A stretch of DNA of 64,000 bases from a virus. Positions within the stretch are counted from its first letter, which is position 1. Every line of letters begins with the position of its first letter. The notes beneath the pieces were generated by a model. The model was not told where the DNA came from. It was given only the letters and a program-made list of their open reading frames with translations, and did not search any database. The stretch is from IMG/VR virus record IMGVR_UViG_3300045988_143923, one strand, 5' to 3'. Position numbers and translations under genes: made by a program. This document shows, one piece after another, positions 1 through 64,000 of this stretch.

Positions 1-45
1 TTTCGTTTTATTTGCGAAATGTAAAGAAACCGAGGACAAAAACGG

Positions 46-327
46 TCATTCCTCGGTTAATACACTCACATCCGCGTCATATACATCCTCAGCAGGACGC
101 GAATCCTCATAGGTGATGGTCGGAGTCTCCGCGATAACGGGAGTTTCTACGACCGGTTCCTTCGCCGCAGCTTCAGCGGCTTTGCGTGCGCGAACAGTGT
201 CTACCCAGATATTCCAGCATTCGGGCGAGCATGCTACAGCACGCCAGCTGCCGATCTGTTCACACTTCTCGCAATGGTGATACTTTTTACCGCAGACTTT
301 GCAGACTGCGTTCAGATATTCAGCCAT
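46..327 (-). CDS. small Cys-rich zinc-ribbon-like protein (hypothetical)
   Basis: 93-aa ORF; AAGGAAA RBS upstream of ATG at 327; CKVCGKKYHHCEKC...C..C pattern. Confidence 0.55.
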   Translation of the reverse strand: MAEYLNAVCKVCGKKYHHCEKCEQIGSWRAVACSPECWNIWVDTVRARKAAEAAAKEPVVETPVIAETPTITYEDSRPAEDVYDADVSVLTEE

Positions 328-430
328 AATAGTTTCCTTTCTTATTTAATGTGGCACGAGTGCTTCGAGTCGAACGAAGATCGGAGAATTTTGGAGATTC
401 CCAGTTTCCCAATTAGCCTACACTCGCATG

Positions 431-523
431 TGGCAGAGATGGTTGGATTCGAACCAACGAGCGAGAGCGTTACCTCTCTTGGCGGAGTCAAATTCCGCTG
501 CCTTACCGCTTGGCCACACCTCT
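431..523 (-). tRNA. class-II tRNA (long variable arm), hand-folded anticodon UUG, G73, CCA encoded
   Basis: Reverse complement folds as acceptor AGAGGTG/CATCTCT, D arm GCC-AAGCGGTAA-GGC, anticodon stem GCGGA/TCCGC with loop ATTTGAC, ~23-nt variable region containing a GAGAG/CTCTC helix, T arm GTTGG-TTCGAAT-CCAAC. Confidence 0.6.
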
Positions 524-567
524 GTATAAAAAGGGAGGCTCGAAAGCCTCCCGATGAATCAGATAAC

Positions 568-1371
568 TTAGGCTACCAGATAGATGTTCCAGAGGGTCTT
601 GTCCTTGGCACATACGTCGGTCAGAGTCTTAGCGCTGAACGCATGAACAGCCGGCTCGTCACCGATATCCAGAGTGTAGTTGCCGTCGATCTTAGCCTTC
701 GGAATCTCGAGGATTGCATGGTGCTTGATGTTCTCGTCGCACTTCTCAGCAACAGTGCAGTCAACCAGAATGCGTGCATTCTTAGAGAAGTTGTCTGCGA
801 TGTTGGAAATCTTGCGGCCCTCGGTGATCTCGTGGTCATAAGCAACGTAGATCTCGGAACCCTTCTTCAGATCATCAGCTGCGAAGGTGATGGTCTTCTC
901 TGCAGCATTAACAGTGAAGGACTTGCCCTTAACCGGAGTCTCAGCAACAACAGTGTACTCAGCACCCTGCGTGCCATCGCTTGCAACCAGCCAGATGCGC
1001 TTAACCTCAGCACCCTCAACGCCTACCGGAACGTAGGACAGCTTAGCGGTGGTGTCGGTGTCCAGCTCAACGCGCTCGAAGTTCGGAACCTGAATCTTGT
1101 TGTCCTCAGATGCCTCTTCAATGTCAGTACCAGCCTGAGCAGCCAGCAGACCAGCTACGAGGAATGCGTTGTTCCAAGTAATCGTTGCAGCCTTGTTACG
1201 GTCGAGGGAAGCGAGCAGCATGCCCATCTTACCGGTAACATCGCTGGAATCAACGGTGTTTTCCAGAGAACCATCCTTAATCTGGTCGCACAGTGCATAC
1301 AGCTCACCGGTGGTGATGTCGTAGATAGACGCCAGGTCGAAGGACTCCAGAAGGAAATTCTCCATATTCAT
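568..1371 (-). CDS. putative major tail (tube) protein
   Basis: 268 aa from ATG 1371 (RBS AAGGAAGAG); sequence flavour of TP901-1/phi13-type major tail proteins; distal position in head-tail module. The upstream start of the 289-aa ORF lacks an RBS. Confidence 0.5.
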   Translation of the reverse strand: MNMENFLLESFDLASIYDITTGELYALCDQIKDGSLENTVDSSDVTGKMGMLLASLDRNKAATITWNNAFLVAGLLAAQAGTDIEEASEDNKIQVPNFERVELDTDTTAKLSYVPVGVEGAEVKRIWLVASDGTQGAEYTVVAETPVKGKSFTVNAAEKTITFAADDLKKGSEIYVAYDHEITEGRKISNIADNFSKNARILVDCTVAEKCDENIKHHAILEIPKAKIDGNYTLDIGDEPAVHAFSAKTLTDVCAKDKTLWNIYLVA

Positions 1372-1415
1372 AGTGTGTCTCTTCCTTTCTTTAGTGTAAG
1401 TTAGTAAAGGAAACC

Positions 1416-2141
1416 TCAACTCAGGTTCCCTAACCAATTCAGAGCGTCATCGCTGATGCTCTTTTTATCCAACGTGCCGGCATACAATCCGGCCGTCAGT
1501 TGCCTTGCTTCGGTGATTTTCTGTGTTCGCTTTAAGCTGTCATAAAACACAAAAATCCGCACATCCCAAACCGTATCGGGGTTGTATTTGAACCCCTCAT
1601 GGTTGCAGAGTGCGGAAATCAAAGGGAACAGGACAGATTCAAAGTGCGGGTGGCGGCGAGCGTACTTTGCAGCACGTCTCTCCTTGGCCAGCATATATTC
1701 TCTGTCATGCTCGGTTACCGTCTTGACGATCTTCTTCGTCATGGAGTGCATCTGACGAATGAATGACGTGATCTGTTGATAGATCGCGTTATCAACGACG
1801 GATTGTGTTTTAGGATTGTATAAGCGAAGCTGACCGTCCTGTGGGTTGAGCTGCGGCTCATAAGCAGACAAGTCTAAATCTCCGAGTAAAATACGGGTAT
1901 CATCTGGTGTTAAGTTGCGAGTGAGCATCAAGAACAGTTGAAAGTCCGTGATCTCCTCGTATCGGATACCCATGTCATCAAGTGCCACCATAAAGTCGCT
2001 CGGCGAACCACAGATAGCGGAAAGCATCTGAAAATAACGCTCTTCGCCAAAATCTGCAATCTCTCCGAGTGTCGGCTGCCGCACTTGGATTAAGTCATTG
2101 ATGACCAAAGGGTCGCCTCGGTACATTTTCAGGTCATTCAA
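1416..2141 (-). CDS. hypothetical virion-module protein
   Basis: 241-aa ORF, translationally coupled (overlaps upstream stop) within the head-tail block. Confidence 0.6.
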   Translation of the reverse strand: MNDLKMYRGDPLVINDLIQVRQPTLGEIADFGEERYFQMLSAICGSPSDFMVALDDMGIRYEEITDFQLFLMLTRNLTPDDTRILLGDLDLSAYEPQLNPQDGQLRLYNPKTQSVVDNAIYQQITSFIRQMHSMTKKIVKTVTEHDREYMLAKERRAAKYARRHPHFESVLFPLISALCNHEGFKYNPDTVWDVRIFVFYDSLKRTQKITEARQLTAGLYAGTLDKKSISDDALNWLGNLS

Positions 2142-2641
2142 TGAATATTGGCCTGCCCATTCTTCAGGTCATTGCCGCGAATTGCGGTAAACTGCAATGT
2201 TCTGAAATAGTATTGCTGAGCAGACATAACGCCCTCCTGCTCATTTACGAGTTTCAAACGGAACATGCCGAGGCTGCGGTTCCAGTTGAGCGTTTCGGAA
2301 ATATCTCCGGCGAGAATATCGGTGCGCGTACCTTTCTGTCCTTTTACCTGCATATTGGTAATCGGGCAAAAGGCAGTCACCGTTACAAGTAGCTGCTTGA
2401 ATCGGTCGTTCTCCAGCGGGCCATTGGAGTCAATGGTCACACCAATGAAGGTGCCAACCTCTTCCTGAATATTAGCCAGCTTTACATACGGGAAAATACA
2501 AACCCATTCAGCGGTATCTGGGCAGTCAGGGTCAACCTGCTCGTTGTCCAGAATTTCAATGATTTCAGGATTGGAATACAGCAGCTTGATGATCTCTCGC
2601 TTGAGCTTCGTTACTTCGGACTGCTTGTCTCCGTTTCTCAC
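2138..2641 (-). CDS. hypothetical head-tail joining protein
   Basis: 167-aa ORF, 4-nt overlaps with both neighbours; position only. Confidence 0.55.
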   Translation of the reverse strand: MRNGDKQSEVTKLKREIIKLLYSNPEIIEILDNEQVDPDCPDTAEWVCIFPYVKLANIQEEVGTFIGVTIDSNGPLENDRFKQLLVTVTAFCPITNMQVKGQKGTRTDILAGDISETLNWNRSLGMFRLKLVNEQEGVMSAQQYYFRTLQFTAIRGNDLKNGQANIH

Positions 2642-3660
2642 GAAACCACCTCCACATCCAGACTTCCTTCAATATCGCCATGCTTAGCGATAAGCTGAAC
2701 CACTACGCCTTGCAATTCGACAAAATCCATAGCCGCCAGACGAGCGAAAGCGCCGCTCGGTGTCAATGTGAATTTGTCCATCAGTACGCCGTCCACAGCA
2801 ATACTCCACTCAAACTCAGCATCAAGAATCTCATTATCCGCGCTGTCATACAGATGTGCGGTGAACTTCTTAGCTGAACCGCCTTGACGAATCGTTGCGT
2901 TGCCATTATAGGTGAACGTAATTTTTCCGTCATCGGCAGGAGATGGTGTCGGGTCTGGCATTTGCGCCGGTTCAACATAATCGCAAAGGAGCAAGTCCTT
3001 GCGGTCGGTCTTGGGGTTGTAAAGGTCTTGTGTTACGTTGAGCACCAAGAATCCGCGAATCTCGCCGCTCTGGTAAGAACGCGCGGTAATGGTATCGACA
3101 GCAGTAACCTTGTACGTTTTCGGGCTTTCACCGATGATTTCGAGCATGAATCGCTTGTCTACGTCGATAAGAGAGGTCTCTTCGTCGAACGTAACCTGAA
3201 TCTTGTACTCACGACTGGAAACTGTGAGCGGCTTTGCCTCATCCAGATTGGAGTAATACGGCTTTTCGGCCGTAACCCAACGGCGAAGAATCTCGCCGGT
3301 ATGGCGATTCTGCCAGATAAGCTCGCGGTTACAGAGCTGCATAATGCCCTTGGTGTATACTTCTTTGTTCTGATCAACTTCTGTGATCAGCCACTTGGCA
3401 TTAAGTGCATCTACCACATCGCCCGCATAAAAGGTTTCGCCCGGATAGGCGTAGATACGGCGGGTGTTGGTAACGCTCTTGTTTTTTGCCACAATTAGTT
3501 CTTGTTGTTTTCCATTGACCTTCGCTTCCGGCTGATAATCAATCGAATCTTTGAAGTGATTTGCAAAGTCCTTTTGAAGAGCAGCGATACGCGAGTCTTT
3601 GGCGTAAGTGGCTTCTTTGCCGAAACAAATCCAACGGTTTTTTTCCAGCGCGTTCATCAA
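2638..3660 (-). CDS. hypothetical structural protein (beta-rich C-terminal domain)
   Basis: 340-aa ORF coupled to neighbours; no motif I can name. Confidence 0.55.
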   Translation of the reverse strand: MMNALEKNRWICFGKEATYAKDSRIAALQKDFANHFKDSIDYQPEAKVNGKQQELIVAKNKSVTNTRRIYAYPGETFYAGDVVDALNAKWLITEVDQNKEVYTKGIMQLCNRELIWQNRHTGEILRRWVTAEKPYYSNLDEAKPLTVSSREYKIQVTFDEETSLIDVDKRFMLEIIGESPKTYKVTAVDTITARSYQSGEIRGFLVLNVTQDLYNPKTDRKDLLLCDYVEPAQMPDPTPSPADDGKITFTYNGNATIRQGGSAKKFTAHLYDSADNEILDAEFEWSIAVDGVLMDKFTLTPSGAFARLAAMDFVELQGVVVQLIAKHGDIEGSLDVEVVS

Positions 3661-4172
3661 CTTTCCTCCGTTTCGTAGGAGGTATAGTCAATACTGCGCT
3701 GTTTGCCGGTCGTTCGGTCTCTGCGAGCATAACGGTCGAGCTTAACCTTGTTCTCCTCTACGACCGTATTGTACATAGCCATAAAGGTCTTTCGGTCATT
3801 AGCAGGGGAGAATACCTGAAGGTCGCTCGGCGTATATTGGTGCTGGAATGCACGGAGCTTGGAAACATCTCGCTTCAGATAGCCCTCATACATCAGGTTG
3901 GCGAGAAGGTCGATTTCGAAGAGAGTTAAGTCAGCAGTGAAAAACTCCTTTTGTTTGCGCCCTTCGCCTTCCGTATAGGTGTCAGTGAAGTCGATTTCAG
4001 CATCGCATTCCATCTGCATTCTGATTGCGGCGTCGCGGAGCAGAGCTTTTGCTCGCTGAATGGCAAGCATGTAACTCTCTTCATCAGTCGCTTCATAGTA
4101 GTTGAAAAAGTCACGATCTTCTTCAATCAAGTCGAAGAAAACATCATAGACAGATTCACAAGGAGTAGACAT
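3657..4172 (-). CDS. hypothetical head-tail connector-like protein
   Basis: 171-aa ORF, RBS GAGGAGG upstream of ATG 4172; position after capsid genes. Confidence 0.55.
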   Translation of the reverse strand: MSTPCESVYDVFFDLIEEDRDFFNYYEATDEESYMLAIQRAKALLRDAAIRMQMECDAEIDFTDTYTEGEGRKQKEFFTADLTLFEIDLLANLMYEGYLKRDVSKLRAFQHQYTPSDLQVFSPANDRKTFMAMYNTVVEENKVKLDRYARRDRTTGKQRSIDYTSYETEES

Positions 4173-4193
4173 TGGGCGTACACCTCCTCGTGT

Positions 4194-4859
4194 TTACTCA
4201 GCGTCGGTCTTCGCAGCCGGAGCAGCTTTCTTGCGGGTGGTCTGCTTCTTCGGTGCGGGCGCAGTCGCAGTCTGCGATGCAGTCTGCATAGCCGCCAGCT
4301 GTGCCTGGAGTGCAGCCATCTGTTCCATCATCGCCGTAATGCGCGGGTCTTCGTCCTGCTTTGCGCGTTCCTTCGCCTTGCCAAGATTGATCTCAGAGTT
4401 GCGGACGCCACGGTTGATCTCATCATAACGCTGGTTGATAATATCGATCATGCGGTTGGAGATTTCCGCACCATCATCGTTCTGCAGAGCAACCATATGA
4501 CTGCGAACACGATGAATCTCCGCAACATCGGCAATCTTCACGAACCGCGCCGCTGCATCCATATCGTTTTCACGAATAATGCGGTCGATCTCTTCATCGA
4601 AGAGAACCGTGTCCTTCCAGTTGTCGAGATAAAGCGCATGATAAATATCATCTCGCTCTTTCTCATCAAACTGAACACGACCATTGCGGAACACCGGTGT
4701 GCGCGAGTTGATGTATTCCACATCAGAGAATGGCATCGTCAGAACCGTTGGAACCCCACGGCTGCCTTCCAGATAATACTCTCGAAACTGACCGGGAAGG
4801 TTGATAGAACTGATGCTGTGGTTAAATACCTTTACTGGGGTATCTGCTTTGTAATTCAA
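4194..4859 (-). CDS. hypothetical protein with C-terminal coiled-coil and basic tail
   Basis: 221-aa ORF immediately downstream of the capsid gene; AAGGAGAC RBS. Confidence 0.6.
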   Translation of the reverse strand: MNYKADTPVKVFNHSISSINLPGQFREYYLEGSRGVPTVLTMPFSDVEYINSRTPVFRNGRVQFDEKERDDIYHALYLDNWKDTVLFDEEIDRIIRENDMDAAARFVKIADVAEIHRVRSHMVALQNDDGAEISNRMIDIINQRYDEINRGVRNSEINLGKAKERAKQDEDPRITAMMEQMAALQAQLAAMQTASQTATAPAPKKQTTRKKAAPAAKTDAE

Positions 4860-4921
4860 GATTTAGTCTCCTTAGATTTATTTTTGGGCGGACTATTGCC
4901 CGCCCGAACACCAAAGGTGGA

Positions 4922-5923
4922 TTACTTAGCGTAAACTACCTTGGCTGCCTTAGAAATGTCGGTGATGACAGAACCGAACGAGTAGCCAGAAACCTTGATG
5001 TGAATCTGTTCGTTGTTGATGTCGGTCTCCTGCAGAGTGCGGGTCTCGCCACGAGTGATGACCTTGCCGATCTTGCCAGCAGCAGCGAACAGGCGCTTGT
5101 CAGGAATAATGAAGTTGCCGTTAGCCAGCTTCTTCACACCAGACAGACCGAACAGACGGCAACCAGCGTACAGTTCAAACTTGCCGAGCTTGTTGTACTG
5201 GTTCTTCACCTCGTTGGACAAACCGGTTACTGCAGACGGCAGTTTGGTCAGGCCAACAATGTACTTGTTCTGACCAAAGATAGCCGGGGTTTCACCATTC
5301 TCAGCAACATCCATTAGGTAGGTTGCCAGATTGCGAGAAACCGTATCAGACGGAACAGCCTCAGCCTCGTTGAATACGTTGTCGCCGTCAGCCAGAGCCT
5401 TGTCGATAACGTTGATGATGCGAGCAACGCGCTCCAACTCAAATGCCTCGTTGATGTAGGCGATCAGATTAGCGACGGTCTTGTAGCCGCCGCGACGGAT
5501 GTCCTCCAGCTTCAGAGAGGTCTCAGCCTGCAGAGAGCAGAAAGTCGGCTTCAGGACCTTGTGGTCAATGAAAGAACGCGGTACGTTGCCGCCGGTGATT
5601 GCGTCATATACCTCGATGGTGTTCTTCGGGTCAACGGTTACACGGTAATCATCAAACTCGCCGATAGAATCGGTGTCGAACAGCATATCGATCAGCTCGG
5701 ACGGAGCAGAAACGGTCTCTGGAGTGAAGGTCTTGGTAATCAGAGCGGACAGCTCGTGATCCTTGTCATAGCCGGTCTTGCCCAGCTCCTTTACCCAAGC
5801 GTCGGTAACTGCGGAGATTTCCTTGTCCTCAGCGGACAGCTCAGCCGGGGAATACTTTACAGCATTAGCCCAGTCCAGAACACGGCCAGACTGATCCATA
5901 ATTGCACTGATTTCAGTGTTCAT
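4922..5923 (-). CDS. major capsid protein (putative)
   Basis: 333 aa from ATG 5923 (RBS AAAGGAAG); size, position after scaffold/decoration genes, highly biased codon use. Confidence 0.6.
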   Translation of the reverse strand: MNTEISAIMDQSGRVLDWANAVKYSPAELSAEDKEISAVTDAWVKELGKTGYDKDHELSALITKTFTPETVSAPSELIDMLFDTDSIGEFDDYRVTVDPKNTIEVYDAITGGNVPRSFIDHKVLKPTFCSLQAETSLKLEDIRRGGYKTVANLIAYINEAFELERVARIINVIDKALADGDNVFNEAEAVPSDTVSRNLATYLMDVAENGETPAIFGQNKYIVGLTKLPSAVTGLSNEVKNQYNKLGKFELYAGCRLFGLSGVKKLANGNFIIPDKRLFAAAGKIGKVITRGETRTLQETDINNEQIHIKVSGYSFGSVITDISKAAKVVYAK

Positions 5924-5995
5924 GTGTATCTTCCTTTCTTCGAAAAATAGAAAAGAGGAGTACAAGACTCCTCAAATGTAGTTGGTTTACAGGGT

Positions 5996-6442
5996 TTACG
6001 CGACGGTAGAAACCTCTACGCGCACGATCTTGCCCATCTTGATACCGGTCGGATCAGAGTAGATGCCGCGGTACTCGTAAGCGTACTGACCAGCAGTTGC
6101 CTTTACGAACTTGCCGTCCTTAGCCTGCAGCTTGTCGCCAGCCTGCAGGGTCTCGGTGTCCAGCTCGGAAGTAGCATACATCTCGCCCGGCAGGGTCTGG
6201 ATAACGCGAACGCGCTCGCCAGCTTCAGCCTTCTCGAACTCGCCGTCGGTCGGCTCAACGATAGAGTAGATGCCCTCGTACTTTGCGTTTACGTCGCACA
6301 GCTTGGTGCCAAGACCTTCTGCGGTTGCCTTTACGGTCTGGTCCTCAGAGTCAACGTCTACCGGCGCGCCCTTCTTAACAACTGCGGAAGTCAGAAGCAG
6401 CTCAACGGGCTTGCCCTGTACAGTTTCAAGCTCTCGAATCAT
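5996..6442 (-). CDS. head decoration-like protein (DUF2190-like by position and size)
   Basis: 148 aa from ATG 6442 (RBS AAGGAGAA); sits between scaffold/protease and capsid genes. Confidence 0.4.
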   Translation of the reverse strand: MIRELETVQGKPVELLLTSAVVKKGAPVDVDSEDQTVKATAEGLGTKLCDVNAKYEGIYSIVEPTDGEFEKAEAGERVRVIQTLPGEMYATSELDTETLQAGDKLQAKDGKFVKATAGQYAYEYRGIYSDPTGIKMGKIVRVEVSTVA

Positions 6443-6467
6443 GTCAATTTCTCCTTTTCTTTTGATT

Positions 6468-7973
6468 TTAGTGGCGCAGGAACGCACGCATCAGAGATAC
6501 GCCGTCTGCGGACGGTTCATTGACCGTCAGGTTGGAAGTATTGGACAGCTGAACCTGCGGTGCAGATACAGTTGCCTGAATCTGCTGCGCCTGTGCGGAA
6601 ACCACACGGTCAGCAATCATCATCTTCAGCACGGACTCATCCAGTTCGCTGAAAATCTTCGTCATTTCCTCGCTCTGCAGCTCTTCTTCAGTGAACTGCT
6701 TGGAATTCTCTGCATAAGCGCGGAGCTTTGCCTCAGCCGCATCGTGTTCTGCCTTCTGAGCAGCCTCACGGTACGGAGTCAGCGTCTCAACCTCAGCCGT
6801 CAGGTCATTCACCTTCTGGTTGAGAGAAGCAATCGTATCCGTCAGTTCAGCGACCTTGCTGTTGATTTCCGATACGGAAACAGACAGCTTCACGTCAACC
6901 GGGTCAGATACGGTAACGGTATCATCATCGTTTACAACGTAAGATACCTGCATATAGGACAGCTCGTCGCCGCCTTCTACGCGCAGAAGTGCCTTGTGCT
7001 CCTCCGGGAACAGATAAGCCACCCAGTACCAGCCGTCAATCAGGTCGCGTGCGCCCTCATCAATCTTTCGCTGGATATCCCAGTCAGTCAGGGAAGCAAC
7101 TACCGGCTCGCCCTGCGGCTCTTCCGGCTGCGGTTCTGCAGGCTCAGCCTGAGCGGGCTCGATATTCTGCGGCTCAGCCTGTGCCGGCTCAACGGTCGGC
7201 TCAACAGGAGCTACCTGTGCAGGCTCAACAGTAGGTTCGGTTGCCTGCGGGTCAACCTGAGGGTCAACCTGCGGCTCAACCTGTGCAGAAGTCTTATTCT
7301 TCTTCAAAGTTTCGTCCTCCTTACTCGATTTTTGGTCGATCAGGTCGCGGCTCAACGCTTCAGCAACCATCAGCTCATCGGTCTGTGACAAAGAAACAAC
7401 CTTCGCGTCCTTGCCATAAGCAGGGTCGGCAAATTCATAGCCGAGGAAGGTATTGCCCTCAAATTCATAGCCGGTGATGGTCTTTACGCCATCTGCAAAG
7501 CTGTATTCATAGCTGGCAATCTCCCACGAATTGTGGAGTTTCCCCTCGGCAAATAGCCGTTTTATAGCCGCTACAGCGTTTTTATTGCGCTTCCAGATCT
7601 TTTGAGTTGCAAAAAGGCAGGGGAGTGTCTCCAGCTTTCCGTTTACGTCCACCGTGTCATCCTTGATTTCAACGGCTGTATGAACGCCAATCGGAGTCGT
7701 GTCGAAGAACAGCTCTCCATCTGCATCCAGTGCAACTTCGTGACTGCCGAAAGTCGGCTCGCCGTCTGCGTTCGTGCGGCATTTTGCATATACCGGCATG
7801 TCAATCAGAGACTGAGCGCACTCTTCAGCAGTATCGGAGGGAAGCAGAACCGAGTTCAGATTTGGCTCATCGTAGTAGCAGATACGGTTGACAAGCGTAA
7901 GAAACTGAGAATTCTCTTCGTCCTCGCTCAGTTCAATCGTGCTACTGGTCAGAAATGTCTTTTCTTTATTCAT
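6468..7973 (-). CDS. putative prohead protease/scaffold fusion protein
   Basis: 501 aa: globular N-domain, Pro/Glu/Gln repeat linker (VEPQVDPQVDPQ...EPAQAEP; DNA repeats ~7130-7290), coiled-coil C-terminus; lies between portal and capsid. Confidence 0.45.
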   Translation of the reverse strand: MNKEKTFLTSSTIELSEDEENSQFLTLVNRICYYDEPNLNSVLLPSDTAEECAQSLIDMPVYAKCRTNADGEPTFGSHEVALDADGELFFDTTPIGVHTAVEIKDDTVDVNGKLETLPCLFATQKIWKRNKNAVAAIKRLFAEGKLHNSWEIASYEYSFADGVKTITGYEFEGNTFLGYEFADPAYGKDAKVVSLSQTDELMVAEALSRDLIDQKSSKEDETLKKNKTSAQVEPQVDPQVDPQATEPTVEPAQVAPVEPTVEPAQAEPQNIEPAQAEPAEPQPEEPQGEPVVASLTDWDIQRKIDEGARDLIDGWYWVAYLFPEEHKALLRVEGGDELSYMQVSYVVNDDDTVTVSDPVDVKLSVSVSEINSKVAELTDTIASLNQKVNDLTAEVETLTPYREAAQKAEHDAAEAKLRAYAENSKQFTEEELQSEEMTKIFSELDESVLKMMIADRVVSAQAQQIQATVSAPQVQLSNTSNLTVNEPSADGVSLMRAFLRH

Positions 7974-8154
7974 CGGTCTCGTTCACCTCCTTCGTCACGC
8001 CAAACTCCAGACCGCGCTCTTTCAGTTTTTGTGCGATCAGTTCAGCGTTTTCTTCTTCAAAAAAGGCATCCGCTGGTTTGCAGATGCCTGATTTGCATAA
8101 TAGAAAGTAGTCCCGCTTGCAATACGGGCAAACCAGTTTCAGCTTTTTTTCCAT
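7966..8154 (-). CDS. small zinc-ribbon protein
   Basis: 62-aa ORF with CPYC...C..GIC; coupled between portal and scaffold genes. Confidence 0.5.
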   Translation of the reverse strand: MEKKLKLVCPYCKRDYFLLCKSGICKPADAFFEEENAELIAQKLKERGLEFGVTKEVNETDE

Positions 8155-8157
8155 TGC

Positions 8158-9753
8158 TTACTCCCGTGTGTCGTTGTAGGTTTCGTCGTATCCCTGTTTG
8201 TCCGGGTCATTGGAATCAGCCGGTCGGCCGGGTTCGCTCTCGCCGTCAGCGTTGCCATCAGAATTATACGAGGTAGCATACGGAAGGAAGATATCGCTGA
8301 GACCGTCAGCCTCTTCCTTTTCGCGCTTAACCCGTTCATCCTCAAGGTCGATGCCGACCATGCCGAGGGCGGTCTCACGGCTGACAGCAAACGTGCTGTA
8401 CAGCAGCTTACTAAGCTCCATACGCATATCCATGTCGAGCAGTTCAGAATCGATAATCTTTACACTCGGGATATACTCGGCACCAATGCCGTTGAGCGAC
8501 AGAACCTGACGGTAGAAATGTTCCAACATACGCTCTACCTGCTCAGAGATAGAGTTGATACACTTGAGCAGCTGAGACAGGTTGATGTTGGCAGTGGAAG
8601 CCGTCTGGGACTTGTCTGCTGCCAGAAAGGCGACGCCCAGAGACGAAAGAACTTTGTTGCGGTACAGATTTACCGTTTCCGCAGAGGTTTCGTTTACCTC
8701 CGGCTCAACATACTTGATTTCCTTAACGGATGGGCCAGTGGTAACAACAACCGTACTGGCTTTCCACGCTTGCATCAGATTGTCATGGTTGTATGCCTGT
8801 TCTTCAAAACAACGGCGGTCAGCACTGGGTCCAAGACATTTCTCATTCATCACCTGATGGATGATTTTCTTAGCCTTGCTTTTCGCCGTGGTCTCATCTG
8901 CGTTGCGGTAAGTCTCCAGCATCAAAACGGAAGACATTGCGCGGAAGATAGGGGAGACACCATATTTCTTGCCAAAATTATTGACGCGAACCATATAAGT
9001 ATAATTGTTGTCAAGAATGGCATAGGTCTCCTTAGCCTTCATCGCTTCACCGACCTCTTTCGGGAAGGTTGCTTCGACCTCTTCCTGCGTGTCGTTGAAG
9101 AACAGAGGCTTGCGCTGCTTGTTCTTGAGCATGGTCTTCTGTAGTGCAGACTTCAGGTTTTCGATGCCCACCAGCAGAACCGGATTGCCATTGCTCTCAT
9201 ACCCGGAGTTCTCGATAATATCCAACGGGAGCCAATCAATCTGCCAGTTCTCCGTATTGTTGCGAAGCACAGCCGCGAAGTTGCCCTCAATATATGCCGT
9301 GATAATTGCTTCTCGGATAAACTGCTCGACTCGCACCTGAGAGTTGAAATCATTCAGGATAGCCTGTGCTTTTTCCAGCGTTTTGGTCTTGTTTCGGGCC
9401 CCGTTGAAGTTGCGGTACGACAGCCGGATATCCGTGTTGATGTTGTTTTGAATGGACTGTACGACCATGCCAACAATGTCATCAATGTTGATGTACTTGC
9501 GGATAATAGCATTGATACTCTGGACGCTGGACAGGTTGGATTGCGCTCCTTCGCCCAGAGAGGAAATCGTGCTGGTAGTCAGCGTGCTTGCTGAAGCGCC
9601 ATCGTTGAGATATGCGCTGTACATGCGATTTTGCGGGTCATATGTCGCAACAGCGTGCTTGTATCGCTCCGCAGTTTCGCGGTCGGCAAATGAGGTGACG
9701 ATAGTTGCACCATCTTCCGCCTCATCAATCAGCGGCTTTGGATTTTCAGCCAT
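8158..9753 (-). CDS. portal protein (putative)
   Basis: 531 aa, GGAGGTGA RBS, directly downstream of the large terminase; acidic C-terminus. Confidence 0.6.
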   Translation of the reverse strand: MAENPKPLIDEAEDGATIVTSFADRETAERYKHAVATYDPQNRMYSAYLNDGASASTLTTSTISSLGEGAQSNLSSVQSINAIIRKYINIDDIVGMVVQSIQNNINTDIRLSYRNFNGARNKTKTLEKAQAILNDFNSQVRVEQFIREAIITAYIEGNFAAVLRNNTENWQIDWLPLDIIENSGYESNGNPVLLVGIENLKSALQKTMLKNKQRKPLFFNDTQEEVEATFPKEVGEAMKAKETYAILDNNYTYMVRVNNFGKKYGVSPIFRAMSSVLMLETYRNADETTAKSKAKKIIHQVMNEKCLGPSADRRCFEEQAYNHDNLMQAWKASTVVVTTGPSVKEIKYVEPEVNETSAETVNLYRNKVLSSLGVAFLAADKSQTASTANINLSQLLKCINSISEQVERMLEHFYRQVLSLNGIGAEYIPSVKIIDSELLDMDMRMELSKLLYSTFAVSRETALGMVGIDLEDERVKREKEEADGLSDIFLPYATSYNSDGNADGESEPGRPADSNDPDKQGYDETYNDTRE

Positions 9754-9768
9754 GATGTCACCTCCAAG

Positions 9769-10305
9769 TTAAAATTCCACGGTCGAAACGCACCGTGGCG
9801 CGTATTTGAATTCATCCGTTGACCGTCGGCGCAGGTCGCGCTCCAGTTCGGATGCAATGTAATTGGCATAAGCCAGACTCGAGTAACGGTCTTTACGCAT
9901 ACCGGATACTTCGTACACCCTGATGTTCTGACCGGCCATCTCGTATTCGAGGTTGATCGTCTCGTTTACAAAGGCGGTAGTCTGGTAGTACGGGTGCTGG
10001 TATGCAACCTGTTCCTCAACGGAGAGTTTGCGGTAAGCCTTGCTCTTTTCGAGCAGCTCAACGCCGTCAATTTCGTTGATAAGCAGGCGCAGTTTGCCTC
10101 GTTTGATACAGTCTCGAAGGGAAACTGCCATCTCGGAGTTCTTCGAAGCAGATGCTTTGATGCTGTATATAACTCTCGGAGCATTCGGATTGCGACTTCG
10201 TGCCGCCATATTTTCGTCATTGATGCACGACCATGCTTTATACTCAACTCCTCGGGTCTCGTCGTAAAGGTCTTGAACGAGTTGATCATAGATTGATATT
10301 CCGAC
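9769..10305 (-). CDS. terL: terminase large subunit, 3' exon (nuclease domain C-terminal part)
   Basis: Frame continues ...VGISIYDQLVQDLY...RKDRYSSLAYANY (typical TerL nuclease end); the 21 codons at the 5' end of the 199-aa ORF look non-coding. Confidence 0.7.
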   Translation of the reverse strand, partial: VGISIYDQLVQDLYDETRGVEYKAWSCINDENMAARSRNPNAPRVIYSIKASASKNSEMAVSLRDCIKRGKLRLLINEIDGVELLEKSKAYRKLSVEEQVAYQHPYYQTTAFVNETINLEYEMAGQNIRVYEVSGMRKDRYSSLAYANYIASELERDLRRRSTDEFKYAPRCVSTVEF

Positions 10306-10560
10306 CTCACCTTTTCTTTCTGGTTTTTTATCCAGAAACTTACGGTTTATTTCCCGTAAGATGAGCATATCTTTTCATCTACGTGAGATGGCGCGGACTC
10401 GTGCGAGGATTATAGTTCGCCAAATTGGCGAGATCACCTCGTATGCGTTGCCTGTGACTTCGTCTTTACTCGAAGCCTTCCAGTCGGATTCCCGTCTCAG
10501 GGTTCCCGTTTTCTTCCGCGCTACACTCCAACTGTCGCCAGAAGGAGGGGCGTCGCCACC
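10306..10560 (-). ncRNA. candidate ORF-less group I intron interrupting terL
   Basis: ~255-nt insert between DTN(G) and VGISIY; 5' exon ends in U, insert ends in G; CGAC-A-GTTGG can pair with both exon ends (P10/P1); long-range GCGCGGA/TCCGCGC pairing and several hairpins. Confidence 0.55.
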
Positions 10561-11733
10561 ATTGGTATCAACTACGACATAATCCACATCCAAATCATCA
10601 TAAAGCTGACGGATACGGATCGCTTGGTCTTGACCATGACCACCATCAATGGTCTCCATGTAACATTCATTGCGGATATACTGTCCGGAGTTGTTAGGCA
10701 GGAGCTGCAACAGAGTGATCGCTGTTGCGTCGTTCTTCGCGCCGCCGGAGGTTGCGATATCGCAGCTCAGCAGGCGAATTTCTCCGGGTTCCTTTGTTGG
10801 GTACTTCAGCTTGGGATCGCCGAGTGCCGCATACATAGGCCGCGGATAGACTGGGCGCGTGATGCGCCGGACAGAGTTTAGGTCTGTAAAAGAGAAGAAT
10901 GCACGTTCGGACTCGCCATAAAATTCTGAGCACATTTCCATGCTCCAGCTTATCTCGTTGAAATCATCTTCCTGCATCTCTTCTCGAATCTGTTCCATCG
11001 GGTAATATCCCGCAGAAACAGGAAGTTGATAAGGGAATCCGCACACGATATACGGTTCGCTCTTGATCATCGACTTAAAATAAGCCTTAAATTTCGCCCA
11101 GCTGTAATGCCATTTGAAGTATGCCGAGCTGATATAGGTCTCCGTGTTACGTTCCTTTGGATAGTTCTTGTATTTCGGGAAACTGTAAAAGCCCGGGGTA
11201 CGCTCGCCAGCTTTGAACTTTCTGAGCACCTTATCAATAATATCCTTCGGAATCTGCACGAATTCGTCCGCAATCATCCAGTTTGTACGCGCAGAACGTG
11301 AAGAATCACGCGCTGTTACAACTTTGACCACGGAGCCATTTTTGAATTTGATATACGCCTCGCTAGGCGTCACTTTGTAATCTTCAATCTCGTTCGTTAG
11401 ATTGGGCGAGTCAGGCATGAACTTTTCGACTATCTTGTTCAATAGGTTCGTTGACTGACTTCGGACGCCGGCTGCGACAGTGACTTCCAAACCGGGATAC
11501 AAAATACACCGAACACAAATGGCCGCCGCCACGATCATGGACTTACCCATGCCGCGAGAAGCGATAATCATCACATAGGTGTTCAGACAGATTAAGTCCA
11601 GCAGGATGCACTGGAACATCGCCAGCCATTTCATGCCGAGATAATCCTGAGCAAAACGATGTGGATTAGCTCGATAGAAACTAACCCACTTGCACATACC
11701 TCGTTCAATTTTTTCAGCTTTGGTGGCATCCAT
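10561..11733 (-). CDS. terL: terminase large subunit, 5' exon (ATPase and start of nuclease domain)
   Basis: Walker A ASRGMGKS, Walker B WMIADEF; after ...DYVVVDTN the 452-aa ORF runs into odd sequence and a TGA. Confidence 0.8.
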
Positions 11734-12800
11734 CAGGCATCACCGCCGTTCTCTTCTCCGGCTTCCTTTTCTGCCAGAAGGTCAACACCCTCCATAGCGC
11801 GATTCATAATGGCGTCAAAGACGTCCTCATCATCGAGATCCTCCAAATCAGGGTCATCGACGCGATATTTGTTCATTTCGTCCTCGTACATCTTGGCGTG
11901 TCGGTTCTTAATGCCAAGCATATGGCACAAATGGCCGAGAAAGTAAATGCTGATGAGACGGACGATACCGTCCACATCCTTCCACTCTGGAAGCGGTTCC
12001 GGAATCGGGTCGTGATCCTCGAATCGCTTAATCATCTTTCCGAGCGGGATTTCCGACTCTCGATCCTTTGCTTCAACGATTTTCGGCGTCAGAGCAGCAC
12101 GGTCGAGTGTCTTCTGATAGGTGTCGGTCAATTTCTGATATACGTCCACCTTGCCGTCCAACAGCATCTTGTTCTGCTGCAGCTTGATGATACAGAGCTC
12201 GCGAACCAGAGATTGCTGTGACTTGCCTTTGACGACACACTTCGCCAGCCAGTCCTCATACTCATTCTGCAGGAATTCATACTCGGTGGCGGTAAAGTTA
12301 AGCCCCCACTCATTCATCAGTTCCTTGGTTACTTGAAAATCTGTCTGCTGAGTAGGGGTTTCGGTATCTTCATAGGTCTGCAAAGCCAAGTCCTGTTCCT
12401 CACGAATCGTCGAATCGTAAGTCTTGCTGTCATAAGCGTTGAGGTTCAATTTTGCGATATAAGCCGACATACGGCTCTTATGTGCTCCCATCTCTTTGGA
12501 TGCTTCAACCAGAGTGGGAGAGTAGTATAGATCAAACTTCATGCAGATACGCCGAATCGCCGTGTCTGCATCGAACATTTCCTGATAGCGGTCGAACAGC
12601 GCATCAATACAACCTCGGCAGACAGGAAGTCGGCCGCTGTTGTTGCGATACAGCATTGTGTTCGGTGCATTGTAAAAATCGGTCGCGCGGGAATATTCCG
12701 TCCCGCAGCAGACGCATCGCTTAATCTGGTGCGGCTTTACTGCGGGTGTGAGCTTGTCTTCTTTTTTAGGGATGGTGGGAATCTTAGGCACTAATGCCAT
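11733..12800 (-). CDS. putative terminase small subunit / packaging accessory protein
   Basis: 355 aa directly upstream of and overlapping terL; N-terminal CxxC...CxxC; assignment by position only. Confidence 0.35.
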   Translation of the reverse strand: MALVPKIPTIPKKEDKLTPAVKPHQIKRCVCCGTEYSRATDFYNAPNTMLYRNNSGRLPVCRGCIDALFDRYQEMFDADTAIRRICMKFDLYYSPTLVEASKEMGAHKSRMSAYIAKLNLNAYDSKTYDSTIREEQDLALQTYEDTETPTQQTDFQVTKELMNEWGLNFTATEYEFLQNEYEDWLAKCVVKGKSQQSLVRELCIIKLQQNKMLLDGKVDVYQKLTDTYQKTLDRAALTPKIVEAKDRESEIPLGKMIKRFEDHDPIPEPLPEWKDVDGIVRLISIYFLGHLCHMLGIKNRHAKMYEDEMNKYRVDDPDLEDLDDEDVFDAIMNRAMEGVDLLAEKEAGEENGGDA

Positions 12801-13159
12801 TAACCCTCACCACCTTCCGCCTCCTGCATCGTAGCGTAGAACTGGTCGGAGGCTTCGTTCAGCTTCGGAAAAGCAGTGAATCGCACCGTGTGCTTAGTCG
12901 GTACAATGCGCTTCTTGCCATCAGAACCCGGGAAGTTGTCTACCATCTGGTAAGATTTACGCTCATGGTTTTCAAACTTGCCGAAGTCCGGCAGCGATAG
13001 CACCTCGCATTCCTTGAGAAGCTGCTTAATGCTGTCCAACACGCTGTTTACAACCTTCTTGCTGTCTTCGTAAGCCATCTCGTACAGTTCGGAGTGCTTC
13101 GAGTACAGTGCAGCATAATACAGCGTGTTCTTATCTTCTTTCTTCTTGGCTCTTGCCAT
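12800..13159 (-). CDS. HU/IHF-family DNA-binding protein
   Basis: 119 aa; DFGKFENHERKS...RIVPTKHTVRFTAFPKL matches the HU beta-arm pattern GFGxF..R.ar.grnP...i.....v.F. Confidence 0.65.
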   Translation of the reverse strand: MARAKKKEDKNTLYYAALYSKHSELYEMAYEDSKKVVNSVLDSIKQLLKECEVLSLPDFGKFENHERKSYQMVDNFPGSDGKKRIVPTKHTVRFTAFPKLNEASDQFYATMQEAEGGEG

Positions 13160-13162
13160 GCT

Positions 13163-14368
13163 TTAATCTTCCTCCAGTTTGAGATAATACACGGCATCGC
13201 GGCCATAGTCCTGCTCGAAAGTCATCAGGAGCTGGCTCGGCTTAGCATAAAGTCGCTTGCCGTGTGCATGATTGTCCGAACCGCAAAGAGCCGGCGCGAT
13301 CATGCTGTCCACACCGAATCGGTCAAGCGATTCTGCATGGTGCTTGTCACCCATGATGGCAATATCCACCGGAGTGCCAAGGTCGCGCGACAGCAACATA
13401 TTCGCCGTCACGCCAAAGTCTCGAACCGTGTCCAGATCGCCGTGTGTAGAAACAACGGTCTTGCCGCCGATGAAGTCTGTGATGAACTCCTCGCACATCG
13501 GGCAGACGTTGATGGTATCGTCATCCTTGAGTCGTGTTGCCAGCCACCAAGGGATGATTTTCTCCATATTGTCGGCGTGGATGCTTTCTTTCTTGTTCTG
13601 GACGGTTCTCATATGATTGCCGTAAGTAGCAAACACATCTACACGGTCTACAGCCGCAGAGATCTCATGGATTGCCTCGGCAAGAATTTCTGAGACGCGC
13701 ATCAGCTGGTCGCAGGTATTCTCGACCGATTCCAGTCGAACTGTAGGATGAATTGCTCCATGAGCAAAATCGCCCAGCAGATGAATATGCAGGTCGGTGA
13801 CCTGATGCATCAGCAGACGCTCTACCGTCTCATCAATCAGGCGGCGGACACGCTGAGCGCATGCCTCTGGGTTATAGCTGTTGAACGGATTGTCGCATAC
13901 CATGCCATAGTGCCAATCGGTCAGAACCAGCAGGGCTTCTGTCCCGAGTCGATGAACTTCTCCCGCTCGAGACAGCGGAACCAGTGGCTTGCTCATATTG
14001 AGCTGCTCAGCCGAGCGGATAATGCACTCGTGCAGGCTTTCTTCGCGTGCCTTTGCGTTGACTACGCGTGTCAGTGCCTGACGCTGGTCGTAGAACTTGC
14101 GCTGTTCCTTGCGGAGCTCAAGCTCGCGCTGTTCAATCTCGTGAAGCTGAGCACTGTTATCGGTCAGCTTATCGCGGTTGGCTTCAAAGAGTTTGCAGAA
14201 TGCCGCATAGTCCTTGCGGTACTTGCTCTCGGTGTACTGGTAGCCAAGCTGATAGTTCAGCAGGTCAGCTACGTCCTGCCAAGAACCAATCTGCTCTTTG
14301 ATATTGCCGATACGGTAAATGTAGGCGTACTCGCTCTCATCTTCTTTTCTGAGCCAGTCAGTCTTCAC
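13163..14368 (-). CDS. calcineurin-like metallophosphoesterase
   Basis: 401 aa with ordered motifs TDWHYG, LGDFAHG, YGNH, THGD, GDKHH. Confidence 0.7.
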   Translation of the reverse strand: MKTDWLRKEDESEYAYIYRIGNIKEQIGSWQDVADLLNYQLGYQYTESKYRKDYAAFCKLFEANRDKLTDNSAQLHEIEQRELELRKEQRKFYDQRQALTRVVNAKAREESLHECIIRSAEQLNMSKPLVPLSRAGEVHRLGTEALLVLTDWHYGMVCDNPFNSYNPEACAQRVRRLIDETVERLLMHQVTDLHIHLLGDFAHGAIHPTVRLESVENTCDQLMRVSEILAEAIHEISAAVDRVDVFATYGNHMRTVQNKKESIHADNMEKIIPWWLATRLKDDDTINVCPMCEEFITDFIGGKTVVSTHGDLDTVRDFGVTANMLLSRDLGTPVDIAIMGDKHHAESLDRFGVDSMIAPALCGSDNHAHGKRLYAKPSQLLMTFEQDYGRDAVYYLKLEED

Positions 14369-14577
14369 GCATTAGCCTCCTCGGCAAGGGCAGCCAGTCG
14401 TGCGCGGCGACGGTCGATAACGTCAAGCAGTGCAGCGGCGTCCTTGTTATGTGGGATAACGCGGAGGTACTTCTCCTCCTCGCACAGCCAATACTTGCCG
14501 GTGGCGGTACGCGGAACACGAAGCTCTGGATAAAGTTTGTAGATGGCGGCTCTCTCAGCCTTGGAAATTCGGATCAA
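14365..14577 (-). CDS. small hypothetical protein (TTG start)
   Basis: AAGGAG 10 nt upstream of TTG at 14577; the longer ATG-14706 version would run through the terminator hairpin. Confidence 0.4.
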   Translation of the reverse strand: MIRISKAERAAIYKLYPELRVPRTATGKYWLCEEEKYLRVIPHNKDAAALLDVIDRRRARLAALAEEANA

Positions 14578-14651
14578 ATCGTTATGTCTCCTTAATTTTT
14601 GATAGGTTAGAACGACGAAAAATCGCTTTCTATACCACTTTGGAGAAAAAT

Positions 14652-14697
14652 AAAAAATGGAGCGATTCCCGAAATTTCGGAATATCGCTCCATTTTT
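14652..14697. terminator. bidirectional rho-independent terminator downstream of the RNA polymerase gene
   Basis: TGGAGCGAT...ATCGCTCCA stem with extended inner pairing, flanked by an A6 run and a T5 run. Confidence 0.7.
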
Positions 14698-14726
14698 ATG
14701 TGTCATACTTCTCTCGATTTTTTATG

Positions 14727-17672
14727 TCAACTTGTCATTTTCTGCTTTTTCTCAATGTTCGCTCGGAGGATCTTCGCAATTTCCTGCATAGTGTGAGGTC
14801 GATTTCGTTCTTTGCGACGTTCTTCTTTTTCTGCTTCGTAGAGCTCTTCAAACACACGGCGTTTTGCCTCATACGCCTCGAATGTATAACCGTACAGCTT
14901 TACACTACCTGTCAGGCATTCGGTCGCGATCTGAATTGGCTCACGGCTCGTCTCGAGCATCTCGTAGAACGAAGAGTTCGCCGTCCCGAACAAAGAATCG
15001 AAGAGCAGCTTACTCACGTCTGAATTTTCTTCTTTCTCCATGTCACGCAAGATAACATACATAGTAGCCGTATTGCATTTGTATTTTCCAACATATTCAA
15101 TCAAATCTCGCTTAATTTCCTTAATCTCGTCCCAGTATGCTTCATAGCGTTCATTGGCATCATGATTATCTCCATCTTTGACAGGAGACGCCAGAGCTCC
15201 ATAGATGGAAGCTATCTGTCGGCGCGCATCTCGAACAGCTTCAATAAACTTCCGTGCCAGCTCATACCGCGCCCCAGCCGTGCCGACCATTACCGGGTCG
15301 ATTACATAACTAAAGGGCTTATTTGCTTTGTACGAGCCTCGCCAGAACCGGCAGCGGTTGATTGTGTGCTGAACGTAGTCCATCGCGGTTTTGTGAAACA
15401 GATAGGCTTTCTTTTCGCTATCATAGTATCCTTTACGGCGAGCAAGCGTCCCGAAGAAGTTCGGCTTGATTGCGCGACCCTTGTCGTCACGGCGCTCATA
15501 CTTAGCTTTCAGGCGCTTGTACTCGTCGCGGTTGTTTACCACAAACTCTTTTTTTGCTTTATCAATTTCCAGGCCGCTCATGACATCTAGCATAGACGTA
15601 TCATAGTAAATCTCAGCCACATCCTCAAAAGCCGCGCCGCTGTTGAGCTTATCCCAAAGCAGACTGTTAAGCTCCTGAGAAAGGTTGATAATCTCGCCGA
15701 TCATATTTTCGCTAGTTTTGATGTCGAGGTCTGTCTGCTGGGCACTGGTATAAGCACGCTTGGTTTTTTTAGACTCAACCAACGAAGTCGGAACTTTGAA
15801 GAGGGAGTAATTCTTCTCAGCCGCCTTAATCAGCATCGGATCATCAGTCAACATGCACGTGTCCGAGTCAAAATCAGCACCTGACAATCTTTGTAAAATA
15901 TTCTCGCCGATAGAATTCAAGCATACGATTTCTTCTGTTAAGTTCATATACCGGCGCACTTCAGGCACATACAGGTTGTCCGCCAGCAAGATATTCCCCT
16001 GACACACATGCGGACTGCGTGACCCCAGTAGACGCTGACCGTCATCAAACCGCAGTGACATCACATGACCAACCGGGATAGACGACTCGCCGTCGAACTG
16101 CCCAATAGACGCTTTCAGCATTTCCAGTGGATTGCCGACCAGAGTTGAATAATTACCGTTGACCAAAACATGGCCGCGACGGATGTTGTTCTGATACGAA
16201 CGAATCAGCCCGTCTCGGAACTCGGCATACATCTGCGTCTGTGCGAATCTGTCGTTGATACCCAACAGACGGAAGATAATGTCGTTTCTGGTCAGCAGTG
16301 GAGACTTCATCTCACTGGCCGCCGACTGCTGTTTCAGATGATAGCGCATAACCGCCGGATTGTTCTTCAGCTGTCGCATGTACTCGATGGACGGTTCGAG
16401 GAACTCATCCACCTCTTCCTGCGACATCTGCAGAGTATTCAGTAGCTGATAATGGGTAGACACCATACGTCCGTCAAAGAAGTGTGTCTTCTTCTCATGC
16501 TTTACCACGCCGAACATAGGGTCAGTACGTTTCAGCCACTCGCGCAGCCGGCCAAACTTCAAATACTTAATGCTGGACGGTGTAGTGATCAGCTTGATGT
16601 CCTCTATGGACTTCGCTAACGTGAATCCGTTCAGCTGCTCGATTTTCGTAATCCCGTGGTCAGCAAGGAACTGCTGAATGTTTGCGTTGAAGCAGCAGGA
16701 CTTGAAAAATCGGTTTCGGAGCAGCAGCATGCCGTACTGCTCGTACTTGGGGCCAAACAGAGACTTGTCCATCAAAGACTGACCGTCCCAGATGCTGTTC
16801 GTGATCTCGACGTGCTCGGGGCCAGACACCAGATGACCGTCTTCACGCACTCTGGTCGCGATAACGTCATCCGTAAACGTGCTCTCAAAATCATCGATTA
16901 CCAGAAAGTTCTCCGGCCGCACCTCCAGCGTGTCCACAATAGAGCTTGCCGTCAGCGCGATATAGCTTTCCAGAGCAGCGAGGTCAATCGCCTGTCCCGG
17001 CTGCACCTTGATGCCGCACATCTCCCACTTGTGCATAGCGGGGTAGAGGCGTTCATCGATGTACAAACACTTGCCAACACGAGAAGAACCGGCCGACCGC
17101 TTGTAACGAACATAATGGATACCGTCACAATAGAAGCCCTTTTCGTAAAGCTCCTCGCGGATGTCAGCAACACTAACCTCGGTGGCAATGTTAATCTTTG
17201 CTTTGTACTGGCCGTCTTCCAGATAGAAATACTTGCCGAGTACGGAATGGGGTAGGGGGTTCTGGACATTCGTGTCGCACTGGATGGCAATCAGCTCGCC
17301 GTCGACAACATACACGCAGTCATCCATGTTCTCGGCAATCTCATCGTATCGCCAGCCGTTTTTGATGTACAGCGTCTTGCGGATACGGTTGAATGCCTTG
17401 ACTGCGTAATGCGCCGTCACGTTGATAACACGGTGGGTGTATTCCTTGCCGCCCAACTCAAAAGAGAAATTCCTGCGGCGGTATACCCGCTCGTAGACGT
17501 CTCTCAACTTGAGCAGGTCGAGCGAGTAATCCAGCGTGTTTCTGAATCGCTTCAGATTGAACCCGCCGTCCGAAGACCGGATGTTGTATCCGATCTCGGT
17601 TGGACGGTCATAGTGGTTTGCGAGGTAGACATCCTTGCCGTCCACACTTGGAATGTATACGGCATTCGTCAT
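14727..17672 (-). CDS. single-subunit two-barrel RNA polymerase (YonO / RdRP-like)
   Basis: 981 aa; ...GSRSPHVCQGNILL...LSGADFDSDTCMLTDD: RxP segment followed by ADFDSD, close to the universal beta-prime NADFDGD metal-binding motif. Confidence 0.7.
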   Translation of the reverse strand: MTNAVYIPSVDGKDVYLANHYDRPTEIGYNIRSSDGGFNLKRFRNTLDYSLDLLKLRDVYERVYRRRNFSFELGGKEYTHRVINVTAHYAVKAFNRIRKTLYIKNGWRYDEIAENMDDCVYVVDGELIAIQCDTNVQNPLPHSVLGKYFYLEDGQYKAKINIATEVSVADIREELYEKGFYCDGIHYVRYKRSAGSSRVGKCLYIDERLYPAMHKWEMCGIKVQPGQAIDLAALESYIALTASSIVDTLEVRPENFLVIDDFESTFTDDVIATRVREDGHLVSGPEHVEITNSIWDGQSLMDKSLFGPKYEQYGMLLLRNRFFKSCCFNANIQQFLADHGITKIEQLNGFTLAKSIEDIKLITTPSSIKYLKFGRLREWLKRTDPMFGVVKHEKKTHFFDGRMVSTHYQLLNTLQMSQEEVDEFLEPSIEYMRQLKNNPAVMRYHLKQQSAASEMKSPLLTRNDIIFRLLGINDRFAQTQMYAEFRDGLIRSYQNNIRRGHVLVNGNYSTLVGNPLEMLKASIGQFDGESSIPVGHVMSLRFDDGQRLLGSRSPHVCQGNILLADNLYVPEVRRYMNLTEEIVCLNSIGENILQRLSGADFDSDTCMLTDDPMLIKAAEKNYSLFKVPTSLVESKKTKRAYTSAQQTDLDIKTSENMIGEIINLSQELNSLLWDKLNSGAAFEDVAEIYYDTSMLDVMSGLEIDKAKKEFVVNNRDEYKRLKAKYERRDDKGRAIKPNFFGTLARRKGYYDSEKKAYLFHKTAMDYVQHTINRCRFWRGSYKANKPFSYVIDPVMVGTAGARYELARKFIEAVRDARRQIASIYGALASPVKDGDNHDANERYEAYWDEIKEIKRDLIEYVGKYKCNTATMYVILRDMEKEENSDVSKLLFDSLFGTANSSFYEMLETSREPIQIATECLTGSVKLYGYTFEAYEAKRRVFEELYEAEKEERRKERNRPHTMQEIAKILRANIEKKQKMTS

Positions 17673-17791
17673 TCAGTCACCTCGCCACTATATTCGGCGC
17701 GGAGACGATCACGCATAGACAAGTGCGCGTCAGGATCGCCCGCTTGGTAGTAACTCATTTCGAGCCAATATTCACTTGGCTCAAGATCTAC

Positions 17792-17893
17792 CTATACAAC
17801 TGCGTACCCGCAGACATCATCTGCTGTCATGTTGCAGGAGTTGTAGCGCGAGCAATACTCGCAGTCATCGTGGATGCAGTGGTTTTTCTTCAT
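17792..17893 (-). CDS. 33-aa Cys-rich peptide
   Basis: AAAGGAGAA RBS then ATG at 17893; MKKNHCIHDDCEYCSRYNSCNMTADDVCGYAVV; below the ORF-track size cutoff. Confidence 0.4.
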   Translation of the reverse strand: MKKNHCIHDDCEYCSRYNSCNMTADDVCGYAVV

Positions 17894-17955
17894 TTAGTTT
17901 TCTCCTTTTATTGGTTTTCTGGCGGCAAAAGCGGCCGCCTCGCTCTCCTTGCTTT

Positions 17956-18711
17956 TTAAGCCTCAGCCGCGAACTTCTCGAACAGCTTCTGCTGACCCTT
18001 GCCGGTAATGGAAGGAACGGTGAAGGCGTGACCGGCCTTGATGACCTCGTAGGTCTTGAACCAGCCGTTGTTGATGTAACGCTGATACGGCATATTGTTA
18101 GCCTGCAGGAAGCCATTTTTGCGGAGCCACTGGAACATGCGGTTGCGGCCAGTCTGGATGCCGAGTTTCTCAGTTACGAGCTTTGCAAAACGCTCGATGG
18201 TGAGAGTTGCGGAAGTGCTGCCGACCGCGTTATAGAAATCAACTTTGTGCTCATCGGCGGCGATCTTAGCTTCGGCTTCCATTCGGCGCTGCTTCTCTTC
18301 CTTCAGCGTGGTAGCCAGTTGGATGAGAAAATCAGGATCGGCCAGAGACTTCTCGATGATGTCCGTGTCCATGTAAGCGCCGTGCTTGCGGATAGTGGGC
18401 AGAACCTCGGAAGTCACCCAACGCTTGAAAACCTTTGCAGTCGGCAGCTTGCTTGCAACGATGAGGCTGTAAAGACCTGATTCGTTGATAACAACTTTAT
18501 TTGGGTTGCCCTGAATACCGTCGCGAATCGCGACGCTATTTTTATCTTCATCGTCTACATGTTTCGCTAAAGCATCACGCTGATTCTTGTACCCGAGAAT
18601 ATCGGCTACATCCTTGCCTACAAACCACGGCTCGCCGTCACGGACAACGGTGCGTACCTGCTGGTCGTTAAAGATGAATTCCTGGGTTACATAGTTGGTA
18701 TTTGCGTTCAT
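17956..18711 (-). CDS. Bro-N / KilA-C (ANT) antirepressor-like protein
   Basis: 251 aa from ATG 18711; N-terminal F.F.....VR....GEPWFV.KDVA..LGY (Bro-N) and a C-terminal ANT/KilAC-like half. Confidence 0.75.
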   Translation of the reverse strand: MNANTNYVTQEFIFNDQQVRTVVRDGEPWFVGKDVADILGYKNQRDALAKHVDDEDKNSVAIRDGIQGNPNKVVINESGLYSLIVASKLPTAKVFKRWVTSEVLPTIRKHGAYMDTDIIEKSLADPDFLIQLATTLKEEKQRRMEAEAKIAADEHKVDFYNAVGSTSATLTIERFAKLVTEKLGIQTGRNRMFQWLRKNGFLQANNMPYQRYINNGWFKTYEVIKAGHAFTVPSITGKGQQKLFEKFAAEA

Positions 18712-18733
18712 AATATTTGCACTTCCTTGAGAA

Positions 18734-19804
18734 TTAGTTTTCTGTTTTCTTGCGTCGTTTTTTATACTTGCCACGCTTCCGCACCAGAAACAGAGGTTCA
18801 AGCTCGGCGGCTATCGCTTTGTTACCGGTGTAAAATACGCGGGGGTTTAACATAATGCTTCCGACCGGCAAACCGTGGAACGGTTCTTTCAGCCGGGTCA
18901 TAATCGTCTCCGTTCCTTTGCTGGTTCGGATGACTTGGTTGTAATAGAGGCTGGTCAACTCTCCGTAACCGCTTCGCTCATAGCCACCAGCGGCACAAAG
19001 CCGAGCGGCTGTAAGAGGAGCCACCAGAAACGGATCATCCTGAAAGGGGTTCAGACAAAATACGTTGAAGTCCTTATGCAGATAAGGAAGCATCGGAAGC
19101 AGGTATTTCAGCCCCAGACTCATGGACTCAGTCCTATACATCTGTGCGATAGAGGAGAAATACATCCTCACATACCTGAAACCGCTCTGCTCCGCTTTCG
19201 TAGACTCGCGTCGTGTAATCTCACCCCTGCGAAACAGGTCTTGGTTAAACAACCACTCGCCGCGGTCATTCTGCCAGATGAAGTCTCTCGCTCGGAACGT
19301 CCGCAGCATTCCCTGAACAACTGGCGCGGTCAGCTGGAACACCTTTGACAAATAGTTCACGATGTCCGGCGGATACACGTCAGCCGCGATCATCAGGTGC
19401 TTGTCAGTAGTAGTCAGGAGCATCATCAGCTTCTGCGCCTCGGTTGGCGTGACGTCATAATAGCTCCCGCCTTCGAGCGGGACGCGCAGCCAGACGAAAG
19501 AGCCATAGGCCGGAGTGGCTGTTGAAACATCTCGCTTATAAGGCTTCGCGGCTGGATTGGCTCCGATATCTCTAATGCGTGCTTCAAAGAAGTCCGGGTC
19601 GAGATAACGGATATCCTTTGGCTCAAGTTTCACCTTGGGGTTGTAGTACCGCAGTACCGAGGTCGGAATATAAGCCCGCTGTCCATTGCCCTCCAGTGTG
19701 AAGGGAACAACGGCGGCGAACTCATGTAAATCAGCCCCGGAGTTGGCTATGTCACGCAGGGTCAGCTCGGCCAACTGCGTTTTTTCTGGCTGGGATTTAC
19801 CCAT
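18734..19804 (-). CDS. hypothetical protein (candidate iteron-binding/replication protein)
   Basis: 356-aa ORF starting 10 nt from a 5-copy iteron array; basic C-terminus KRGKYKKRRKK. Confidence 0.55.
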   Translation of the reverse strand: MGKSQPEKTQLAELTLRDIANSGADLHEFAAVVPFTLEGNGQRAYIPTSVLRYYNPKVKLEPKDIRYLDPDFFEARIRDIGANPAAKPYKRDVSTATPAYGSFVWLRVPLEGGSYYDVTPTEAQKLMMLLTTTDKHLMIAADVYPPDIVNYLSKVFQLTAPVVQGMLRTFRARDFIWQNDRGEWLFNQDLFRRGEITRRESTKAEQSGFRYVRMYFSSIAQMYRTESMSLGLKYLLPMLPYLHKDFNVFCLNPFQDDPFLVAPLTAARLCAAGGYERSGYGELTSLYYNQVIRTSKGTETIMTRLKEPFHGLPVGSIMLNPRVFYTGNKAIAAELEPLFLVRKRGKYKKRRKKTEN

Positions 19805-19813
19805 GTTGCTTCC

Positions 19814-19918
19814 CGTCCTTCCAAATCGAACTCGCGTCCTTCCAAATCAAACCCGCCGTCCTTCCAAATCAAACTTATCGTCCTTCCAAATCAAACTCGT
19901 CGTCCTTCCAAATCAAAC
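19814..19918. repeat. five tandem 18-nt iterons CGTCCTTCCAAATC(A/G)AAC, 21-22-bp period
   Basis: Copies start at 19814, 19835, 19857, 19879, 19901. Confidence 0.9.
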
Positions 19919-19920
19919 CC

Positions 19921-19976
19921 TAATCATAAATACACTAATCATAAATACATAATCAAAATACTTAATCATAAATACA
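19921..19976. repeat. AT-rich repeats TAATCATAAATACA (3 copies plus 1 degenerate)
   Basis: Copies at 19921, 19936, 19963; degenerate copy near 19950. Confidence 0.8.
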
Positions 19977-20038
19977 TAGGCTGAGCTGGGCAGATTTTGA
20001 AAATGCCAGCCAGAGAAATGGAGAAATGGAATCACGCG

Positions 20039-20070
20039 GAATGAGGCTCACTCAGAATGAGGCTCACTCA
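20039..20070. repeat. tandem 16-nt repeat GAATGAGGCTCACTCA x2
   Basis: Perfect tandem duplication just downstream of the RepA_N-like gene. Confidence 0.85.
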
Positions 20071-20079
20071 AGAGGAGCG

Positions 20080-20460
20080 TCACGCTTCGTCTGAACGATT
20101 GGTCGGTATATAAATGCGCGGGGTAGAGAACTGACATTGGCTGTGTCGGCGAATCAGATGTGCTTCTTCAAGCTCCTTAAATATCTGCAGCGCTTTCTTC
20201 TCTCCACAAGAGATGTCGTTCATAACATCTTTGAGAGAGTAATAGATGAATGGCTCGCCATCTTCGTCAATCCATTCTGGCCGGCTTTTTGATAGCTGCA
20301 TTCGGTAGAGCATGAGAGAATACAGGATCTTCCCAGCCGGAGAGACAGACTTGAGGTCAGGAGTTACGGGGATAGGGATGAAATCGAATCCGCTGCGGCC
20401 ATCGTAGCTACGGAACTTTGGGTTCTTCTATGTCGTGTGGATAGCTGGTCGTTTTGCCAT
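20080..20460 (-). CDS. RepA_N-like winged-helix protein with in-frame TAG at codon 11 (readthrough candidate or pseudogene)
   Basis: GGAGG RBS then ATG 20460; MAKRPAIHTT-TAG-KNPKFRSYDGRSGFDFIPIPV...GKILYSLMLYR...DEDGEPFIYYSLKDV...PRIYI aligns with the RepA_N domain of the 38380 gene. The first in-frame ATG after the TAG (20313) would truncate the domain. Confidence 0.5.
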
Positions 20461-20510
20461 CTGAATACCTCCTCCGCGGGGTAATTGGATTTTTTTTGCT
20501 TCTATTAACT

Positions 20511-20539
20511 ACTATACAAAAAAGGCGTTTTTGGGACGC
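20511..20539 (-). promoter_or_regulatory. phage promoter class GCGTCC-N17-TATAGT (copy A)
   Basis: Reverse complement reads TTCGCGTCCCAAAAACGCCTTTTTTGTATAGTA, ~50 nt upstream of ATG 20460. Confidence 0.5.
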
Positions 20540-20680
20540 GAAGTTGAAGAAAAAGATGCATAAAGATTGAGAATTCTTTTGTGCATGTTGCTGAATGGGA
20601 AAATAGCAATCTGAAGTATGCTCTTCTGGCTGGCTTAGACCTATGTAGCAATACTTAGGTAGCAATACTGAAATAGATAA

Positions 20681-20711
20681 AGCCGACCATTAGACCTTGG
20701 CCGGCTGTTTT
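20681..20711 (+). terminator. possible rho-independent terminator (weak)
   Basis: AGCCGACC...GGCCGGCT stem (one mismatch) followed by GTTTT. Confidence 0.3.
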
Positions 20712-21197
20712 AATGAGCGGATACGCCTCTGTGATAGAGCAGGTATGGAGAGGTACGTCAATCATTGAAGAACCATTTTCGTTCTGGCGGCAGAATTGAG
20801 CTGTAATCGATTTTGACATGCGGATGGGAAATTATACCACGAGAATACAAAAAGCCAGTACAGGGCATTCTGAGGCGAATACAGGGCATTGTAGGCAATA
20901 TGTGGAAATGTATGGAAACTATAGGGGTGGGTTTTAGAGATCGCGGCGGCTAATTTATATAGCAGAGAACAATCATAGTAGAGCAGGAGTGTGTAGTGCT
21001 ACATAGTGCTATAGGCAGTATTCCCTTCTGGCGGGAGATAAGGAGATGATAAGTTAGATACAGGATTGCATGGCAGCTGTAGACCTGCGTGACAGATGCA
21101 TGATGGAGCTGCAGTAGAGCTTCCGTAGAGCTTGTGGCTGGCTATACTCGAGCTGACGGTTACAGCAGATTATAGGAATGCACCTTTTTCGAGTGTT

Positions 21198-21336
21198 CGG
21201 GAAAGGGGGAGTGGCGAAAACTCGGGAACAGCGCACGAAATTGAGGAAACGGGGATTAAAGAGGGGAAAAGGGATGGGGAGGAGAGCGAAAGTTCGGGGA
21301 AAGAGGGGGAAAATATGGGGTAGAGTGAGATGAGGT
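21198..21336 (+). repeat. ~140-nt polypurine tract with multiple G3-G5 runs
   Basis: GGGAAAGGGGGAG...GGGGATTAAAGAGGGGAAAAGGGATGGGGAGGAG...GGGGAAAGAGGGGGAAAATATGGGG; almost no pyrimidines on the plus strand. Confidence 0.85.
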
Positions 21337-21798
21337 AACTACCTTTCCTGAAACTGGTAAAATATCTGGAAAAGTGTAAAATATACCCCATATGATAAAA
21401 AAGAAGCATTTACACCGCTGAAAAGTGCCGGAATGCTGTTTTATAGTATACTTGAAAAGTCGATTTTTGAAGCAGGCCGATTTTTTGAGGTGTCAAGACA
21501 CATATCTTTACGCCTAAAGTTGGATATATGAACAGTCGCTCATATGTTATTTTCTTAACATAGTGTTGGCGTGTTGTCTTCTGGTGATCGGCAGGACAGA
21601 GGGCGGAATTCTCAAAAAATAGGCGTGCAGCACGACGGAAAAATCTTTTTTGCGCGCTTTTCTGATTTTTTCTAAAAACTTTTCCGTGCTCTAAATCCCT
21701 GTTTTCGTCTTTTTCGCCTGTTTTGCGAACCTCTACGCGCGCGTGCGTTTTCATTATCTTTGAAAAAATTGCCCCCAAAAATTTTTTTGAAAAAAGTG

Positions 21799-21827
21799 TT
21801 GACACTGTGCGCACAGAGTGCTATACT
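21799..21827 (+). promoter_or_regulatory. near-consensus sigma70-type promoter
   Basis: TTGACA (21799-21804), 17-nt spacer, TATACT (21822-21827); A/T-rich upstream region. Confidence 0.7.
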
Positions 21828-21887
21828 GTGAGCACAGTCAAGGAACGGCACCCCGCCGGACGGCTTGACAGGGACAGTGCCCACTGT
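21805..21887. promoter_or_regulatory. three palindromic operator-like sites sharing ACAGT/ACTGT half-sites
   Basis: CTGTGCGCACAG (21805-21816, in the spacer), ACTGTGAGCACAGT (21825-21838, over the -10/+1), ACAGTGCCCACTGT (21874-21887, between a second TTGACA and TATAGG). Confidence 0.5.
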
Positions 21888-21976
21888 ATAGGGCACGGGG
21901 CGCGCCCCCTATAGCGTGAAGTCCGGACGGCGTCCGGCGTGAAGTTTGACAAGTGAACAGCGACTTCTCGGCTTGT

Positions 21977-22134
21977 ACCGCTTTCCCTCGATAGAGGGCG
22001 GGCGGGTTTCGAGTGCACCGCTTTTCCCTCGATAGAGGGCGGGCGGGCGTTATGCTTGACAGGTCGAAAAGAACAGTTGTGAGAATACCGCTTTCCGGTC
22101 GTGCATAACGGAATTGCACGACTTTCCGCGGGCG
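21977..22134 (+). repeat. three ACCGCTTTCC-hairpin-GGGCG modules in a GC-rich leader
   Basis: 21977-22006 and 22017-22047 nearly identical (CCCTC-GATA-GAGGG hairpin); 22087-22134 has the same flanks around a different 8-bp hairpin GTCGTGCA/TGCACGAC. Confidence 0.75.
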
Positions 22135-22435
22135 CGTTGCGCTTGCGGGTGGGAAAGTGCTTGCGTTCTGCATATGCGGTTCAATCGTGACAGGTGCACC
22201 GCGCAGAGTAGGCAAGGACGGGCTTAGCCCCCGCAAGCAAGCTACGTTTAGCGTGTCCGTGAAAACACGTACCAAAACCGCGCAAGCGGCGGCGGGGTTT
22301 GCGGTTATCCAAAACCGCGCAGGCAGTACATAACAGGTTTCCCCCCGGGGGGTCCCCTTCAATTGACCCCCCGGTGCCAATGCCGCAAGGCAAGTACATA
22401 TTCACGCAAGGACTTTACATACTGGAGGTTTTATT

Positions 22436-23167
22436 ATGACTATGGAAAACATTAAGAACGCTGTCAAGGCGTACAACGACAACCGCGACACCGCAACCGC
22501 AACCGTAAGCGCAAAGGCGTTTGCAAGCATTGATGAATCGTGCAAGGATATCAGCAAGCAGAACCGCAAGTCTGCCCTGTCTGCTCTGGTTGCTTCCGGC
22601 AACCGTTCCGACGTTCTCACCGCGTTCGTAATGGGGTACACTTACAACCGTGTATCCGTCAAGATTGACAAGGACAGCGGCAAGGCGGTTGTCGCTGAAA
22701 CGCCCACCGAACTGCAATGGAAACACGCGAACAAGGCATACGCCGACGCTCACGACGGTGCAAGCCTTGCGGACTCTGTCGGTTTTAACGCCCTTGCCGA
22801 CGGCTTTTTTGACCACCTGTTCAAGGGTCACGTCCGTCTTCAGGGCCGTGGCGGCAAAGCCGCTGTTCTCGTAAGCAAGACGAAAGACGGCGTTATCCGT
22901 GACACCCTCACGCCGGACTTTGAAGCAAACGACGCAATCAGCGCAACCAAGGCAATGAAAATGCTGGCTGACCTGTACACGGCACTGTTGCCGGAAGATA
23001 TCCGCGTAAAGCCGTGCAAGTGCGATCTGATCCGACTGCACGACGCGGTTATCACTCCGCGCGGTGGCAAACAGCTTAAGTCGTCCTCTGACACTCTGTA
23101 CAAGCAGTTCTTTATGGGCGTTCGCGTCCGTATCACTGGCAACGCATACGAGGTTTACGAGAAGTAA
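22436..23167 (+). CDS. hypothetical protein (GC-rich, codon use typical of high expression)
   Basis: 243 aa; GGAGG RBS; strong preference for AAC/AAG/GAC/CGT codons; preferred over the antisense 264-aa ORF, which has no RBS. Confidence 0.7.
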   Translation: MTMENIKNAVKAYNDNRDTATATVSAKAFASIDESCKDISKQNRKSALSALVASGNRSDVLTAFVMGYTYNRVSVKIDKDSGKAVVAETPTELQWKHANKAYADAHDGASLADSVGFNALADGFFDHLFKGHVRLQGRGGKAAVLVSKTKDGVIRDTLTPDFEANDAISATKAMKMLADLYTALLPEDIRVKPCKCDLIRLHDAVITPRGGKQLKSSSDTLYKQFFMGVRVRITGNAYEVYEK

Positions 23168-23275
23168 CCGACAGGGCGGTGCAAACCGCCCATGCCCGCA
23201 ACAGTCCAACCTCCACGCGGTGCGGGTGGATAACCAACCAATGGACTAAAAAACAACGCAAAGGAAGTGCAAGAC

Positions 23276-23809
23276 ATGATGGAAAACTGGGAATGCGGAA
23301 CCCGCAACGCAAGCGGGGCAAAAGTCCGCACTTACGCAAGTGACCTGCCTCGACTTCGTATGAGCACACCGCAATCTGGCTTTGTGCCTTTTCAGTACGA
23401 AAAGGCGTACGGCGTGAAGAATGCGGTGGGAATCCGCATGGTGGCAAAGTGCACGCCTGCGAAGATTCCGGCATGGTCGCGCAAGAACGATTTTGCCGCA
23501 GTCCACGCGGCAACCGGTCGCAAACTACCGGAGAACGTAGCCGCGGCATTGTTCGTAGCAATCGCAATGCCTACGAGCAAACGTGCCGTCCGCAACCGCC
23601 GCCACGCAATAAACGTGTTACGTGATTTCTGCGCAGGCGAAAACCACCGCGCAATGCGATCCGCAACGATTGCGTTCAATCAGGGTTACGCAACCGTAAA
23701 GGTTGCAGGTGAAAACGCGGCAACCCCTGCAACCGTTATGATTCTGGTTGACGGTCTGCGCCGCGCTGGCTATGCAATCGTAAGACCGGCGCGACCGGTA
23801 TCTTTCTAA
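23276..23809 (+). CDS. hypothetical protein
   Basis: 177 aa from ATG 23276 (RBS AAGGAAG); GC-rich like its upstream neighbour. Confidence 0.6.
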   Translation: MMENWECGTRNASGAKVRTYASDLPRLRMSTPQSGFVPFQYEKAYGVKNAVGIRMVAKCTPAKIPAWSRKNDFAAVHAATGRKLPENVAAALFVAIAMPTSKRAVRNRRHAINVLRDFCAGENHRAMRSATIAFNQGYATVKVAGENAATPATVMILVDGLRRAGYAIVRPARPVSF

Positions 23810-23856
23810 CCCGAAAGTATACCATCTTGCTCTGCGATAAGAGCAAAATAATCGCA

Positions 23857-23882
23857 ATGCACAGGAAAAGTGCATCCTTTTT
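23857..23882 (+). terminator. possible terminator (short stem)
   Basis: ATGCAC-AGGAAAA-GTGCAT followed by CCTTTTT. Confidence 0.35.
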
Positions 23883-23907
23883 ACGTCAGTCACCGCCGCG
23901 TAAAAAA

Positions 23908-23936
23908 TTGACCTTTTCCTAAGTTCATGATAAAAT
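23908..23936 (+). promoter_or_regulatory. sigma70-type promoter with extended -10
   Basis: TTGACC, 17-nt spacer, TGA-TAAAAT. Confidence 0.6.
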
Positions 23937-23967
23937 GAACCTATACTTCTGTATAGGCGGTGAAATA

Positions 23968-24162
23968 ATGAATAAGAATCAATATGATAGTGATTTTGTA
24001 AAAAGAAACTACGATAGGGTTTCATTCCAAGTTCCCAAAGGAGGAAAAGATAGACTCAAGAAAGAATGTGACATACGAGGGTTTTCTGGAATTAACGCCC
24101 TTATTACCAACGCTATATTGGAAGCATATGGGATAGATCTCCGCAAGAAAACCGAAAAGTAA
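23968..24162 (+). CDS. ribbon-helix-helix (Arc/CopG-like) protein
   Basis: 64 aa; RVSFQVPKGGKDRLKKECDIRGFSGINALITNAILEAY fits the RHH beta-strand plus two helices. Confidence 0.55.
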   Translation: MNKNQYDSDFVKRNYDRVSFQVPKGGKDRLKKECDIRGFSGINALITNAILEAYGIDLRKKTEK

Positions 24163-24165
24163 ACA

Positions 24166-24200
24166 AGCCCCGGAACAACCATGTTCCGGGGCTTTTCCTT
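24166..24200 (+). terminator. rho-independent terminator
   Basis: AGCCCCGGAAC-AACCAT-GTTCCGGGGCT followed by TTTCCTT. Confidence 0.7.
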
Positions 24201-24219
24201 GCTCAAAGGAGGAAATTAT

Positions 24220-24462
24220 ATGTCAGAACAAACGACAGTAGACTACAATGCACTCGCAGCTCTGTGTATTGCTGAAATCGAGAAAGCAAAAGCTACTCCT
24301 CGTAGCAAATATGACAAAATTACTTTAAGTCTACCTAAAGGGAGTAAAGACTATCTTAAAACACAAGCCGCTATTCGTGGCAAAAAAAGTGTAACAGAGT
24401 TAGTAACTGACGCAATCGAAAGTTACTGCGACGTAACATTGAAAAAAACCGACCGAGAATAA
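24220..24462 (+). CDS. ribbon-helix-helix protein, paralogue of the 23968 gene
   Basis: 80 aa; AAAGGAGG RBS; ITLSLPKGSKDYLKTQAAIRGKKSVTELVTDAIESY. Confidence 0.55.
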   Translation: MSEQTTVDYNALAALCIAEIEKAKATPRSKYDKITLSLPKGSKDYLKTQAAIRGKKSVTELVTDAIESYCDVTLKKTDRE

Positions 24463-24478
24463 ACTCGGTCGGTTTTTA
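24442..24478. terminator. bidirectional terminator between convergent genes
   Basis: A7-ACCGACCGAG-AATAAA-CTCGGTCGGT-T5. Confidence 0.75.
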
Positions 24479-24955
24479 TTAGCAATCTTTCCATTCAAAA
24501 TCGTAAACAGAGTTCTTTTCGAGATAATCAGGCTTAGGAAGTTCCATGTTAATATGTTTCTCGAAAGTCAAGAGATATTTTTTGATAGAAAAATCTCTCC
24601 CGGTTAAGAATAAATTCGCTTGGCTCCGCAAGAAAAGTTCCGCAGGACCTTTATGCATACGCTCAGCTTGTTTGAGTTTTGCAACTCCTGTGATTGTTTT
24701 GTCGTCGATTTGCTGATAAAAAATAATTTTCTGCAACCGCATGACATCACAATGCAAATCTTTAGACAATTCGACAAGATTGGGATATTTGATTGCTAAT
24801 TTGAACACTTTTTCGGTGAAAGCGTCATCGTTTTCTACTTTGCAATTATCAAGAAATAATTGTAAATAATTGCGACTGCTTTCACTTTCACAAGCATTCA
24901 ATTTCTGGTACACAATAAAATCAATCACATTGTCTAAATCCTCTTTAGTATACAT
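24479..24955 (-). CDS. hypothetical protein, AT-rich reverse-oriented moron
   Basis: 158-aa ORF, the only minus-strand gene in the plus-strand block; visibly lower GC; bounded by terminators. Confidence 0.65.
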   Translation of the reverse strand: MYTKEDLDNVIDFIVYQKLNACESESSRNYLQLFLDNCKVENDDAFTEKVFKLAIKYPNLVELSKDLHCDVMRLQKIIFYQQIDDKTITGVAKLKQAERMHKGPAELFLRSQANLFLTGRDFSIKKYLLTFEKHINMELPKPDYLEKNSVYDFEWKDC

Positions 24956-25007
24956 ATTTTCACCTCACTTTCTACCGCAATCATATCATAACAACCTAAT
25001 AAACACA

Positions 25008-25034
25008 AGCACCCAATCCGGGTGCTTTTCTTTT
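25008..25034 (+). terminator. rho-independent terminator-like hairpin
   Basis: AGCACCC-AATCC-GGGTGCT followed by TTTCTTTT. Confidence 0.5.
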
Positions 25035-25069
25035 ACCCAAAACCGACACATAGAAAGGAAGTTTTCACC

Positions 25070-25381
25070 ATGATTAAAAGCACAATTTCTCTGCTCCTCG
25101 CAACCCTTATGACCGGTAGCGTGTCCGCGCCGGTAGCAAATCCGATTGAAAATAAATCGGAAACCCGCACAATCGCTGGCGAAATCTATTCGGTTTCGTA
25201 CCCGACCGATGACCGTGATTACGCAATCACGACTATCGAAACCGAGGACGGTAACCTCTGGAATGCAGAGGACTACGTTGCCCCGCGCAATGTGAAAGTC
25301 GCGGTCACCTTCGATACGATGGGCACGGAAACGATTCTGGATGATGAAATCGTCCAGATCGTAACCGTCTGGAACGCATAA
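25070..25381 (+). CDS. small secreted protein (signal peptide)
   Basis: 103 aa from ATG 25070; MIKSTISLLLATLMTGSVSAP is a signal-peptide-like N-terminus. Confidence 0.65.
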   Translation: MIKSTISLLLATLMTGSVSAPVANPIENKSETRTIAGEIYSVSYPTDDRDYAITTIETEDGNLWNAEDYVAPRNVKVAVTFDTMGTETILDDEIVQIVTVWNA

Positions 25382-25455
25382 GAAACGCAACCGAAACCGG
25401 CCGGAAACGAAAACAAAACCGACCGGAAACGAAAACAAAAAAGGAGTAAAACAAA

Positions 25456-25779
25456 ATGAAAATCATCAACTGCACACCGCACGCAATCACCTTCCTGCGC
25501 GAGGACAATTCCGTCCTCGCAACCATCGAGCCGAGCGGCTCGATTGCCCGCGCCGCTCAGACCCGCGAAAGGGTTTCCGAAGTAAACGGTATCGTAGTAA
25601 ACCAGTGCAGCTACGGTGCCGTAACCGGTTTGCCCGACCCGCAGCCAGAAACAATTTATCTTGTGTCTGCGCTGACTGCGCAGGCATGCCGCAACCGTTC
25701 CGACGTTTTCATTGTGGACGACGCAGTCCGCAACGAATCCGGTCAGATTATCGGCTGTCGAGCAATCGCTCACATCTGA
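25456..25779 (+). CDS. hypothetical protein
   Basis: 107 aa; AAAGGAG RBS; preceded by two 22-nt direct repeats (CCGGAAACGAAAACAAAA). Confidence 0.65.
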   Translation: MKIINCTPHAITFLREDNSVLATIEPSGSIARAAQTRERVSEVNGIVVNQCSYGAVTGLPDPQPETIYLVSALTAQACRNRSDVFIVDDAVRNESGQIIGCRAIAHI

Positions 25780-25945
25780 TGATCAGCAATAAAAACGAAA
25801 GAGGGGATGCCTATGATTGCGGAGCACGGGAAAAAGCTTGTGCCCAACAATAGAAAAGGCCGAGCCTTTCAGGTCTTGCAATCTGCACCGCAGGGCGGAG
25901 AACAAGAAACCGAAAGGTAAGTAATTTGAAAATGATTCCTGCCGG

Positions 25946-25978
25946 AAGGTTCTCGAGGGTTCATCCTTAAAGCCCTCA
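25946..25978 (+). ncRNA. conserved hairpin motif, copy 1 (AAGGTTCTCGAGGGTTCATCCTTAAAGCCCTCA)
   Basis: 33-nt motif repeated at 28263-28295 with compensatory changes in the stem (GAGGG/CCCTC versus GCGGG/CCCGC). Confidence 0.5.
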
Positions 25979-25993
25979 TCCACGCCGAAAGGC

Positions 25994-26247
25994 GGTGATA
26001 ATCTGGTTGTCACAAAAGAAAACACCGACAAGCGCAAGCCTGCCGGTGCTGTCATCAACCGCGCTTGATTGCCAGTACGATCAGCGCAAAGCAAAGCACG
26101 AAAACGTTCTGCTCCACAGTGACCCCTCCATTTCATTATAAAAATCTGCGGCTATGTAAGGTGAAACCGCACACATACTTTCAGTATGTAAAGATTTATA
26201 TCACTGGCCGGAGCGGATCAAAGTTGGTGACAACCAGATTATATCAC
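25994..26247. repeat. inverted repeats (16 bp perfect, ~20 bp with a 2-nt indel) bracketing ~210 bp of ORF-free DNA
   Basis: GGTGATAATCTGGTTGTCAC (25994-26013) versus GGTGACAACCAGATTATATCAC (26226-26247); both followed by AAAAGAAAAC. Confidence 0.8.
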
Positions 26248-26288
26248 AAAAGAAAACCATTCGCAATAAATCGAAAGGGGTAATACAT

Positions 26289-26489
26289 ATGACAGCTATC
26301 GCAACTACCATGCCGCGCAAGTGGCGTAACGTCTATCTCACTCGCAACGAATGGGACAAACTCCGCCCCGCAATCAAATCTGCCACGATCAGTTACAGCG
26401 CAAGCGGCTGTTTCGAGGGAATCTATCTTGAAGTCTATGTAAACGAAACGGAAGCGAACCAGATTGAAAACGATCTGGAAACGCTCTGA
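26289..26489 (+). CDS. hypothetical protein
   Basis: 66-aa ORF with a GGGG-type RBS. Confidence 0.55.
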   Translation: MTAIATTMPRKWRNVYLTRNEWDKLRPAIKSATISYSASGCFEGIYLEVYVNETEANQIENDLETL

Positions 26490-26517
26490 AACCGGAGCAA
26501 AACGGAGGCAAAACGAA

Positions 26518-26793
26518 ATGAAAATCGAAACCTTTCTGGACAGCTATGGTGTCCGCAATATGTGCATTGCTCATGATTACTGCACCTGTATGGACAATGA
26601 CCAGTACAGCAAAATGCTTAACTGGGTGAACGAAACCACCTTCGGAGCAAACGAAATCGAAACGCTCGCAAGATGGATTGCAAACGGCAGCGATTTCACC
26701 GACAGGGAAACCGAAGACCCTGTCGCAAGCGTAGCCTACTCTATCATGAATGAGGCTATCACATGGATTCCGATCATGAATGTTCCGAAATAA
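26518..26793 (+). CDS. hypothetical protein
   Basis: 91 aa from ATG 26518 (RBS GGAGG). Confidence 0.6.
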   Translation: MKIETFLDSYGVRNMCIAHDYCTCMDNDQYSKMLNWVNETTFGANEIETLARWIANGSDFTDRETEDPVASVAYSIMNEAITWIPIMNVPK

Positions 26794-26801
26794 ATCCATT
26801 T

Positions 26802-27049
26802 CGTCAGATCACCCGTGGATGCAAGAAAAAAAGACCGCCTGCGCAAACAGGCGGTCGCAAATCAGCGGCAGAAAATCGCAAGGATAAATCCTGCCACGGT
26901 CAGACACTGGGTTAACAGTGCCATGAAGCAAATCGTAGACTTGCTCAGACCAATCACTCCGTTTCTTTAAGTATTAGGCTTGACGATTTTTCGCAAGCCT
27001 ATGTACAAGATCATTATGTCAACGCCTTGCATCCACGGGTGATCTGACG
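26802..27049. repeat. 24-bp perfect inverted repeats bracketing a ~200-bp cassette
   Basis: CGTCAGATCACCCGTGGATGCAAG (26802-26825) and its exact reverse complement (27026-27049). Inside: hairpin GACCGCCTG-CGCAAA-CAGGCGGTC after an A7 run, and TTGACG within a GGCTTG/CAAGCC hairpin. Confidence 0.85.
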
Positions 27050-27151
27050 GAAACATTATATCATAACAAACGGAATAAATCAAATGCCCACAGCACCCGA
27101 AAAGGGTGCATTTTTTATACCCAAAATCGAAAATAAAGGAGTCTGAACCTC

Positions 27152-27358
27152 ATGAAACACTACTTTTCTACCGCAATGTTTGCGGTGCTCGCTATCATGG
27201 CAACCGTAGCAACGGTTGCAACCGGGGAAAATAATTTCCTTGGATCGATTGTGTTCGGAACGTTCGCAATCGGCGATTTCTGGAGCACCACAAAGGCACT
27301 CTGGAAGCGTTACAAAGAGGAAACAAATTACCGTGCCAAACACAGCCGCGCAGCCTGA
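27152..27358 (+). CDS. small membrane protein
   Basis: 68 aa, AAAGGAG RBS, two hydrophobic segments. Confidence 0.6.
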   Translation: MKHYFSTAMFAVLAIMATVATVATGENNFLGSIVFGTFAIGDFWSTTKALWKRYKEETNYRAKHSRAA

Positions 27359-27372
27359 AAGGAGAATACATA

Positions 27373-28209
27373 ATGAACGACACCAAACGCATCTTAGATG
27401 TTCTGGGGCACGCAATCGAGCTTGCCCGGGACGAACTTGAGAACAGCCCGCAGGAGTATGGACAGCCTGCAGCTCCACAGCGGACTGAAACCACGCTCCA
27501 ACCAGTACCCGAAACCGGGACAAAAAATAATCCGCTTCTGACGAGCAGCAAGATCGAAACATTTTACCACCCAAACTTCGGAACAATCGAAGCCACAAAG
27601 ATTGGTGGTAAGCCGTATTTCAAAGCACTTTCGATTCTCTCTGCGCTGGGTTATAAAAATCCCGCAAGCGTTGCGGAATTATGCCCATTCAAGAAAGTAA
27701 TCCGCGCTCCAAAGTCGAATGGCTCGGTTGATTCTGTGACGTATTTATCACAGTATGACGTCCATTCGCTTATAAATCGCCGCAAAATTGAGCTGCTTTT
27801 CGAGTTTGAGCGATGGATTGACGAGGAAATCGTTCCGACACTTTGCGGCAAGCCATTGCAAAAGAAAATCTATCCGCCGATGAAGCAATTCAAGCATGAC
27901 GAATACGGAACCGTTCTTGCAACTCTGGTTGATGGCGAGGTGTACTACAGAACCATCGACATTTGCAAGATTTGCGGATATAACCGCACTGCGGTTGCAA
28001 ACATATCCGACAAATATTACTTTGCAGGGCCTCGTGATATCTGCGGATCTAATTCAACTTTCATCAAAGCGGAGACAGTTTACTCGGTGTTCCGGCGTAA
28101 AAAGCTGGATAAAATTCCAGTCACAAAAAAGATGCTTGACTGGGTAATCTACGACATTTCGGAACAAATGCGTTCCGAATTCACCGACAGCGATTCCACA
28201 ATCGCATAA
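27373..28209 (+). CDS. protein with two Bro-N-like domains
   Basis: 278 aa; FGTIEATKIGGKPYFKALSILSALGY and YGTVLATLVDGEVYYRTIDICKICGY resemble the Bro-N core. Confidence 0.6.
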   Translation: MNDTKRILDVLGHAIELARDELENSPQEYGQPAAPQRTETTLQPVPETGTKNNPLLTSSKIETFYHPNFGTIEATKIGGKPYFKALSILSALGYKNPASVAELCPFKKVIRAPKSNGSVDSVTYLSQYDVHSLINRRKIELLFEFERWIDEEIVPTLCGKPLQKKIYPPMKQFKHDEYGTVLATLVDGEVYYRTIDICKICGYNRTAVANISDKYYFAGPRDICGSNSTFIKAETVYSVFRRKKLDKIPVTKKMLDWVIYDISEQMRSEFTDSDSTIA

Positions 28210-28224
28210 CTGGAAGAAATTACA

Positions 28225-28253
28225 ACGTCCCAAATCAGGGCGATTTGTATAGT
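28225..28253 (+). promoter_or_regulatory. phage promoter class (A)CGTCC-N17-TATAGT (copy E)
   Basis: ACGTCC 28225-28230, 17-nt spacer, TATAGT 28248-28253; upstream of the 28329 gene. Confidence 0.45.
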
Positions 28254-28262
28254 AATTAGTGT

Positions 28263-28295
28263 AAGGTTCTCGCGGGTTCATCCATAAAGCCCGCA
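28263..28295 (+). ncRNA. conserved hairpin motif, copy 2 (5' leader of the 28329 gene)
   Basis: AAGGTTCTCGCGGGTTCATCCATAAAGCCCGCA begins ~10 nt after the TATAGT box. Confidence 0.5.
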
Positions 28296-28328
28296 GCCAA
28301 CCTAAATAAGGCAAGGAGGCAATACATA

Positions 28329-28637
28329 ATGAAATATGAACTCACACAGGAACAGTGCCACACGTTCTCTATAAGCGCACTGTTTGACCATTTTGCGGAG
28401 GCAATGGGATACAAGAACGTATCCGCACTCCGCTACGACTGTACCCGCATTCTGGTATCGACCGCAATCCAGAATGAATTCTTTGCGGCTTACAAAGAAA
28501 ACGGTACTCCGGAGGCCGCAGCCAGAATGATATGGTGTTTGGCAGGCCCCAAATCAACCATCGACGATGAGCGGTTCCTTTTCGAACCGCAAGAAGGATT
28601 CATTATCGAAAACGAAAAGGAGGAAGAATCACTATGA
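28329..28637 (+). CDS. hypothetical protein
   Basis: 102 aa, AAGGAGG RBS. Confidence 0.65.
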   Translation: MKYELTQEQCHTFSISALFDHFAEAMGYKNVSALRYDCTRILVSTAIQNEFFAAYKENGTPEAAARMIWCLAGPKSTIDDERFLFEPQEGFIIENEKEEESL

Positions 28638-28894
28638 CGATGACAACTATTCTGCGGTACATGAACCGAAATGACCCGAACGGTGAATATGATGATGCAA
28701 TCGCAATCGCCGAGGGCACCGACACCGCAAAGCAGGCAGAAATCGCAAGAGAAGTAATGACGATTCTCGACCGTTGGATGGATGATATTGGCGATGACCC
28801 GCTGTTGTGCAGTCAGCTAATTGACATGTTCGCGTTCTGCAATCGGTACGCAACCGAGCGCGAACGCAAGAATTCGGTTCTCCTGCTGAGATAA
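28634..28894 (+). CDS. hypothetical protein
   Basis: 86 aa, AGGAGGAA RBS, 4-nt overlap with the upstream gene. Confidence 0.65.
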   Translation: MTMTTILRYMNRNDPNGEYDDAIAIAEGTDTAKQAEIAREVMTILDRWMDDIGDDPLLCSQLIDMFAFCNRYATERERKNSVLLLR

Positions 28895-28922
28895 AACCGT
28901 CATTTAACAAGGGGAAAAGTCC

Positions 28923-28951
28923 TTGTTATTGTACCTTGACAATGTTATAAT
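28923..28951 (+). promoter_or_regulatory. sigma70-type promoter with extended -10
   Basis: TTGTTA, 17-nt spacer, TGT-TATAAT. Confidence 0.6.
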
Positions 28952-28976
28952 GGCAAGCAAAGAGAGGTGATAAGCG

Positions 28977-29453
28977 TTGTCAATGGCAAAAGCACAATGT
29001 CACTGTGCGGTCTGTGGGAATGATTTTGAGATAAAAGTCAAGCGCCGCAACAGGGAAGAAGCCACCAGCTTTGAAGAATGGGCAGCGAAAAATATCACAG
29101 TCTGCCGTGGTTGTGAGCAGAAGATTCGGAAACAAGAAAACCATAAACGTGCATTAGAAAACTCCGATGGCCTTCCTGCTCTGGAAGGAACCGAGAAACA
29201 AATTGCATGGGCTTTCGACATCCGCGGCAAGTTTACTGATTTCTCTTTTCTGGATGATCGCTCATGGGGTTTCTTCATCGAACATTATCTACAAGGCAAG
29301 ACTTCGGCGAAGTGGTGGATTGACCATCGAGAGCCATCCAATGCTCGAGACATGTTCTGTAATCTCATGGCAGGAACGTGGGGCGATGAAGAGCGCGACG
29401 AAATGATGAAGGCTGCAGCCGCTTACGATAGATTGAAAGGTGAGAACAAATGA
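28977..29453 (+). CDS. zinc-ribbon protein (hypothetical)
   Basis: 158 aa (TTG 28977 or ATG 28983); CHCAVCG...CRGC. Confidence 0.6.
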   Translation: MSMAKAQCHCAVCGNDFEIKVKRRNREEATSFEEWAAKNITVCRGCEQKIRKQENHKRALENSDGLPALEGTEKQIAWAFDIRGKFTDFSFLDDRSWGFFIEHYLQGKTSAKWWIDHREPSNARDMFCNLMAGTWGDEERDEMMKAAAAYDRLKGENK

Positions 29454-29626
29454 AAACGACCAAGTTCTATGATCCTGAAACCGAGAAGATAATTGACTAT
29501 CCTATTACGGATGAAGCCTACGAATACTACAAAGAAAATATCGGAGACCCTTCCGAGATGGGATTTTGGGCAGGGTTATTTGGAAACCTAACAGATTTCT
29601 CCGATTTTCCGCACAAAGACAAGTAA
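29450..29626 (+). CDS. 58-aa hypothetical protein
   Basis: ATGA overlap with the upstream stop; below the ORF-track cutoff; followed by a terminator. Confidence 0.45.
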   Translation: MKTTKFYDPETEKIIDYPITDEAYEYYKENIGDPSEMGFWAGLFGNLTDFSDFPHKDK

Positions 29627-29641
29627 ATATCGAATATATGT

Positions 29642-29676
29642 AAGAGCTTGCAATAACCTGCAAGCTCTTCTTTTTT
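29642..29676 (+). terminator. rho-independent terminator
   Basis: AAGAGCTTGCA-ATAACC-TGCAAGCTCTT followed by CTTTTTT. Confidence 0.8.
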
Positions 29677-29730
29677 GCACAAATTGCCGGACAAAATGTT
29701 CGGACGGACGCTTAAAAGGAGCGAATACCT

Positions 29731-30237
29731 ATGGAAAAGAAAGTAATCTGGAGCAATTACAATCTCGATTATGAAGATTGGAAGGATTTCTTCGATGATG
29801 AGTATCCCGATCTGGATGAAGATAAGCGCATCGACCTGATGTACGAATTGAATAACGTATATCTGGACGATGAGCGCATGAACCTTGACATTCCTGTTTC
29901 CGAGGAAATCATCGTGCTCGGTGACCTTGGTCTCTGGGACGGTCGTAAGTCCGGTTACAAAGAAATCCACGGACATTCGATTAAAGATTGCCTGTATACA
30001 GATACCGACTACGCAACGTGGTATCTCGATGGCCGCGGTGATTTGTGCTGCGAAGCCATTCATCATGACGGAACCAACCATTACCTATATCGAGTATTCA
30101 AGCCGGACGTAAGCGACATTCGAAAGGAAAACTTTCTGGAAAAGGTTCTTCGCGGAACCGTGACCAGAGCAGATATCACTCGTACCACTCAGCGTCTCGG
30201 TGATAAAATCGCCGATGTGTATGGCTGGAAGATTTGA
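29731..30237 (+). CDS. hypothetical acidic protein
   Basis: 168 aa, AAAGGAG RBS. Confidence 0.65.
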   Translation: MEKKVIWSNYNLDYEDWKDFFDDEYPDLDEDKRIDLMYELNNVYLDDERMNLDIPVSEEIIVLGDLGLWDGRKSGYKEIHGHSIKDCLYTDTDYATWYLDGRGDLCCEAIHHDGTNHYLYRVFKPDVSDIRKENFLEKVLRGTVTRADITRTTQRLGDKIADVYGWKI

Positions 30238-30251
30238 AAGGAGAATTAACC

Positions 30252-30680
30252 ATGGCAAATTACAATTGTGCAATCAGAACGAATTATTTCCGTGTTAAGG
30301 ATGCTGACAAGTTCAAAGCATTCATGTCCGATGTATATGGCTCCGAGGACGAAATCGAAGTATTCGAGGAAACCGATAAGGACGGTGTAACTCGTTATGG
30401 TTTCGGTTGTTACGGAGGCATCAGCGGCGTTTGTTCGATGGACGAAGATTGTGAAGATTCCTCATATGATCTGTTCATCGAGGGCTTGCAGCAGTGCGTT
30501 GCAGACGATGATGCAATCATCCTTCTTGAATCCGGAAACGAAAAGCTCCGTTATCTGGTAGGTTCCGCGGAAGTTATTACCTCCAAAGAACACAGGTATA
30601 TGCGGATTGAAGATTTTGCTATCTCCGAAGCCGCAAAGATGCTCAATAACCCGAAATTTACCACCGAAGTTGCTTATTAA
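30252..30680 (+). CDS. hypothetical acidic protein
   Basis: 142 aa from ATG 30252 (RBS AAAGGAGAA). Confidence 0.65.
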   Translation: MANYNCAIRTNYFRVKDADKFKAFMSDVYGSEDEIEVFEETDKDGVTRYGFGCYGGISGVCSMDEDCEDSSYDLFIEGLQQCVADDDAIILLESGNEKLRYLVGSAEVITSKEHRYMRIEDFAISEAAKMLNNPKFTTEVAY

Positions 30681-30693
30681 GGAGGCGTGAATT

Positions 30694-31020
30694 ATGACAG
30701 ACAAGCAGCGCAAAATCTGCGAAGACCTCGGCTGGAAAGTTTATGAAGACGGGGATGATATCGAACTCGAAAAATATTCTTCATTAGGTGAAGATGTTTG
30801 TTTTAGTGTAAGTGCAAACAAATTTCTTAAAGATTTATGTGATTACTACGAGGATTTCGATCCAGAAGAGCACGCAGCAATGTGGTACAATGCGCGACAT
30901 TCCATGGTAGGAGTTCCACAGAGCCTTCGTGCTCTTTTGGATGATGCGATTGAAATCGACGGAATGCTCGAAGATTTGTGCATTGAGTTATCCAGACCAG
31001 AAGAGCGAGGAGGAGAGTGA
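30694..31020 (+). CDS. hypothetical protein
   Basis: 108 aa, AAGGAGG RBS. Confidence 0.65.
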   Translation: MTDKQRKICEDLGWKVYEDGDDIELEKYSSLGEDVCFSVSANKFLKDLCDYYEDFDPEEHAAMWYNARHSMVGVPQSLRALLDDAIEIDGMLEDLCIELSRPEERGGE

Positions 31021-31023
31021 ATC

Positions 31024-31695
31024 ATGAAAACAGAATTTGACGTAAGTTTCGAGAAAAACGGAGTTTGTCAAGCAAGAATTGTTGTTGCCAAGAATAAGGA
31101 TTTCGCCGAGCGGTGGTTCCGTATGATCGAACCAGAGGCGGTCGTACTCGGAATTAGTGAGAACTATGAGTACAAACCCGGGAAGCCGGTTGAAGAGGTC
31201 CCCTACGAGTGGAACGGCATCGTGTTCGATGATGTTTTCGATGATAAATACAGCAGCGAACGAATCCTGTACTTCGATGTTCCGTTGGAATACCTTGGTG
31301 AGGATTACTTCGATGAAAAAGACCGAGCCAAAGCAGTTGGTGCAACCATCAGTATCTCGTTCAATCCAGAATATCCGAATTGGATTGAATCTCGATTTGA
31401 AATTTCTCCAACCGACGCAGACGGCAGTGACTTCGATTGGCTGCAGTACGACATGGATCGCGACCAGTATGAAGAACTTATGAATCTGGCAGGTGAAACA
31501 TTCGACCGTTGCATCAATGTAGGCTATTCCTATCGTGATGATGATGGGACCACCAGATACGACGAAACACAGTTCGATCTTCCGAATATAAACGGAGGAT
31601 ACGATGAGCTCGAACTTCTTAACCTCATCGTAAATTTCTTCAAGGAAAACGAGGACATCAATCTTCCCTCGGTAACCTACATTGAGGAGGCATAA
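31024..31695 (+). CDS. hypothetical acidic protein
   Basis: 223 aa, AGGAGGAG RBS. Confidence 0.65.
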   Translation: MKTEFDVSFEKNGVCQARIVVAKNKDFAERWFRMIEPEAVVLGISENYEYKPGKPVEEVPYEWNGIVFDDVFDDKYSSERILYFDVPLEYLGEDYFDEKDRAKAVGATISISFNPEYPNWIESRFEISPTDADGSDFDWLQYDMDRDQYEELMNLAGETFDRCINVGYSYRDDDGTTRYDETQFDLPNINGGYDELELLNLIVNFFKENEDINLPSVTYIEEA

Positions 31696-31698
31696 CAA

Positions 31699-32031
31699 AT
31701 GGACAACACATTAAAACTCCCTCGTTGGAACATAGAAGAGATGTGCGGCTACAAGCCGTTCACTACCTTCTGGCAGGACTTTAGCATCGCCGACAATTTT
31801 GGTATCGACGCGGTTTGTGATACATATAACCGCGCTTTTCAGGAATGGAAAACCGATTATAAGTACCTGACCGAGCTGGTCATGGTGCTCAACTGGAAGA
31901 TCTGGCAGCACTACGAACACAATGAGCCGCTCGCCAGACTGTATAACACCCTCTGGGAGCGTGCCGCTCAGTATGCACAGGAAAACCTCAAGGGTGACGA
32001 ACTGACCTATTACTTCGTCACAACAGACTAA
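31699..32031 (+). CDS. hypothetical protein
   Basis: 110 aa, GAGGAGG RBS. Confidence 0.65.
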   Translation: MDNTLKLPRWNIEEMCGYKPFTTFWQDFSIADNFGIDAVCDTYNRAFQEWKTDYKYLTELVMVLNWKIWQHYEHNEPLARLYNTLWERAAQYAQENLKGDELTYYFVTTD

Positions 32032-32071
32032 CACAAAATACGTGTTTCATGGGAAGATTGGAGAAATCGAT

Positions 32072-32275
32072 ATGAAAAAATATTATCCTATTGAGGATGC
32101 AATAAACAATGTATCAAAGAAATTTCGTTTAAATCTAAAAGACTCAAATGAGATGGATGAGAAAGAATTAGAAGAAGCTGAGATGTTGATAACGGAATAT
32201 GTCGAGTTTGTAGAACATCCTGAGTATGTTCAATTGGTTCCTAAAATGAAAAGGACAAACGAACTTATACTTTGA
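32072..32275 (+). CDS. hypothetical protein (AT-rich)
   Basis: 67 aa from ATG 32072 (RBS GGAGAA). Confidence 0.5.
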   Translation: MKKYYPIEDAINNVSKKFRLNLKDSNEMDEKELEEAEMLITEYVEFVEHPEYVQLVPKMKRTNELIL

Positions 32276-32365
32276 ATCTAAGATTTGAAAGAAAACAAGA
32301 AAAATGACGAATACACCGGTTGGTGGTATGTCCAGTTTGTGTAAAAAGAGAAGGAGATAAAACTT

Positions 32366-32590
32366 ATGCTGAAAACTGATCGTGAACCTGATCTGACCAT
32401 GACGAATGCGTGGCTTGCTCAGATGTATGATGAAGAAATCAAGGATGTCGAGGGAGACATCCTGAACATATCACTCTGGGTAATTGGAAGTGCAGATGAT
32501 TCGGAGCGCGAAATGTTCCTTCAGAACGTAGCCGACAAGCAGGCGTATCTCGAAAAGCTAAAGGAGCTCCGCGCTAAAACGAGTATTTGA
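32366..32590 (+). CDS. hypothetical protein
   Basis: 74 aa, AAGGAG RBS. Confidence 0.6.
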   Translation: MLKTDREPDLTMTNAWLAQMYDEEIKDVEGDILNISLWVIGSADDSEREMFLQNVADKQAYLEKLKELRAKTSI

Positions 32591-32601
32591 GGTGAAGATA
32601 C

Positions 32602-32973
32602 ATGACGTTAGATGAATATTTTGAAAAGCACTACGGAGATTTTGAATGCGAGTGTGAGTGGTATGTAGACCCAACTCCAAAATCGTGGAAATTCTATGTC
32701 CCGAGCCTCCACGTTGACATTGTATTATCTGAAAACGATGGAGAAGTAACCGAATTGAAAGTTTCTAAGCTCCCCAGTGACAGAGCTTTTAGGGATGTAG
32801 TTGTAGAAGAACTCTGGGACAATCTAACTGATGTCCCCTTTGACCCCGAAACGGAAGAGCTCGACGAGCCTTATTACATCTGGCCCAAAGGAACCGACAA
32901 GGAAGATATCTGGCATTGGTTCGACGAGCATCACAGCAAAGGCGTCGCATATCTTCTGGGGTTTGCAGACTAA
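32602..32973 (+). CDS. hypothetical protein
   Basis: 123 aa, GAGGTGA RBS. Confidence 0.6.
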   Translation: MTLDEYFEKHYGDFECECEWYVDPTPKSWKFYVPSLHVDIVLSENDGEVTELKVSKLPSDRAFRDVVVEELWDNLTDVPFDPETEELDEPYYIWPKGTDKEDIWHWFDEHHSKGVAYLLGFAD

Positions 32974-32994
32974 ATAGTTGAGAGGTGAAATATT

Positions 32995-33237
32995 ATGACC
33001 CTGATGGAAAAGCTCGAAGCCGCAGGCTATCCGCGAGAGGAAATGTACCATCATGAATCTGATCTCTATGTGTTCATCACTCCGCTGACCAAGCGAGTAA
33101 TTGACGAATGGCTCCAAGAAGAGGGCCTTACGCGAAACCTGTTCGTAAGCACATTCAGAGATCAGATTACTGGCAAGCCGATGTATGACGTCGCTTTTCA
33201 GTACACGCCAGCATTTGACCGAAGCATTTGGCCTTAA
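32995..33237 (+). CDS. hypothetical protein
   Basis: 80 aa, AGAGGTGA RBS. Confidence 0.6.
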   Translation: MTLMEKLEAAGYPREEMYHHESDLYVFITPLTKRVIDEWLQEEGLTRNLFVSTFRDQITGKPMYDVAFQYTPAFDRSIWP

Positions 33238-33252
33238 GGAGGGTACATAGTA

Positions 33253-33414
33253 ATGTATTTCAAAACAGTCTGGGGATTCAGCGGAACTGATGAGCAGAAG
33301 GAGTTGCAAAAGAAGCAGCTCCGCGACGTGCTGACGAGGTTAGGCGCTGATGTAAAGATGGACGATGTTGATCTCGACGGCGAAAAGGCGTTCGCAATCA
33401 CTATTGAAACGTAA
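33253..33414 (+). CDS. 53-aa hypothetical protein
   Basis: AAGGAGGG RBS; below the ORF-track cutoff. Confidence 0.45.
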   Translation: MYFKTVWGFSGTDEQKELQKKQLRDVLTRLGADVKMDDVDLDGEKAFAITIET

Positions 33415-33441
33415 GCAGGTATTTGAAAGGAGAAGTATTAA

Positions 33442-33639
33442 ATGCCGAAAGTAAGGTATCTTCCAGTGTCAGAAGGATGGCAGGTCAACATTGAATCATT
33501 CCCTAATTTCGATAAATCTGGGAGCATCTTGGGGATGAAAAAGAAATACTACGGCAAAGACGCTCTACTGGTTCGCTGTGGTTCTTACATTTATAACGTG
33601 TCTCTATGCCCCAATATTTACTATAAAAGAGCGTATTAA
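33442..33639 (+). CDS. hypothetical protein
   Basis: 65 aa, AAAGGAG RBS. Confidence 0.55.
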   Translation: MPKVRYLPVSEGWQVNIESFPNFDKSGSILGMKKKYYGKDALLVRCGSYIYNVSLCPNIYYKRAY

Positions 33640-33661
33640 ACAAGAGTTTGGAGGTGTTAAG

Positions 33662-34000
33662 ATGGGACGAAAAAAGAAACAGCCAGAAGAGTATCGTCTT
33701 CTGCCGGACGGTCGGATTTCGATGCGCTGCGGTGTTCCAATGCCGAGAAAATATCTCCGACCGAATCAAGAAAGGGTTGACAAGCTGGTTGCCAATATGG
33801 TTGATTATGCAATCAAATGCCAAAACGAATATGTGATAAAAGAATTATCCGACATGATTAGGGAGCCGGATTTTGATAAGGCGATGGAGCATTTTCAGAA
33901 TGTGTCTGACATGAACGCATATTTTGAAAGGCTGTTAGCTATCGTCAATCCCTCAGTGTATGAGGAAATCAGCAAAGAAAACGGCAATCCAGACCAATAA
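33662..34000 (+). CDS. hypothetical protein
   Basis: 112 aa from ATG 33662 (RBS GGAGGTG). Confidence 0.6.
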   Translation: MGRKKKQPEEYRLLPDGRISMRCGVPMPRKYLRPNQERVDKLVANMVDYAIKCQNEYVIKELSDMIREPDFDKAMEHFQNVSDMNAYFERLLAIVNPSVYEEISKENGNPDQ

Positions 34001-34027
34001 AACGATGAACAGAGAGGAGAAAACACC

Positions 34028-34237
34028 ATGGATGGAGCTTTTCAGAATAAATGCTTTGGCCTACCCGATGATTTTGATTGTGATAGCTGTCATTACAACG
34101 TTGGTTTTCAAACCGGCTGGGGCGGTGTTGTAGGTCCTTGCGGACAGCAGAATTGCTGGTACTCCTGCACAGCTTGTATGTATAACAACGGCGGTGAATG
34201 CTATGCAGAAGATATAGTTGAAGACGGCGATGAATAA
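34028..34237 (+). CDS. small Cys-rich protein
   Basis: 69 aa, 10 Cys, AGAGGAG RBS. Confidence 0.55.
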   Translation: MDGAFQNKCFGLPDDFDCDSCHYNVGFQTGWGGVVGPCGQQNCWYSCTACMYNNGGECYAEDIVEDGDE

Positions 34238-34260
34238 ATACGATTGGGAGGTGACTCCAC

Positions 34261-34434
34261 ATGATCAAAAACAGATACTGCAAGCGATGCGGCCATAAAG
34301 TCAAGCGAGAAACCACGAAGGGATTACGGAAAGAATATCCGTATTATTGCCCTTATTGCGACGAGAACATGTACAGGTTTGAGACTGTGAAACATCGTTC
34401 TGAGAAGACGAATGGAGTGGAAATCAGAGTTTAA
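34261..34434 (+). CDS. 57-aa zinc-ribbon protein
   Basis: GGGAGGTGA RBS; CKRCG...CPYC. Confidence 0.5.
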   Translation: MIKNRYCKRCGHKVKRETTKGLRKEYPYYCPYCDENMYRFETVKHRSEKTNGVEIRV

Positions 34435-34523
34435 GATTTTCACAACAGCATAAAGCGAATGTTTGGATAAAATTCGTTTCCGGAATATATATAGAAAGAA
34501 ACAAATAAAGGAGAAAAAAAGAT

Positions 34524-34721
34524 ATGAAGGATGAGCTTTGGCAGTATATTTTGGATAATTTTACAATTGATAATGATGGAAGAAAGATAATCTGCAATAT
34601 CCTTGACTGGATTTGGCTTCAGTCGATTGATAAAGAAGATACAGTTAATACATTACTGATCCTTTTAGATGGAATTGGTATCGAAAAGGAAGAGATTGAG
34701 AAATTTGTTAACTGGGATTAA
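34524..34721 (+). CDS. hypothetical protein (AT-rich)
   Basis: 65 aa, AAGGAG RBS. Confidence 0.55.
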   Translation: MKDELWQYILDNFTIDNDGRKIICNILDWIWLQSIDKEDTVNTLLILLDGIGIEKEEIEKFVNWD

Positions 34722-34768
34722 GCAATAAAGTGCGTATTGGGCATGAAAACGATGTTTAGGAGGTAATT

Positions 34769-35059
34769 ATGAATTACATTGCATTACAAAAAGCTCAGGA
34801 AGAGCTCAATCTCACGCCAGCAGAAAAGGAACGCTACGACACTCTGACTGCAATGCACCATCTCGTAATGTGCATGAACGATGAAACTGCATACATGACG
34901 TGGATTTGGTCAGTTCCAGATGAAGCAAGCGCATATGACCTTGCCGATATTGCTAAGGAAAAGGACGAGTTTGACGGTGTCGTAAGACTTTTCAAAAAGC
35001 TCTGGAAGAAATACGCCGCAAGCGATTCCGGTTTATGCATCGGAAGAACAACCTATTAA
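34769..35059 (+). CDS. hypothetical protein
   Basis: 96 aa, AGGAGG RBS. Confidence 0.6.
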   Translation: MNYIALQKAQEELNLTPAEKERYDTLTAMHHLVMCMNDETAYMTWIWSVPDEASAYDLADIAKEKDEFDGVVRLFKKLWKKYAASDSGLCIGRTTY

Positions 35060-35138
35060 AATTGAATCCGTATAAAATAATGACACAAGCAGGAGCCAAC
35101 AGCTCCTGCTTTTTATATCCAAATAGGAGGTATACATC

Positions 35139-35834
35139 ATGAATAATAACATCAAGGAAAAAATCGCAAAGCTCCTCGCACTGGCAGAGTCCCCGAATGA
35201 AAACGAAGCGAAAGCCGCTCTGCTCAAGGCTCGCGCCCTCATGGTACAGCACAAGCTCCGTCCAGAAGAGTGCACCGGCAAAAAAGAAAAGGTCGTGACC
35301 AAGGTTCTTGCCGATATCAAGTGCACGACCATGACCGACTTCTGGATTTACAAGCTGAGCGACGTGATTGCCAAGCATTATTGCTGCAAGAATTACTGCC
35401 GCAAGCCGCCGCGCAGCAAGGCACTCACGATTATTTTGATGGGCCTTGAAAGCGATATTGAAATCGCCGAGCGCATCCTCCGCTACGCAATCGACTGCGT
35501 CAAGAGGGAACAGCGCACCATTCATCACACGAGAAAGTGGCAGGGTTACAGCGCAACCGATATCCGCCTTGCCTGCAACGCTTACGGCGACGGTTTCGTT
35601 GCCGGTCTGGATCAGGAATACCAGAAACAGGACGCCGAGCATCAGGAATGGGGACTGGTCATGATGACACCGAAGGACGTGCAGGATGCCTACGGTAACC
35701 TCAGCATGAAAACGAGCACGTCTCTTGCAAGAACCGCCGGTGCCTGGGCAAATAAATACCGCGATCAGGGTGTAGAGCACGGACGTTCTTTCAAACCTGA
35801 CCAGCGCCTGCACAACACCGCAATCGCAAGATAA
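35139..35834 (+). CDS. DUF2786-like protein
   Basis: 231 aa; N-terminal KIAKLLALAESPNENEAKAALLKARALM is the DUF2786 signature as I recall it. Confidence 0.55.
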   Translation: MNNNIKEKIAKLLALAESPNENEAKAALLKARALMVQHKLRPEECTGKKEKVVTKVLADIKCTTMTDFWIYKLSDVIAKHYCCKNYCRKPPRSKALTIILMGLESDIEIAERILRYAIDCVKREQRTIHHTRKWQGYSATDIRLACNAYGDGFVAGLDQEYQKQDAEHQEWGLVMMTPKDVQDAYGNLSMKTSTSLARTAGAWANKYRDQGVEHGRSFKPDQRLHNTAIAR

Positions 35835-35846
35835 GGAGGAATTGTT

Positions 35847-36344
35847 ATGATTGTATTCGCAGTATCTCAGCTCCGCAGTTATTACGACTGCGGAGAACGA
35901 TATTTTGGCACCGAGGGTATTTTTCTTACTTACGGCGAAGCAAAGGAATTTATCAAGCAGGAGATCGACGATATCATCTCCGGTTCTAACATAGACGACC
36001 ATGAGACATTCTTCGGCTCGGACGACGAATTCGAGGACGAGGTGTCTTTGACTGATAATTCCATCTCGAGTTTCGGTCACAAGTTTCAATGGGATATTTC
36101 GCCTGTTACATTGAAAAAATCTGTGAAACAGAAGGTTTTCGAAACCATCCAGCACGAAAACGATATTGAAGATATCAAAAATATTATCGAAGTCGAAGAC
36201 GATCTGCTCTACGACCATATCCGCGATATTTCGATTGACACCATGAACCGTATGGCATACCTCAAACGCGAGAAGGAAGACAACGGCATGGCGTGGAACG
36301 ATGCCGCATCCGCAGCATTCCATGAAGTAATCAACCAGCAGTAA
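35847..36344 (+). CDS. hypothetical acidic protein
   Basis: 165 aa, AAGGAGG RBS. Confidence 0.65.
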   Translation: MIVFAVSQLRSYYDCGERYFGTEGIFLTYGEAKEFIKQEIDDIISGSNIDDHETFFGSDDEFEDEVSLTDNSISSFGHKFQWDISPVTLKKSVKQKVFETIQHENDIEDIKNIIEVEDDLLYDHIRDISIDTMNRMAYLKREKEDNGMAWNDAASAAFHEVINQQ

Positions 36345-36362
36345 ATAAGGAGTGTATACATC

Positions 36363-36974
36363 ATGACTATCAATACCAATATTAAGATCAGCCCGGGCAA
36401 TTCCAAGATGGGAGCAATCCCGTCCGTCAGCCTGCCGGCCATTAAGACCTGCCGCGACTGCAAATGCAAAGAGAAGTGCTACGCAGCTAAGCTGGAGCGT
36501 CTGAGACCGACCGTAAGAAACGCCTATCAGCATAACCTCGAGGTGCTCCAGAGCAATCCTGAGACGTTCTGGCGTGAAGTAGAGGCAACCGTAATGCTTA
36601 ACCGTTACTTCCGGTTTCACGTCAGCGGTGACATTCCGAGCAAGGATTATCTGTTCCGCATGATCGGTATCGCCGAGCGCAATCCGCACTGCGAAATCCT
36701 GTGTTTTACCAAGCGATATGATTTTGTAAACGCTGTCCTGCGTGACGGCAAGCATATTCCCAACAATTTACATCTCATTCTTTCCGGATGGGTTGACCTC
36801 GAAATGGTCAATCCTTTTTCTTTACCCGAAGCACACGTTCGCTTCAAGGATGGCACAACGACCGCAAGAGCAGATGCAAAGCCGTGCAGCGGTAACTGTG
36901 CCGAGTGTGCAATGACTGACACCGGCTGTTGGACACTGAAGCGCGGCGAGCAGGTTGTGTTCAACGAGCACTAA
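36363..36974 (+). CDS. Cys-rich GP88-like protein (tentative)
   Basis: 203 aa; N-terminal NSKMGAIPSVSLPAIKTCRDCKCKEKCYA and C-terminal CSGNCAECAMTDTGCW clusters. Confidence 0.4.
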   Translation: MTINTNIKISPGNSKMGAIPSVSLPAIKTCRDCKCKEKCYAAKLERLRPTVRNAYQHNLEVLQSNPETFWREVEATVMLNRYFRFHVSGDIPSKDYLFRMIGIAERNPHCEILCFTKRYDFVNAVLRDGKHIPNNLHLILSGWVDLEMVNPFSLPEAHVRFKDGTTTARADAKPCSGNCAECAMTDTGCWTLKRGEQVVFNEH

Positions 36975-37021
36975 ACCGACCGAACGAAAACAACAAATCC
37001 GACCGATTGGAGGTAATCAAA

Positions 37022-37303
37022 ATGAAAAAAATCTATGTTCTGCGCTACTGGTACGATAATGAAGATACTTCCGGCGGTGAAGTAATCGCCGCCAGTGAGA
37101 ACTTGCACACACTGAACAGCATCATGCGTGACAGCGTAAAGCGCAGCGGCGTTCTGGATGATGAGGAAACCGAGTGGGACGAGGACGAAACCGAGTTCCT
37201 GACCGACGACCCTAACCAGATGTATGTTTGTTACTCTTTTTATTGCAGTCCCTGCAATTACGCCAAAACCGTGTGGGAAATCACCGAAGTCGAAGTGAAA
37301 TAA
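37022..37303 (+). CDS. hypothetical protein
   Basis: 93 aa from ATG 37022 (RBS GGAGGT). Confidence 0.6.
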   Translation: MKKIYVLRYWYDNEDTSGGEVIAASENLHTLNSIMRDSVKRSGVLDDEETEWDEDETEFLTDDPNQMYVCYSFYCSPCNYAKTVWEITEVEVK

Positions 37304-37315
37304 GGAGGAAAATAC

Positions 37316-37873
37316 ATGAAAAAGATTTACAAATGTACCGAATGCGGTAAGTCGTTCACCCTTGACGATTGCGAGCTTCCCGAGCCGCGCACCATCAACG
37401 ACGGCACAAAACACGAGCGCATTGTCTGCGATTCCTGTTTTGAATACCTGTGGGATAAAACGGAAATCGTCAACTGCTTCAACTGTGGCTGTTGGTTTGA
37501 CAGCCGGGACGTTCTGCTCCACGGAGAAGATATCGGAAGCGAAACCTTTTATCCCTGCCCGAATTGCAATCATGATATTGTCGATGGCAAAACGAAAGCA
37601 GAGTACATTAAAGAAGCGAATCTGACAAAGGCAGAAGAAAACCCGAGCTTCGCAGTCACTTTTGCCTACGATGATGGTGACAACGCCACTTATCTCTTCC
37701 CGACGGAAGAAAAGCGCATTATGTTTATCGACCAGAGGATCAGAGACCTCAAGGAAGACGGCACTTACCTTGGTTCGGCCAGCATCCATCCCGATGCACT
37801 CGTTGTCATCACCGAGGATGCAAACAGGGAAAAGCACCGTATGCAGATCATTAAGAGCAACATTTATCGATAA
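37316..37873 (+). CDS. multi-zinc-ribbon protein (candidate partner of the downstream MazF-like toxin)
   Basis: 185 aa; CTECG...CDSC, CFNCGC, CPNCNH; ends 11 nt before the toxin gene. Confidence 0.6.
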   Translation: MKKIYKCTECGKSFTLDDCELPEPRTINDGTKHERIVCDSCFEYLWDKTEIVNCFNCGCWFDSRDVLLHGEDIGSETFYPCPNCNHDIVDGKTKAEYIKEANLTKAEENPSFAVTFAYDDGDNATYLFPTEEKRIMFIDQRIRDLKEDGTYLGSASIHPDALVVITEDANREKHRMQIIKSNIYR

Positions 37874-37884
37874 GGAGAATATTT

Positions 37885-38286
37885 ATGAACGACAGAGACA
37901 TTCGCCGCGGCGACATTTTTTACATCAAGAACGATGACAACGCAGTAGGCTTCGAGCAGAAGAAAACCCGACCGGCCATCATCGTATCCAACAACGCCAA
38001 CAATCGCGCTTCCGGTGTGGTAGAGATCGTGTATCTGACCACATCGCAAAAGCATCGTCCGCTTCCGACTCACATTCGAGTTCGCGGTTACGTTCCGTCC
38101 ATTGCTCTCTGCGAACAGGTTGTGACGGTCGATGTGAGCCGCCTGATGGAGCGAATCGGCTGCTGCAGCTACGATGAAATGGAAGCGGTCAATTGCGGAC
38201 TGGCGGTTTCACTCGGCTTAAAGAGCGTAAATAGTTACTCATATCAGCAGGTTAGAAGTGAAAAGCCGTGGTTATTTGCCAAATAA
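37885..38286 (+). CDS. PemK/MazF-family toxin-like protein
   Basis: 133 aa; RRGDIFYI....G.EQKKTRPAIIVSNN.....GVVEIVYLTT......P.H......SIALCEQVVTVD..RL matches the MazF/PemK fold signature. Confidence 0.7.
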   Translation: MNDRDIRRGDIFYIKNDDNAVGFEQKKTRPAIIVSNNANNRASGVVEIVYLTTSQKHRPLPTHIRVRGYVPSIALCEQVVTVDVSRLMERIGCCSYDEMEAVNCGLAVSLGLKSVNSYSYQQVRSEKPWLFAK

Positions 38287-38314
38287 ATTGTTCACAAATT
38301 ATTAACAGGTTTCC

Positions 38315-38343
38315 GCGTCCTTTTTTCGGGTCAGACGTATAGT
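38315..38343 (+). promoter_or_regulatory. phage promoter class GCGTCC-N17-TATAGT (copy D)
   Basis: GCGTCC 38315-38320, 17-nt spacer, TATAGT 38338-38343; upstream of the RepA_N gene. Confidence 0.5.
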
Positions 38344-38379
38344 AGATAGTATCGGGAAAAAACTCGGAGGACAAAGAAA

Positions 38380-39348
38380 ATGAAAGAAAATACCAATCGA
38401 GTGGGCGACTTTTCGTTCATTCGCTTTCCGGCGGCACTGGTCAAGCTGCCCTGTTTCAAAGCACTTTCCGCTGACGCTAAACTTCTTTACGCCTTAATTG
38501 TAGATCGGTTCAACCTCTCTATCTCGAATAAATGGAGAGATGAAAACGGTACGCCGTATGTCTATTTTTCCATTGACTCGGTGATGGAAAGCATTGGCTG
38601 TGCAAAGGCAAAAGCGGTCAAGCTGATGGATACGCTCGAAGATTGGGGTCTCATTCGCAGAGCGAAGCAAGGGCTCGGCAAGCCGAATCGCATCTATGTG
38701 CTCGACCCGGCATTGCTCGACCAGTTCGAAAACCGAACCACTTTATCCACAAGCTCATCCACAGACCAGTTCGATTCTGATACCAGTTCGGAAATCAAAC
38801 CGGTCGGAAATCAAACCACTTTATCCACAGACCAGTTTGATTCTGAAACTACTTTATCCACAGACCAGTTCGATAATCAAACCAGTTCAGACCAGTTCGA
38901 TTTTGAGACTAGTTCGATTATCAAACCCAAGAAGTTTGATTTTCAAACCCAAGAAGTTCGATTTTCAAACCCTAATCAGACTAAGTATAATCAGACTAAT
39001 AATAATCAGACTGAAAGGACAGAGAGAGAAACGAAAGTCCCGGCTCTGGTCAGCGGCGTCATGAACCAGAATGCAAAGGAAATTCTTTGCAGAAGTTTTG
39101 ACGAAGCCTTAGTGAAGCGGACAACCAGTCTGCTCTATGAACTCGTAGCAACACCGAGCCAACACGTTCGCGTTGATAACACACTGACAAGCGGCTACGC
39201 TCTCAGCCAGCAGTTGGCTAATATCAGCGTAGAGCAAATCCAGTCGGCGCTGAATAACTTCACAACAAGAACATGTCCTGCAGCAGAGGAACGAGATTAC
39301 TTACTGACAGCATTGTATGACGCAAGCAAGAATAACAGAACATCATAG
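38380..39348 (+). CDS. RepA_N-family replication initiator
   Basis: 322 aa; F.FIRFP..L......KALSADAKLLYALIVDRFNLS..NKWRDENG.PYVYFS.....E.IGC...KAVKLMD.LE.WGLIRR......KPNRIYV; central region encoded by dense DNA repeats. Confidence 0.7.
   Translation: MKENTNRVGDFSFIRFPAALVKLPCFKALSADAKLLYALIVDRFNLSISNKWRDENGTPYVYFSIDSVMESIGCAKAKAVKLMDTLEDWGLIRRAKQGLGKPNRIYVLDPALLDQFENRTTLSTSSSTDQFDSDTSSEIKPVGNQTTLSTDQFDSETTLSTDQFDNQTSSDQFDFETSSIIKPKKFDFQTQEVRFSNPNQTKYNQTNNNQTERTERETKVPALVSGVMNQNAKEILCRSFDEALVKRTTSLLYELVATPSQHVRVDNTLTSGYALSQQLANISVEQIQSALNNFTTRTCPAAEERDYLLTALYDASKNNRTS
38737..39015. repeat. iteron-like direct repeats inside the RepA_N gene
   Basis: ACCACTTTATCCACAGACCAGTTCGAT variants (x3), GACCAGTTCGATT (many), TCAAACCCAAGAAGTTYGATTT (x2), AATCAGACT (x4). 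Confidence 0.85.
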
Positions 39349-39359
39349 GAGAATGACAC

Positions 39360-39593
39360 ATGAACAAGATGAACCGCAAGCAGCTCAGTGACCTGATCAG
39401 CCGTATCGAAACCATCCACGAGGAGCTGGATGAAATCAAGGACGGTGAGGAAGAGAAGTTCGATAACATGCCGGAGAGCCTGCAGGACAGCGAGAAGGGC
39501 GAAGCACTTTCCGAGATCATCGATTTTCTCGATTCCGCATCGGAGAGTCTGAACGAATGCGTCGAGAGCATTCAGAGCGCAATCGACAACTGA
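39360..39593 (+). CDS. small acidic coiled-coil protein
   Basis: 77 aa, AGGAG RBS. Confidence 0.6.
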   Translation: MNKMNRKQLSDLISRIETIHEELDEIKDGEEEKFDNMPESLQDSEKGEALSEIIDFLDSASESLNECVESIQSAIDN

Positions 39594-39623
39594 CACATAA
39601 GCAGCGAAAGGAGATTACACAAT

Positions 39624-40451
39624 ATGGCAGCGGAAGTAATTAAACTTTATCAAGACGAGAACGTAGAGCCGTTGCAGAACATGACGAGGTATGCAGCGAT
39701 TGACTACAATCTCCTTGCCTCCGCTCTGGCTGACGAAATGGAACGCCGCCAGAAGGCAGAGCAGGCGCAGAAAAAAGCCGCCAGAGCAGAAGCCTCGGTT
39801 AAGCGCCGTACAACGGTCGGCGCAAATGGCACGGTCGATCCTATCCGCAACAAAGAGGACATCTTCAAGATTGCACAGTATTTCTATGACAAAGGTCAGC
39901 TTCGCAATGCACTGATGTTTCTCATTGGATGCAGTATAGGTTTACGATGTGGAGATCTCTGTAAGGCTAAAATCGGGGATATTGCAGAGGACGGTAAATG
40001 CCGCTTAAAAGAAGAAAAGACCGGCAAGTACAGGACAGTAGTGCTTAACAATTTTGCAATGCAGTGCTACCGTGAATTAGTGGCTTCGATTCCAAATCAC
40101 ACGAATGAAACACCACTGTTTATCTCTCAAAAAGGGGAAAATCAGAGTATTGAGCGCGGCTCGTTCGGCCGTATCCTCCGAAATGCTGGCAAGGATTTGA
40201 ATCTCCCGTACAAGCTCGGCACGCATAGCATGAGAAAAACGTTCGGTTATCACCTGTTCATGGATAACCAGCAGTCGCCGGAGATTCTGGCGTATGTGCA
40301 AGAGATACTCAATCATACAAGTGGAAGGACAACGCTTCGTTACATCGGTCTGGACGAAGAAAAGAAAAACAAGCTGTACGAGAACCTCGACTACGGATTC
40401 ACACTGGATGATATCAAAGGCAAAGACATTACAGAGAGCGAGGAGAAGTGA
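39624..40451 (+). CDS. tyrosine recombinase (phage integrase family)
   Basis: 275 aa; GLRCGDL (Arg I), HSMRKTFG (H-x-x-R), LNHTSGRTTLRYIG (His...Tyr). Confidence 0.75.
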   Translation: MAAEVIKLYQDENVEPLQNMTRYAAIDYNLLASALADEMERRQKAEQAQKKAARAEASVKRRTTVGANGTVDPIRNKEDIFKIAQYFYDKGQLRNALMFLIGCSIGLRCGDLCKAKIGDIAEDGKCRLKEEKTGKYRTVVLNNFAMQCYRELVASIPNHTNETPLFISQKGENQSIERGSFGRILRNAGKDLNLPYKLGTHSMRKTFGYHLFMDNQQSPEILAYVQEILNHTSGRTTLRYIGLDEEKKNKLYENLDYGFTLDDIKGKDITESEEK

Positions 40452-40456
40452 ACGCA

Positions 40457-40840
40457 ATGGCGAAAATGCGAGTACCCGAGCGCGGTTCTGAGGAAGAGCG
40501 CCGCTATTATCTTACGAAAGAAGGTCTTAAAGATTTCGATAGCTACAAGGAATTCGATTGGCGCCGGGCGTTGGAGCTTCTGTTCGAGGATGCACCTGAC
40601 GTAAACTGGCAGAATTGCAGCGCAAACGACTTCAAGGAGCTCCGTGACAAAGGAGTGATCACTGAAGAAGAGTGCGATCTGGCGCTTAGCATTGGTTCCA
40701 GAATGCTTTCGCAGGCACTGCATTTCCCGGAGACGCCGCTTCACGAAAAAATTCTGGTTGTGCTGTTCGGAGGCCCGTGGTCGATTTATCTTTGGTTGTT
40801 CATTACGGCCTTCGTGATTCATTGTATACTTTTGGGCTGA
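40457..40840 (+). CDS. hypothetical membrane-anchored protein, paralogue 1
   Basis: 127 aa; shares RGS.EER.YY.TKEGL...D..FDWRR..ELLFEDAP.VNW..CS..DF..LRD.GVIT.EECD with the next gene; C-terminal TM helix. Confidence 0.6.
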   Translation: MAKMRVPERGSEEERRYYLTKEGLKDFDSYKEFDWRRALELLFEDAPDVNWQNCSANDFKELRDKGVITEEECDLALSIGSRMLSQALHFPETPLHEKILVVLFGGPWSIYLWLFITAFVIHCILLG

Positions 40841-40883
40841 ATAATTACGATAATGACAGATTTACGATAAGGAGATAATTTTT

Positions 40884-41279
40884 ATGAGTAAGAAAGTATT
40901 GAAGAGGGGTTCGGCAGAAGAACGGTGGTATTATACCACCAAAGAGGGTCTTGACAGCGTTGACATCGATGATGATTTTGATTGGCGGAGAGGCATGGAG
41001 TTGTTGTTCGAAGATGCCCCGGAAGTCAACTGGGAGCATTGCAGCATGGAAGACTTTCAGATGTTGCGAGACACAGGGGTCATCACAAAAGAAGAATGTG
41101 ATATCGCCTGTGACATCGGAGCAACTATGATCGCTCATAAATTCTGCAGCGCACAGGCGAAAACTTCGTGGTACGACCCGATTTTGTACCTTCTGTTCTG
41201 TAATGGATGGGTTTCGGCATTCTTTTGGTTCATGATTATTTACGCGGTCTTTTCCACCATTTGTGCGAGCATTTATTAA
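40884..41279 (+). CDS. hypothetical membrane-anchored protein, paralogue 2
   Basis: 131 aa, AAGGAG RBS; tandem paralogue of the 40457 gene. Confidence 0.65.
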   Translation: MSKKVLKRGSAEERWYYTTKEGLDSVDIDDDFDWRRGMELLFEDAPEVNWEHCSMEDFQMLRDTGVITKEECDIACDIGATMIAHKFCSAQAKTSWYDPILYLLFCNGWVSAFFWFMIIYAVFSTICASIY

Positions 41280-41295
41280 ACGGGGGTGAATAACA

Positions 41296-41886
41296 ATGTT
41301 ACCGGGATTTCAGTTACTTTTAGGCTTGGGTGCTTTGTTTACAGCAGATGTACGCCAGCGGGCTGAACAGGCTAACAGACCCGATCAGGCCACGCCGGAG
41401 AGTATGGCTTTGTTCGAGAAATATCTGGACATCAGAGCGAAAGCCATTGAGTATCCAGACGAAGACTGGCCCAGATATCGTATCGCTAATAAAGGATTCA
41501 AAACAAACTGGAAGCGCCTCGCCGGGTATTGGAACACCAGTATCCACGGATTGCAGATTGAATATTTCGAGTGGAAGTGTGAGCAGCTCGGAATCGAATT
41601 CAATTACAAGCTGGTGCATCGTGCTTATCACCGCGATGATGTGACAGGCAGAGGATGGCACTATCCGGAATACGATATTGAGCCGTACTATCCGATTGAT
41701 GAATCCATCGATCCTCGCGTAAAAGAAGACAAGGAGAAGAAACGCAAGGAAGAGGAGGCTGTGCGAAAGCAGGAAGCCTACTTGAACAGCGACGAGCGTA
41801 AAAAACTCGACGATGAAATCCGCCAGCGACGCGCCGCTCACCGGGCAGAACGTCTGGCCAGAGAAGCAGCAGAAAAGCGAAAGTAA
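41296..41886 (+). CDS. hypothetical protein with Lys/Arg/Glu-rich C-terminus
   Basis: 196 aa, GGGGGTGA RBS. Confidence 0.6.
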   Translation: MLPGFQLLLGLGALFTADVRQRAEQANRPDQATPESMALFEKYLDIRAKAIEYPDEDWPRYRIANKGFKTNWKRLAGYWNTSIHGLQIEYFEWKCEQLGIEFNYKLVHRAYHRDDVTGRGWHYPEYDIEPYYPIDESIDPRVKEDKEKKRKEEEAVRKQEAYLNSDERKKLDDEIRQRRAAHRAERLAREAAEKRK

Positions 41887-41905
41887 AAAAAACGAAGCAG
41901 AAGTG

Positions 41906-41936
41906 AGAAGTCCCTATATTGGGACTTCTTTCTTTT
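41906..41936 (+). terminator. rho-independent terminator
   Basis: AGAAGTCCC-TATATT-GGGACTTCT followed by TTCTTTT. Confidence 0.75.
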
Positions 41937-42032
41937 GCATGAAAAACTTACCATTGCATAGACAAGGTAAAAATGGTATTATAAGCATATCTGAAAATGC
42001 GAACACTTGTTCGATAAAATGGAGGAGCAGTC

Positions 42033-42350
42033 ATGACCACAATTTTCTTTAATGACTGGAGAAGTTTGAATCATTTTCTCCAAGAAGGGAACTTCATTAG
42101 CCTCGAGATGGAGCTTTCCCATCACAAAAACGATACAGCCGCAATCGAAATGATTTGCGATTCGGTCGAGCCACTGAAAAACGGTGTGTACTTAGCAGCC
42201 GTGATGACAGGCAAGGTCTTCATCGAAGGTGACCTGCTCTGGGCGGTTGCAAAAGAAACTGAGCCGGACATTTTCTTTCTCAGCCTCCGCGTAGTAGGGC
42301 AGTCTCCATATTATTTCACGGTCGGTGTCGGAGAAGACGAAGACTGCTGA
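42033..42350 (+). CDS. hypothetical protein
   Basis: 105 aa, GGAGGAG RBS. Confidence 0.6.
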   Translation: MTTIFFNDWRSLNHFLQEGNFISLEMELSHHKNDTAAIEMICDSVEPLKNGVYLAAVMTGKVFIEGDLLWAVAKETEPDIFFLSLRVVGQSPYYFTVGVGEDEDC

Positions 42351-42355
42351 TAATC

Positions 42356-42385
42356 TTGTTAAATTCCTCGTGTTTGTGTTATAAT
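42356..42385 (+). promoter_or_regulatory. sigma70-type promoter with extended -10
   Basis: TTGTTA, 18-nt spacer, TGT-TATAAT; same architecture as the 28923 promoter. Confidence 0.55.
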
Positions 42386-42418
42386 AGCCGTATCAGTATG
42401 AATGCGAGGAATTGCAGT

Positions 42419-43282
42419 ATGGACGGTAAAAGCGATTACGAAAGCCTGCGAAAACAATATACGAGTTCGTTATCCTCTGTCAGCAAAAAAATAATGGAGA
42501 GCATATTCAGAAGTGCAAAGCCGATTGAGTTATCTTCTGGAAAGCCGATGGAACGTTTTTCGGGAGCAGAATGGAGAGAACTGTTCCGACAGGCAGTGTG
42601 GGATAGACCAACCACGTCAAAATATAGACGCCGCGATATCCATAACTACGGAGTTTTTCTTGTTGAAAATGGTGCCAGCTTTGATTTTAATGCTCTGGAA
42701 GAAACCACCGGGCAACAGGCAGAATCATGGGGCAAAAGGTATTTTATCTCATTCGAAGAAATGGAGCGTACATTTTTAGAGCTTCCATTTCGCGGAGGAA
42801 GTTACAACAAGAAGGCTTTGGTTCTCGCGTTATTATCTCTTGGCCTGCAAATGAAAGAGATCGCGGCATTGACTAGAACTGCGGTAGATGAGAACAAACG
42901 GACAGTAAGAGTTGAACGTCTAACAATCGAAGATGTTGAACCATTTGTATTTCGTTTCCTCCCTCTGACAGGAGAACAGCTTATACAGACGCAATCACAG
43001 TCTCCGGTGACAGAGAAGACGGTTGAGAACATTGCATACCGAGTGTTCCGTCAGCAGGAAGCTAAAGAATTGTCTCGCTCTATTGCTCCGAAGAATCTTG
43101 CTGAGTCCTATTTTTTCTTAAAACTGAGAAAGTATGAAAGAATATCCGGCGAGTTAATCGAGAATCTGGCTAAAAGGGAGTGGTTTTACGAGCAATGCCG
43201 CAAATGGTCTGGATTGGTCGATGATAAAATTATCTTTTCATCCTTAATTCGTGACTATAACAGACTTAAAAAGCTCGAATGA
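42419..43282 (+). CDS. hypothetical protein
   Basis: 287 aa from ATG 42419 (RBS GAGGAA). Earlier in-frame starts lie upstream of, or at, the predicted transcription start. Confidence 0.55.
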   Translation: MDGKSDYESLRKQYTSSLSSVSKKIMESIFRSAKPIELSSGKPMERFSGAEWRELFRQAVWDRPTTSKYRRRDIHNYGVFLVENGASFDFNALEETTGQQAESWGKRYFISFEEMERTFLELPFRGGSYNKKALVLALLSLGLQMKEIAALTRTAVDENKRTVRVERLTIEDVEPFVFRFLPLTGEQLIQTQSQSPVTEKTVENIAYRVFRQQEAKELSRSIAPKNLAESYFFLKLRKYERISGELIENLAKREWFYEQCRKWSGLVDDKIIFSSLIRDYNRLKKLE

Positions 43283-43362
43283 GTTGTATACTATCACTAA
43301 GAACGGCTATGTAGCCGTTCTTTTTTGTGCAATTAACCAAAACGAAAAAACTTTCAAAATTC

Positions 43363-43391
43363 GCGTCCCAAAAACGCGATTTTTGTATAGT
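43363..43391 (+). promoter_or_regulatory. phage promoter class GCGTCC-N17-TATAGT (copy B)
   Basis: TTCGCGTCCCAAAAACGCGATTTTTGTATAGTAGTA upstream of the sigma-factor gene. Confidence 0.5.
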
Positions 43392-43430
43392 AGTAAGTGT
43401 AAGGGAAATCGAGTAACGTATTCTACACCA

Positions 43431-43482
43431 AAAGGAAGAATTGACACCATTTATGAAATCACAAAGGAAGAATTGACACCAT
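43431..43482 (+). repeat. two 20-nt direct repeats AAAGGAAGAATTGACACCAT in the sigma-gene leader
   Basis: Copies at 43431-43450 and 43463-43482. Confidence 0.85.
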
Positions 43483-43517
43483 CCCTTGCGAGAAAACCAG
43501 AATCGGAGGGATTGCAG

Positions 43518-44033
43518 ATGATTGATGAAAGCCAATATCAAAAAGCGCTGCTCTTGTTTGAGCAGCATGACAAGATCAGATATTTCGTTATCCGCAAATA
43601 TTACCCGACCTTGCTCTACAACGAGGATGTGGAGCAGGCGACAAAATGCGGATTGTGGCGAGCGGCCGTAACATACGACCAGAATAAGGATTGTACATTT
43701 TCCCATTATGCAATTTCCTGCATCATGGCGGAGATGGTTCCCTACACCAGAACCATCAATAAGCACAATAAAGCTACGGATAACGCGATTAAATGTTCCG
43801 ATAGAAATCGCCGCCCGATGAATTCGCCGGATGACGTCCTCTGCATTGACCTGCTGGACTTCCTCGCTCGGCTTCCAAGTGATCTGAAAGTTGTAGTCGA
43901 TTACCGAAAAGTCGGCTATCGCTCTGAAGAAATTGGTCAAATCCTCGGAATCACAAAGCGGTCGGTTGACCGCCGGCTGGTAAAGGCACTGAGAATGTGG
44001 CACGACTTTATCGACGATTCGTCTGCGGCATAA
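43518..44033 (+). CDS. sigma-70 family (region 2 + region 4) sigma factor
   Basis: 171 aa from ATG 43518 (RBS GGAGGG); ...DVEQATKCGLWRAAVTYD......FSHYAISCI (region 2-like) and GYRSEEIGQILGITKRSVDRRLVKAL (region 4 HTH). Confidence 0.6.
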   Translation: MIDESQYQKALLLFEQHDKIRYFVIRKYYPTLLYNEDVEQATKCGLWRAAVTYDQNKDCTFSHYAISCIMAEMVPYTRTINKHNKATDNAIKCSDRNRRPMNSPDDVLCIDLLDFLARLPSDLKVVVDYRKVGYRSEEIGQILGITKRSVDRRLVKALRMWHDFIDDSSAA

Positions 44034-44062
44034 CCTCGCGGGGCGAAAGCCCCGCAAAATAT

Positions 44063-44136
44063 GCGCTTGTGTTGTAATGGCAGCAAATCAGCTTCCCAAG
44101 CTGAGAGTGCGGGTTCGATCCCCGTCAGGCGCTCCA
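44063..44136 (+). tRNA. tRNA-Gly (CCC)
   Basis: Acceptor GCGCTTG/CAGGCGC, anticodon arm TCAGC-TTCCCAA-GCTGA, T arm GCGGG-TTCGATC-CCCGT, CCA encoded. Confidence 0.85.
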
Positions 44137-44210
44137 CCCCGAAAGGGGTCATTGTTTAACTCTCCGACAATCCGGAAAGACGGACGGCGGCGTGGAATGC
44201 GCCGCAACAT

Positions 44211-44287
44211 GGGTCTTTAGCGCAACTGGTTAGTGCCTTCGGCTCATAACCGAAAGATTGCGGGTTCGAGTCCCGCAAGACCCACCA
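44211..44287 (+). tRNA. tRNA-Met/Ile2 (CAT)
   Basis: Acceptor GGGTCTT/AAGACCC, anticodon arm TTCGG-CTCATAA-CCGAA, T arm GCGGG-TTCGAGT-CCCGC, CCA. Confidence 0.85.
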
Positions 44288-44341
44288 CCGACGCAAGTCG
44301 GCAACTCCTTTCAATGCTAGGAGGCGGCAACGCCTCCAAAC

Positions 44342-44417
44342 CACCCATTAACTCAACTGGCAGAGTAATCGGCCTTTAACCGATAAGTTCCGAGTTCAAA
44401 CCTCGGATGGGTGACCA
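44342..44417 (+). tRNA. tRNA-Lys (TTT) with unusual C33
   Basis: Acceptor CACCCAT/ATGGGTG, anticodon arm ATCGG-CCTTTAA-CCGAT (second loop position is C, not U), T arm CCGAG-TTCAAAC-CTCGG, CCA. Confidence 0.7.
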
Positions 44418-44552
44418 CGTCCGCCGCGCAGGACAAAAATAATTCAAATTGGAGGAACTCCCAACCAAGGTTTCCAAGCCGCGCGGGGCACGACGTTGCC
44501 CAGACGTCAACAATTTCATAAACGGGTTGCCCGCCCCGTCAGCGGGTGATCT

Positions 44553-44608
44553 GCTCTCGTAGCTCAAGGCAGAGCAGGGCGATGTCGGTTCGATTCCGAC
44601 TGAGAGCA
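44553..44608 (+). ncRNA. 56-nt tRNA-like element lacking an anticodon arm
   Basis: Acceptor GCTCTCG/TGAGAGC, D arm GCTC-AAGGCA-GAGC, T arm GTCGG-TTCGATT-CCGAC; only 8 nt (A26 plus GGGCGAT) lie between the D and T arms; no CCA. Confidence 0.45.
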
Positions 44609-44614
44609 GCACAT

Positions 44615-44708
44615 AGAGGAGTGGTGTAACGGTCAGCACGCAGGGTTCTAACCCCTGAGCAGGTGACACCCTGCGTCGGTCTGGGTTCGAGTCCCGGCTC
44701 CTCCGCCA
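44615..44708 (+). tRNA. amber suppressor tRNA (anticodon CTA), class-II scaffold
   Basis: Anticodon arm CAGGG-TTCTAAC-CCCTG (CTA at 44648-44650); 23-nt variable region with GCAGG/CCTGC helix; T arm CTGGG-TTCGAGT-CCCGG; acceptor AGAGGAG/CTCCTCC (A1-C72 mismatch); G73; CCA. Confidence 0.75.
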
Positions 44709-44734
44709 GAGCAAAAAAGAAAGTCGGTGAAGCA

Positions 44735-45241
44735 GTGTTAGAAAAAGAATATGTCCTATACCATTCAAAGAAAAAGCGATATGTCGCTATTGACAGTAAA
44801 GCAAGACCGACATTTGTGTTCGATCCGGCTAAAGCAAAAGCATTCACGCACACGGCGGCTAAGAATTTTCTCCGAGTAAATGCCCGCGGCGAATTCAAAA
44901 ACTGTTGTATCGAGCCAGTAGATGAGAAAGTCAGACAGCAGCTTGTACCGATTGTGAACGCGGCGGTTTCCCAGAGTGATGTTCTGCAAAAGATCATCGA
45001 CGACCTTTCGATTACGGTGCATGACTGTGATCTAAAGATGGTTGACTTGTACCACTTCGCTGGAAACAATCCCAAACTTCCAGCGCATCGCGGCTACAAA
45101 ATCTATAAAAAACTGGCCGAGCTTGTGCAGGAACGAGCCAAAGCCAAGGCGCAAATCCAAGCCATTAAGTCAGCAATGACTTATGAATATGTACCATACA
45201 ACCCAAGAACCGAGCTTTATAACGAGCTCGACAAAATGTGA
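44735..45241 (+). CDS. hypothetical protein
   Basis: 168 aa from GTG 44735 (GGTGA upstream). Upstream in-frame codons overlap the suppressor tRNA. Confidence 0.55.
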   Translation: MLEKEYVLYHSKKKRYVAIDSKARPTFVFDPAKAKAFTHTAAKNFLRVNARGEFKNCCIEPVDEKVRQQLVPIVNAAVSQSDVLQKIIDDLSITVHDCDLKMVDLYHFAGNNPKLPAHRGYKIYKKLAELVQERAKAKAQIQAIKSAMTYEYVPYNPRTELYNELDKM

Positions 45242-45251
45242 GGTGATTAAA

Positions 45252-45797
45252 ATGCCAACCCTTGTCGTAAATTTGTTCGGCGGCCCCGGAAGCGGCAAAT
45301 CTACCGGTGCGGCGTATGTTTTCGCAAGATTGAAAATGCTGGGGTATAACGCTGAACTGGTAACCGAGTTTGCGAAAGACAAAACTTGGGAGAAAAACGA
45401 AACTGCTCTCGCCGCACAGGACTACATCACAGCAAAACAGCATTACAGACTACGGCGCTGTGCTGATCAGGTAGATGTCGTTATTACAGATTCTCCGTTG
45501 CTTCTTGGACTGGTTTATCTTAATAAAGATGACCCATGTTACGGAGAGGTGTACAAGCAGTACACGCTGAACATTTGGAACACCTACAACAATCTCAATT
45601 ACTTTCTGGCTCGAGTGAAGGAATACAATCCAGCAGGACGCAACCAAACAGAGGCTGAAGCTGATGGCGTCGCCGAGCTCATCCTGAAAACCTTGAACCA
45701 AAACGGCATCGAATTCCAATACACAACCGGAGATATGGTCGGCTATGACCGTATCGTAGAAGACGTAATCGACCAACTGAAGAAAAAAGGAGACTGA
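45252..45797 (+). CDS. P-loop NTPase (nucleotide kinase-like)
   Basis: 181 aa from ATG 45252; Walker A GGPGSGKST; Walker B-like VVITDSP. Confidence 0.6.
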   Translation: MPTLVVNLFGGPGSGKSTGAAYVFARLKMLGYNAELVTEFAKDKTWEKNETALAAQDYITAKQHYRLRRCADQVDVVITDSPLLLGLVYLNKDDPCYGEVYKQYTLNIWNTYNNLNYFLARVKEYNPAGRNQTEAEADGVAELILKTLNQNGIEFQYTTGDMVGYDRIVEDVIDQLKKKGD

Positions 45798-45799
45798 AT

Positions 45800-46393
45800 A
45801 TGAACAAGCACGCACTTCGACGAGCGGCGGCCGCAGCCGCCTGTTTAACCACCGTACTTACCGTAAGCGCAGGAGCAGTAAGCTCCGCGGATATCAAGAA
45901 GGATCTTGATAAGGCGCTACAGCAGCGCAATGCAGCGCATCAGCTCGCAGAAAATGCCCGCGCACTCGGCGCAGAAGAGCATCATTACACCATCTGGTAC
46001 GCCAAGCAGATGTGGAATGAGCATAACGAAACCGTCATCGATCTGACCGCGCAGTACAACGCGGCGGTCGCAGAGGAAAAGAAAAAGGCCGAGGAAAACT
46101 CCAAGGGTCGGCTTCTTGGACGTTATAAGCTGACTTTCTACACGGGCGCCGCTGATGAAGGTGGAAGTATTACCGCTCTCGGAACACCGGTGACGCCGTG
46201 GTACACGGTGGCGGTTGATCCGCGAGTGATTCCTCTCGGTTCCAAGATTCGCATTGAAGGTTACGATGGCGTCTTCTACTGCGCTGACACAGGATCGGCC
46301 ATTCATGGTTCGATTATCGATGTTGCCGTCGGCAGTAAATCCGAAGCAAGTCGCCTCGGCATCCAGTATCGTAATGTTTATCTCGTAAAGTGA
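45800..46393 (+). CDS. secreted 3D-domain (MltA/RlpA-like) peptidoglycan hydrolase
   Basis: 197 aa; signal peptide; C-terminal ...YKLTFYTG...TALGTPV....VAVDP.VIPLGSKIRIEGY...YCADTGSAI.G..IDV resembles the 3D domain. Confidence 0.6.
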   Translation: MNKHALRRAAAAAACLTTVLTVSAGAVSSADIKKDLDKALQQRNAAHQLAENARALGAEEHHYTIWYAKQMWNEHNETVIDLTAQYNAAVAEEKKKAEENSKGRLLGRYKLTFYTGAADEGGSITALGTPVTPWYTVAVDPRVIPLGSKIRIEGYDGVFYCADTGSAIHGSIIDVAVGSKSEASRLGIQYRNVYLVK

Positions 46394-46406
46394 GGTCAAA
46401 GCAATC

Positions 46407-46664
46407 TTGAAAGGGAAGTATTTCCTCGGCGGCTTGATCGCCGTAATAATGGCGCTCGGACTGACTGCCTGCGGTTCACAGCCGATTGAGAATCCAACAA
46501 GCCTGCAAGCGCATTTTGTCAAAATCGCCTCCTATCCCTATTATGACATCGTGTATAACGCTGCAAACCGTGTAATGTATACACAATCTCGCGGTATGTA
46601 CAATCGCGGAACGCTCACACTTCTTGTCAACGATGATGGTTCACCAATGATTTGGAAGGGCTGA
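46407..46664 (+). CDS. lipoprotein (TTG start)
   Basis: 85 aa; lipobox LGLTAC after a hydrophobic N-terminus. Confidence 0.55.
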   Translation: MKGKYFLGGLIAVIMALGLTACGSQPIENPTSLQAHFVKIASYPYYDIVYNAANRVMYTQSRGMYNRGTLTLLVNDDGSPMIWKG

Positions 46665-46754
46665 TTCCATGAGTAAAAGCGTATATCTGGCTGCCGCCGC
46701 CCTGGCTTTGTTCCTGTTGGCGGCAACCGCAGTAAGTGTTTTTTGAGGTGAATT

Positions 46755-46946
46755 ATGAAATCTGAATTTGGCATCTTAGGCGATGACAAAAAGCACACGG
46801 TTACAGTTCTCGTCGATGGTTTCCGGTTATTTAAGATCGAAAATCCAGAGATTGAAGTAACTGTTGATCAGACAGAAGCTGTAAAGCAAATCGCTCCGGG
46901 CGTTTTTGAGAAAAAATACTCGCAGACTCCGTTATTGCCAAAGTAG
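46755..46946 (+). CDS. hypothetical protein (TAG stop)
   Basis: 63 aa, GAGGTGA RBS. Confidence 0.55.
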   Translation: MKSEFGILGDDKKHTVTVLVDGFRLFKIENPEIEVTVDQTEAVKQIAPGVFEKKYSQTPLLPK

Positions 46947-47003
46947 AAATCAAGGGCAGAATTGACATGACCACAGAGATTACGTTTGGAGGGAACTGAC
47001 ACG

Positions 47004-47309
47004 ATGAAAAAATACATCTACCGTCCACAAAGAGGAGGACTCGCAGAGGCGATGAAGGAAGTTAAGGAATTTGATACGGTCGATGAACTCAGGTCTCATG
47101 TAGCAAGCCATTTCAATGATATTTCTCCTGACTTAGTGAATCCAGACGATGTAGTAATTGACGAAGAATCGAGAAGCGATCCGCGAATTGGTTGGGGAAA
47201 TGAGCATATGGTTTTGATCAACAAATGTGGCGGCACTGATTTTATCCAAGAATATGGCTGCGGGCAATGTGTTGGCTTTGTGAATATCAATACGTTTGGA
47301 GGCGATTAA
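47004..47309 (+). CDS. hypothetical protein
   Basis: 101 aa from ATG 47004 (GGAGGG upstream). Confidence 0.6.
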   Translation: MKKYIYRPQRGGLAEAMKEVKEFDTVDELRSHVASHFNDISPDLVNPDDVVIDEESRSDPRIGWGNEHMVLINKCGGTDFIQEYGCGQCVGFVNINTFGGD

Positions 47310-47310
47310 A

Positions 47311-47682
47311 GTGGACTTTCATGTAGGTGAATACGTAGAATTAGCCGATGGCAGCGTTGGTTATATTGTCAGGTTTTATGACAGCAGCGATTATGCCGGT
47401 CTTGTAAGATTGAGACGTAAAACAATCGAAGTGAGGATAACGGCATCAGAAAAGGATGAAGGGTCTCTTAGATCGATACTTGTGTACGAAGGAGATTCTC
47501 TTTCTGATTATTTCGCTCGGGTAGGCAACAGAAAACTAAGAGAAGACAAAAAGAATAAAATCAAGCCGGTCAACACTGATGGAGTTTTCGTCAGCCAGAC
47601 AGAGCTCTTGATTACCAACAAAGTAGACGAATTAGTCGAAGCAGTCAACAAAATCAACGAACAGTTAGCGAAGGAGCGATAA
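47311..47682 (+). CDS. hypothetical protein (GTG start)
   Basis: 123 aa; GGAGG 8 nt upstream of GTG 47311. Confidence 0.55.
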   Translation: MDFHVGEYVELADGSVGYIVRFYDSSDYAGLVRLRRKTIEVRITASEKDEGSLRSILVYEGDSLSDYFARVGNRKLREDKKNKIKPVNTDGVFVSQTELLITNKVDELVEAVNKINEQLAKER

Positions 47683-47684
47683 AA

Positions 47685-48095
47685 ATGGCAGACAATAATA
47701 CGAACTGGCAAGTAGTTCTTATTCGCGACGGAGAAATTTACGGATACATGGATGAACCGAATGTCTACGCAAGACACATGAAGGATGTCCCTCATCTTGT
47801 GTTTACGGCAGAAGGCGGTGTAAAAACTCTGCGAAGAGGTCGAACAAACACATGGAAAGCCAACGAGCTGTGCAGGGAACTGGAGAAGATCATCAGCCCG
47901 GAGTCTGCTGCGGAACATAAGAAAGAAAACAAACCGTATCTCGTCTACGGAATTGACATTAAAAGTCTCGAAAGAATGCTTGTTCCGAATGCAGAAATGT
48001 TCCCGATTGAGGTAACCGCCAAGATCAACGAACTGATTTCCGCAGTAAAGACACTTAACGAACGCTTTGAGGAGGATATTTACCATGCAGACTAA
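47685..48095 (+). CDS. hypothetical protein
   Basis: 136 aa, AAGGAG RBS. Confidence 0.6.
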   Translation: MADNNTNWQVVLIRDGEIYGYMDEPNVYARHMKDVPHLVFTAEGGVKTLRRGRTNTWKANELCRELEKIISPESAAEHKKENKPYLVYGIDIKSLERMLVPNAEMFPIEVTAKINELISAVKTLNERFEEDIYHAD

Positions 48096-48705
48096 ACCCA
48101 CGTTCTACATGATGGTCGGCGTGCCGGGTTCCGGCAAAACCACCTACGCCCACCAGATTCCGAACGCAACCGTGCTCTCAAGTGACGATATTCGCGCTGA
48201 GATCGGAGCAGACGGCGGCGACAAGAAAATGCACAAGCAGGTCTTCGATATCCTGCATGAGCGTACAAAGGAAACACTTTCTGTTGGTAAAGATGTTGTT
48301 TACGATGCAACGAATCTGCGGCATACGCGCCGCACCGAGCTTCTGAATGAGCTCAAGGGATTGGCTGACCACAAGGTTTGCGTTTACTTTGCAATCCCGT
48401 TGGAACAGGCGCTGTCCCAGAATGCCGACCGCGACACGCCGGTTCCGGAAGAAGTGATCAAGCGCATGAATCTGGAGCTGTGTGAGCCGAGAATTGATGA
48501 GGGCTGGGATGAAATCAAAGTCATCCGTAGTCTGCCGGAGCGCAACATCGACCGTATCCGCAAGATGACGGTTCGGAAGATGGCAGAATTCTTAATAAAC
48601 GAGTGCAGTGATGCTGTTGATCACGTTTTCGCTTACGCATCCGCAGAAAGAAAGGACTTGGTTGCTGATTGCGTCGATTGGCTGAACCGTCCTGCCGAGG
48701 ATTAA
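48085..48705 (+). CDS. P-loop kinase (AAA_33 / polynucleotide-kinase-like)
   Basis: 206 aa from ATG 48085 (GAGGAGG); VGVPGSGKTT Walker A, ...DATN... and R-rich lid typical of PNK/zeta-like kinases. Confidence 0.6.
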   Translation: MQTKPTFYMMVGVPGSGKTTYAHQIPNATVLSSDDIRAEIGADGGDKKMHKQVFDILHERTKETLSVGKDVVYDATNLRHTRRTELLNELKGLADHKVCVYFAIPLEQALSQNADRDTPVPEEVIKRMNLELCEPRIDEGWDEIKVIRSLPERNIDRIRKMTVRKMAEFLINECSDAVDHVFAYASAERKDLVADCVDWLNRPAED

Positions 48706-48708
48706 CCC

Positions 48709-48912
48709 ATGTTTTTTGATCTCGGAGAAACCTACAGCGTCATCATTGAGCAGTACATCGGAAATACGTTGGTCAGCCGTCAGCAGATAGCCGCACCGAA
48801 AGAATTTTTGATGATGCAGTTTATGGGGCTATGTGAGGAAGCCTCTCGTCAGCCGCAGCCAATCAAGCTGAGAATGGTTCGCTATGAAGAGGAGTCAATG
48901 ACCCATGACTAA
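48709..48912 (+). CDS. hypothetical protein
   Basis: 67-aa ORF, weak RBS. Confidence 0.5.
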   Translation: MFFDLGETYSVIIEQYIGNTLVSRQQIAAPKEFLMMQFMGLCEEASRQPQPIKLRMVRYEEESMTHD

Positions 48913-49198
48913 AGTCACGGGCTTGCGCAAACGAGCTCAGATTTTAGCTATGCTCGAAAGAGTGCATTGACTACCCTATGCACCGTAAGAGGTGCCCCGT
49001 TGCTCGCGAATAGATAGTTACCGCATAGCGTTAATCCTAACTGTGCGCTCTAAGACAACACATCACATAAAGCTGAGGTAAGGCCGACAGGTGTGGCTGA
49101 GTAAACCGCTTGCAACTTTGGGTAAGGATTTCGACTCCTCTTTAGAGGAGAACAGCTTCTTTTTAGTTGTTAATTTATTAGGAAAGGAGCGTGACATC
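48913..49198 (+). ncRNA. candidate omega-RNA (HEARO-type) upstream of iscB
   Basis: ORF-free, stem-rich (e.g. CTCCTC-TTTA-GAGGAG) and located where IscB guide RNAs are encoded; boundaries not determined. Confidence 0.45.
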
Positions 49199-50458
49199 AT
49201 GTATGTATACGTTATCAACAAGCATGGCGAGCCTTTGATGCCATGCTCATCACGCAAGGCTCGTACATTGTTGAACAATAAGAAAGCGTGTGTAGTGAAG
49301 CGCACGCCGTTTACCATCAAGCTCCTGCACGGCAGTGCAGGATACAAACAACCGATCACCCTCGGCGTTGACGCAGGAAGTAAACACATTGGTCTTTCTG
49401 TATCGACTGAAACTCATGAAATCTATCGCGAGGAGTTTGCGCCTCGTAATGATGTAGTGGATTTACTTTCTACACGCAGAGAATTCCGTCATGCAAGACG
49501 CAATCGAAAGACTCGCCACCGTGCACCGAGATTTAATAATCGCGTACATAGCAAACACAAGGGTTGGTTAGCTCCATCCGTAGAGGTTAAAATTCAGGAG
49601 CATATCACTGTTATTAAGCATGTGTGTCAGATTATGCCTATCTCGCTTGTTCGAGTGGAAACGGCAGAGTTCGACACGCAGCGCCTGAAAGCAATGATTG
49701 CAGGGAAACCTCTGCCGGTGGGTACAGATTATCAGTTTGGTGAAATGTACGACGAATACAATGTTCGTCAGTATGTATTGAAGCGTGATAACTATACTTG
49801 CCAGTGCTGTGGAGCACATGCAACAAAGACAAAGCAGGTTAAGCTGCATGTACATCATTTGGAGAGTCGAAAGGTAGGAGGTAATGCGCCAAATAATCTG
49901 ATTACTTTGTGTCCAATCTGTCATAAGGCTATCCATGAAGGTAAGAAAGCTCTTGGTAAGAAGAAACGCGGCAAGCCGCTTCGAGATGCTGCGTTCATGG
50001 GTATCATGCGAAAGACCCTGCTTGCTCGGCTGCGTGAAGAGTTATCAATCCCGGTGCAACAGACGTATGGCTACATTACTAAGATGCTTCGTGAGAAGAA
50101 TAATCTTCTTAAAAGCCACATGAATGATGCATTGTGCATTGCAAAACATCCGAAAGCAGCACCTTGCGAAAATTGTTATCGGTCGAAAGCCGTAAGGCAT
50201 CACAATCGGCAGATTCACAAGGCAACGATCCTTAAAGGCGGTATTCGTAAGAATAATCAAGCTCCATACATTGTAAAAGGTTTCCGCCTTTGGGACAAGG
50301 TTCTGTATAACGGACAGGAATGCTTTATCTCCGGACGACGTGCGACAGGATATTTTGCCTTGAAAAAGTTAGACGGCACGGTTGTTACCACCGGTGCATC
50401 ATATAAAAAGTTGCGGTTGTTGGAAACCACTAAAAATTATTTAAGAGAAAGGATGTGA
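49199..50458 (+). CDS. iscB: IscB-like RNA-guided nuclease (PLMP + RuvC + HNH)
   Basis: 419 aa from ATG 49199: GEPLMPC (PLMP), LGVDAGSKHIG (RuvC-I), Arg-rich bridge TRREFRHARRNRKTRHR, ETAEFD (RuvC-II), CQCCG...HVHHLESRKVGG...NLITLCPICHKAIH (HNH), SHMNDALCIA (RuvC-III). Confidence 0.8.
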   Translation: MYVYVINKHGEPLMPCSSRKARTLLNNKKACVVKRTPFTIKLLHGSAGYKQPITLGVDAGSKHIGLSVSTETHEIYREEFAPRNDVVDLLSTRREFRHARRNRKTRHRAPRFNNRVHSKHKGWLAPSVEVKIQEHITVIKHVCQIMPISLVRVETAEFDTQRLKAMIAGKPLPVGTDYQFGEMYDEYNVRQYVLKRDNYTCQCCGAHATKTKQVKLHVHHLESRKVGGNAPNNLITLCPICHKAIHEGKKALGKKKRGKPLRDAAFMGIMRKTLLARLREELSIPVQQTYGYITKMLREKNNLLKSHMNDALCIAKHPKAAPCENCYRSKAVRHHNRQIHKATILKGGIRKNNQAPYIVKGFRLWDKVLYNGQECFISGRRATGYFALKKLDGTVVTTGASYKKLRLLETTKNYLRERM

Positions 50459-50586
50459 ATGGGCAAGTCCTCCCACGATTAAAATCGCGAGGCTCCTTGC
50501 CTAATGGAATGGAATCAGCTTGAACAGCAGGTAAAGCGGCTTGAGTTCAGCATTGAATTTCGTAGTAACAGATTCGGAGGTTGATT

Positions 50587-50694
50587 ATGAGAAGACAAAC
50601 GTTAAATCGACTGGGCGACATCGCCGCAGGGATGCTCTTCGGCGCAGTGATGCTCATTCCGATGTTCCTCTACGTTTGGGGTTACGGGGTATGA
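50587..50694 (+). CDS. 35-aa membrane peptide
   Basis: GGAGG RBS; hydrophobic core; ATGA-coupled to the next gene. Confidence 0.4.
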   Translation: MRRQTLNRLGDIAAGMLFGAVMLIPMFLYVWGYGV

Positions 50695-51542
50695 GTTCAT
50701 TTAAGGTTGGCGATCAGGTATGGGTTCCGCATGCGGTAGACATGGCGTGGGAACCCAGCCTTACGAAAGTAAAAAGAATCGAGCTCGACCCATATGGCAA
50801 CCCGCACTACGTTGTTGACTTACTGTTCCAGCGCTCTGCGCTCAGAGAGGAACTGCATCCAGAGGAATGTAAGTTCTTAGAGAACCGGGTTTTCGCTGAT
50901 TATCCGTCCTGTGAGAAGTTCGTCAAAGAGTATTACTACGACGGCTTGTGCCATGGATGTCATTACGAAGACCAGTGCGGTCACATCTGGATGTGTCAGC
51001 AATGCGAATACGCAAAGTGGACTTATGACAAATATGGTCACAAAGCCGCTCAGGTCTGCGCTCGAAACGAAATACAAGTATCTACAGATACGATTCGAAA
51101 CGGTCAAGAGTGTTGTAGATATTTTAAGCCGATTCTGCCGCAGAACAAAGAAACCTACCAGTCGTGGGAGCATTACGAAGATGTTCTTCGGAACTGCGAG
51201 TTCAACCAAAAATGTGAGCACCATAAGAACTCCGCTCACAAAACCTGTTCCTATGAGTATTGGCTAAGTATGTTGCTCCGCATTCCATGTTCCTTTGAGT
51301 ACAAGGATAGAAAAGTAAAGGCTGTCATCGTTCCAAGAAATCTCTGGATTGACCAGACATTTAAGAACGGCGACAACGTGCAGTGCCACAGCCTAATTTT
51401 TGAGCCAATTCTCACGAAGAAGGGTCTAAAGAAGAAAGGCATCGAAAATTATGAATCGTTCGAGTGCCTCAAAACAGTCAACATTTCGACCGGAGAAATC
51501 CAAGCTCCAGGCGAAATAACGAAAGATAAAAGTCAAGTTTGA
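50691..51542 (+). CDS. Cys/His-rich hypothetical protein
   Basis: 283 aa from ATG 50691; many CxxC/HxxC clusters. Confidence 0.6.
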   Translation: MSSFKVGDQVWVPHAVDMAWEPSLTKVKRIELDPYGNPHYVVDLLFQRSALREELHPEECKFLENRVFADYPSCEKFVKEYYYDGLCHGCHYEDQCGHIWMCQQCEYAKWTYDKYGHKAAQVCARNEIQVSTDTIRNGQECCRYFKPILPQNKETYQSWEHYEDVLRNCEFNQKCEHHKNSAHKTCSYEYWLSMLLRIPCSFEYKDRKVKAVIVPRNLWIDQTFKNGDNVQCHSLIFEPILTKKGLKKKGIENYESFECLKTVNISTGEIQAPGEITKDKSQV

Positions 51543-51608
51543 GATGAGAACGAGCTTACGAAACGGAGATTTGGCGAGTGAAACGAATGGTGAAGGACGG
51601 AGCGTGCA

Positions 51609-52232
51609 ATGAAAACTTACACGGAAGCAGAATTGAATGAAATTTTAAGAAATCATAAACATTGGATTCTGAAGAATATAGATGGTTGGAAAGAGATGAG
51701 AGCAGACTTGCGCGGAGCAAGCCTGTGTGGAGCAGACTTGCGCGGAGCAGACTTGCGCGGAGCAAACCTGCGCGAAGTGAAACTGTGCGGAGCAAACCTG
51801 TGCATAGCAGACCTGCGCAGAGCAGACCTGTGCGAAGCGGACCTGTACGGAGCGAACCTGTACGGAGCAGACCTGTGCGGAGCAAAAAATATACCTTTTA
51901 TTCCGATGGCTTGTCCAGATATAGGAACTTTTGTCTCATGGAAAAAGGCAAACGGACACATTGTTAAGTTGGAGATTCCAGAGGATGCCCGTCGAAGTTC
52001 CGCAACGGGAAGAAAGTGCCGATGCGATAAAGCGAAAGTGATAGAGATTCAGGAATTAGATGGTTCACCATCTGAATTAACGGAAGTCGCAAGTGGATAT
52101 GACCGCAATTTTGTTTACCGTGTAGGCGAAATTGCGGAAGAGCCTAAATACGATGAAGATCGTTGGAATGAATGTGCGCCGGGTATTCATTTTTTCATCA
52201 ATCGTCAGGAAGCAGTGGATTACAGTGGTTAA
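51609..52232 (+). CDS. pentapeptide-repeat protein
   Basis: 207 aa; ~14 tandem A(D/N)LxG/A-type pentapeptides ([33 protein letters not shown]...); C-terminal ...APGIHFF.NRQEA. Confidence 0.8.
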
Positions 52233-52279
52233 TAGAAATCACACGAAAACTTGTCGGTGCGAGGAATGGGAGGAAAACG

Positions 52280-52465
52280 ATGTGGAGTGAAAACTGTAAT
52301 TGGGCAAACAGGACAAAGGGAATTTGCCCATTCTCGCTGGCAGACAAGGATAAAAGATTTTCTGCCGAGTGTGTGCACGAGAACTGCGCGTGGTATTCCA
52401 CAGAACGCGGAGAATGCGCCGTAAAGGTTATTGCGAGACAGGAGGAAGACGATGGCGATAAGTAA
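52280..52465 (+). CDS. small Cys-rich protein
   Basis: 61 aa from ATG 52280 (RBS GGAGGAAA). Confidence 0.5.
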   Translation: MWSENCNWANRTKGICPFSLADKDKRFSAECVHENCAWYSTERGECAVKVIARQEEDDGDK

Positions 52466-52844
52466 GAAAATCCGCGAAGAAGTATACCGCAAATACGACG
52501 GGCACTGTGCTTATTGCGGCAGAGAGATTGCATACAAAGATATGCAAGTAGATCATTTTCTCCCACTGAGGGCATGGGGAATTGAAGATGCGGGGACAGA
52601 TGATATTTCGAATCTCATGCCGTCCTGTCGAATGTGCAATCATTACAAGCGAGCCCATACGCTGGAAACATTCCGGCGCTACATCGCGGAAATTCCGAGA
52701 AAGCTGCGCGAAAATTACATCTATAAGGTTGGCGTAGTTTACGGGAATGTGATCGAGAATGAAAAGCCGATTGAGTTTTACTTTGAGAAGCAGAAAAGTG
52801 CAACTCATTTGGGAAAGGGGTGCGAAAATGGGTGGATACATTAA
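52452..52844 (+). CDS. HNH endonuclease
   Basis: 130 aa; CAYCG....Y.DMQVDHF.P.......D..SNLMPSCRMCNHYK. Confidence 0.75.
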   Translation: MAISKKIREEVYRKYDGHCAYCGREIAYKDMQVDHFLPLRAWGIEDAGTDDISNLMPSCRMCNHYKRAHTLETFRRYIAEIPRKLRENYIYKVGVVYGNVIENEKPIEFYFEKQKSATHLGKGCENGWIH

Positions 52845-53100
52845 GCGGGATACTGCCATAAGAGCGGTGATGGCGGCGAAATGGGTGGACGGTTCCGACG
52901 GTGCCATGGCAATGGAAATTGTTGCCTCGCCGCCAGCCGCTGACGTTGTGTCGGTGGTACATGGGTGGTGGAACGCAGACGAAACTTGCTCATTGTGCGG
53001 AGAGAAGTCAACGGAAGGACTGGACGCAACGAAGTGGAACTATTGGCTCCCTAATTACTGCCCCAACTGCGGGGCTAAGATGGACGGAGGTGCAGAATAA
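52828..53100 (+). CDS. hypothetical zinc-ribbon protein (paralogue of the 53770 gene)
   Basis: 90 aa; shares ...AADV.PVVHG.W......C..CG.......YCPNCGAKMDGG with the 53770 gene. Confidence 0.6.
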   Translation: MGGYIKRDTAIRAVMAAKWVDGSDGAMAMEIVASPPAADVVSVVHGWWNADETCSLCGEKSTEGLDATKWNYWLPNYCPNCGAKMDGGAE

Positions 53101-53248
53101 TGCGGAAATCCGTGCAAGGACTGCATCTATTACCACAAAGAGAATAAAACTTGCCAGTCGAAGAAATGCGCTACTTATGGCGACGGAAAAGTATCTTGGA
53201 TTGATAGATTGTTTTGTTCTCCGTGCAAAAATTGAGGAGAGGCGGACA

Positions 53249-53419
53249 ATGGATTTAGCAAACAAGCATTTGGCGGCCGGGTTAATCTGTGAAAAGATGT
53301 TTGATCCGATTGAGACAACGTGCGATCTGTCACTTTTCTCTGCTGATGAGCGCTGTTTGATTGAGACAATCGTACAAAGCATTATGAAGAATATGGACGG
53401 AGGTGCAGACAATGGCTGA
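53249..53419 (+). CDS. 56-aa hypothetical protein
   Basis: GAGGAGAGG RBS upstream of ATG 53249. Confidence 0.5.
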   Translation: MDLANKHLAAGLICEKMFDPIETTCDLSLFSADERCLIETIVQSIMKNMDGGADNG

Positions 53420-53461
53420 GGTGATTGGGCAGAAAGTCGAAAATTTCCCAGTGGAACTTCG

Positions 53462-53617
53462 ATGGAACGCAGTTGTGTAATTGATAACGGCCTGTGGAGT
53501 TGTTATCTTTGTCCTACTTGCCAAGAAATTACCGCTTCGCTGAAATACGGCGATAAATATGGATTCGGTGATTTAAGAGAATACGCTTTGGAAAAGGAAG
53601 GTGCTAACAATGGCTGA
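53462..53617 (+). CDS. 51-aa zinc-ribbon protein
   Basis: MERSCVIDNGLWSCYLCPTCQE...; coupled to the next gene. Confidence 0.4.
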   Translation: MERSCVIDNGLWSCYLCPTCQEITASLKYGDKYGFGDLREYALEKEGANNG

Positions 53618-53777
53618 ACTGAAACCTTGCCCGTTCTGTGGGAGCAACAGAATCTCGGTGGAATACCTATATTTTAGACCTTATATCATTTGCGAGAAGT
53701 GCCACGCACAAATCCCTTGCTATAACACCTATCCAAAGGCAAAAGAAGCATGGAACAGGAGGGCAGACAATGCCTGA
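53610..53777 (+). CDS. Lar-family restriction-alleviation-like protein
   Basis: 55 aa; MAELKPCPFCGS......C..C......Y..KAKEAWNRRA matches the Lar pattern (CPFCG...C..C...a.eaWNrR). Confidence 0.55.
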   Translation: MAELKPCPFCGSNRISVEYLYFRPYIICEKCHAQIPCYNTYPKAKEAWNRRADNA

Positions 53778-54069
53778 ATACATTGAGCGCGCAGTTGCGT
53801 TTGATGCTATAACCGATCTTGCTGGGAAAGCCCCGACACGCTCGGCTTATGAAGCTGTATGGAAATCAGCGAAAGTGTTGAAGAAAATCCCTGCCGCCGA
53901 CGTTGCGCCGGTGGTGCATGGGAAGTGGATTCGACCGCACTGGAAAAACAGTAATTATTGTTGTGACTGTTCAGAGTGTGGCGGGGAAGCAATGCACAGA
54001 GAATATCAATGGAACAAAAAGGGTATTTACCCCATCTGCCCCAATTGCGGTGCAAAGATGGACGGATAG
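53770..54069 (+). CDS. hypothetical zinc-ribbon protein (TAG stop)
   Basis: 99 aa; paralogue of the 52828 gene. Confidence 0.6.
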   Translation: MPEYIERAVAFDAITDLAGKAPTRSAYEAVWKSAKVLKKIPAADVAPVVHGKWIRPHWKNSNYCCDCSECGGEAMHREYQWNKKGIYPICPNCGAKMDG

Positions 54070-54096
54070 TTGAACTTCGTGTGACGATTAAGGAAG

Positions 54097-54285
54097 ATGA
54101 AGAAAATGACAGTCAGCAATAAAAAATTATTAGAAGCTGTTGAAACCATTGGCACATTCTGCGAAGAACAATCATGTTGCCAGAACTGTATTTTGCCGCA
54201 GCTTTGTGCAGATGGTTGGAACTGCTGTATGAAGTTATGTATTGCTTCTGAATTATCAGAAGCAATGGCAAACGAGGACGGCTAA
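54097..54285 (+). CDS. small Cys-rich protein
   Basis: 62 aa (or 59 aa from ATG 54106, which has better RBS spacing). Confidence 0.5.
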   Translation: MKKMTVSNKKLLEAVETIGTFCEEQSCCQNCILPQLCADGWNCCMKLCIASELSEAMANEDG

Positions 54286-54506
54286 TGAAAAAATCAAAAG
54301 CGCTTGCGACATATGAAAGTATAAGTAAATACCGTCATATGTCAAGTATTGAATTTGTAGAAAAGGAATTGGGAGTCAAACTTCTTCCCTATCAAGCTGA
54401 ATTAACCACCAGACGATTAAGGAGAAACAAACTTGAATCCAGTATTCTATGCGCTTTGTATCATCGCCGGGGTGTTTATCTGGGCCTGCTGCGCTTTTAT
54501 GTTTAA
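54285..54506 (+). CDS. hypothetical protein (3' part doubtful)
   Basis: 73-aa ORF, GAGGA RBS; the C-terminal third overlaps a better-supported TTG-start gene in another frame. Confidence 0.35.
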   Translation: MKKSKALATYESISKYRHMSSIEFVEKELGVKLLPYQAELTTRRLRRNKLESSILCALYHRRGVYLGLLRFYV

Positions 54507-54609
54507 GAAGCTCGGCAGTGTTCTGACAAGTATCTTCGGCGATGCGATAAAGGAAATGTCCGATGAGGACGAAAATAACAAAAACGAAGGAGAAAACAAA
54601 CATGAGTAA
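54433..54609 (+). CDS. 58-aa membrane protein (TTG start)
   Basis: AAGGAGAA RBS 8 nt upstream of TTG; TM helix then an acidic tail. Confidence 0.45.
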   Translation: MNPVFYALCIIAGVFIWACCAFMFKKLGSVLTSIFGDAIKEMSDEDENNKNEGENKHE

Positions 54610-55462
54610 GGGTGCAGTAGGCGGCGTTGTTCTAGCGGCCGCTCTGGTGTTCGGCGGTATCGGAGCTTTCGTGTGTACAGAACGAATCCCGACCGGCTAC
54701 GTCGGTGTGGTTTACAGCATGAACGGCGGCGTACAGGACGAGGTTCTAACACAGGGTTTCCATGTCGTAAGTCCGACCAAGAAGGTAAAGAGGTTCACCG
54801 TCGGCAATGAGCAGCTCGTTCTGACCAAGGATTCTCGCGACGGCAGTGAGGGCGACGATTCCTTTAACGTAGCAACGGCAGATAACGCCAACATCAATAT
54901 CAGCTTCCAGATGTCCTACCGATTTAAGCAGGACGAGGTTGTTGACACCTATAAGAAGTTCCGCGGTATGGACGGCGAGGACATCGTGAACAACCGTGTC
55001 CGCACGATTCTGAAATCTAAGATTTCAGAGGTCACGACCGATTACACTATGATGGATATCTATTCCGGTGACCGTGCGAAGATCAACACCCAGCTGACAG
55101 AGGCTCTTTCCGAGAAACTCGGTGACGAGTTCGGTATTGATGTTATCGACGCCTCTATCATCGACGTACATCCCGATGAGCAGCTGCAGCAGACGATCAA
55201 TGACCGTGTGACGGCAATGCAGAAGAAGCAGCAGGCTGAAGCGGAGCAGGAAACCATCAAGGTACAGAACCAGACGAAGATTCTGGAAGCGCAGGCTGAC
55301 GCGCAGGCCAAGCAGATTGCAGCAGAGGCAGAAGCAAAGGCAAACTCGACGATTTCTGCTTCTCTGACCGATAAGCTGCTCAAGAAAATGGAAATGGAAG
55401 CCCGCGAGAAGCATGGCTGGGTCACCGTTCAGGGCGGCACTGTAGTCACGGACACCAAGTAA
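54602..55462 (+). CDS. SPFH/Band-7 (prohibitin/HflC-like) membrane protein
   Basis: 286 aa from ATG 54602; N-terminal TM helix, VP.GYVGVVY...G....VL..GFH.V.P, Ala/Gln/Glu-rich coiled coil. Confidence 0.75.
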   Translation: MSKGAVGGVVLAAALVFGGIGAFVCTERIPTGYVGVVYSMNGGVQDEVLTQGFHVVSPTKKVKRFTVGNEQLVLTKDSRDGSEGDDSFNVATADNANINISFQMSYRFKQDEVVDTYKKFRGMDGEDIVNNRVRTILKSKISEVTTDYTMMDIYSGDRAKINTQLTEALSEKLGDEFGIDVIDASIIDVHPDEQLQQTINDRVTAMQKKQQAEAEQETIKVQNQTKILEAQADAQAKQIAAEAEAKANSTISASLTDKLLKKMEMEAREKHGWVTVQGGTVVTDTK

Positions 55463-55490
55463 AAATTTTTTTGAAAAATTTTCAGATTTC

Positions 55491-55519
55491 GCGTCCCAAA
55501 AATCGATTTTTTGTATAGT
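55491..55519 (+). promoter_or_regulatory. phage promoter class GCGTCC-N17-TATAGT (copy C)
   Basis: TTCGCGTCCCAAAAATCGATTTTTTGTATAGTAGTA upstream of the second tRNA array. Confidence 0.5.
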
Positions 55520-55599
55520 AGTATATGTAGACAAAAAACGATAACAGTGTGGCGACGGCGGGAAAGACCGCTGACAGCCGGGAAAGACCGGCGATATAT

Positions 55600-55712
55600 G
55601 AGGAGTGTCCGGTGACAGAGTTATGGTGCGACGGGCGGGCGCACGAACAGCAAATACATACAAAAAACTTTCTGCAAAAAAGTTTCTCGCGGTTCGACTC
55701 CGCGGCTCCTCA
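55600..55712 (+). tRNA. tRNA-Cys(GCA)-like gene with a ~40-nt expansion of the D region
   Basis: Acceptor GAGGAGT/GCTCCTC, anticodon arm ACTTT-CTGCAAA-AAAGT, T arm CGCGG-TTCGACT-CCGCG; 60 nt (including hairpin GTGCG...CGCAC) where ~20 nt of D arm is expected; no CCA. Confidence 0.4.
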
Positions 55713-55733
55713 AAATTCCGCCAACTAAATATG

Positions 55734-55848
55734 TCCGGTGTAGCTCAATAGGCAGAGCGCGAAACATGTGGACTGATAAGTCCGCTGACAGCAATTTTCT
55801 TTTAGATTTGTAATCTCGATGCTGTCGGTTCGAATCCGGCCTCCGGGC
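55734..55848 (+). tRNA. tRNA-Thr(TGT)-like gene with a 42-nt insertion 5' of the anticodon loop
   Basis: Acceptor TCCGGTG/CTCCGGG (one mismatch), D arm GCTC-AATAGGCA-GAGC, 5' anticodon-stem CGAAA, insert 55765-55806, loop TTTGTAA, TCTCG, T arm GTCGG-TTCGAAT-CCGGC. Confidence 0.4.
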
Positions 55849-55969
55849 ACCTTCTTCTAAGTCACCGAGAAGTAAAAGAGAAAAAGGCGACTGAGCCGTG
55901 GGTTGACAGCCTACGCAGTTCTGAATCATCAGTTCTTTCGTCTGACAGCTCGGAAAAGACGAGCAACAA

Positions 55970-56046
55970 CGAGGTGTGGCTCAGCTTGGTAGAGCGCTTG
56001 CTTTGGGAGCAAGATGCCGCAGGTTCAAATCCTGTCACCTCGACCA
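55970..56046 (+). tRNA. tRNA-Pro (TGG)
   Basis: Acceptor CGAGGTG/CACCTCG, anticodon arm CTTGC-TTTGGGA-GCAAG, T arm GCAGG-TTCAAAT-CCTGT, CCA. Confidence 0.85.
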
Positions 56047-56304
56047 ATCCTCACCGTGCGGAGGAAATTATTTGTCCGTGAGCAAACTCTACTCACACAC
56101 ACCGCTTGGCACGGCAAGCGAACCCTCTCGAGAGCTGCTGAACGCATTTGGAGAAAATGTGCAAGGCAAAGGGTGGCGAACCAGCCTGGAACTTACCCTC
56201 TCTACAACTGGTTCGGAAAAACCGTTTCACTCTTCTTCACGGGCGTAAGGTAAGCCGAAGTAAGAAGAAAACCGGCGACGAGGTTGCAAACTCCCGCCGG
56301 ATAT
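56047..56304 (+). ncRNA. 258-nt ORF-free structured spacer within the tRNA array
   Basis: Consecutive helices: CCTC/GAGG, GTGAG/CTCAC, CGCTTG/CAAGCG, CTCTCGAGAG, TCTTCTT/AAGAAGA, CCGGCG/CGCCGG. Confidence 0.35.
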
Positions 56305-56378
56305 GCTCCAGTAGTTTAATGGCAGAGCATCAGATTTCCAATCTGATAGTGCGAGTTCGATCCTCGTCTGGAGCTCCA
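56305..56378 (+). tRNA. tRNA-Gly (TCC)
   Basis: Acceptor GCTCCAG/CTGGAGC, anticodon arm TCAGA-TTTCCAA-TCTGA, T arm CGAGT-TCGATCC-TCG region, CCA. Confidence 0.85.
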
Positions 56379-56381
56379 TAT

Positions 56382-56468
56382 GCCGGTGTGCCGGAATAGG
56401 CAGACGGGAGCGTCTCAAAAACGTCCGCTCAACAGAGCATCGGGGTTCAAGTCCCCGCATCGGCACCA
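56382..56468 (+). tRNA. tRNA-Leu (CAA)
   Basis: Class II; acceptor GCCGGTG/CATCGGC, loop CTCAAAA, variable helix GCTC/GAGC, T arm CGGGG-TTCAAGT-CCCCG, A73, CCA. Confidence 0.8.
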
Positions 56469-56471
56469 AAT

Positions 56472-56557
56472 GCGATTGTGGCGGAATTGGCAGACGCAGC
56501 GGATTTAAGCTCCGCTGGGAGATTCCCGTGAGAGTTCGAGCCTCTCCAGTCGCACCA
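56472..56557 (+). tRNA. tRNA-Leu (TAA)
   Basis: Class II; acceptor GCGATTG/CAGTCGC, anticodon arm GCGGA-TTTAAGC-TCCGC, variable helix GGGA/TCCC, A73, CCA. Confidence 0.85.
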
Positions 56558-56564
56558 TCAATAT

Positions 56565-56694
56565 ACGGCGGTAGCAAAGCGGTAATGCGTCATCCATAAA
56601 AAATGCGAGCTGACAAGTTCACTGACAGCAATCTTAACAGTAAAAAGATATGCCATGATGATAATCGCTGGTTCGACTCCAGCCCGCCGTACCA
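56565..56694 (+). tRNA. tRNA-Gly(GCC)-like gene with a 55-nt insertion 5' of the anticodon loop
   Basis: Perfect acceptor ACGGCGG/CCGCCGT, D arm GCA-AAGCGGTAA-TGC, anticodon stem TCATC...GATGA separated by the insert (~56595-56649) plus loop (C)TGCCAT, T arm GCTGG-TTCGACT-CCAGC, CCA. Confidence 0.45.
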
Positions 56695-56863
56695 CAGGGA
56701 CACTCACAGCAAAATTACAGGCTTTGACTTTTAATCAAAATACCTTTGTGTCCCGCATCCCTCCAAAGGGCGCGTACAGCCAATAAAAACTATCTCCATA
56801 AAACACTGGCAGGCTGATTCCCTGCAATGCGCCCTGTGGAATTAAAACAAGGAGGAAAAGAAA

Positions 56864-58417
56864 ATGGATTTTACAACCGCAATGGCTAACACGCTGAACG
56901 AAGATTACAACGTCAGCGTAACCGAGAACGGCGCTGTCGGTTACAGAACGACCGGCAAAGCGCTGCTCGACCTGAATTTCTCCGTAGCCTCGCTCCGCAG
57001 CGCAAGCGAAGCTGAGATCGTGAGTAAGTTCGTCAAGGCATTCTTCGAGGACAAAATGGCCGCGATGAAGTGGCTGTTCTTCGCCCGAGATGTTCGCGGT
57101 GGACTCGGCGAGCGCCGATTGTTCCGCACCGTAATGAAGTATCTGGCGGACAACCTGCCGGAATACGTCCGGCCAGTAATCGAGTTGATTGCAGAATACG
57201 GTCGCTATGATGACCTGCTGTGCCTGTTGGATACAGATTTGGAAGTAAAAGTTTTGGACTACATCTACTTTCAGTTCAATTATGACATCCATCGTTATGA
57301 AGAAGGTAATCCGATCTCACTGCTAGCAAAATGGCTTCCGTCTCCGGGCGCTTCTTCTTACAATTCCCGTCGATATGCAAAGATTATTTGTAATCGACTG
57401 AACTTCACTCAGAAGTATTACCGCCAGACTCTTTCCAAACTACGCGGCTATCTCGATGTAGTCGAGAAGAAAATGTCCGCAAAGCAGTGGGGCGAGATCA
57501 AATATGAAGCAGTCCCGTCCCGCGCAAATCTCATTTATAATAAGGCGTTTCTGAGGAACGATGAGGAGCGCCGCCGTGCTTATCTGGAAAGCCTCGCTAA
57601 GGGCGAAACCAAGATAAACGCAGGCACGCTGTTCCCGCACGAGATCGTCCATAAGTATGGCAACTCTGGATGGAATACAATCACCGAGTGTAACGAAACG
57701 CTCGAACAACTGTGGAAGGCTCTGCCTGATACGGTGAACGGCAACGGGAACACCATTGTCGTAGCGGACGGCAGCGGCAGTATGACCTGCGGCGTAGACC
57801 CGCACAGCAGCGTAACTGCACTGGACGTAGCAAATGCACTTGCGATTTACTTCGCGGAGCATTCCTCCGGCCAGTTCAAGGACAAGTACATCACGTTTTC
57901 CACTCGTCCTCGGCTGGTTGATTTCTCCAAAGCAAAGAACCTGCGTGAGAAGCTGTTAATCGCTAAGCAGCATAACGAGATGGGAAATACCAACATTGAA
58001 GCTGTTTTTAACCTGATTTTGACCACAGCGGTCAACAATCGAATGAAGCAGGAAGATATGCCGCAGAATATTCTCATCATCTCCGATATGGAGTTCGACT
58101 CCTGTGCAACTTGCGGCAGTCAAACGGGTTACTGGAGCCGAAAGCGGCCGGATTCCCGTCTGTTTAACGTGATTCGTCAGAAATATGAAGCAGCCGGTTA
58201 TAAACTGCCGCGCCTCGTGTTCTGGAATGTCAACAGCCGCACCGGAACCATTCCGGTTAAGGAAAACGATCTCGGTGTTGCTCTGGTCAGCGGCTTCAGC
58301 CAGAATGTAGCTTCTATGGTGATGAGCGGTAAGCTCGACCCGTATGAATGCCTGATGGAAACGCTAAACAGTAAGAGATATGATCCAATCGCGAAAGCAC
58401 TGGAGGGGATTGCGTGA
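56864..58417 (+). CDS. DUF2828-like (TROVE-like) + vWA domain protein
   Basis: 517 aa; N-terminal ...TENGAVGY.TTGKALLDLNF........WLFFARDVRGGLGERRLFR...; MIDAS motif VVADGSGSMT. Confidence 0.65.
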   Translation: MDFTTAMANTLNEDYNVSVTENGAVGYRTTGKALLDLNFSVASLRSASEAEIVSKFVKAFFEDKMAAMKWLFFARDVRGGLGERRLFRTVMKYLADNLPEYVRPVIELIAEYGRYDDLLCLLDTDLEVKVLDYIYFQFNYDIHRYEEGNPISLLAKWLPSPGASSYNSRRYAKIICNRLNFTQKYYRQTLSKLRGYLDVVEKKMSAKQWGEIKYEAVPSRANLIYNKAFLRNDEERRRAYLESLAKGETKINAGTLFPHEIVHKYGNSGWNTITECNETLEQLWKALPDTVNGNGNTIVVADGSGSMTCGVDPHSSVTALDVANALAIYFAEHSSGQFKDKYITFSTRPRLVDFSKAKNLREKLLIAKQHNEMGNTNIEAVFNLILTTAVNNRMKQEDMPQNILIISDMEFDSCATCGSQTGYWSRKRPDSRLFNVIRQKYEAAGYKLPRLVFWNVNSRTGTIPVKENDLGVALVSGFSQNVASMVMSGKLDPYECLMETLNSKRYDPIAKALEGIA

Positions 58418-58465
58418 TACTTCTTCTGTACTTTCTGATTTGTATCATTGTCAGCGGAGCAAATT

Positions 58466-58600
58466 ATGCCTTTTCTCAAAACCCCGAAGAGCGAAGGCTT
58501 CGATCCTGATGAATTCGATGTACTCATGGTTGTCGCAGGGCTTTTATGGCCTCTTGTTGTCGGAATGGCCATTGCATATGGTCTATTCAAAGACAATTGA
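58466..58600 (+). CDS. 44-aa membrane peptide
   Basis: ATG 58466; hydrophobic VLMVVAGLLWPLVVGMAIAYGLF; weak RBS. Confidence 0.3.
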   Translation: MPFLKTPKSEGFDPDEFDVLMVVAGLLWPLVVGMAIAYGLFKDN

Positions 58601-58625
58601 TCGATGGGAAACGAAAGGAGAACAA

Positions 58626-59174
58626 ATGAAAGTTTTAGTAGTAGTGGATATGCAGAATGACTTCATCGATGGCGCTCTCGGTACGCCGGAAGCAAAAGCT
58701 ATTGTTTCAAAGGTAGTCGAAAAAATCAAAGCTGTCGGTGATGACGATATTATTTGCGTAACAAAGGACACACATTACGCGGATTATCTCGATACACAAG
58801 AGGGGAAATTGCTCCCGATTCCTCACTGCCTTGTGGAAACGCACGGTTGGGAGATCGAGCAGACTGTTCAGAATGAATTAGACAAACGAGGGGAAACTCT
58901 CGTATTCGAGAAAGAAACGTTCGGTTCTGTTGATCTTGGTGACGCACTGGATTTGGTTTGGATCGACAATCTGGATGAAATTATTTTGGTTGGCCTTTGC
59001 ACAGACATTTGCGTTATTTCCAACGCTTTGCTTATCAAAGCATATCTCCCAGAGGTAAAGATCACAGTAGATGCGTCCTGCTGTGCCGGAACAACGCCTG
59101 AAAACCATAAGAATGCGCTGGCAGCCATGAAAATGTGCCAGATTAACATCGAAAACGAGGAGGAAGCCGTATGA
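58626..59174 (+). CDS. isochorismatase-family hydrolase, nicotinamidase (PncA)-like
   Basis: 182 aa from ATG 58626 (RBS AAAGGAGAA); VVVDMQNDF, ...KD.H, LVGLCTDICV catalytic Cys motif. Confidence 0.7.
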   Translation: MKVLVVVDMQNDFIDGALGTPEAKAIVSKVVEKIKAVGDDDIICVTKDTHYADYLDTQEGKLLPIPHCLVETHGWEIEQTVQNELDKRGETLVFEKETFGSVDLGDALDLVWIDNLDEIILVGLCTDICVISNALLIKAYLPEVKITVDASCCAGTTPENHKNALAAMKMCQINIENEEEAV

Positions 59175-59965
59175 TTTCCGTAAATGGGGACCCGATTGAT
59201 TTTACCTGTTTTCCAGACGGAACGACTTCGTTTCGTTACGATCCAAGCTTGGAAGAAGAGGAGTTTGTCATCCAGTGGAAGTATGATGGTGATCATGAGT
59301 GCATTTTGCTGTGGTATCTGGTTCATCGTATACGAAGCTATGACTCTCGTGCTGAGATTATACTTCAGCTTCCGTATATTCCCAACGCGAGAATGGATCG
59401 TGTTAAAAGCTCTGACGAAGTTTTCACATTAAAATACTTTGCAGAGTTTATCAATAGTCTGTCTTTTGATTTTGTGGTTGTTCGTGATCCACATTCTAAT
59501 GTAGCCCCAGCATTGCTCAATAACGTTAAGGTTCTCGATGCTAGATATTATATCATGCAAGCAATCGCGAATTGTATGACATGCGGAGAGGATTTGCTGC
59601 TCTGTTACCCTGATGAAGGAGCTGCAAAACGTTACACTGAGCTTCTGAAGCGCGAGCACGTTTTCTGTATCAAACACCGCGACTGGCGCACGGGGAATAT
59701 CGAGGGGTTGGAGCTGACCAACCCGGAACTTGTCGAAGGACGCAACGTTCTGATTGTAGATGACATCTGCTCTCGCGGCGGTACGTTCACTCATACAGCC
59801 AAAGCACTCAGAGAAGCCGGGGCGAAGGATATTTTCCTTTATATCACCCATTGCGAAAACACCATCAAAAAGGGCACAATTCTGACTGACGGCCTGATTA
59901 AGCACGTTTACACCACCGGAAGCATTTATCGCGGCAACCACGAAATGATTACGGTTCTGTTCTGA
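59171..59965 (+). CDS. ribose-phosphate pyrophosphokinase (Prs)-like protein; NARP1 Adps candidate
   Basis: 264 aa; PRPP/phosphoribosyltransferase loop VLIVDDICSRGGT; Prs-like two-domain length; coupled to the NAMPT-like gene. Confidence 0.65.
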   Translation: MISVNGDPIDFTCFPDGTTSFRYDPSLEEEEFVIQWKYDGDHECILLWYLVHRIRSYDSRAEIILQLPYIPNARMDRVKSSDEVFTLKYFAEFINSLSFDFVVVRDPHSNVAPALLNNVKVLDARYYIMQAIANCMTCGEDLLLCYPDEGAAKRYTELLKREHVFCIKHRDWRTGNIEGLELTNPELVEGRNVLIVDDICSRGGTFTHTAKALREAGAKDIFLYITHCENTIKKGTILTDGLIKHVYTTGSIYRGNHEMITVLF

Positions 59966-59980
59966 TAAGGAGACGAAACA

Positions 59981-61474
59981 ATGATTGACTACAATCCGCT
60001 GCTGTGCTTGGACTTCTACAAGACCTGCCACGCCGAACAGTATCCGAAGGGACTGACCCGTATGGTCAGCTATTATACGCCGCGAATGTCTCGTCTGGCA
60101 GACACAGATAAGGTAACGATGTTCGGCTTGCAAGCGTTCATCAAGGAATACCTGATTGACGGCTTTAACAAATATTTTTTCGAGCGAGATTTCGAAAAGG
60201 AAATCCTCCCGGAGTACAAGCGTGTGCTTGGCGCAACAATCGGAACTTCCGGCGTGGGCAAAGAGCGGCTGCTGAAGCTGCATAATCTCGGCTTTCTGCC
60301 TCTGATAATCAAGGCAGTTCCGGAAGGAACACGGACTAACATTCATGTGCCGCAGATCGAGATTACCAATACGTTGCCATCTTTTGTCTGGTTGGTAAAC
60401 AGCATTGAAACCATGCTGTCCTGCACAATGTGGCACACGCAGGTTTCTGCGGAGGTTGGCTATCGGTATCGCCAGATCGTCAACAAGTACGCAGACCTGA
60501 CCTGCGACGACGATGTTGACCGCGCCCGACTTCTCGGTGATTTCTCGATGAGAGGACAGGAGAGCGTCGAGAGCGCAACAAAGAGCTCGGCAGCGTTTCT
60601 GTTGAGTTTTCTCAATACAGCGACTGTCCCGGCTATTCTTTGGTTGGAACGAAATTATAACTGCAGCTGCGATCAGGAACCGGTTGGATATGGTGGTATT
60701 TCGACCGAACACAGCGTAATGTGCTCCAATGCCGCAGTTGACGGTGATGAGATTACACATCTGCGCCGACTGCTCACCGAGATTTATCCGCATAGCAGTT
60801 TCTCCGTTGTGTCTGACAGCTACGACTATTGGAATTTAGTTGATAAGCTGTTGCCGCAGCTCAAGAACGAAATCCTTGAACACAATGGAACTCTTTCTAT
60901 TCGCGGTGACAGCGGTGATCCGGTCGAGGTTGTCACCCAGACAGTATTTCATCTCTGGAATATTTTTGGCGGCACGAGAAACAGCAAGGGATTCAAAGTT
61001 CTGAATCCGCATATCAAGGCGCTGTACGGAGACAGCATTACGCCGCAGCGTTGCGAAAAGATTTACTCAATCCTGAAAGAGAATGGGTTCGCAATTAACA
61101 ACGTGGCTTTGGGTGTCGGCTCCTTCTCCATGGAATGTCTGGAGACGATTGACGAAAATGGAAATGTCCAGTATAACCCGTATACGAGAGACACGTTCGG
61201 CATCGCGGTCAAGGCAACCTACGCAGAGGATGAGAACGGGCCGATTATGATTTTCAAAAATCCAAAGACGGACACCGGCCATTTTAAGAAGTCCCAGCGC
61301 GGATGCTGTATCGTGCGGGAGAACGACGGCGAGTATTCTTACGAGGACGGACACACCTTTAAGGAAACATACGACCTTGATAATGAGATGGCACCTGTAT
61401 TCATCCACGGTAATATGGTCAATGAATACACGCTGGCAGAGGTGCGCGACAGATTGCACGGAGGTAAATTCTAA
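59981..61474 (+). CDS. NAMPT-family phosphoribosyltransferase (NadV/Namat-like)
   Basis: 497 aa; N-terminal NPLLCLDFYKTCHAEQYP (compare N..L.TDSYK..H..QYP), ...RGDSGDP..., ...GVGSF... Confidence 0.75.
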   Translation: MIDYNPLLCLDFYKTCHAEQYPKGLTRMVSYYTPRMSRLADTDKVTMFGLQAFIKEYLIDGFNKYFFERDFEKEILPEYKRVLGATIGTSGVGKERLLKLHNLGFLPLIIKAVPEGTRTNIHVPQIEITNTLPSFVWLVNSIETMLSCTMWHTQVSAEVGYRYRQIVNKYADLTCDDDVDRARLLGDFSMRGQESVESATKSSAAFLLSFLNTATVPAILWLERNYNCSCDQEPVGYGGISTEHSVMCSNAAVDGDEITHLRRLLTEIYPHSSFSVVSDSYDYWNLVDKLLPQLKNEILEHNGTLSIRGDSGDPVEVVTQTVFHLWNIFGGTRNSKGFKVLNPHIKALYGDSITPQRCEKIYSILKENGFAINNVALGVGSFSMECLETIDENGNVQYNPYTRDTFGIAVKATYAEDENGPIMIFKNPKTDTGHFKKSQRGCCIVRENDGEYSYEDGHTFKETYDLDNEMAPVFIHGNMVNEYTLAEVRDRLHGGKF

Positions 61475-62226
61475 TGGGAAACGCAAAGACACTGAAAAAT
61501 CATATTGTCCAGTGGATTATGAACTACTTCGAAGATAACGGCAAAGACTGTTACGCCGTTGTTGGCATCTCTGGAGGGAAGGACAGCAGCGTTGTTGCCG
61601 CTCTCTGCGCTGAGGCACTCGGCAAAGACCGTGTTGTCGGCGTGCTGATGCCGAATGACAAACAGTCAGACATCGAAGATTCGTACCGGTTGGTTGAGGC
61701 TCTCGGAATCAAAAGTGTCGAAATCAATGTCGGCGACGCTTATTCTATGATGCTCAGCGAAGGTTCGCACGAACTACCTATCAGCAAGCAGGCGGAGGTA
61801 AATCTGGCACCCAGACTTCGAATGGCGGCTCTGTACATGGTAGCGCAGTCTTTAGAGCACGGCGGCCGCGTAGCTAACACCTGCAATTATTCCGAAGACT
61901 ACGTTGGTTACTCCACCAAGTACGGTGACAGCGCCGGTGATTTCAGTCCACTGTCCGGCTTGCTTGTCAGCGATGTCGTAGCGGTCGGTCACGAGCTGCC
62001 GATCCCTGCCGATCTGGTGGACAAGACTCCATCTGACGGACTTTGCGGAAAGTCTGACGAGTCAAATCTCGGTTTTACTTACGCTCAGTTGGAGAAGCAT
62101 ATCGTAGATGGCAGCTGTGGTGATCGAGAGATCGACAAGAAGATTTGCAATCTGCATTATAAGAACCTTCACAAGATTACGCCCATGCCGTATTTCAAAA
62201 AGCAGTTGCCCCTGGAAGGCTTCTAA
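61474..62226 (+). CDS. nadE: NH3-dependent NAD+ synthetase
   Basis: 250 aa; PP-loop GISGGKDSSVVAAL; ...GTxNxSE-like NTCNYSEDYVGYSTKYGD. Confidence 0.8.
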   Translation: MGNAKTLKNHIVQWIMNYFEDNGKDCYAVVGISGGKDSSVVAALCAEALGKDRVVGVLMPNDKQSDIEDSYRLVEALGIKSVEINVGDAYSMMLSEGSHELPISKQAEVNLAPRLRMAALYMVAQSLEHGGRVANTCNYSEDYVGYSTKYGDSAGDFSPLSGLLVSDVVAVGHELPIPADLVDKTPSDGLCGKSDESNLGFTYAQLEKHIVDGSCGDREIDKKICNLHYKNLHKITPMPYFKKQLPLEGF

Positions 62227-62264
62227 GCTACAGGTTTGCGGTCAACCTTAAACCGCACTTTTAC

Positions 62265-62335
62265 GGGTGAGTGGTGAACAGGAAACACCGGAGAGTAATA
62301 TCATCGAAAAGCAGGTTCGAATCCTGCCTCACCCG
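62265..62335 (+). ncRNA. tRNA-like element with degenerate anticodon arm
   Basis: Acceptor GGGTGAG/CTCACCC, D arm GTG-AACAGGAAA-CAC, T arm GCAGG-TTCGAAT-CCTGC; the 17 nt in the anticodon-arm position (GGAGAGTAATATCATCG) do not pair; no CCA. Confidence 0.4.
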
Positions 62336-62437
62336 AATCGCACCGCAGATCAACAAGGCTTGCAAGCACCTGCGGTGAACAGTCCGTGCCTGCGAGGTGT
62401 CGTCGGACTATAATTCAGAAAAAACGCCTCGCTACAT

Positions 62438-62505
62438 TCCTCGGGACAGGTTTCGGCCGTAATTCGCGATATCGGCCTCGAGTTCGAATCTCGACCGGGG
62501 AGCCA
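62438..62505 (+). ncRNA. 68-nt tRNA-like element without a recognisable D arm
   Basis: Acceptor TCCTCGG/CCGGGGA, T arm TCGAG-TTCGAAT-CTCGA, G73, CCA; middle is GGCCG...CGGCC with a 13-nt loop. Confidence 0.4.
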
Positions 62506-62508
62506 CAT

Positions 62509-62598
62509 GGCACAGTAAGCCTAAAGGTAAGGCAGTAGTCTTGAAAACTACCAGTAACCCGTAAGGGTGTGAGATTTCGAAATTCTCCTGTGCCGCCA
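62509..62598 (+). tRNA. tRNA-Ser (TGA)
   Basis: Class II; acceptor GGCACAG/CTGTGCC, anticodon arm GTAGT-CTTGAAA-ACTAC, variable helix ACCC/GGGT, G73, CCA; T stem has a T-T closing pair. Confidence 0.8.
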
Positions 62599-62706
62599 TC
62601 GTGTTGGTGCAACGCACGCCTCACCGGCACAAATGTACTTAGAGCGGTGTTCTCTCATGTCACGTCCGTTAAGCGTGACAACTATTGTCGAAAAGAGGTG
62701 ATTCTT

Positions 62707-63132
62707 TTGTACGACGTATTGACAATCTCAGATTACATTATCAGGCGTTGCTCTAACGAGGGGTACACTGTCAGTAATCTGAAGCTACAGAAACTGCTGT
62801 ACTTCGTTCAAGCCGAGTTCCTTGTCGTTACTGGGAAGCCATGCTTTCGAGAGAAGATTGTCGCTTGGGATTTTGGACCCGTAATTCCTGAAGTATATCA
62901 CGAGTTTTGCATATTTGGTTCCGCTCATATTCCGGTAGGTGTAGCTTCAGCGCCGGGTTTGTCTAAAGAAACGGCAGAACTTATCGACGGTATCGTCTTT
63001 ACATGTCTGCCATTCAGCTCGTCACAGCTTGTCGAAATCACTCAGCATCAAAACCCGTGGATCTGTGCTTATGCAAAGGGCTACGGCACAGAGATTACGA
63101 ATGAGTCCATCCTCAACTTTTTCGCGGAATAA
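62707..63132 (+). CDS. DUF4065 (Panacea/SocA-like) antitoxin-domain protein
   Basis: ~141 aa from TTG 62707; ...NLKLQKLLYFVQAEFLV.TGKP.F.EKIVAWDFGPVIPEVYHEF... is the DUF4065 core pattern. Confidence 0.6.
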   Translation: MYDVLTISDYIIRRCSNEGYTVSNLKLQKLLYFVQAEFLVVTGKPCFREKIVAWDFGPVIPEVYHEFCIFGSAHIPVGVASAPGLSKETAELIDGIVFTCLPFSSSQLVEITQHQNPWICAYAKGYGTEITNESILNFFAE

Positions 63133-63135
63133 TAT

Positions 63136-63203
63136 CTCCCTCCATGTACGGCGAGCGCAATCCGCGGCACGATGCTCGGCCGGTTCGATTCCGGCGAGGG
63201 AGA
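63136..63203 (+). ncRNA. 68-nt tRNA-like element with compressed D/anticodon region
   Basis: Acceptor CTCCCTC/GAGGGAG, T arm GCCGG-TTCGATT-CCGGC; only 36 nt between them and no clean cloverleaf; no CCA. Confidence 0.35.
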
Positions 63204-63857
63204 ATCGGCTGACCTTTCCTGTCGATTCAGAAAAGAGGAGTGGCACAACCTTGCCGGTATTTTGGTTAAACCGTGGTTAGGGCGACAAGCCCAAATAATC
63301 CTCTGTGCTGCTCGCACAAGACATCACCTTAAGCGTTCAAGGAGATGGAGAAGAGCAAGCATTAAAGTGTCTAAGATTGAAAACGGGAGCGTTTATAGGG
63401 AACGGGAGTTGAACGCCTTCTGTTCCCGAGTTACTGGTTGCAAAGTGTCGGGCACGCCAGCAAAATGAGCATCGTCTGCAAGCGATACCCCTCGCAAACA
63501 GGTGATTAGACGGACGCACACGGCGGATTCCGCGCTCGACCAGAAAACGGCCGCACAGCGGTGTGATTGGTTGAGAACAAGCCCGCAAATTGGGGGAGAG
63601 TTTAGATGTCCGAGGGTTTGCTCAGATCTTCGGATGTCAAACTCGCATTAAGTTATATTGCGACAGTTGCCGGAATAGACCGGTGGCTTAAACTTTATGG
63701 CAAAAAAGAGAGGCGGTGATTTTAGTGGGAGTAAAGCAGAACGTAAAGCATTTCTTTAAGGGGCTGTACGAGGCAAATCTCGCGGCTCAAAAGGAAGTCC
63801 GTGGATTTAGCTATTTTGACATTCGATAAACATCGCCCGCGTTTCGCGGGCCTATAT
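63204..63857 (+). ncRNA. ~650-nt ORF-free, helix-dense RNA candidate (ROOL/GOLLD-like context)
   Basis: No convincing ORF; long-range and pseudoknot-type pairings (GCGTTCAA...GGGAAC...TTGAACGC...GTTCCC; AGAGGA/TCCTCT; GAGTTT/AAACTC; CACAC/GTGTG) plus many local hairpins; flanked by tRNA and tRNA-like genes. Confidence 0.45.
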
Positions 63858-63935
63858 GCTGGCATGGCGCAATTGGTAGCGCATCTGAGTTGTAATCAGA
63901 GGGTTTTCTCGGTTCGATTCCGAGTGCCAGCTCCA
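63858..63935 (+). tRNA. tRNA-Thr (TGT)
   Basis: Acceptor GCTGGCA/TGCCAGC, anticodon arm TCTGA-GTTGTAA-TCAGA, T arm CTCGG-TTCGATT-CCGAG, CCA. Confidence 0.85.
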
Positions 63936-63963
63936 TAATAAAACCATTGTTTGAGGTGAAATT

Positions 63964-64000
63964 ATGATCGGCGCAATTATCGGTGATATTGTCGGCTCAC
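63964..64000 (+). CDS. 5' end of a gene; N-terminus resembles ADP-ribosylglycohydrolase family (truncated by window)
   Basis: GAGGTGA RBS; MIGAIIGDIVGS... resembles the common ARH N-terminus; only 12 codons visible. Confidence 0.35.
   Translation, partial: MIGAIIGDIVGS

Follow-up and report, generated by a model that had tools for sequence, protein, structure and literature searches.

Phages are known to encode several means of restoring NAD+ against NAD+-depleting defences. NARP1 consists of Adps and Namat (Osterman et al., 2024, bioRxiv 10.1101/2024.02.11.579819), and structures of Namat are available (9w5w and 9w5x; PMC12774641). In NARP1-AP the Macro phosphatase Adpp accompanies Adps and Namat (bioRxiv 10.64898/2026.01.28.702374), while NARP2, of phage KVP40, is made up of Nampt and Nmnat, and NARP3 of PnuC and NadR (PMC13464706). 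Here we analyzed a 64,000-nt stretch of DNA from a virus (IMG/VR record IMGVR_UViG_3300045988_143923), hereafter the window, and found an operon of four genes. It resembles the phage pathway known for rebuilding NAD+, but in a form not described before, apparently with nicotinic acid in the place of nicotinamide. No paper describing a nicotinate-based NARP1 was found in the literature that we searched.

The ORF list of the window places all four genes on the plus strand in one tight operon, and profile searches matched each of them to the family given in a preliminary description of this DNA: a 182-aa nicotinamidase-type (PncA-like) hydrolase of the isochorismatase family (58626-59174), a 264-aa Adps-type Prs homologue (59171-59965), a 497-aa Namat-clade transferase with NAMPT_N and NAPRTase domains and a remodelled pyridine pocket (59981-61474), and a 250-aa single-domain NH3-dependent NAD synthetase, NadE (61474-62226). 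The PncA-like ATG is preceded, at a distance of 6 nt, by a Shine-Dalgarno sequence (AAGGAG). The stop of PncA and the start of Adps overlap in ATGA, and those of Namat and NadE in TAATG. The Adps and Namat genes had been described as translationally coupled; they are in fact separated by a 15-nt spacer containing AAGGAG, the loosest of the three junctions. The flanking of this pair by PncA and NadE, which had been called unusual, is indeed rare. Among 50,697 GenBank phage records, 1,540 have Adps-like and 2,043 have Namat/Nampt-like sequences, and homologues of the window PncA and NadE occur in only 11 and 47, respectively. Most of the PncA matches, and the best of the NadE matches, come from human-gut contigs and phage phAss-1; the other NadE records are mainly from marine and other phages. 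The operon is carried by a temperate, SPbeta-like phage whose hosts are gut Clostridia, and window positions 49981-64000 recur without change in a public contig (ERZ1744957 NODE_34).

We think it fairly probable that the operon encodes a deamidated NARP1 that runs via nicotinate, with every catalytic activity, the preferred base and any gain for the phage being inferred. A host NADase defence would split NAD+ into ADPR and nicotinamide. The PncA-like enzyme would convert nicotinamide to nicotinate and NH3, Adps would convert ADPR and ATP to ADPR-PP and AMP, and the variant Namat, whose pocket has lost the amide-binding Asp and gained Ser, Asn or Lys, would join ADPR-PP directly to nicotinate, yielding NaAD and PPi. 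NadE would then use ATP and NH3 to turn NaAD into NAD+. The predicted transferase product is NaAD, whereas in NARP1 it is NAD+. Such a module would resemble the Preiss-Handler pathway (PncA, PncB, NadD, NadE) in its first enzyme, a nicotinamidase, in its last, an NH3-dependent NAD synthetase, and in having NaAD as penultimate intermediate. However, it has neither a PncB-type NAPRT nor NadD, and under our proposal Adps and a nicotinate-using Namat would stand in for the two middle steps, bypassing NaMN. The route costs one ATP more than canonical NARP1, and its advantage is a matter of speculation: charged nicotinate might stay trapped in the cell while nicotinamide can diffuse out, the phage might no longer rely on nicotinamide, which host PncA removes, it could draw on the plentiful nicotinate of the gut, and the final step would be ATP-driven and irreversible. 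If true, the proposal adds a new enzyme activity to the arms race between phages and bacterial immunity.

The two central genes form a NARP1-type pair, as had been suggested, with an Adps-clade Prs homologue adjoining a Namat-clade transferase in one operon of an SPbeta-like phage, as is the reference phage SPbetaL1. Judged by sequence similarity, the putative kinase groups with Adps and not with cellular Prs. It matched phrog_619 (4e-73), is 38% identical to SPbetaL1 Adps, and scored 156 bits against that protein vs 48 bits against E. coli Prs; its median score against the Adps proteins of 71 canonical NARP1 loci was 110 bits, and its top Prs match in the PDB reached only 67.8 bits. The transferase matched phrog_448 (2e-150) and, as its top PDB matches, SPbetaL1 Namat (9w5x/9w5w, 395 bits), compared with 168 bits for bacterial Nampt and 142 bits for human NAMPT. 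It thus belongs to the Adps-associated Namat clade and not to the clade of KVP40 Nampt, and Nmnat, PnuC and NadR, the other components of NARP2 and NARP3, were not found in the window phage. Alternatively, the phage may boost Preiss-Handler salvage on PRPP, with PncA feeding in nicotinate, the NAMPT-like variant making NaMN from PRPP, host NadD making NaAD, and phage NadE completing the route. Clostridial hosts have NadD, the transferase matched NF006629 ("nicotinate phosphoribosyltransferase") above its cutoff (445.7 vs 405 bits), and a changed pocket would suit nicotinate with either ribosyl donor. We nevertheless regard this explanation as unlikely, given the closeness of the kinase to Adps, its score slightly below the cutoff of TIGR01251 (110.7 vs 113 bits), the fact that 97% of Adps-clade genes adjoin a Namat gene, and a transferase far nearer to Namat than to Nampt.

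The adenine clamp, which defines ADPR-PP use, bears on the choice of ribosyl donor in both directions. The window protein retains R38 and F382 of this clamp, and in SPbetaL1 Namat the double mutant at the equivalent positions (R40 and F392) had the largest effect, 16.6-fold (PMC12774641). In contrast to NARP1, the SCH clamp motif of the window protein carries a 14-aa insertion (GSFSMECLETIDENGNVQYNPYTRD). Insertions of 10-30 aa at this motif are found across the window's own clade, in which the Tyr396 position is not conserved, and because of these two features ADPR-PP use appears less certain in this clade than in phAss-1-type members. An interrupted clamp lacking Tyr396 would be compatible with PRPP as donor, and SPbetaL1 Namat also accepts PRPP in vitro (PMC12774641), so that, by analogy, some NaMN formation by the window enzyme may be possible. 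Against a PRPP-based route, several variant members (phAss-1, L128, P0142, P0144, P0157, P0246 and P0247) retain the canonical adenine clamp in full, and 89 of 138 variant modules (and 14 of 76 canonical loci) contain a Macro-domain gene. A gene of this kind deals with ADPR derivatives and would be sensible only with ADPR as input.

The central new finding concerns the pyridine pocket of the transferase. The catalytic core of NARP1 Namat (F, S, R, H, R, D and TRD) is conserved in the window protein, which keeps F188, S189, R191, H244, R308, D310, D351 and T402-R403-D404. However, the alignment showed that D215 and A242 of SPbetaL1 Namat are replaced by A214 and S241, Ser taking the place of Asp215 in a sister subclass, and that the remodelled pocket also includes N212, G186, G238 and S306. 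In SPbetaL1 Namat, seven residues form the nicotinamide pocket, D215 and A242 among them; D215 hydrogen-bonds the nicotinamide amide, and the D215A mutation lowers nicotinamide-dependent NAD+ synthesis 8.1-fold (PMC12774641). In human NAMPT, according to two papers that both cite Khan 2006 (PMC4919578 and PMC7096376), D219S switches the substrate; D219A is described as inactive. A claimed correspondence to NAPRT, with Ser and Thr at the 215 and 242 positions, was not confirmed by our alignments. The base preference of the variant Namat is inferred from two residues together with gene context.

We therefore term canonical those Namat proteins with Asp and Ala at positions 215 and 242 (D/A) and variant those with A/S, S/S or V/S. 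Among the best 150 cluster representatives of Namat, the two positions switch together almost perfectly, with 90 being D/A, 55 variant and about 5 mixed; the next most class-specific positions (187, 239, 304 and 213) all fall within pocket motifs and likewise distinguish the variant from NARP1. The pocket change and the carriage of PncA and NadE are almost perfectly linked. In a generic IMG/VR sample, neither gene accompanied any of 76 canonical D/A loci, whereas both accompanied all seven A/S loci. The 80 close relatives of the window are all A/S and have all four genes wherever the contig is long enough, except for L045 and L046, in which NadE is absent from the flank. This pattern recurs at 28 loci from Clostridia genomes, with the exception of L195, and in the S/S subclass PncA is present at 19 of 19 loci and NadE at 16, the remaining three being truncated. 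Across these sets, NadE or PncA is missing within the fetched flank of L045, L046, L240, L195 and L252. The link holds through three main gene orders in 138 dereplicated modules and down to about 32% identity, as in phAss-1. The variant class forms one monophyletic clade, and the association therefore reflects one origin and long retention rather than repeated independent gains. The module is widespread in SPbeta-like phages and prophages of gut Clostridia.

This comparative evidence, namely a NARP1-type pair with a changed pocket whose residue state tracks PncA and NadE, supports the deamidated route put forward, from gene content alone, in the preliminary description, with the activities themselves remaining inferred. 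The same description had named as an alternative two parallel salvage routes, in which a canonical, nicotinamide-using NARP1 would stand beside an unrelated boost by PncA and NadE to the host Preiss-Handler pathway at its first and last steps. Each route is plausible singly, and NadE occurs alone in other phages, such as cyanophages and pelagiphages, which are absent among the listed matches to the window Adps-like and Namat-like proteins. However, parallel routes leave unexplained why the replacement of the Asp and of other pocket residues coincides precisely with, and is limited to, the lineage bearing PncA and NadE. The impairment of nicotinamide use by D215A in SPbetaL1 Namat speaks against them, as does the competition for nicotinamide that a nicotinamidase in the same operon would impose on Namat, and the four overlapping or tightly spaced genes have been kept together through rearrangements. 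We thus consider this alternative quite improbable.

The outer genes fit the deamidated route in type. The PncA-like protein matched Isochorismatase (PF00857, E = 3e-24) and phrog_19305, its closest solved relative is the P. horikoshii nicotinamidase (PncA; 1ILW/1IM5), and the residues of its catalytic triad (D8/K96/C129) and metal site (D48/H50/H67) show no variation across 140 unique homologues taken from variant loci. These residues fit a nicotinamidase, an activity that is inferred; the score against the NCBIfam PncA equivalog was 28.5 bits, below the 174-bit cutoff. NadE matched NAD_synthase (PF02540, 1.5e-49) and TIGR00552 (169 bits, cutoff 63.65), contains an SGGKDS P-loop, and has no glutaminase domain in its 250 aa. 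Its top PDB match was P. horikoshii NadE (2E18, 113.6 bits), of the archaeal single-domain type that is a true NaAD-specific NAD synthetase, and its second was F. tularensis NadE (3FIU, 100 bits), which is an NMN synthetase (PMC3376133). Whether NaAD or NaMN would be its substrate is not settled by sequence alone. The Francisella relative, together with a pocket remodelled at six or more positions and not just at the two discussed, raises the question of a different chemistry, in which NadE would convert NaMN to NMN or the transferase would use another pyridine base, so that the intermediate or end product would be neither NaAD nor plain NAD+. We give this very little credence: an NMN route needs an NMN adenylyltransferase, and no NMNAT-type Pfam domain was found among the called genes of window positions 4.7-64 kb and the 7.5 kb downstream, the module included; the top NadE match is of the NaAD-specific type; and the PncA residues fit a nicotinamidase.

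The same module is present in phAss-1 (OQ749652.1; PMC10607447), a phage from the human gut that is predicted to infect Clostridia, where it has the order PncA-Adps-Namat(A/S)-x-NadE and is flanked by tRNA arrays. Identity between the phAss-1 proteins and those of the window is only 32-43%, and the SCH clamp of phAss-1 is canonical. The record annotates a "nicotinamidase", a "ribose-phosphate pyrophosphokinase" and a "nicotinamide phosphoribosyltransferase" and leaves NadE hypothetical; the NAD genes are not discussed in the phAss-1 paper (PMC10607447).

The variant modules recall NARP1-AP, with its NARP1 operon extended by an accessory enzyme, through their frequent Macro gene. However, the extension in the window alters the pyridine half (PncA and NadE), whereas that of NARP1-AP alters the ADPR half, and the window operon has no Macro gene inside; a PARG-type macro protein and an ADP-ribosylglycohydrolase (ARH) gene lie 2-7 kb downstream instead. 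The window holds only the first 12 codons of the ARH gene (MIGAIIGDIVGS; 63964-64000, plus strand). The full ORF on the identical contig (13984-14775, 263 aa) matched PF03747 at 4e-32, confirming the gene predicted at this position. The suggested tie of the glycohydrolase to the pathway is weak, the gene being confined to the window's own subclade, where it never co-occurs with an in-module Macro gene; ARH is possibly an accessory gene outside the core module.

The four open reading frames that the preliminary description had placed at 58626-62226 on the plus strand were found exactly at those positions, and profile searches assigned each of them to a family. The first (58626-59174) encodes a PncA-like protein of the isochorismatase family (PF00857, 3e-24), the second (59171-59965) an Adps-like protein of weak Prs type (phrog_619, 4e-73; TIGR01251, 110.7 bits, cutoff 113), the third (59981-61474) a Namat-like transferase with NAMPT_N and NAPRTase domains (phrog_448, 2e-150) and the fourth (61474-62226) a NadE of the NAD_synthase type (PF02540, 168.7 bits; TIGR00552, 169.1 bits, cutoff 63.65). 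The PncA and Adps genes overlap at ATGA, the Adps and Namat genes are adjacent with a 15-nt gap that contains AAGGAG, and the Namat and NadE genes overlap at TAATG; these overlaps and the short gap show one tight operon. The adjacency of Adps and Namat also satisfies the NARP1 criterion, according to which Namat lies within ten genes of Adps. A scan for promoters and terminators across 56.5-64 kb returned nothing that convincingly bounds the operon, with counts within or near chance (10 observed versus 8.3 +/- 2.6, and 14 versus 7.9 +/- 3.1). An ADP-ribosylglycohydrolase (ARH)-like gene had also been noted at 63964 as a possible contributor. Only 12 codons of its 5′ end fall within the window (63964-64000, plus strand); the gene is nevertheless real, as it is complete (263 aa) on the public contig ERZ1744957 NODE_34 (125,740 bp), whose sequence agrees fully with that of window positions 49981-64000. 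Its link to the operon is weak, and we ruled it out as a core member because it was found in the window's subclade only.

We compared the kinase-transferase pair with NARP1, the phage pathway in which Adps converts ADPR to ADPR-PP and Namat joins the latter to nicotinamide to give NAD+. The Adps-like protein scored 156 bits against the Adps of the reference phage SPbetaL1 and a median of 110 bits against the Adps of 71 canonical loci, versus 48 bits against E. coli Prs; on this score comparison, made without a full phylogeny, it is predicted to belong to the phage Adps clade and not to cellular Prs. The best solved relatives of the transferase were the SPbetaL1 Namat structures 9w5x and 9w5w (395 bits). 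It scored 303 bits against 9ke8, but no more than 168 against bacterial (Xcc) Nampt and 142 against human NAMPT, by which measure it falls in the Namat clade and not in the Nampt/NARP2 clade. It has been reported that 97% of Adps-clade genes adjoin a Namat gene (Osterman et al., bioRxiv 10.1101/2024.02.11.579819).

The pyridine pocket of the transferase departs from that of NARP1. In SPbetaL1 Namat, nicotinamide is held by Phe189, Arg192, Asp215, Ala242, Arg306, Asp13′ and Tyr15′, with Asp215 forming a hydrogen bond to the amide (PMC12774641). When aligned to this protein, the window transferase has Ala214 in place of Asp215 and Ser241 in place of Ala242, and keeps the other five residues. It does not fulfil the NARP1 pocket criterion of Asp215 with Ala242 (D/A, here called canonical). 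The D215A substitution in SPbetaL1 Namat lowered nicotinamide-dependent NAD+ synthesis 8.1-fold (PMC12774641), and the equivalent residue of human NAMPT, Asp219, sets substrate specificity, with D219S switching the substrate and D219A being inactive, according to two papers that cite Khan et al. (2006) (PMC4919578, PMC7096376). By analogy, this published mutagenesis points the same way as the pocket change seen here.

A homologue search retrieved nothing beyond the close clade (73-95% identity), which is suitable for estimating abundance but not diversity. Diversity was therefore assessed in a library of 1.84 billion proteins by searching the representatives of its clusters at 50% identity, the best 150 of which were aligned. 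Among these 150 the pair at positions 215 and 242 was D/A in 90 (all of the canonical representatives), A/S in 35, S/S in 19 and V/S in one, with about five in mixed states; we refer to the A/S, S/S and V/S states as variant. The next most class-specific positions were 187 (Gly, Ser or Cys instead of His), 239 (Gly instead of Ser), 304 and 213 (Lys, Asn or Arg instead of Gly), and they fall within the four motifs that hold pocket residues (HDFSMRG, GTD, SIPATEH and VIRPD). We take these positions to correspond to human NAMPT H191, G217, S241 and I309, which presumably line the nicotinamide/inhibitor tunnel. H191R, G217R and A244M are inhibitor-binding mutants of human NAMPT (PMC4919578). In a neighbor-joining tree built with columns 215 and 242 masked, one split contained all 48 full-length variants together with a single divergent outlier, indicating that the variant class arose once. 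A comparison with a true NAPRT, E. coli PncB, was not informative; hhalign aligned only the C-terminal half, with 14% probability, and pairwise local alignments were inconsistent. NAPRT may carry Ser and Thr at the two switch positions (motifs GTSN and GTQAHE), but the alignment did not confirm this and it was excluded from the evidence.

The pocket class co-varies with the presence of PncA and NadE. All 80 IMG/VR loci whose transferase is 60-100% identical to that of the window were A/S and had the four genes wherever the contig allowed, apart from two loci (L045 and L046) with no NadE in the flank. A further 80 IMG/VR loci were sampled with a generic family pattern. Neither PncA nor NadE was found at any of the 76 D/A loci in this sample (0/76 for each), 71 of which have Adps, whereas PncA, Adps and NadE were all present at the four A/S loci and at three reference loci. 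The S/S subclass behaved similarly, with PncA at 19/19 loci and NadE at 16/19, the other three having truncated flanks, and all 28 loci in bacterial genomes, with one exception (L195), were A/S and, unless truncated, carried the complete set. A search of 50,697 GenBank phage records found relatives of this PncA in 11 and of this NadE in 47, versus 1,540 records with Adps-like and 2,043 with Namat/Nampt-like proteins. Habitat alone does not explain the association, since three canonical D/A loci lacking PncA and NadE (L153, L162 and L166) came from the same human-gut dataset as variant loci. Because the variant class is monophyletic, the link is best described as one origin followed by retention. 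The genes have stayed together despite rearrangement, and at identities as low as about 32% (phage phAss-1); of 138 dereplicated complete modules, 51 have the order PncA-Adps-Namat-NadE, 45 PncA-Adps-Namat-Macro-NadE and 40 Adps-Namat-Macro-NadE-PncA, and two have singleton orders. One could suppose that the operon encodes canonical NARP1 to which PncA and NadE contribute independently. This would not account for the loss of the amide-binding Asp solely at loci with PncA and NadE, and the nicotinamidase would compete with Namat for its substrate, so we consider it decidedly improbable.

The two flanking enzymes were inspected for their likely substrates. The PncA-like protein aligned best to the nicotinamidase of P. 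horikoshii, whose Asp-Lys-Cys triad is matched by D8, K96 and C129; these residues and the putative metal site D48, H50 and H67 (KDTH ... IPHC) were invariant in 140 unique homologues. Within the isochorismatase family, an Asp-x-His ... His metal site that binds the pyridine nitrogen sets nicotinamidases apart. Since the protein falls far under the NCBIfam PncA equivalog cutoff (NF008623, 28.5 bits versus 174), we regard it as a divergent nicotinamidase at best, with its activity inferred. The NadE is a single-domain protein of 250 aa with an SGGKDS P-loop and no glutaminase domain. Its best PDB match was archaeal 2E18 (113.6 bits), and the Francisella NMN synthetase 3FIU was a close second (100.4 bits). 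Archaeal NadE of the 2E18 type is a strictly NaAD-specific, ammonia-dependent NAD synthetase (PMC3376133), but the choice between NaAD and NaMN is not settled by these matches.

Namat selects ADPR-PP by an adenine clamp, formed in SPbetaL1 by the SCL loop (Arg40) and the SCH motif GS-X-Phi-X-Phi-X-Phi-TRD (Phe392 and Tyr396), and the NARP1 definition calls for an aromatic X in the SCH motif and R, K or Y as the SCL stacking residue (PMC12774641). The window protein has R38 in the SCL and F382 in the SCH; the SCH motif is split by 14 inserted residues, GSFSMECLETIDENGNVQYNPYTRD, and there is no conservation at the Tyr396 position. Across the window's clade a variable insertion of 10-30 aa follows GSFSM(E/Q)C, with the Tyr396 position lost and Arg38 and Phe382 kept. 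These two correspond to R40 and F392 of SPbetaL1 Namat, whose double mutant had the largest effect, 16.6-fold (PMC12774641). The clamp is canonical in several other variant members, such as phAss-1 (GAYTYQYVTRD) and L128 (GSFTYQYNTRD), the latter being one of the A/S loci of the generic sample. A Macro-domain gene lies inside 89/138 variant modules, although not in the window operon; the Macro gene of NARP1-AP is an ADPR-1′′-phosphate phosphatase that processes ADPR derivatives (bioRxiv 10.64898/2026.01.28.702374). No NMNAT-type Pfam domain was found among the called genes at 4.7-64 kb of the window and 7.5 kb downstream (the rest of the approximately 125-kb genome being outside the scope of this search), nor in families found repeatedly in the neighborhood of the module. 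Taken together, the clamp retained in several variant members, the conserved R38 and F382, the Macro association and the absence of an NMNAT-type domain from the region searched suggest that ADPR-PP is the more likely donor, a prediction that carries more weight for members of the phAss-1 type than for the clade of the window itself. Alternatively, the module might boost a PRPP-based Preiss-Handler pathway, with NadD required from the host, but the Adps and Namat affinities of the pair, the retained clamp residues and the Macro gene all argue against this, and it appears fairly unlikely. Some other chemistry, for instance with NadE acting as an NMN synthetase or with another base, seems very remote to us, as the adenylyltransferase it would need was not found in the region searched.

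A few observations were made on these domains in passing. In three canonical Namat representatives (P0151, P0183 and P0189), insertions of about 300 aa, with Cys as the first residue, His-Asn as the last two and Thr immediately after them, are located exactly within the SCH clamp motif (GS[FY]-C...SHN-TYQ.NTRD) and resemble inteins that interrupt the adenine clamp. Many further Namat cluster representatives are 550-1100 aa long. The module Macro gene (e.g., 7567-8190 of the related locus L009) lies between Namat and NadE, and its best NCBIfam match is a DarG-type ADP-ribosyl glycohydrolase; in phAss-1, the gene at this position gave a weak HAD-phosphatase match. A microbial-type PARG/macro protein (PF10021; TIGR02452, 196 bits) is encoded on NODE_34 (locus L003) at 18398-19195, equivalent to window positions 68378-69175, and its gene is present in only some of the otherwise near-identical contigs. 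The same contig encodes, at 15443-15955 (window-equivalent 65423-65935), a crAss001_48-domain protein (PF21825, listed as 'Sequestin' in precomputed hits). A P-loop protein of 204 aa at 45183-45797 on the plus strand matched AAA_28 (PF13521, 1e-11) and no NCBIfam model. We believe that the AAA_28 family includes the ribosylnicotinamide-kinase domain of NadR, but a role of this protein in NAD metabolism is not shown.

NAD+ depletion is among the commonest bacterial antiviral strategies. To our knowledge, the phage answers known so far (NARP1, NARP1-AP, NARP2 and NARP3) all rebuild NAD+ via amidated intermediates. The preliminary description had proposed a deamidated version of NARP1, in which PncA would convert nicotinamide to nicotinate, Adps would convert ADPR to ADPR-PP, the variant Namat would join nicotinate and ADPR-PP into NaAD, and NadE would convert NaAD to NAD+. 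This hypothesis is now supported by independent comparative evidence, in that the pocket change, its co-variation and the gene association are observed, as are the family assignments, but it is not proven; every catalytic step, including the formation of ADPR-PP and its use, is inferred. On balance, we lean slightly toward the module being a fourth phage NAD+ reconstitution route, in which a one-step nicotinate ADP-ribose transferase would produce NaAD, bypassing NaMN and NadD. The enzyme would be part of a conserved PncA-Adps-transferase-NadE operon that frequently includes a Macro gene and is widespread among the (pro)phages of gut Clostridia. Such a route would cost one more ATP than NARP1. 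Possible gains, all untested, are that the pyridine may be trapped as a charged acid, that the phage would not rely on nicotinamide that host PncA uses up, that gut nicotinate could be used and that the last step would be irreversible.

The module differs from each known system to which we compared it. NARP1-AP combines NARP1 with a Macro phosphatase (bioRxiv 10.64898/2026.01.28.702374) encoded inside the operon, and the window operon has no Macro gene. NARP2 consists of Nampt and Nmnat without Adps, whereas the window has Adps and no NMNAT-type domain in the examined region. Neither the PncB-type NAPRT nor the NadD of the Preiss-Handler pathway was found in the module, at 4.7-64 kb of the window or in the 7.5 kb downstream. 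NARP3 comprises PnuC and NadR (PMC13464706), and RyDEP supplies ADPR to NARP1. Our literature search found no paper describing NARP1 together with a nicotinamidase or NadE, although most subscription journals were outside the search and an earlier description is not excluded. Nicotinate is not mentioned in the NARP1 preprint (bioRxiv 10.1101/2024.02.11.579819) or the Namat structure paper (PMC12774641). The phAss-1 record (OQ749652.1) annotates three of the genes, which are not analyzed in the corresponding paper (PMC10607447). If the module works as inferred, it would involve a new reaction, ADPR-PP + nicotinate to NaAD, and a natural base-specificity switch in the NAMPT/Namat fold with a two-residue mark (Asp/Ala versus Ala or Ser/Ser), and phages would be able to re-route salvage via the deamidated branch. 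The two-residue signature would allow annotators to tell the two pathway types apart, could correct 'nicotinamide phosphoribosyltransferase' labels, and predicts gut phages that would resist Thoeris-, SIR2- or DSR-type defenses even when nicotinamide is scarce.

The module is widespread in gut metagenomes. The exact window protein occurs in 153 indexed blocks of a public assembly collection, a related cluster at 90% identity comprises 3,374 sequences, and of the 150 nearest representatives of clusters at 50% identity roughly one in three is of the variant type. Structural genes on the minus strand of the window (approximately 1-20000) match the Pfam families YonB, YonD_N, YonG, YonJ_N, YomU_Tube, YomV and YomW, as do those of two related loci (L170 and L282), which indicates an SPbeta-like phage, as is SPbetaL1. 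A PemK-family toxin, a RepA_N replication initiator and a tyrosine integrase are encoded in a row at 37886-40451 on the plus strand, an arrangement that fits a temperate or plasmid-like lifestyle. A metagenome scaffold of 286,747 bp also encodes the exact PncA protein, a 471-kb contig of NCBI assembly GCA_003480615.1 encodes an identical copy of one tail protein, and close relatives of the module occur in Clostridia MAGs and in the isolates Oscillospiraceae bacterium 50-58 (JBCLQE010000001.1) and Clostridium sp. HCP1S3_C6 (NZ_JBQHRN010000026.1); a record look-up for the protein at 568-1437 on the minus strand gave no match. The SPbeta-like genes, the integrase and the presence of the module in Clostridia genomes indicate that the element is a temperate phage, or a prophage, whose hosts are gut Clostridia.

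One of the 13 tRNA genes of the window (44615-44708, plus strand) has a CTA anticodon of the amber-suppressor type and was labeled tRNA-Pyl by ARAGORN. The related phage phAss-1 is a code-15 (TAG-recoded) phage with tRNA-Sup-CTA. When open reading frames of the window were re-called with TAG as a sense codon, no real gene was merged or extended, and recoding was set aside as irrelevant to the operon. Around the operon, on the plus strand, a tRNA-like gene for which ARAGORN gave an anticodon of only two bases ('aa') and assigned no amino acid lies directly 3′ of NadE (62264-62336), and a SocA/Panacea-domain, antitoxin-like protein (62707-63132; 141 aa from its likely start) is encoded between NadE and ARH. 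Just 5′ of PncA is a 44-aa open reading frame with a hydrophobic stretch (58486-58620), called in every related contig between PncA and the DUF2828 gene. The latter (56864-58417), directly 5′ of the operon, encodes a DUF2828/DUF7788 protein of 517 aa with a VWA-like domain (phrog_850, 'RNA-binding protein') and is preceded by a tRNA cluster (55970-56557). In related contigs, Metallophos and RNA-ligase genes lie downstream and the gene of a KTI12/AAA_33 kinase lies upstream, which, together with the DUF2828/DUF7788 gene and the tRNA cluster, suggests an RNA-repair set.

Follow-up and report, generated by a model that had tools for sequence, protein, structure and literature searches.

Layout and genomic setting of the locus

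Within the window (the whole 64,000-nt stretch of viral DNA that was analysed), positions 63135-63857 carry on the plus strand, from 5' to 3', a tRNA-like minihelix, a folded RNA, a variable linker, a 34-codon gene and a protective hairpin, followed by tRNA-Thr. The folded part is about 450-500 nt long and comprises three domains (D1, D2 and D3). Most of it is a series of hairpins, with one pseudoknot that has good support, a candidate for another, and no more than one or two small junctions. In none of the folds did the two ends of the RNA pair with each other in a helix. An earlier note on this DNA had described 63204-63857 as a single 650-nt unit free of open reading frames; we found that about 500 nt of it is structured RNA, and that the last ~130 nt is a small protein gene and a hairpin. 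The 654-nt stretch folded better than its shuffles, with z=-3.6 for the plus strand and z=-2.7 for the minus strand, and 0 of 20 shuffles were as good.

The setting is a tRNA island of a Firmicute-type phage, in line with the context and host type given in the earlier note, and the phage is SPbeta-like: the window has 13 tRNA genes, and the terminase shares 44% identity with those of SPbeta-like phages. The island combines tRNA genes with anti-defence genes, and also holds NAD-salvage genes, a gene for a Ro60-like RNA-binding protein and many odd tRNA-like elements; a suppressor-type tRNA(CUA) is present in the window as well. The RNA element lies inside the tRNA array, between tRNA-Ser/tRNA-like elements and tRNA-Thr, with no convincing promoter or terminator of its own, and in one relative (L015) it stands directly 3' of tRNA-Ser.

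The claim that the element is flanked by tRNAs held on its 3' side, where tRNA-Thr(UGU), with an encoded CCA, occupies 63858-63935 of the plus strand (called by ARAGORN; 59.7 bits with the Rfam tRNA model). A G+C-rich hairpin, GCCCGCG-UUU-CGCGGGC (63835-63851, plus strand), is located 6 nt 5' of this gene and is kept in all relatives; it has no U-tail on the plus strand, and a terminator scan flagged the minus strand only. On the 5' side the claim failed, as the upstream element (63135-63203, plus strand) was called as a tRNA neither by ARAGORN nor by the Rfam tRNA model, its sole Rfam match being to tRNA-Sec (18.6 bits, E=0.94). In this tRNA-like minihelix the acceptor stem, UCUCCCUC/GAGGGAGA, is 8 bp long, the T-arm reads GCCGG-UUCGAUU-CCGGC, and the fold shows a middle stem, CGAGC/GCUCG, whose 17-nt loop contains CCGCGG. 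It lacks a D-arm and an encoded CCA, and folds as an acceptor stem plus T-arm with no cloverleaf. All relatives retain it, some of them as a duplicate with a different middle part, without compensatory support and with C·A mismatches in the acceptor stem of some variants.

The order of tRNA-like element, D1, D2, D3, small open reading frame, hairpin and tRNA-Thr was constant in about 50 contigs with 29 distinct cores. A covariance model of the core, R1, matched once at each locus and nowhere else in the window, and D2 never occurred alone. All members of the RNA family come from a single clade of SPbeta-like phages found in the human gut. Among GenBank phages tRNA-Thr was the sole match, and a search of GTDB species genomes with a conserved 18-mer pattern gave 90 hits, all of them chance matches by BLAST. 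Wider pattern scans of metagenomes and IMG/VR returned the same clade alone; since such scans require exact motifs, no distant homologues were found.

The conserved core and its loop-loop pseudoknot

Folding of a MAFFT-only alignment of D2 missed one of its hairpins, H1, because the variable stems were misaligned; model R1 was built, the sequences were realigned, and the pair counts given for the core refer to the alignment fitted to R1. In the resulting ~165-nt core (63300-63463), 13 of the 37 pairs showed compensatory changes, that is, changes on both sides. Altogether 93.4% of the core cells were paired, compared to 36-48% when the partners were slid, and the observed covariation score was reached by 0 of 500 shuffles. 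The G-U pairs in the core fix the strand as plus. The covariation rests on few events, as there are only about five independent sequence lineages. Covariation among metagenomic homologues, which the earlier note had named as a check on the proposed RNA, thus supports the structure of the core.

The core opens with hairpin Pb (63305-63317, plus strand), a 4-bp stem with the conserved loop UGCUC. Its stem occurs as GUGC/GCAC, GCAC/GUGC, GUAC/GUAC and GCGC/GCGC, with double changes in two of the four pairs and 100% of cells paired. The Pb loop could pair with GAGCA at 63353-57, although the changes there are one-sided only. Hairpin H1 follows at 63322-63347 (plus strand; CAUCACCUU/AAGGAGAUG), with compensatory changes in four of its nine pairs and an inner stem that is rewritten in the L001, L005 and L007 lineages. 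Next come two elements whose columns are invariant or nearly so in all relatives, the single-stranded stretch GCAUUAAAG (63359-67, plus strand) and a small hairpin, AAACG-GGAG-CGUUU (63381-94, plus strand), which is neither supported nor contradicted because it never varies. Hairpin H2 (63398-63427, plus strand) has an 11-bp stem, GGGAACGGGAG/CUUCUGUUCCC, and an 8-nt loop, UUGAACGC (63409-16); five of its 11 pairs carry compensatory changes, for example from GGGAAC/GUUCCC to GGGAAU/AUUCCC. The core closes with the conserved GAGUUACUGGUUGC and helix Pe (63428-63461, plus strand), in which CUGGU (63434-38) pairs with GCCAG (63456-60). Pe is invariant apart from one wobble change, and the variable hairpin inside it (63445-47 with 63453-55) shows double changes in two of three pairs.

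The loops of H1 and H2 are complementary to each other. The kissing sequence GCGUUCAA in the H1 loop (63333-63340) pairs with the H2 loop (63409-63416) over 7-8 bp on the plus strand, and covariation supports this loop-loop pseudoknot. Across four independent versions of the sequence, drawn from about 50 related contigs, cognate loops form 6-9 contiguous Watson-Crick pairs, namely GCGUUCA/UGAACGC, GAUGCA/UGCAUC, GGCAUA/UAUGCC and GACGUAGC/GCUACGUC; in variant L006 the contiguous pairs number just four. Non-cognate loop combinations gave a mean of 2.8 pairs and a maximum of 5, and all four observed values were found together in 0 of 20,000 shuffles. The earlier note had pointed to interleaved complementary words here, GCGTTCAA with TTGAACGC (63409) and GGGAAC (63398) with GTTCCC (63422), and these proved to be a genuine pseudoknot in which the loops of two hairpins kiss. 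All of the words that it listed lie on the plus strand, and one position needed correction: GCGTTCAA starts at 63333, 10 nt from the 63343 given before. Sequence alone is compatible with loop-loop pairing within a molecule or between molecules, and either may occur.

The outer domains and the small gene

Immediately 3' of the tRNA-like element lies hairpin P0 (63204-63226, plus strand), in which AUCGGC pairs with GUCGAU around an 11-nt loop; it hardly varies among the relatives, the one change being from G-C to G-U in L007. In the fold, D1 (63234-63304, plus strand) is enclosed by AGAGGA (63234-39) and UCCUCU (63299-304) and contains two inner hairpins, CGGU..ACCG (63255-73) and GGGC-GACAA-GCCC (63280-92), the second of which shows a compensatory change to GGGU/ACCC in L029. 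The pairing of AGAGGA (63234) with TCCTCT (63299), which had been listed as a long-range helix, does enclose D1, but the L001 and L005 lineages have it shortened or lost (down to 4 bp in one lineage, deleted in another). Some relatives have an optional 200-nt insert after 63293. A long-range pairing of D1 with the region of the small open reading frame, seen in the single-sequence minimum-free-energy fold, was seemingly not kept in the variants by by-eye comparison.

D3 exists in two versions. In the alignment folds of version A, which is that of the window (63464-63650, plus strand), sub-structure S1 pairs AUCGUCUG (63471-78) with CAGGUGAU (63499-506) and encloses GCGA-UACCCC-UCGC, S3 pairs CUCGACCAG with UUGGUUGAG (63535-75), and S5 (63598-644) pairs GAGUUU with AAACUC around a 15-bp hairpin. 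The last of these bears out the pairing of GAGTTT (63598) with AAACTC (63639) in the earlier note, as it forms the base of a long hairpin retained by every version-A relative. Two further pairings, CGTCT (63473) with AGACG (63508) and CACAC (63517) with GTGTG (63561), found no support: the alignment fold pairs AUCGUCUG with CAGGUGAU instead, and both would break in most relatives, which read CATCT or GTATG. A helix between AGACA and TGTCT was contradicted by variants. The 60 pairs of version A are mostly kept by one-sided changes, with one compensatory change; D1 and version-A D3 have little compensatory support. Version B, found in other relatives and deeply diverged, has the same first and last sub-structures and a UAYCCC loop, with six compensatory pairs. 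Between D3 and the Shine-Dalgarno site, relatives have no linker, a linker of 55 nt or unrelated sequence. The window has an optional hairpin here, AGUUGCCGG-AAUAGA-CCGGUGGCU (63665-63689, plus strand); the L015 and L003 types lack it, and in the L006 and L035 types unrelated sequence takes its place.

This mosaic anatomy bears on whether the locus is one RNA or a string of independent small RNAs, each of 60-190 nt, tRNA-like or hairpin in form and individually processed. D2 types and D3 versions assort independently, the two D3 versions recombining freely with the D2 types, and optional modules come and go: the tRNA-like module may be duplicated, the 200-nt insert present, half of D1 deleted and the linker hairpin missing, all in an RNA of mostly serial hairpins for which no enclosing long-range helix was found. 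Against such a string, D1, D2 and D3 occur together and in one order throughout the ~50 contigs, with D2 never on its own, the kissing interaction links elements 60 nt apart, and no internal tRNA-like processing signals lie between the domains. We therefore regard a string of separate RNAs as rather improbable.

Downstream of the linker, a Shine-Dalgarno site, GAGAGGCGGUGA (63708-19, plus strand), precedes a small open reading frame (63725-63829, plus strand) that runs from a conserved GUG start at 63725 to a UAA stop at 63827-29 and encodes the 34-aa peptide MGVKQNVKHFFKGLYEANLAAQKEVRGFSYFDIR. In its 22 distinct DNA versions, the variable sites are distributed 9/3/15 over the first, second and third codon positions, and the changes are purely synonymous in 10 of the 20 variable codons and conservative in the remainder. 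By this comparison of sequences, the conserved frame and the excess of third-position change mark 63725-63829 as coding, and 63204-63700 does not show this pattern. The statement that the stretch holds no plausible open reading frame thus stands for D1-D3 and falls for the last ~130 nt, with its 34-codon frame, Shine-Dalgarno site and coding-type substitutions. The peptide had no Pfam or PHROG match, and a search with it returned 28 clusters, all at least 83% identical. It does not belong to a tmRNA, as ARAGORN detected none, permuted forms included, and a Shine-Dalgarno site with a GUG start is unlike a tag frame.

Could protein coding account for the conservation of the whole element, through a longer reading frame or an alternative genetic code? 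Gene callers annotate a 74-aa reading frame over the small one in most relatives, and the suppressor-type tRNA(CUA) in the window would fit recoding. Only the C-terminal 34 codons are conserved as coding, however: the N-terminal extension has a frameshift in the window (-1) and another in L036/L152 (+1), contains stops in L037/38 and is missing from version B and the L015 type. Recoding of TAG or TGA opened no long conserved frame across D1-D3, calls over the core were inconsistent between relatives, core lengths differ by amounts that are not multiples of three, and the substitutions in helices are compensatory. We consider this explanation very improbable.

A weightier alternative is that the RNA is a cis-acting 5' leader of the 34-codon gene, possibly also of genes further downstream, which would control translation or stability in the manner of a very large riboswitch or thermosensor. 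RNA and reading frame are adjacent and on the same strand at every locus, no terminator separates them, and a strong Shine-Dalgarno site lies 20-70 nt 3' of D3. On the other hand, the linker between D3 and this site is not conserved, and because it can be absent, 55 nt long or unrelated in sequence, no alternative pairing with the ribosome-binding site appears to be conserved. No known riboswitch family in Rfam matches, and we know of no precedent for a 34-aa peptide being served by a ~500-nt leader whose 5' module is tRNA-like. We hold such a leader to be unlikely, though a serious contender.

Relation to known families and interpretation

The size, the tRNA-island setting in a phage, the kissing loops and the embedded tRNA-like module are reminiscent of the large ornate RNAs ROOL and GOLLD (PMC5737381, PMC12286853), to which the earlier note had tentatively assigned the element while allowing that it may equally be a new large non-coding RNA. 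We searched Rfam 15 at gathering scores over the window and at E<=10 over 63050-64000 and the corresponding regions of two relatives (L007 4400-5620 and L008 4400-5400), and apart from the tRNA-Sec match of the tRNA-like element no family was found besides tRNA-Thr. The models that had been suggested for checking (ROOL, GOLLD, HEARO, group I/II intron and RNase P) gave no match at E<=10 at the locus. With the same settings, true ROOL in L. salivarius pMP118 scored 130.4 bits (E=1.8e-28), and a sub-threshold HEARO was detected in the window at 48894-49135 (64.9 bits), indicating that weak family members are visible to the method. ROOL (RF03087) had no match in three structural variants and neither had GOLLD (RF01998), for which the positive control was that of ROOL only; in the reciprocal search R1 had no match in the ROOL locus, and the architectures differ. 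Given the null result in Rfam and the recovery of the ROOL control, the RNA is not ROOL, GOLLD, HEARO, a group I/II intron, RNase P or tmRNA, and a divergent member of ROOL or GOLLD is exceedingly improbable. The evidence favours the other option, a new large RNA, conserved and pseudoknotted on the plus strand.

We also considered the Ro60-like neighbour. The gene at 56864-58417 (plus strand) encodes a 517-aa TROVE-like + vWA protein predicted to bind RNA (Pfam DUF2828 and DUF7788; PHROG 850, 'RNA-binding protein', E=2e-139), whose AlphaFold2 model (pLDDT 72.6) has Ro60/TROVE structures as its top four Foldseek PDB matches (E=6e-9 to 2e-6). It is on the same strand as the RNA and 4.7 kb upstream of it, and only ~0.5-1 kb upstream in relatives without the NAD cassette (L023, L024, L040, L042-L046). 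The Y RNAs of bacteria are encoded within 4 kb of Ro60, share its strand and include a tRNA-like domain (PMC4201824), and one phage has a Ro60 that binds Y-like RNAs encoded by the phage (PMC12135203). The homologous Ro60-like gene of Enterococcus phage VRE9_3 has a tRNA-like element without a D-arm ~110 nt upstream of it, and in Bacillus phage Nate the homologue adjoins a tRNA array; R1, ROOL and GOLLD had no match near either gene.

The RNA might thus be a giant Y-RNA-like partner of the Ro60-like ring protein, a tether between that protein and host nucleases or damaged tRNAs, which is the role of YrlA for bacterial Ro60. It resembles YrlA and the Yrl1/Yrl2 RNAs of Thermus phage phiLo in having a tRNA-like module, in its occurrence in phages and, in several relatives, in its position on the same strand near a Ro60-type gene (PMC4201824, PMC12135203). 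It differs from them in that the motif GNCGAAN0-1G is absent from 61651-64000, that no fold has a 5'/3' terminal stem for Ro binding, that its tRNA-like element is not circularly permuted as in YrlA, and that its ~500 nt make it five times as long as a typical Y RNA. Rfam gave no Y-RNA match, and no DUF2828 was found within the 2.5-3 kb upstream of the RNA in L041 (between Band_7 and the RNA) and L022. This partnership seems doubtful. A separate candidate Y RNA beside the Ro60-like gene (56047-56304), which contains GCCGAAG, folded no better than shuffles (z=-1.3).

We place at about 0.55 the probability that the locus encodes a new, previously uncatalogued large structured phage RNA together with a small gene, the RNA being released from a tRNA transcript and acting in trans. 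The whole stretch would be transcribed within the phage tRNA array. RNase P would process two sites, the 5' end of tRNA-Thr and the tRNA-like element, and there would be an RNase Z-type cleavage 3' of that element; recognition of the element by either enzyme is putative. The freed RNA would fold into a compact, nuclease-resistant particle and act in trans during infection as a scaffold or decoy. Its likely partners would be a protein, the Ro60-like neighbour and the small basic peptide being candidates, or other copies of the RNA, as proposed for ROOL/GOLLD. Among the points against this reading are the constant adjacency to the small reading frame, as expected of a 5' leader, and the narrow distribution, one clade with about five independent lineages. 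It is possible, though we think it unlikely, that the RNA is the founding member of a third ROOL/GOLLD-like 'ornate' class, excised from a tRNA array by tRNA-processing enzymes and bearing a tRNA-like handle, whose strain-specific intermolecular kissing loops would permit a cognate-only multimer, or a giant Y-RNA-like partner of Ro60 against tRNA-targeting defences.

To our knowledge, few bacterial and phage RNAs are large and intricately folded, and nearly all of those found so far do unusual things; ROOL and GOLLD are the two classes that we know to be associated with phage tRNA islands. Another family in this niche, unrelated to those two, would show tRNA islands to be a general home for such RNAs, and this one has a tRNA-like handle, a loop-loop lock that would be programmable and a micro-protein as companion. 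The compact ~165-nt core, easily mutated, would serve to ask what such RNAs do, and the genomic setting supplies concrete candidate partners, among them the Ro60-like protein, the NAD-salvage and anti-defence genes and the tRNA-like elements.

Among known systems, the pRNA of the phi29 family is likewise a phage RNA in which two loops co-vary between related phages with their pairing kept, but it measures ~120-170 nt, lies at the genome end, and its loops pair between molecules to build the packaging-motor ring. Staphylococcus phage K, a lytic myovirus of a different lineage, has two unclassified lncRNAs (PMC9241854) that are alike by description in lying beside tRNA genes and belonging to no described family. 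GOLLD shares with the present RNA its occurrence in phage tRNA islands, variable modules beside a conserved core and tRNA sequences that are sometimes embedded or linked (PMC12286853). It is mostly longer than 800 nt, with a 3' half that all members conserve, whereas the RNA described here is ~450-500 nt (its locus reaching 900-1,100 nt with inserts in relatives), its central D2 is the most conserved part and its 3' domain, with two deeply diverged versions, the least. ROOL has six junctions and three pseudoknots and is found in three phyla, in contrast to the serial hairpins, single well-supported pseudoknot and single phage clade seen here, and the 5' tRNA-like module and 3' small gene set the present RNA apart. 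ROOL and GOLLD are abundant, occur near phage tRNA islands and assemble via kissing loops (PMC5737381, PMC12286853), which act between molecules and hold together a homo-oligomeric nanocage made of RNA only (PMC12286853). Taken together, ROOL and the RNA described here are both large structured RNAs (~500-600 nt for ROOL) of Firmicutes phages and prophages that adjoin tRNA genes and combine pseudoknots with kissing-loop contacts, and over both a spurious reading frame is often annotated, LSL_1885 in L. salivarius and the 74-aa frame here.

The structured RNA and its relatives

Our analysis establishes that the region 63204-63857 carries a conserved and selected RNA structure on the + strand, which contains a co-evolving kissing pseudoknot, has a tRNA-like minihelix on its 5' side and a micro-gene plus a tRNA on its 3' side, and is restricted to one phage clade and not in Rfam. 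The tRNA-like element (63135-63203, + strand) folds with an 8-bp acceptor stem and a canonical T-arm, without a D-arm or a normal anticodon arm, and was called as a tRNA neither by ARAGORN nor by the Rfam tRNA model. On the other side lies tRNA-Thr(UGU) (63858-63935), preceded at 6 nt by a hairpin (63835-51) that is G+C-rich and has no U-tail. Compared with dinucleotide shuffles, single-strand folding of the region was better by 3.6 standard deviations for the + strand and by 2.7 for the - strand. The complementary words listed in the earlier note are all present there, except that GCGTTCAA begins at 63333 rather than 63343.

GenBank phages had nothing in common with the locus except tRNA-Thr. 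About 50 contigs with the same locus were recovered by three routes: through the IMG/VR neighbourhood of the adjacent Panacea-domain gene, by exact-motif scans of IMG/VR and metagenome contigs, and as contigs encoding the small 34-residue protein. These contigs, with 29 distinct core sequences, form a single clade and are 100-165 kb each; several carry a human gut label, and the terminase shares 44% identity with its counterparts in SPbeta-like Bacillus phages. A conserved 18-mer had no real match in 185,579 species genomes.

The order of elements is fixed in the relatives (tRNA-like element; the successive RNA domains D1, D2 and D3; a linker in some; small ORF; hairpin; tRNA-Thr), yet the locus is mosaic. 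Some relatives have a second copy of the tRNA-like element with a different middle part, one lineage is missing the 3' half of D1, and the two D3 versions, deeply diverged from each other, recombine freely with the D2 types. In some relatives an optional insert of ~200 nt, missing from the window, lies between D1 and D2 after window position 63293 (L001 4607-4854; L007 ~4761-5016; L008 ~4591-4786); it has compensatory changes of its own (CAGGUGAACC..GGCGAACCUG, CAGGGGGCCC..GGGGAACCUG, CAGGGUAUCCC..GGAUAGCCUG) and no match in Rfam.

Covariation and the kissing pseudoknot

Within the D2 core (63300-63463), stems are rewritten between variants with complementarity retained. Hairpin Pb has a constant UGCUC loop on a stem that takes the forms GUGC/GCAC, GCAC/GUGC, GUAC/GUAC and GCGC/GCGC, and the inner stems of hairpins H1 (63322-47) and H2 (63398-427) are replaced in three lineages. 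Because MAFFT misaligned these variable stems, we built a covariance model, R1, from six collinear sequences and a hand-drawn structure, and realigned all loci. Each locus contained exactly one copy (78-216 bits); the rest of the window and more distant phages with the Panacea gene contained none. In the resulting alignment of 22 distinct rows, which is fitted to the model and represents only about five lineages, standard pairs filled 93.4% of cells compared to 36-48% after shifting partners by 1-3 columns, 13 of 37 pairs had two-sided changes, and the covariation score was reached by none of 500 shuffles. The RNA strand of D2 is the + strand, since its G-U pairs would be A·C on the other.

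The H1 loop GCGUUCAA (63333-40) is complementary to the entire 8-nt H2 loop UUGAACGC (63409-16), and the same positions read GAUGCA/UGCAUC, GGCAUA/UAUGCC and GACGUAGC/GCUACGUC in other lineages. Cognate loops form 6-9 contiguous Watson-Crick pairs (just 4 in variant L006), compared to a mean of 2.8 and a maximum of 5 for non-cognate combinations, and in 20,000 loop shuffles the four observed values were never all matched. The interleaved pairing noticed earlier in the sequence is a real pseudoknot between these loops, its complementarity retained across lineages. A second candidate, in which the loop of Pb (UGCUC) would pair with GAGCA at 63353-57, fits the variants, with changes on one side only.

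D1 (63204-63304) is nearly invariant, with a compensatory change in one hairpin (GGGC/GCCC to GGGU/ACCC). The previously proposed AGAGGA/UCCUCU helix is present as the closing helix of D1, although reduced or deleted in two lineages, and the proposed helices CACAC/GTGTG and CGTCT/AGACG are incompatible with the commonest variants. In the alignment fold, D3 version A, found in the window, has three main helices (S1, S3 and S5) with mostly one-sided, pair-preserving changes (1 of 60 pairs compensatory); version B has 6 compensatory pairs. Both versions begin with a two-step stem that has a UAYCCC loop at its tip and end with a long hairpin closed by GAG/CUC, then GCA. For a first look, the structural evidence is good, and the RNA family is narrow.

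The small ORF and a proposed mode of action

The claim that the region holds no plausible ORF fails at its 3' end, where 34 codons (63725-63829, + strand; MGVKQNVKHFFKGLYEANLAAQKEVRGFSYFDIR) with an upstream Shine-Dalgarno sequence are conserved as coding. Variable sites in 22 distinct DNA versions number 9, 3 and 15 at codon positions 1, 2 and 3, and half of the variable codons (10/20) change purely synonymously, the rest conservatively. The 34-aa protein matched no family in Pfam or PHROG. In many relatives, gene callers report an extended 74-aa ORF that reads through the D3 terminal hairpin; it is frameshifted in the window, L036 and L152, has stops in L037 and L038, and is missing from version-B and L015-type loci. 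At 63700-63709 the window has one base fewer than most relatives in an A-run, GGCAAAAAA(G)GAGAGG, which breaks the 74-aa ORF, and L036 and L152 are +1 instead, indicating that the longer ORF is not under selection. Judged from sequence comparison, coding conservation is limited to the 34 codons.

We favour a putative trans-acting stable RNA freed from the tRNA-array transcript by tRNA-processing enzymes, a mechanism that we infer. The element would be transcribed within that transcript, tRNA-processing enzymes would release it as a stable RNA, and the released RNA would act in trans. This reading is favoured because no promoter or terminator of the element's own was found, because the element directly follows a tRNA in one relative (L015), and because its 5' start is an acceptor/T-arm minihelix, the minimal substrate for RNase P, RNase Z and the CCA-enzyme. 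A main rival is a cis-acting leader of the small ORF; however, the linker before that ORF is absent, 55 nt long or unrelated in sequence depending on the relative, too variable for a precise expression platform, which again favours the processed, trans-acting RNA. A string of separate small RNAs is another main rival.

The third main rival, a Y-RNA-like partner of a Ro60-like protein, involves the 517-aa DUF2828+DUF7788(vWA) protein encoded at 56864-58417 (+ strand; PHROG 850, 'RNA-binding protein'). Its AlphaFold2 model (pLDDT 72.6) matched Ro60/TROVE structures over its full length (E=6e-9 to 2e-6), including Ro60 of Thermus phage phiLo, and it is predicted to adopt a Ro60/TROVE ring-protein fold. 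The phiLo protein binds Y-like RNAs encoded by the phage (PMC12135203). In relatives without the NAD cassette, only ~0.5-1 kb separates the DUF2828 gene from the RNA, which follows it on the same strand. Against such a partnership, the Y-RNA motif GNCGAAN0-1G and the terminal stem are both absent from the window RNA. Just upstream of the Ro60-like gene, an ORF-free gap between tRNA-Pro and tRNA-Gly (56047-56304, + strand) contains a Y-RNA-type GCCGAAG at 56254; its single-sequence fold was not better than shuffles (z = -1.3).

Homologues of the DUF2828 protein occur in 711 GenBank phage records and, in the two inspected, lie in or beside tRNA arrays. Enterococcus phage VRE9_3 (L158) has an unannotated D-armless tRNA-like element (~14836-14891; GCGAAAU / stem-loop / AUGGG-UUCAAAU-CCCAU / AUUUCGC) ~110 nt upstream of the Ro60-like gene. 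In Bacillus phage vB_BanS_Nate (L159), 600 nt without an annotated gene (14393-15000) separate a 20-tRNA array from the DUF2828 gene; this stretch matched no Rfam family and is a candidate site of another unclassified RNA.

Genomic surroundings and known RNA families

The surrounding 10 kb form a tRNA and anti-defence island. It encodes a Band_7 protein, the DUF2828+vWA protein, NAD-salvage proteins and a stand-alone Panacea-domain antitoxin and, downstream, an ADP-ribosylglycohydrolase and a 'Sequestin' protein. Within it, the stretch 58380-63132 (+ strand), with the NAD-salvage genes (isochorismatase/nicotinamidase-like, PRPP-synthetase-like, NAMPT and NAD-synthase) and the antitoxin gene, together with the downstream genes seen in loci L022-L046, constitutes a counter-defence island.

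Several tRNA genes carry ~45-75-nt insertions in the anticodon region (window 55734-55848 and 56566-56692, + strand; L015 3642-3767; L003 1426-1551), which could represent an unusual type of short tRNA intron. Both window genes share the motif CTGACAGCAAT, and the one at 56566-56692 escaped both ARAGORN and Rfam although its acceptor stem is perfect and it has a T-arm and an encoded ACCA. Further tRNA-like elements, or orphan T-loop motifs of the form GTTCGAnnC, occur outside called tRNAs at 62264-62336, 62482, 44588, 44818 and 55692 (+ strand), the first having an 8-bp acceptor stem and an ARAGORN report with a 2-nt 'anticodon'. A suppressor-type tRNA with anticodon CUA (44615-44708, + strand), which ARAGORN labels tRNA-Pyl, is a hint of amber read-through or recoding in the phage, on which ORF statistics with TAG recoded were not decisive.

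At Rfam 15 gathering scores, tRNA-Thr was the sole match in the region, and at E<=10 nothing relevant appeared in the window region or in two variants with extra modules. The same permissive search recovered ROOL (130.4 bits, E=1.8e-28) from the L. salivarius pMP118 lncRNA locus used as control (PMC5643018), and detected a sub-threshold HEARO elsewhere in the window. This match, to HEARO/omega-RNA (RF02033), scored 64.9 bits (E=1e-12) where the gathering score is 83; it covers 48894-49135 (+ strand) and leads into a 455-aa ORF (49091-50458) whose domains are RRXRR and HNH. The stretch 48894-50458 appears to be an IscB-like OMEGA element within the phage genome. Since Rfam was negative, ROOL and HEARO were detectable and R1 found no match in the ROOL locus, we exclude, within the reach of these tools, ROOL, GOLLD, HEARO, introns, RNase P, tmRNA and riboswitch classes, and the suggested ROOL/GOLLD membership falls with them.

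The RNA is a new family in a niche that is itself known, the large ncRNAs of phage tRNA islands; its loop-loop 'lock' with strain-to-strain sequence change is unusual. The tRNA-island setting on which the earlier comparison with ROOL and GOLLD drew does agree, and the likeness to these RNAs lies in that genomic setting only (PMC5737381, PMC12286853).
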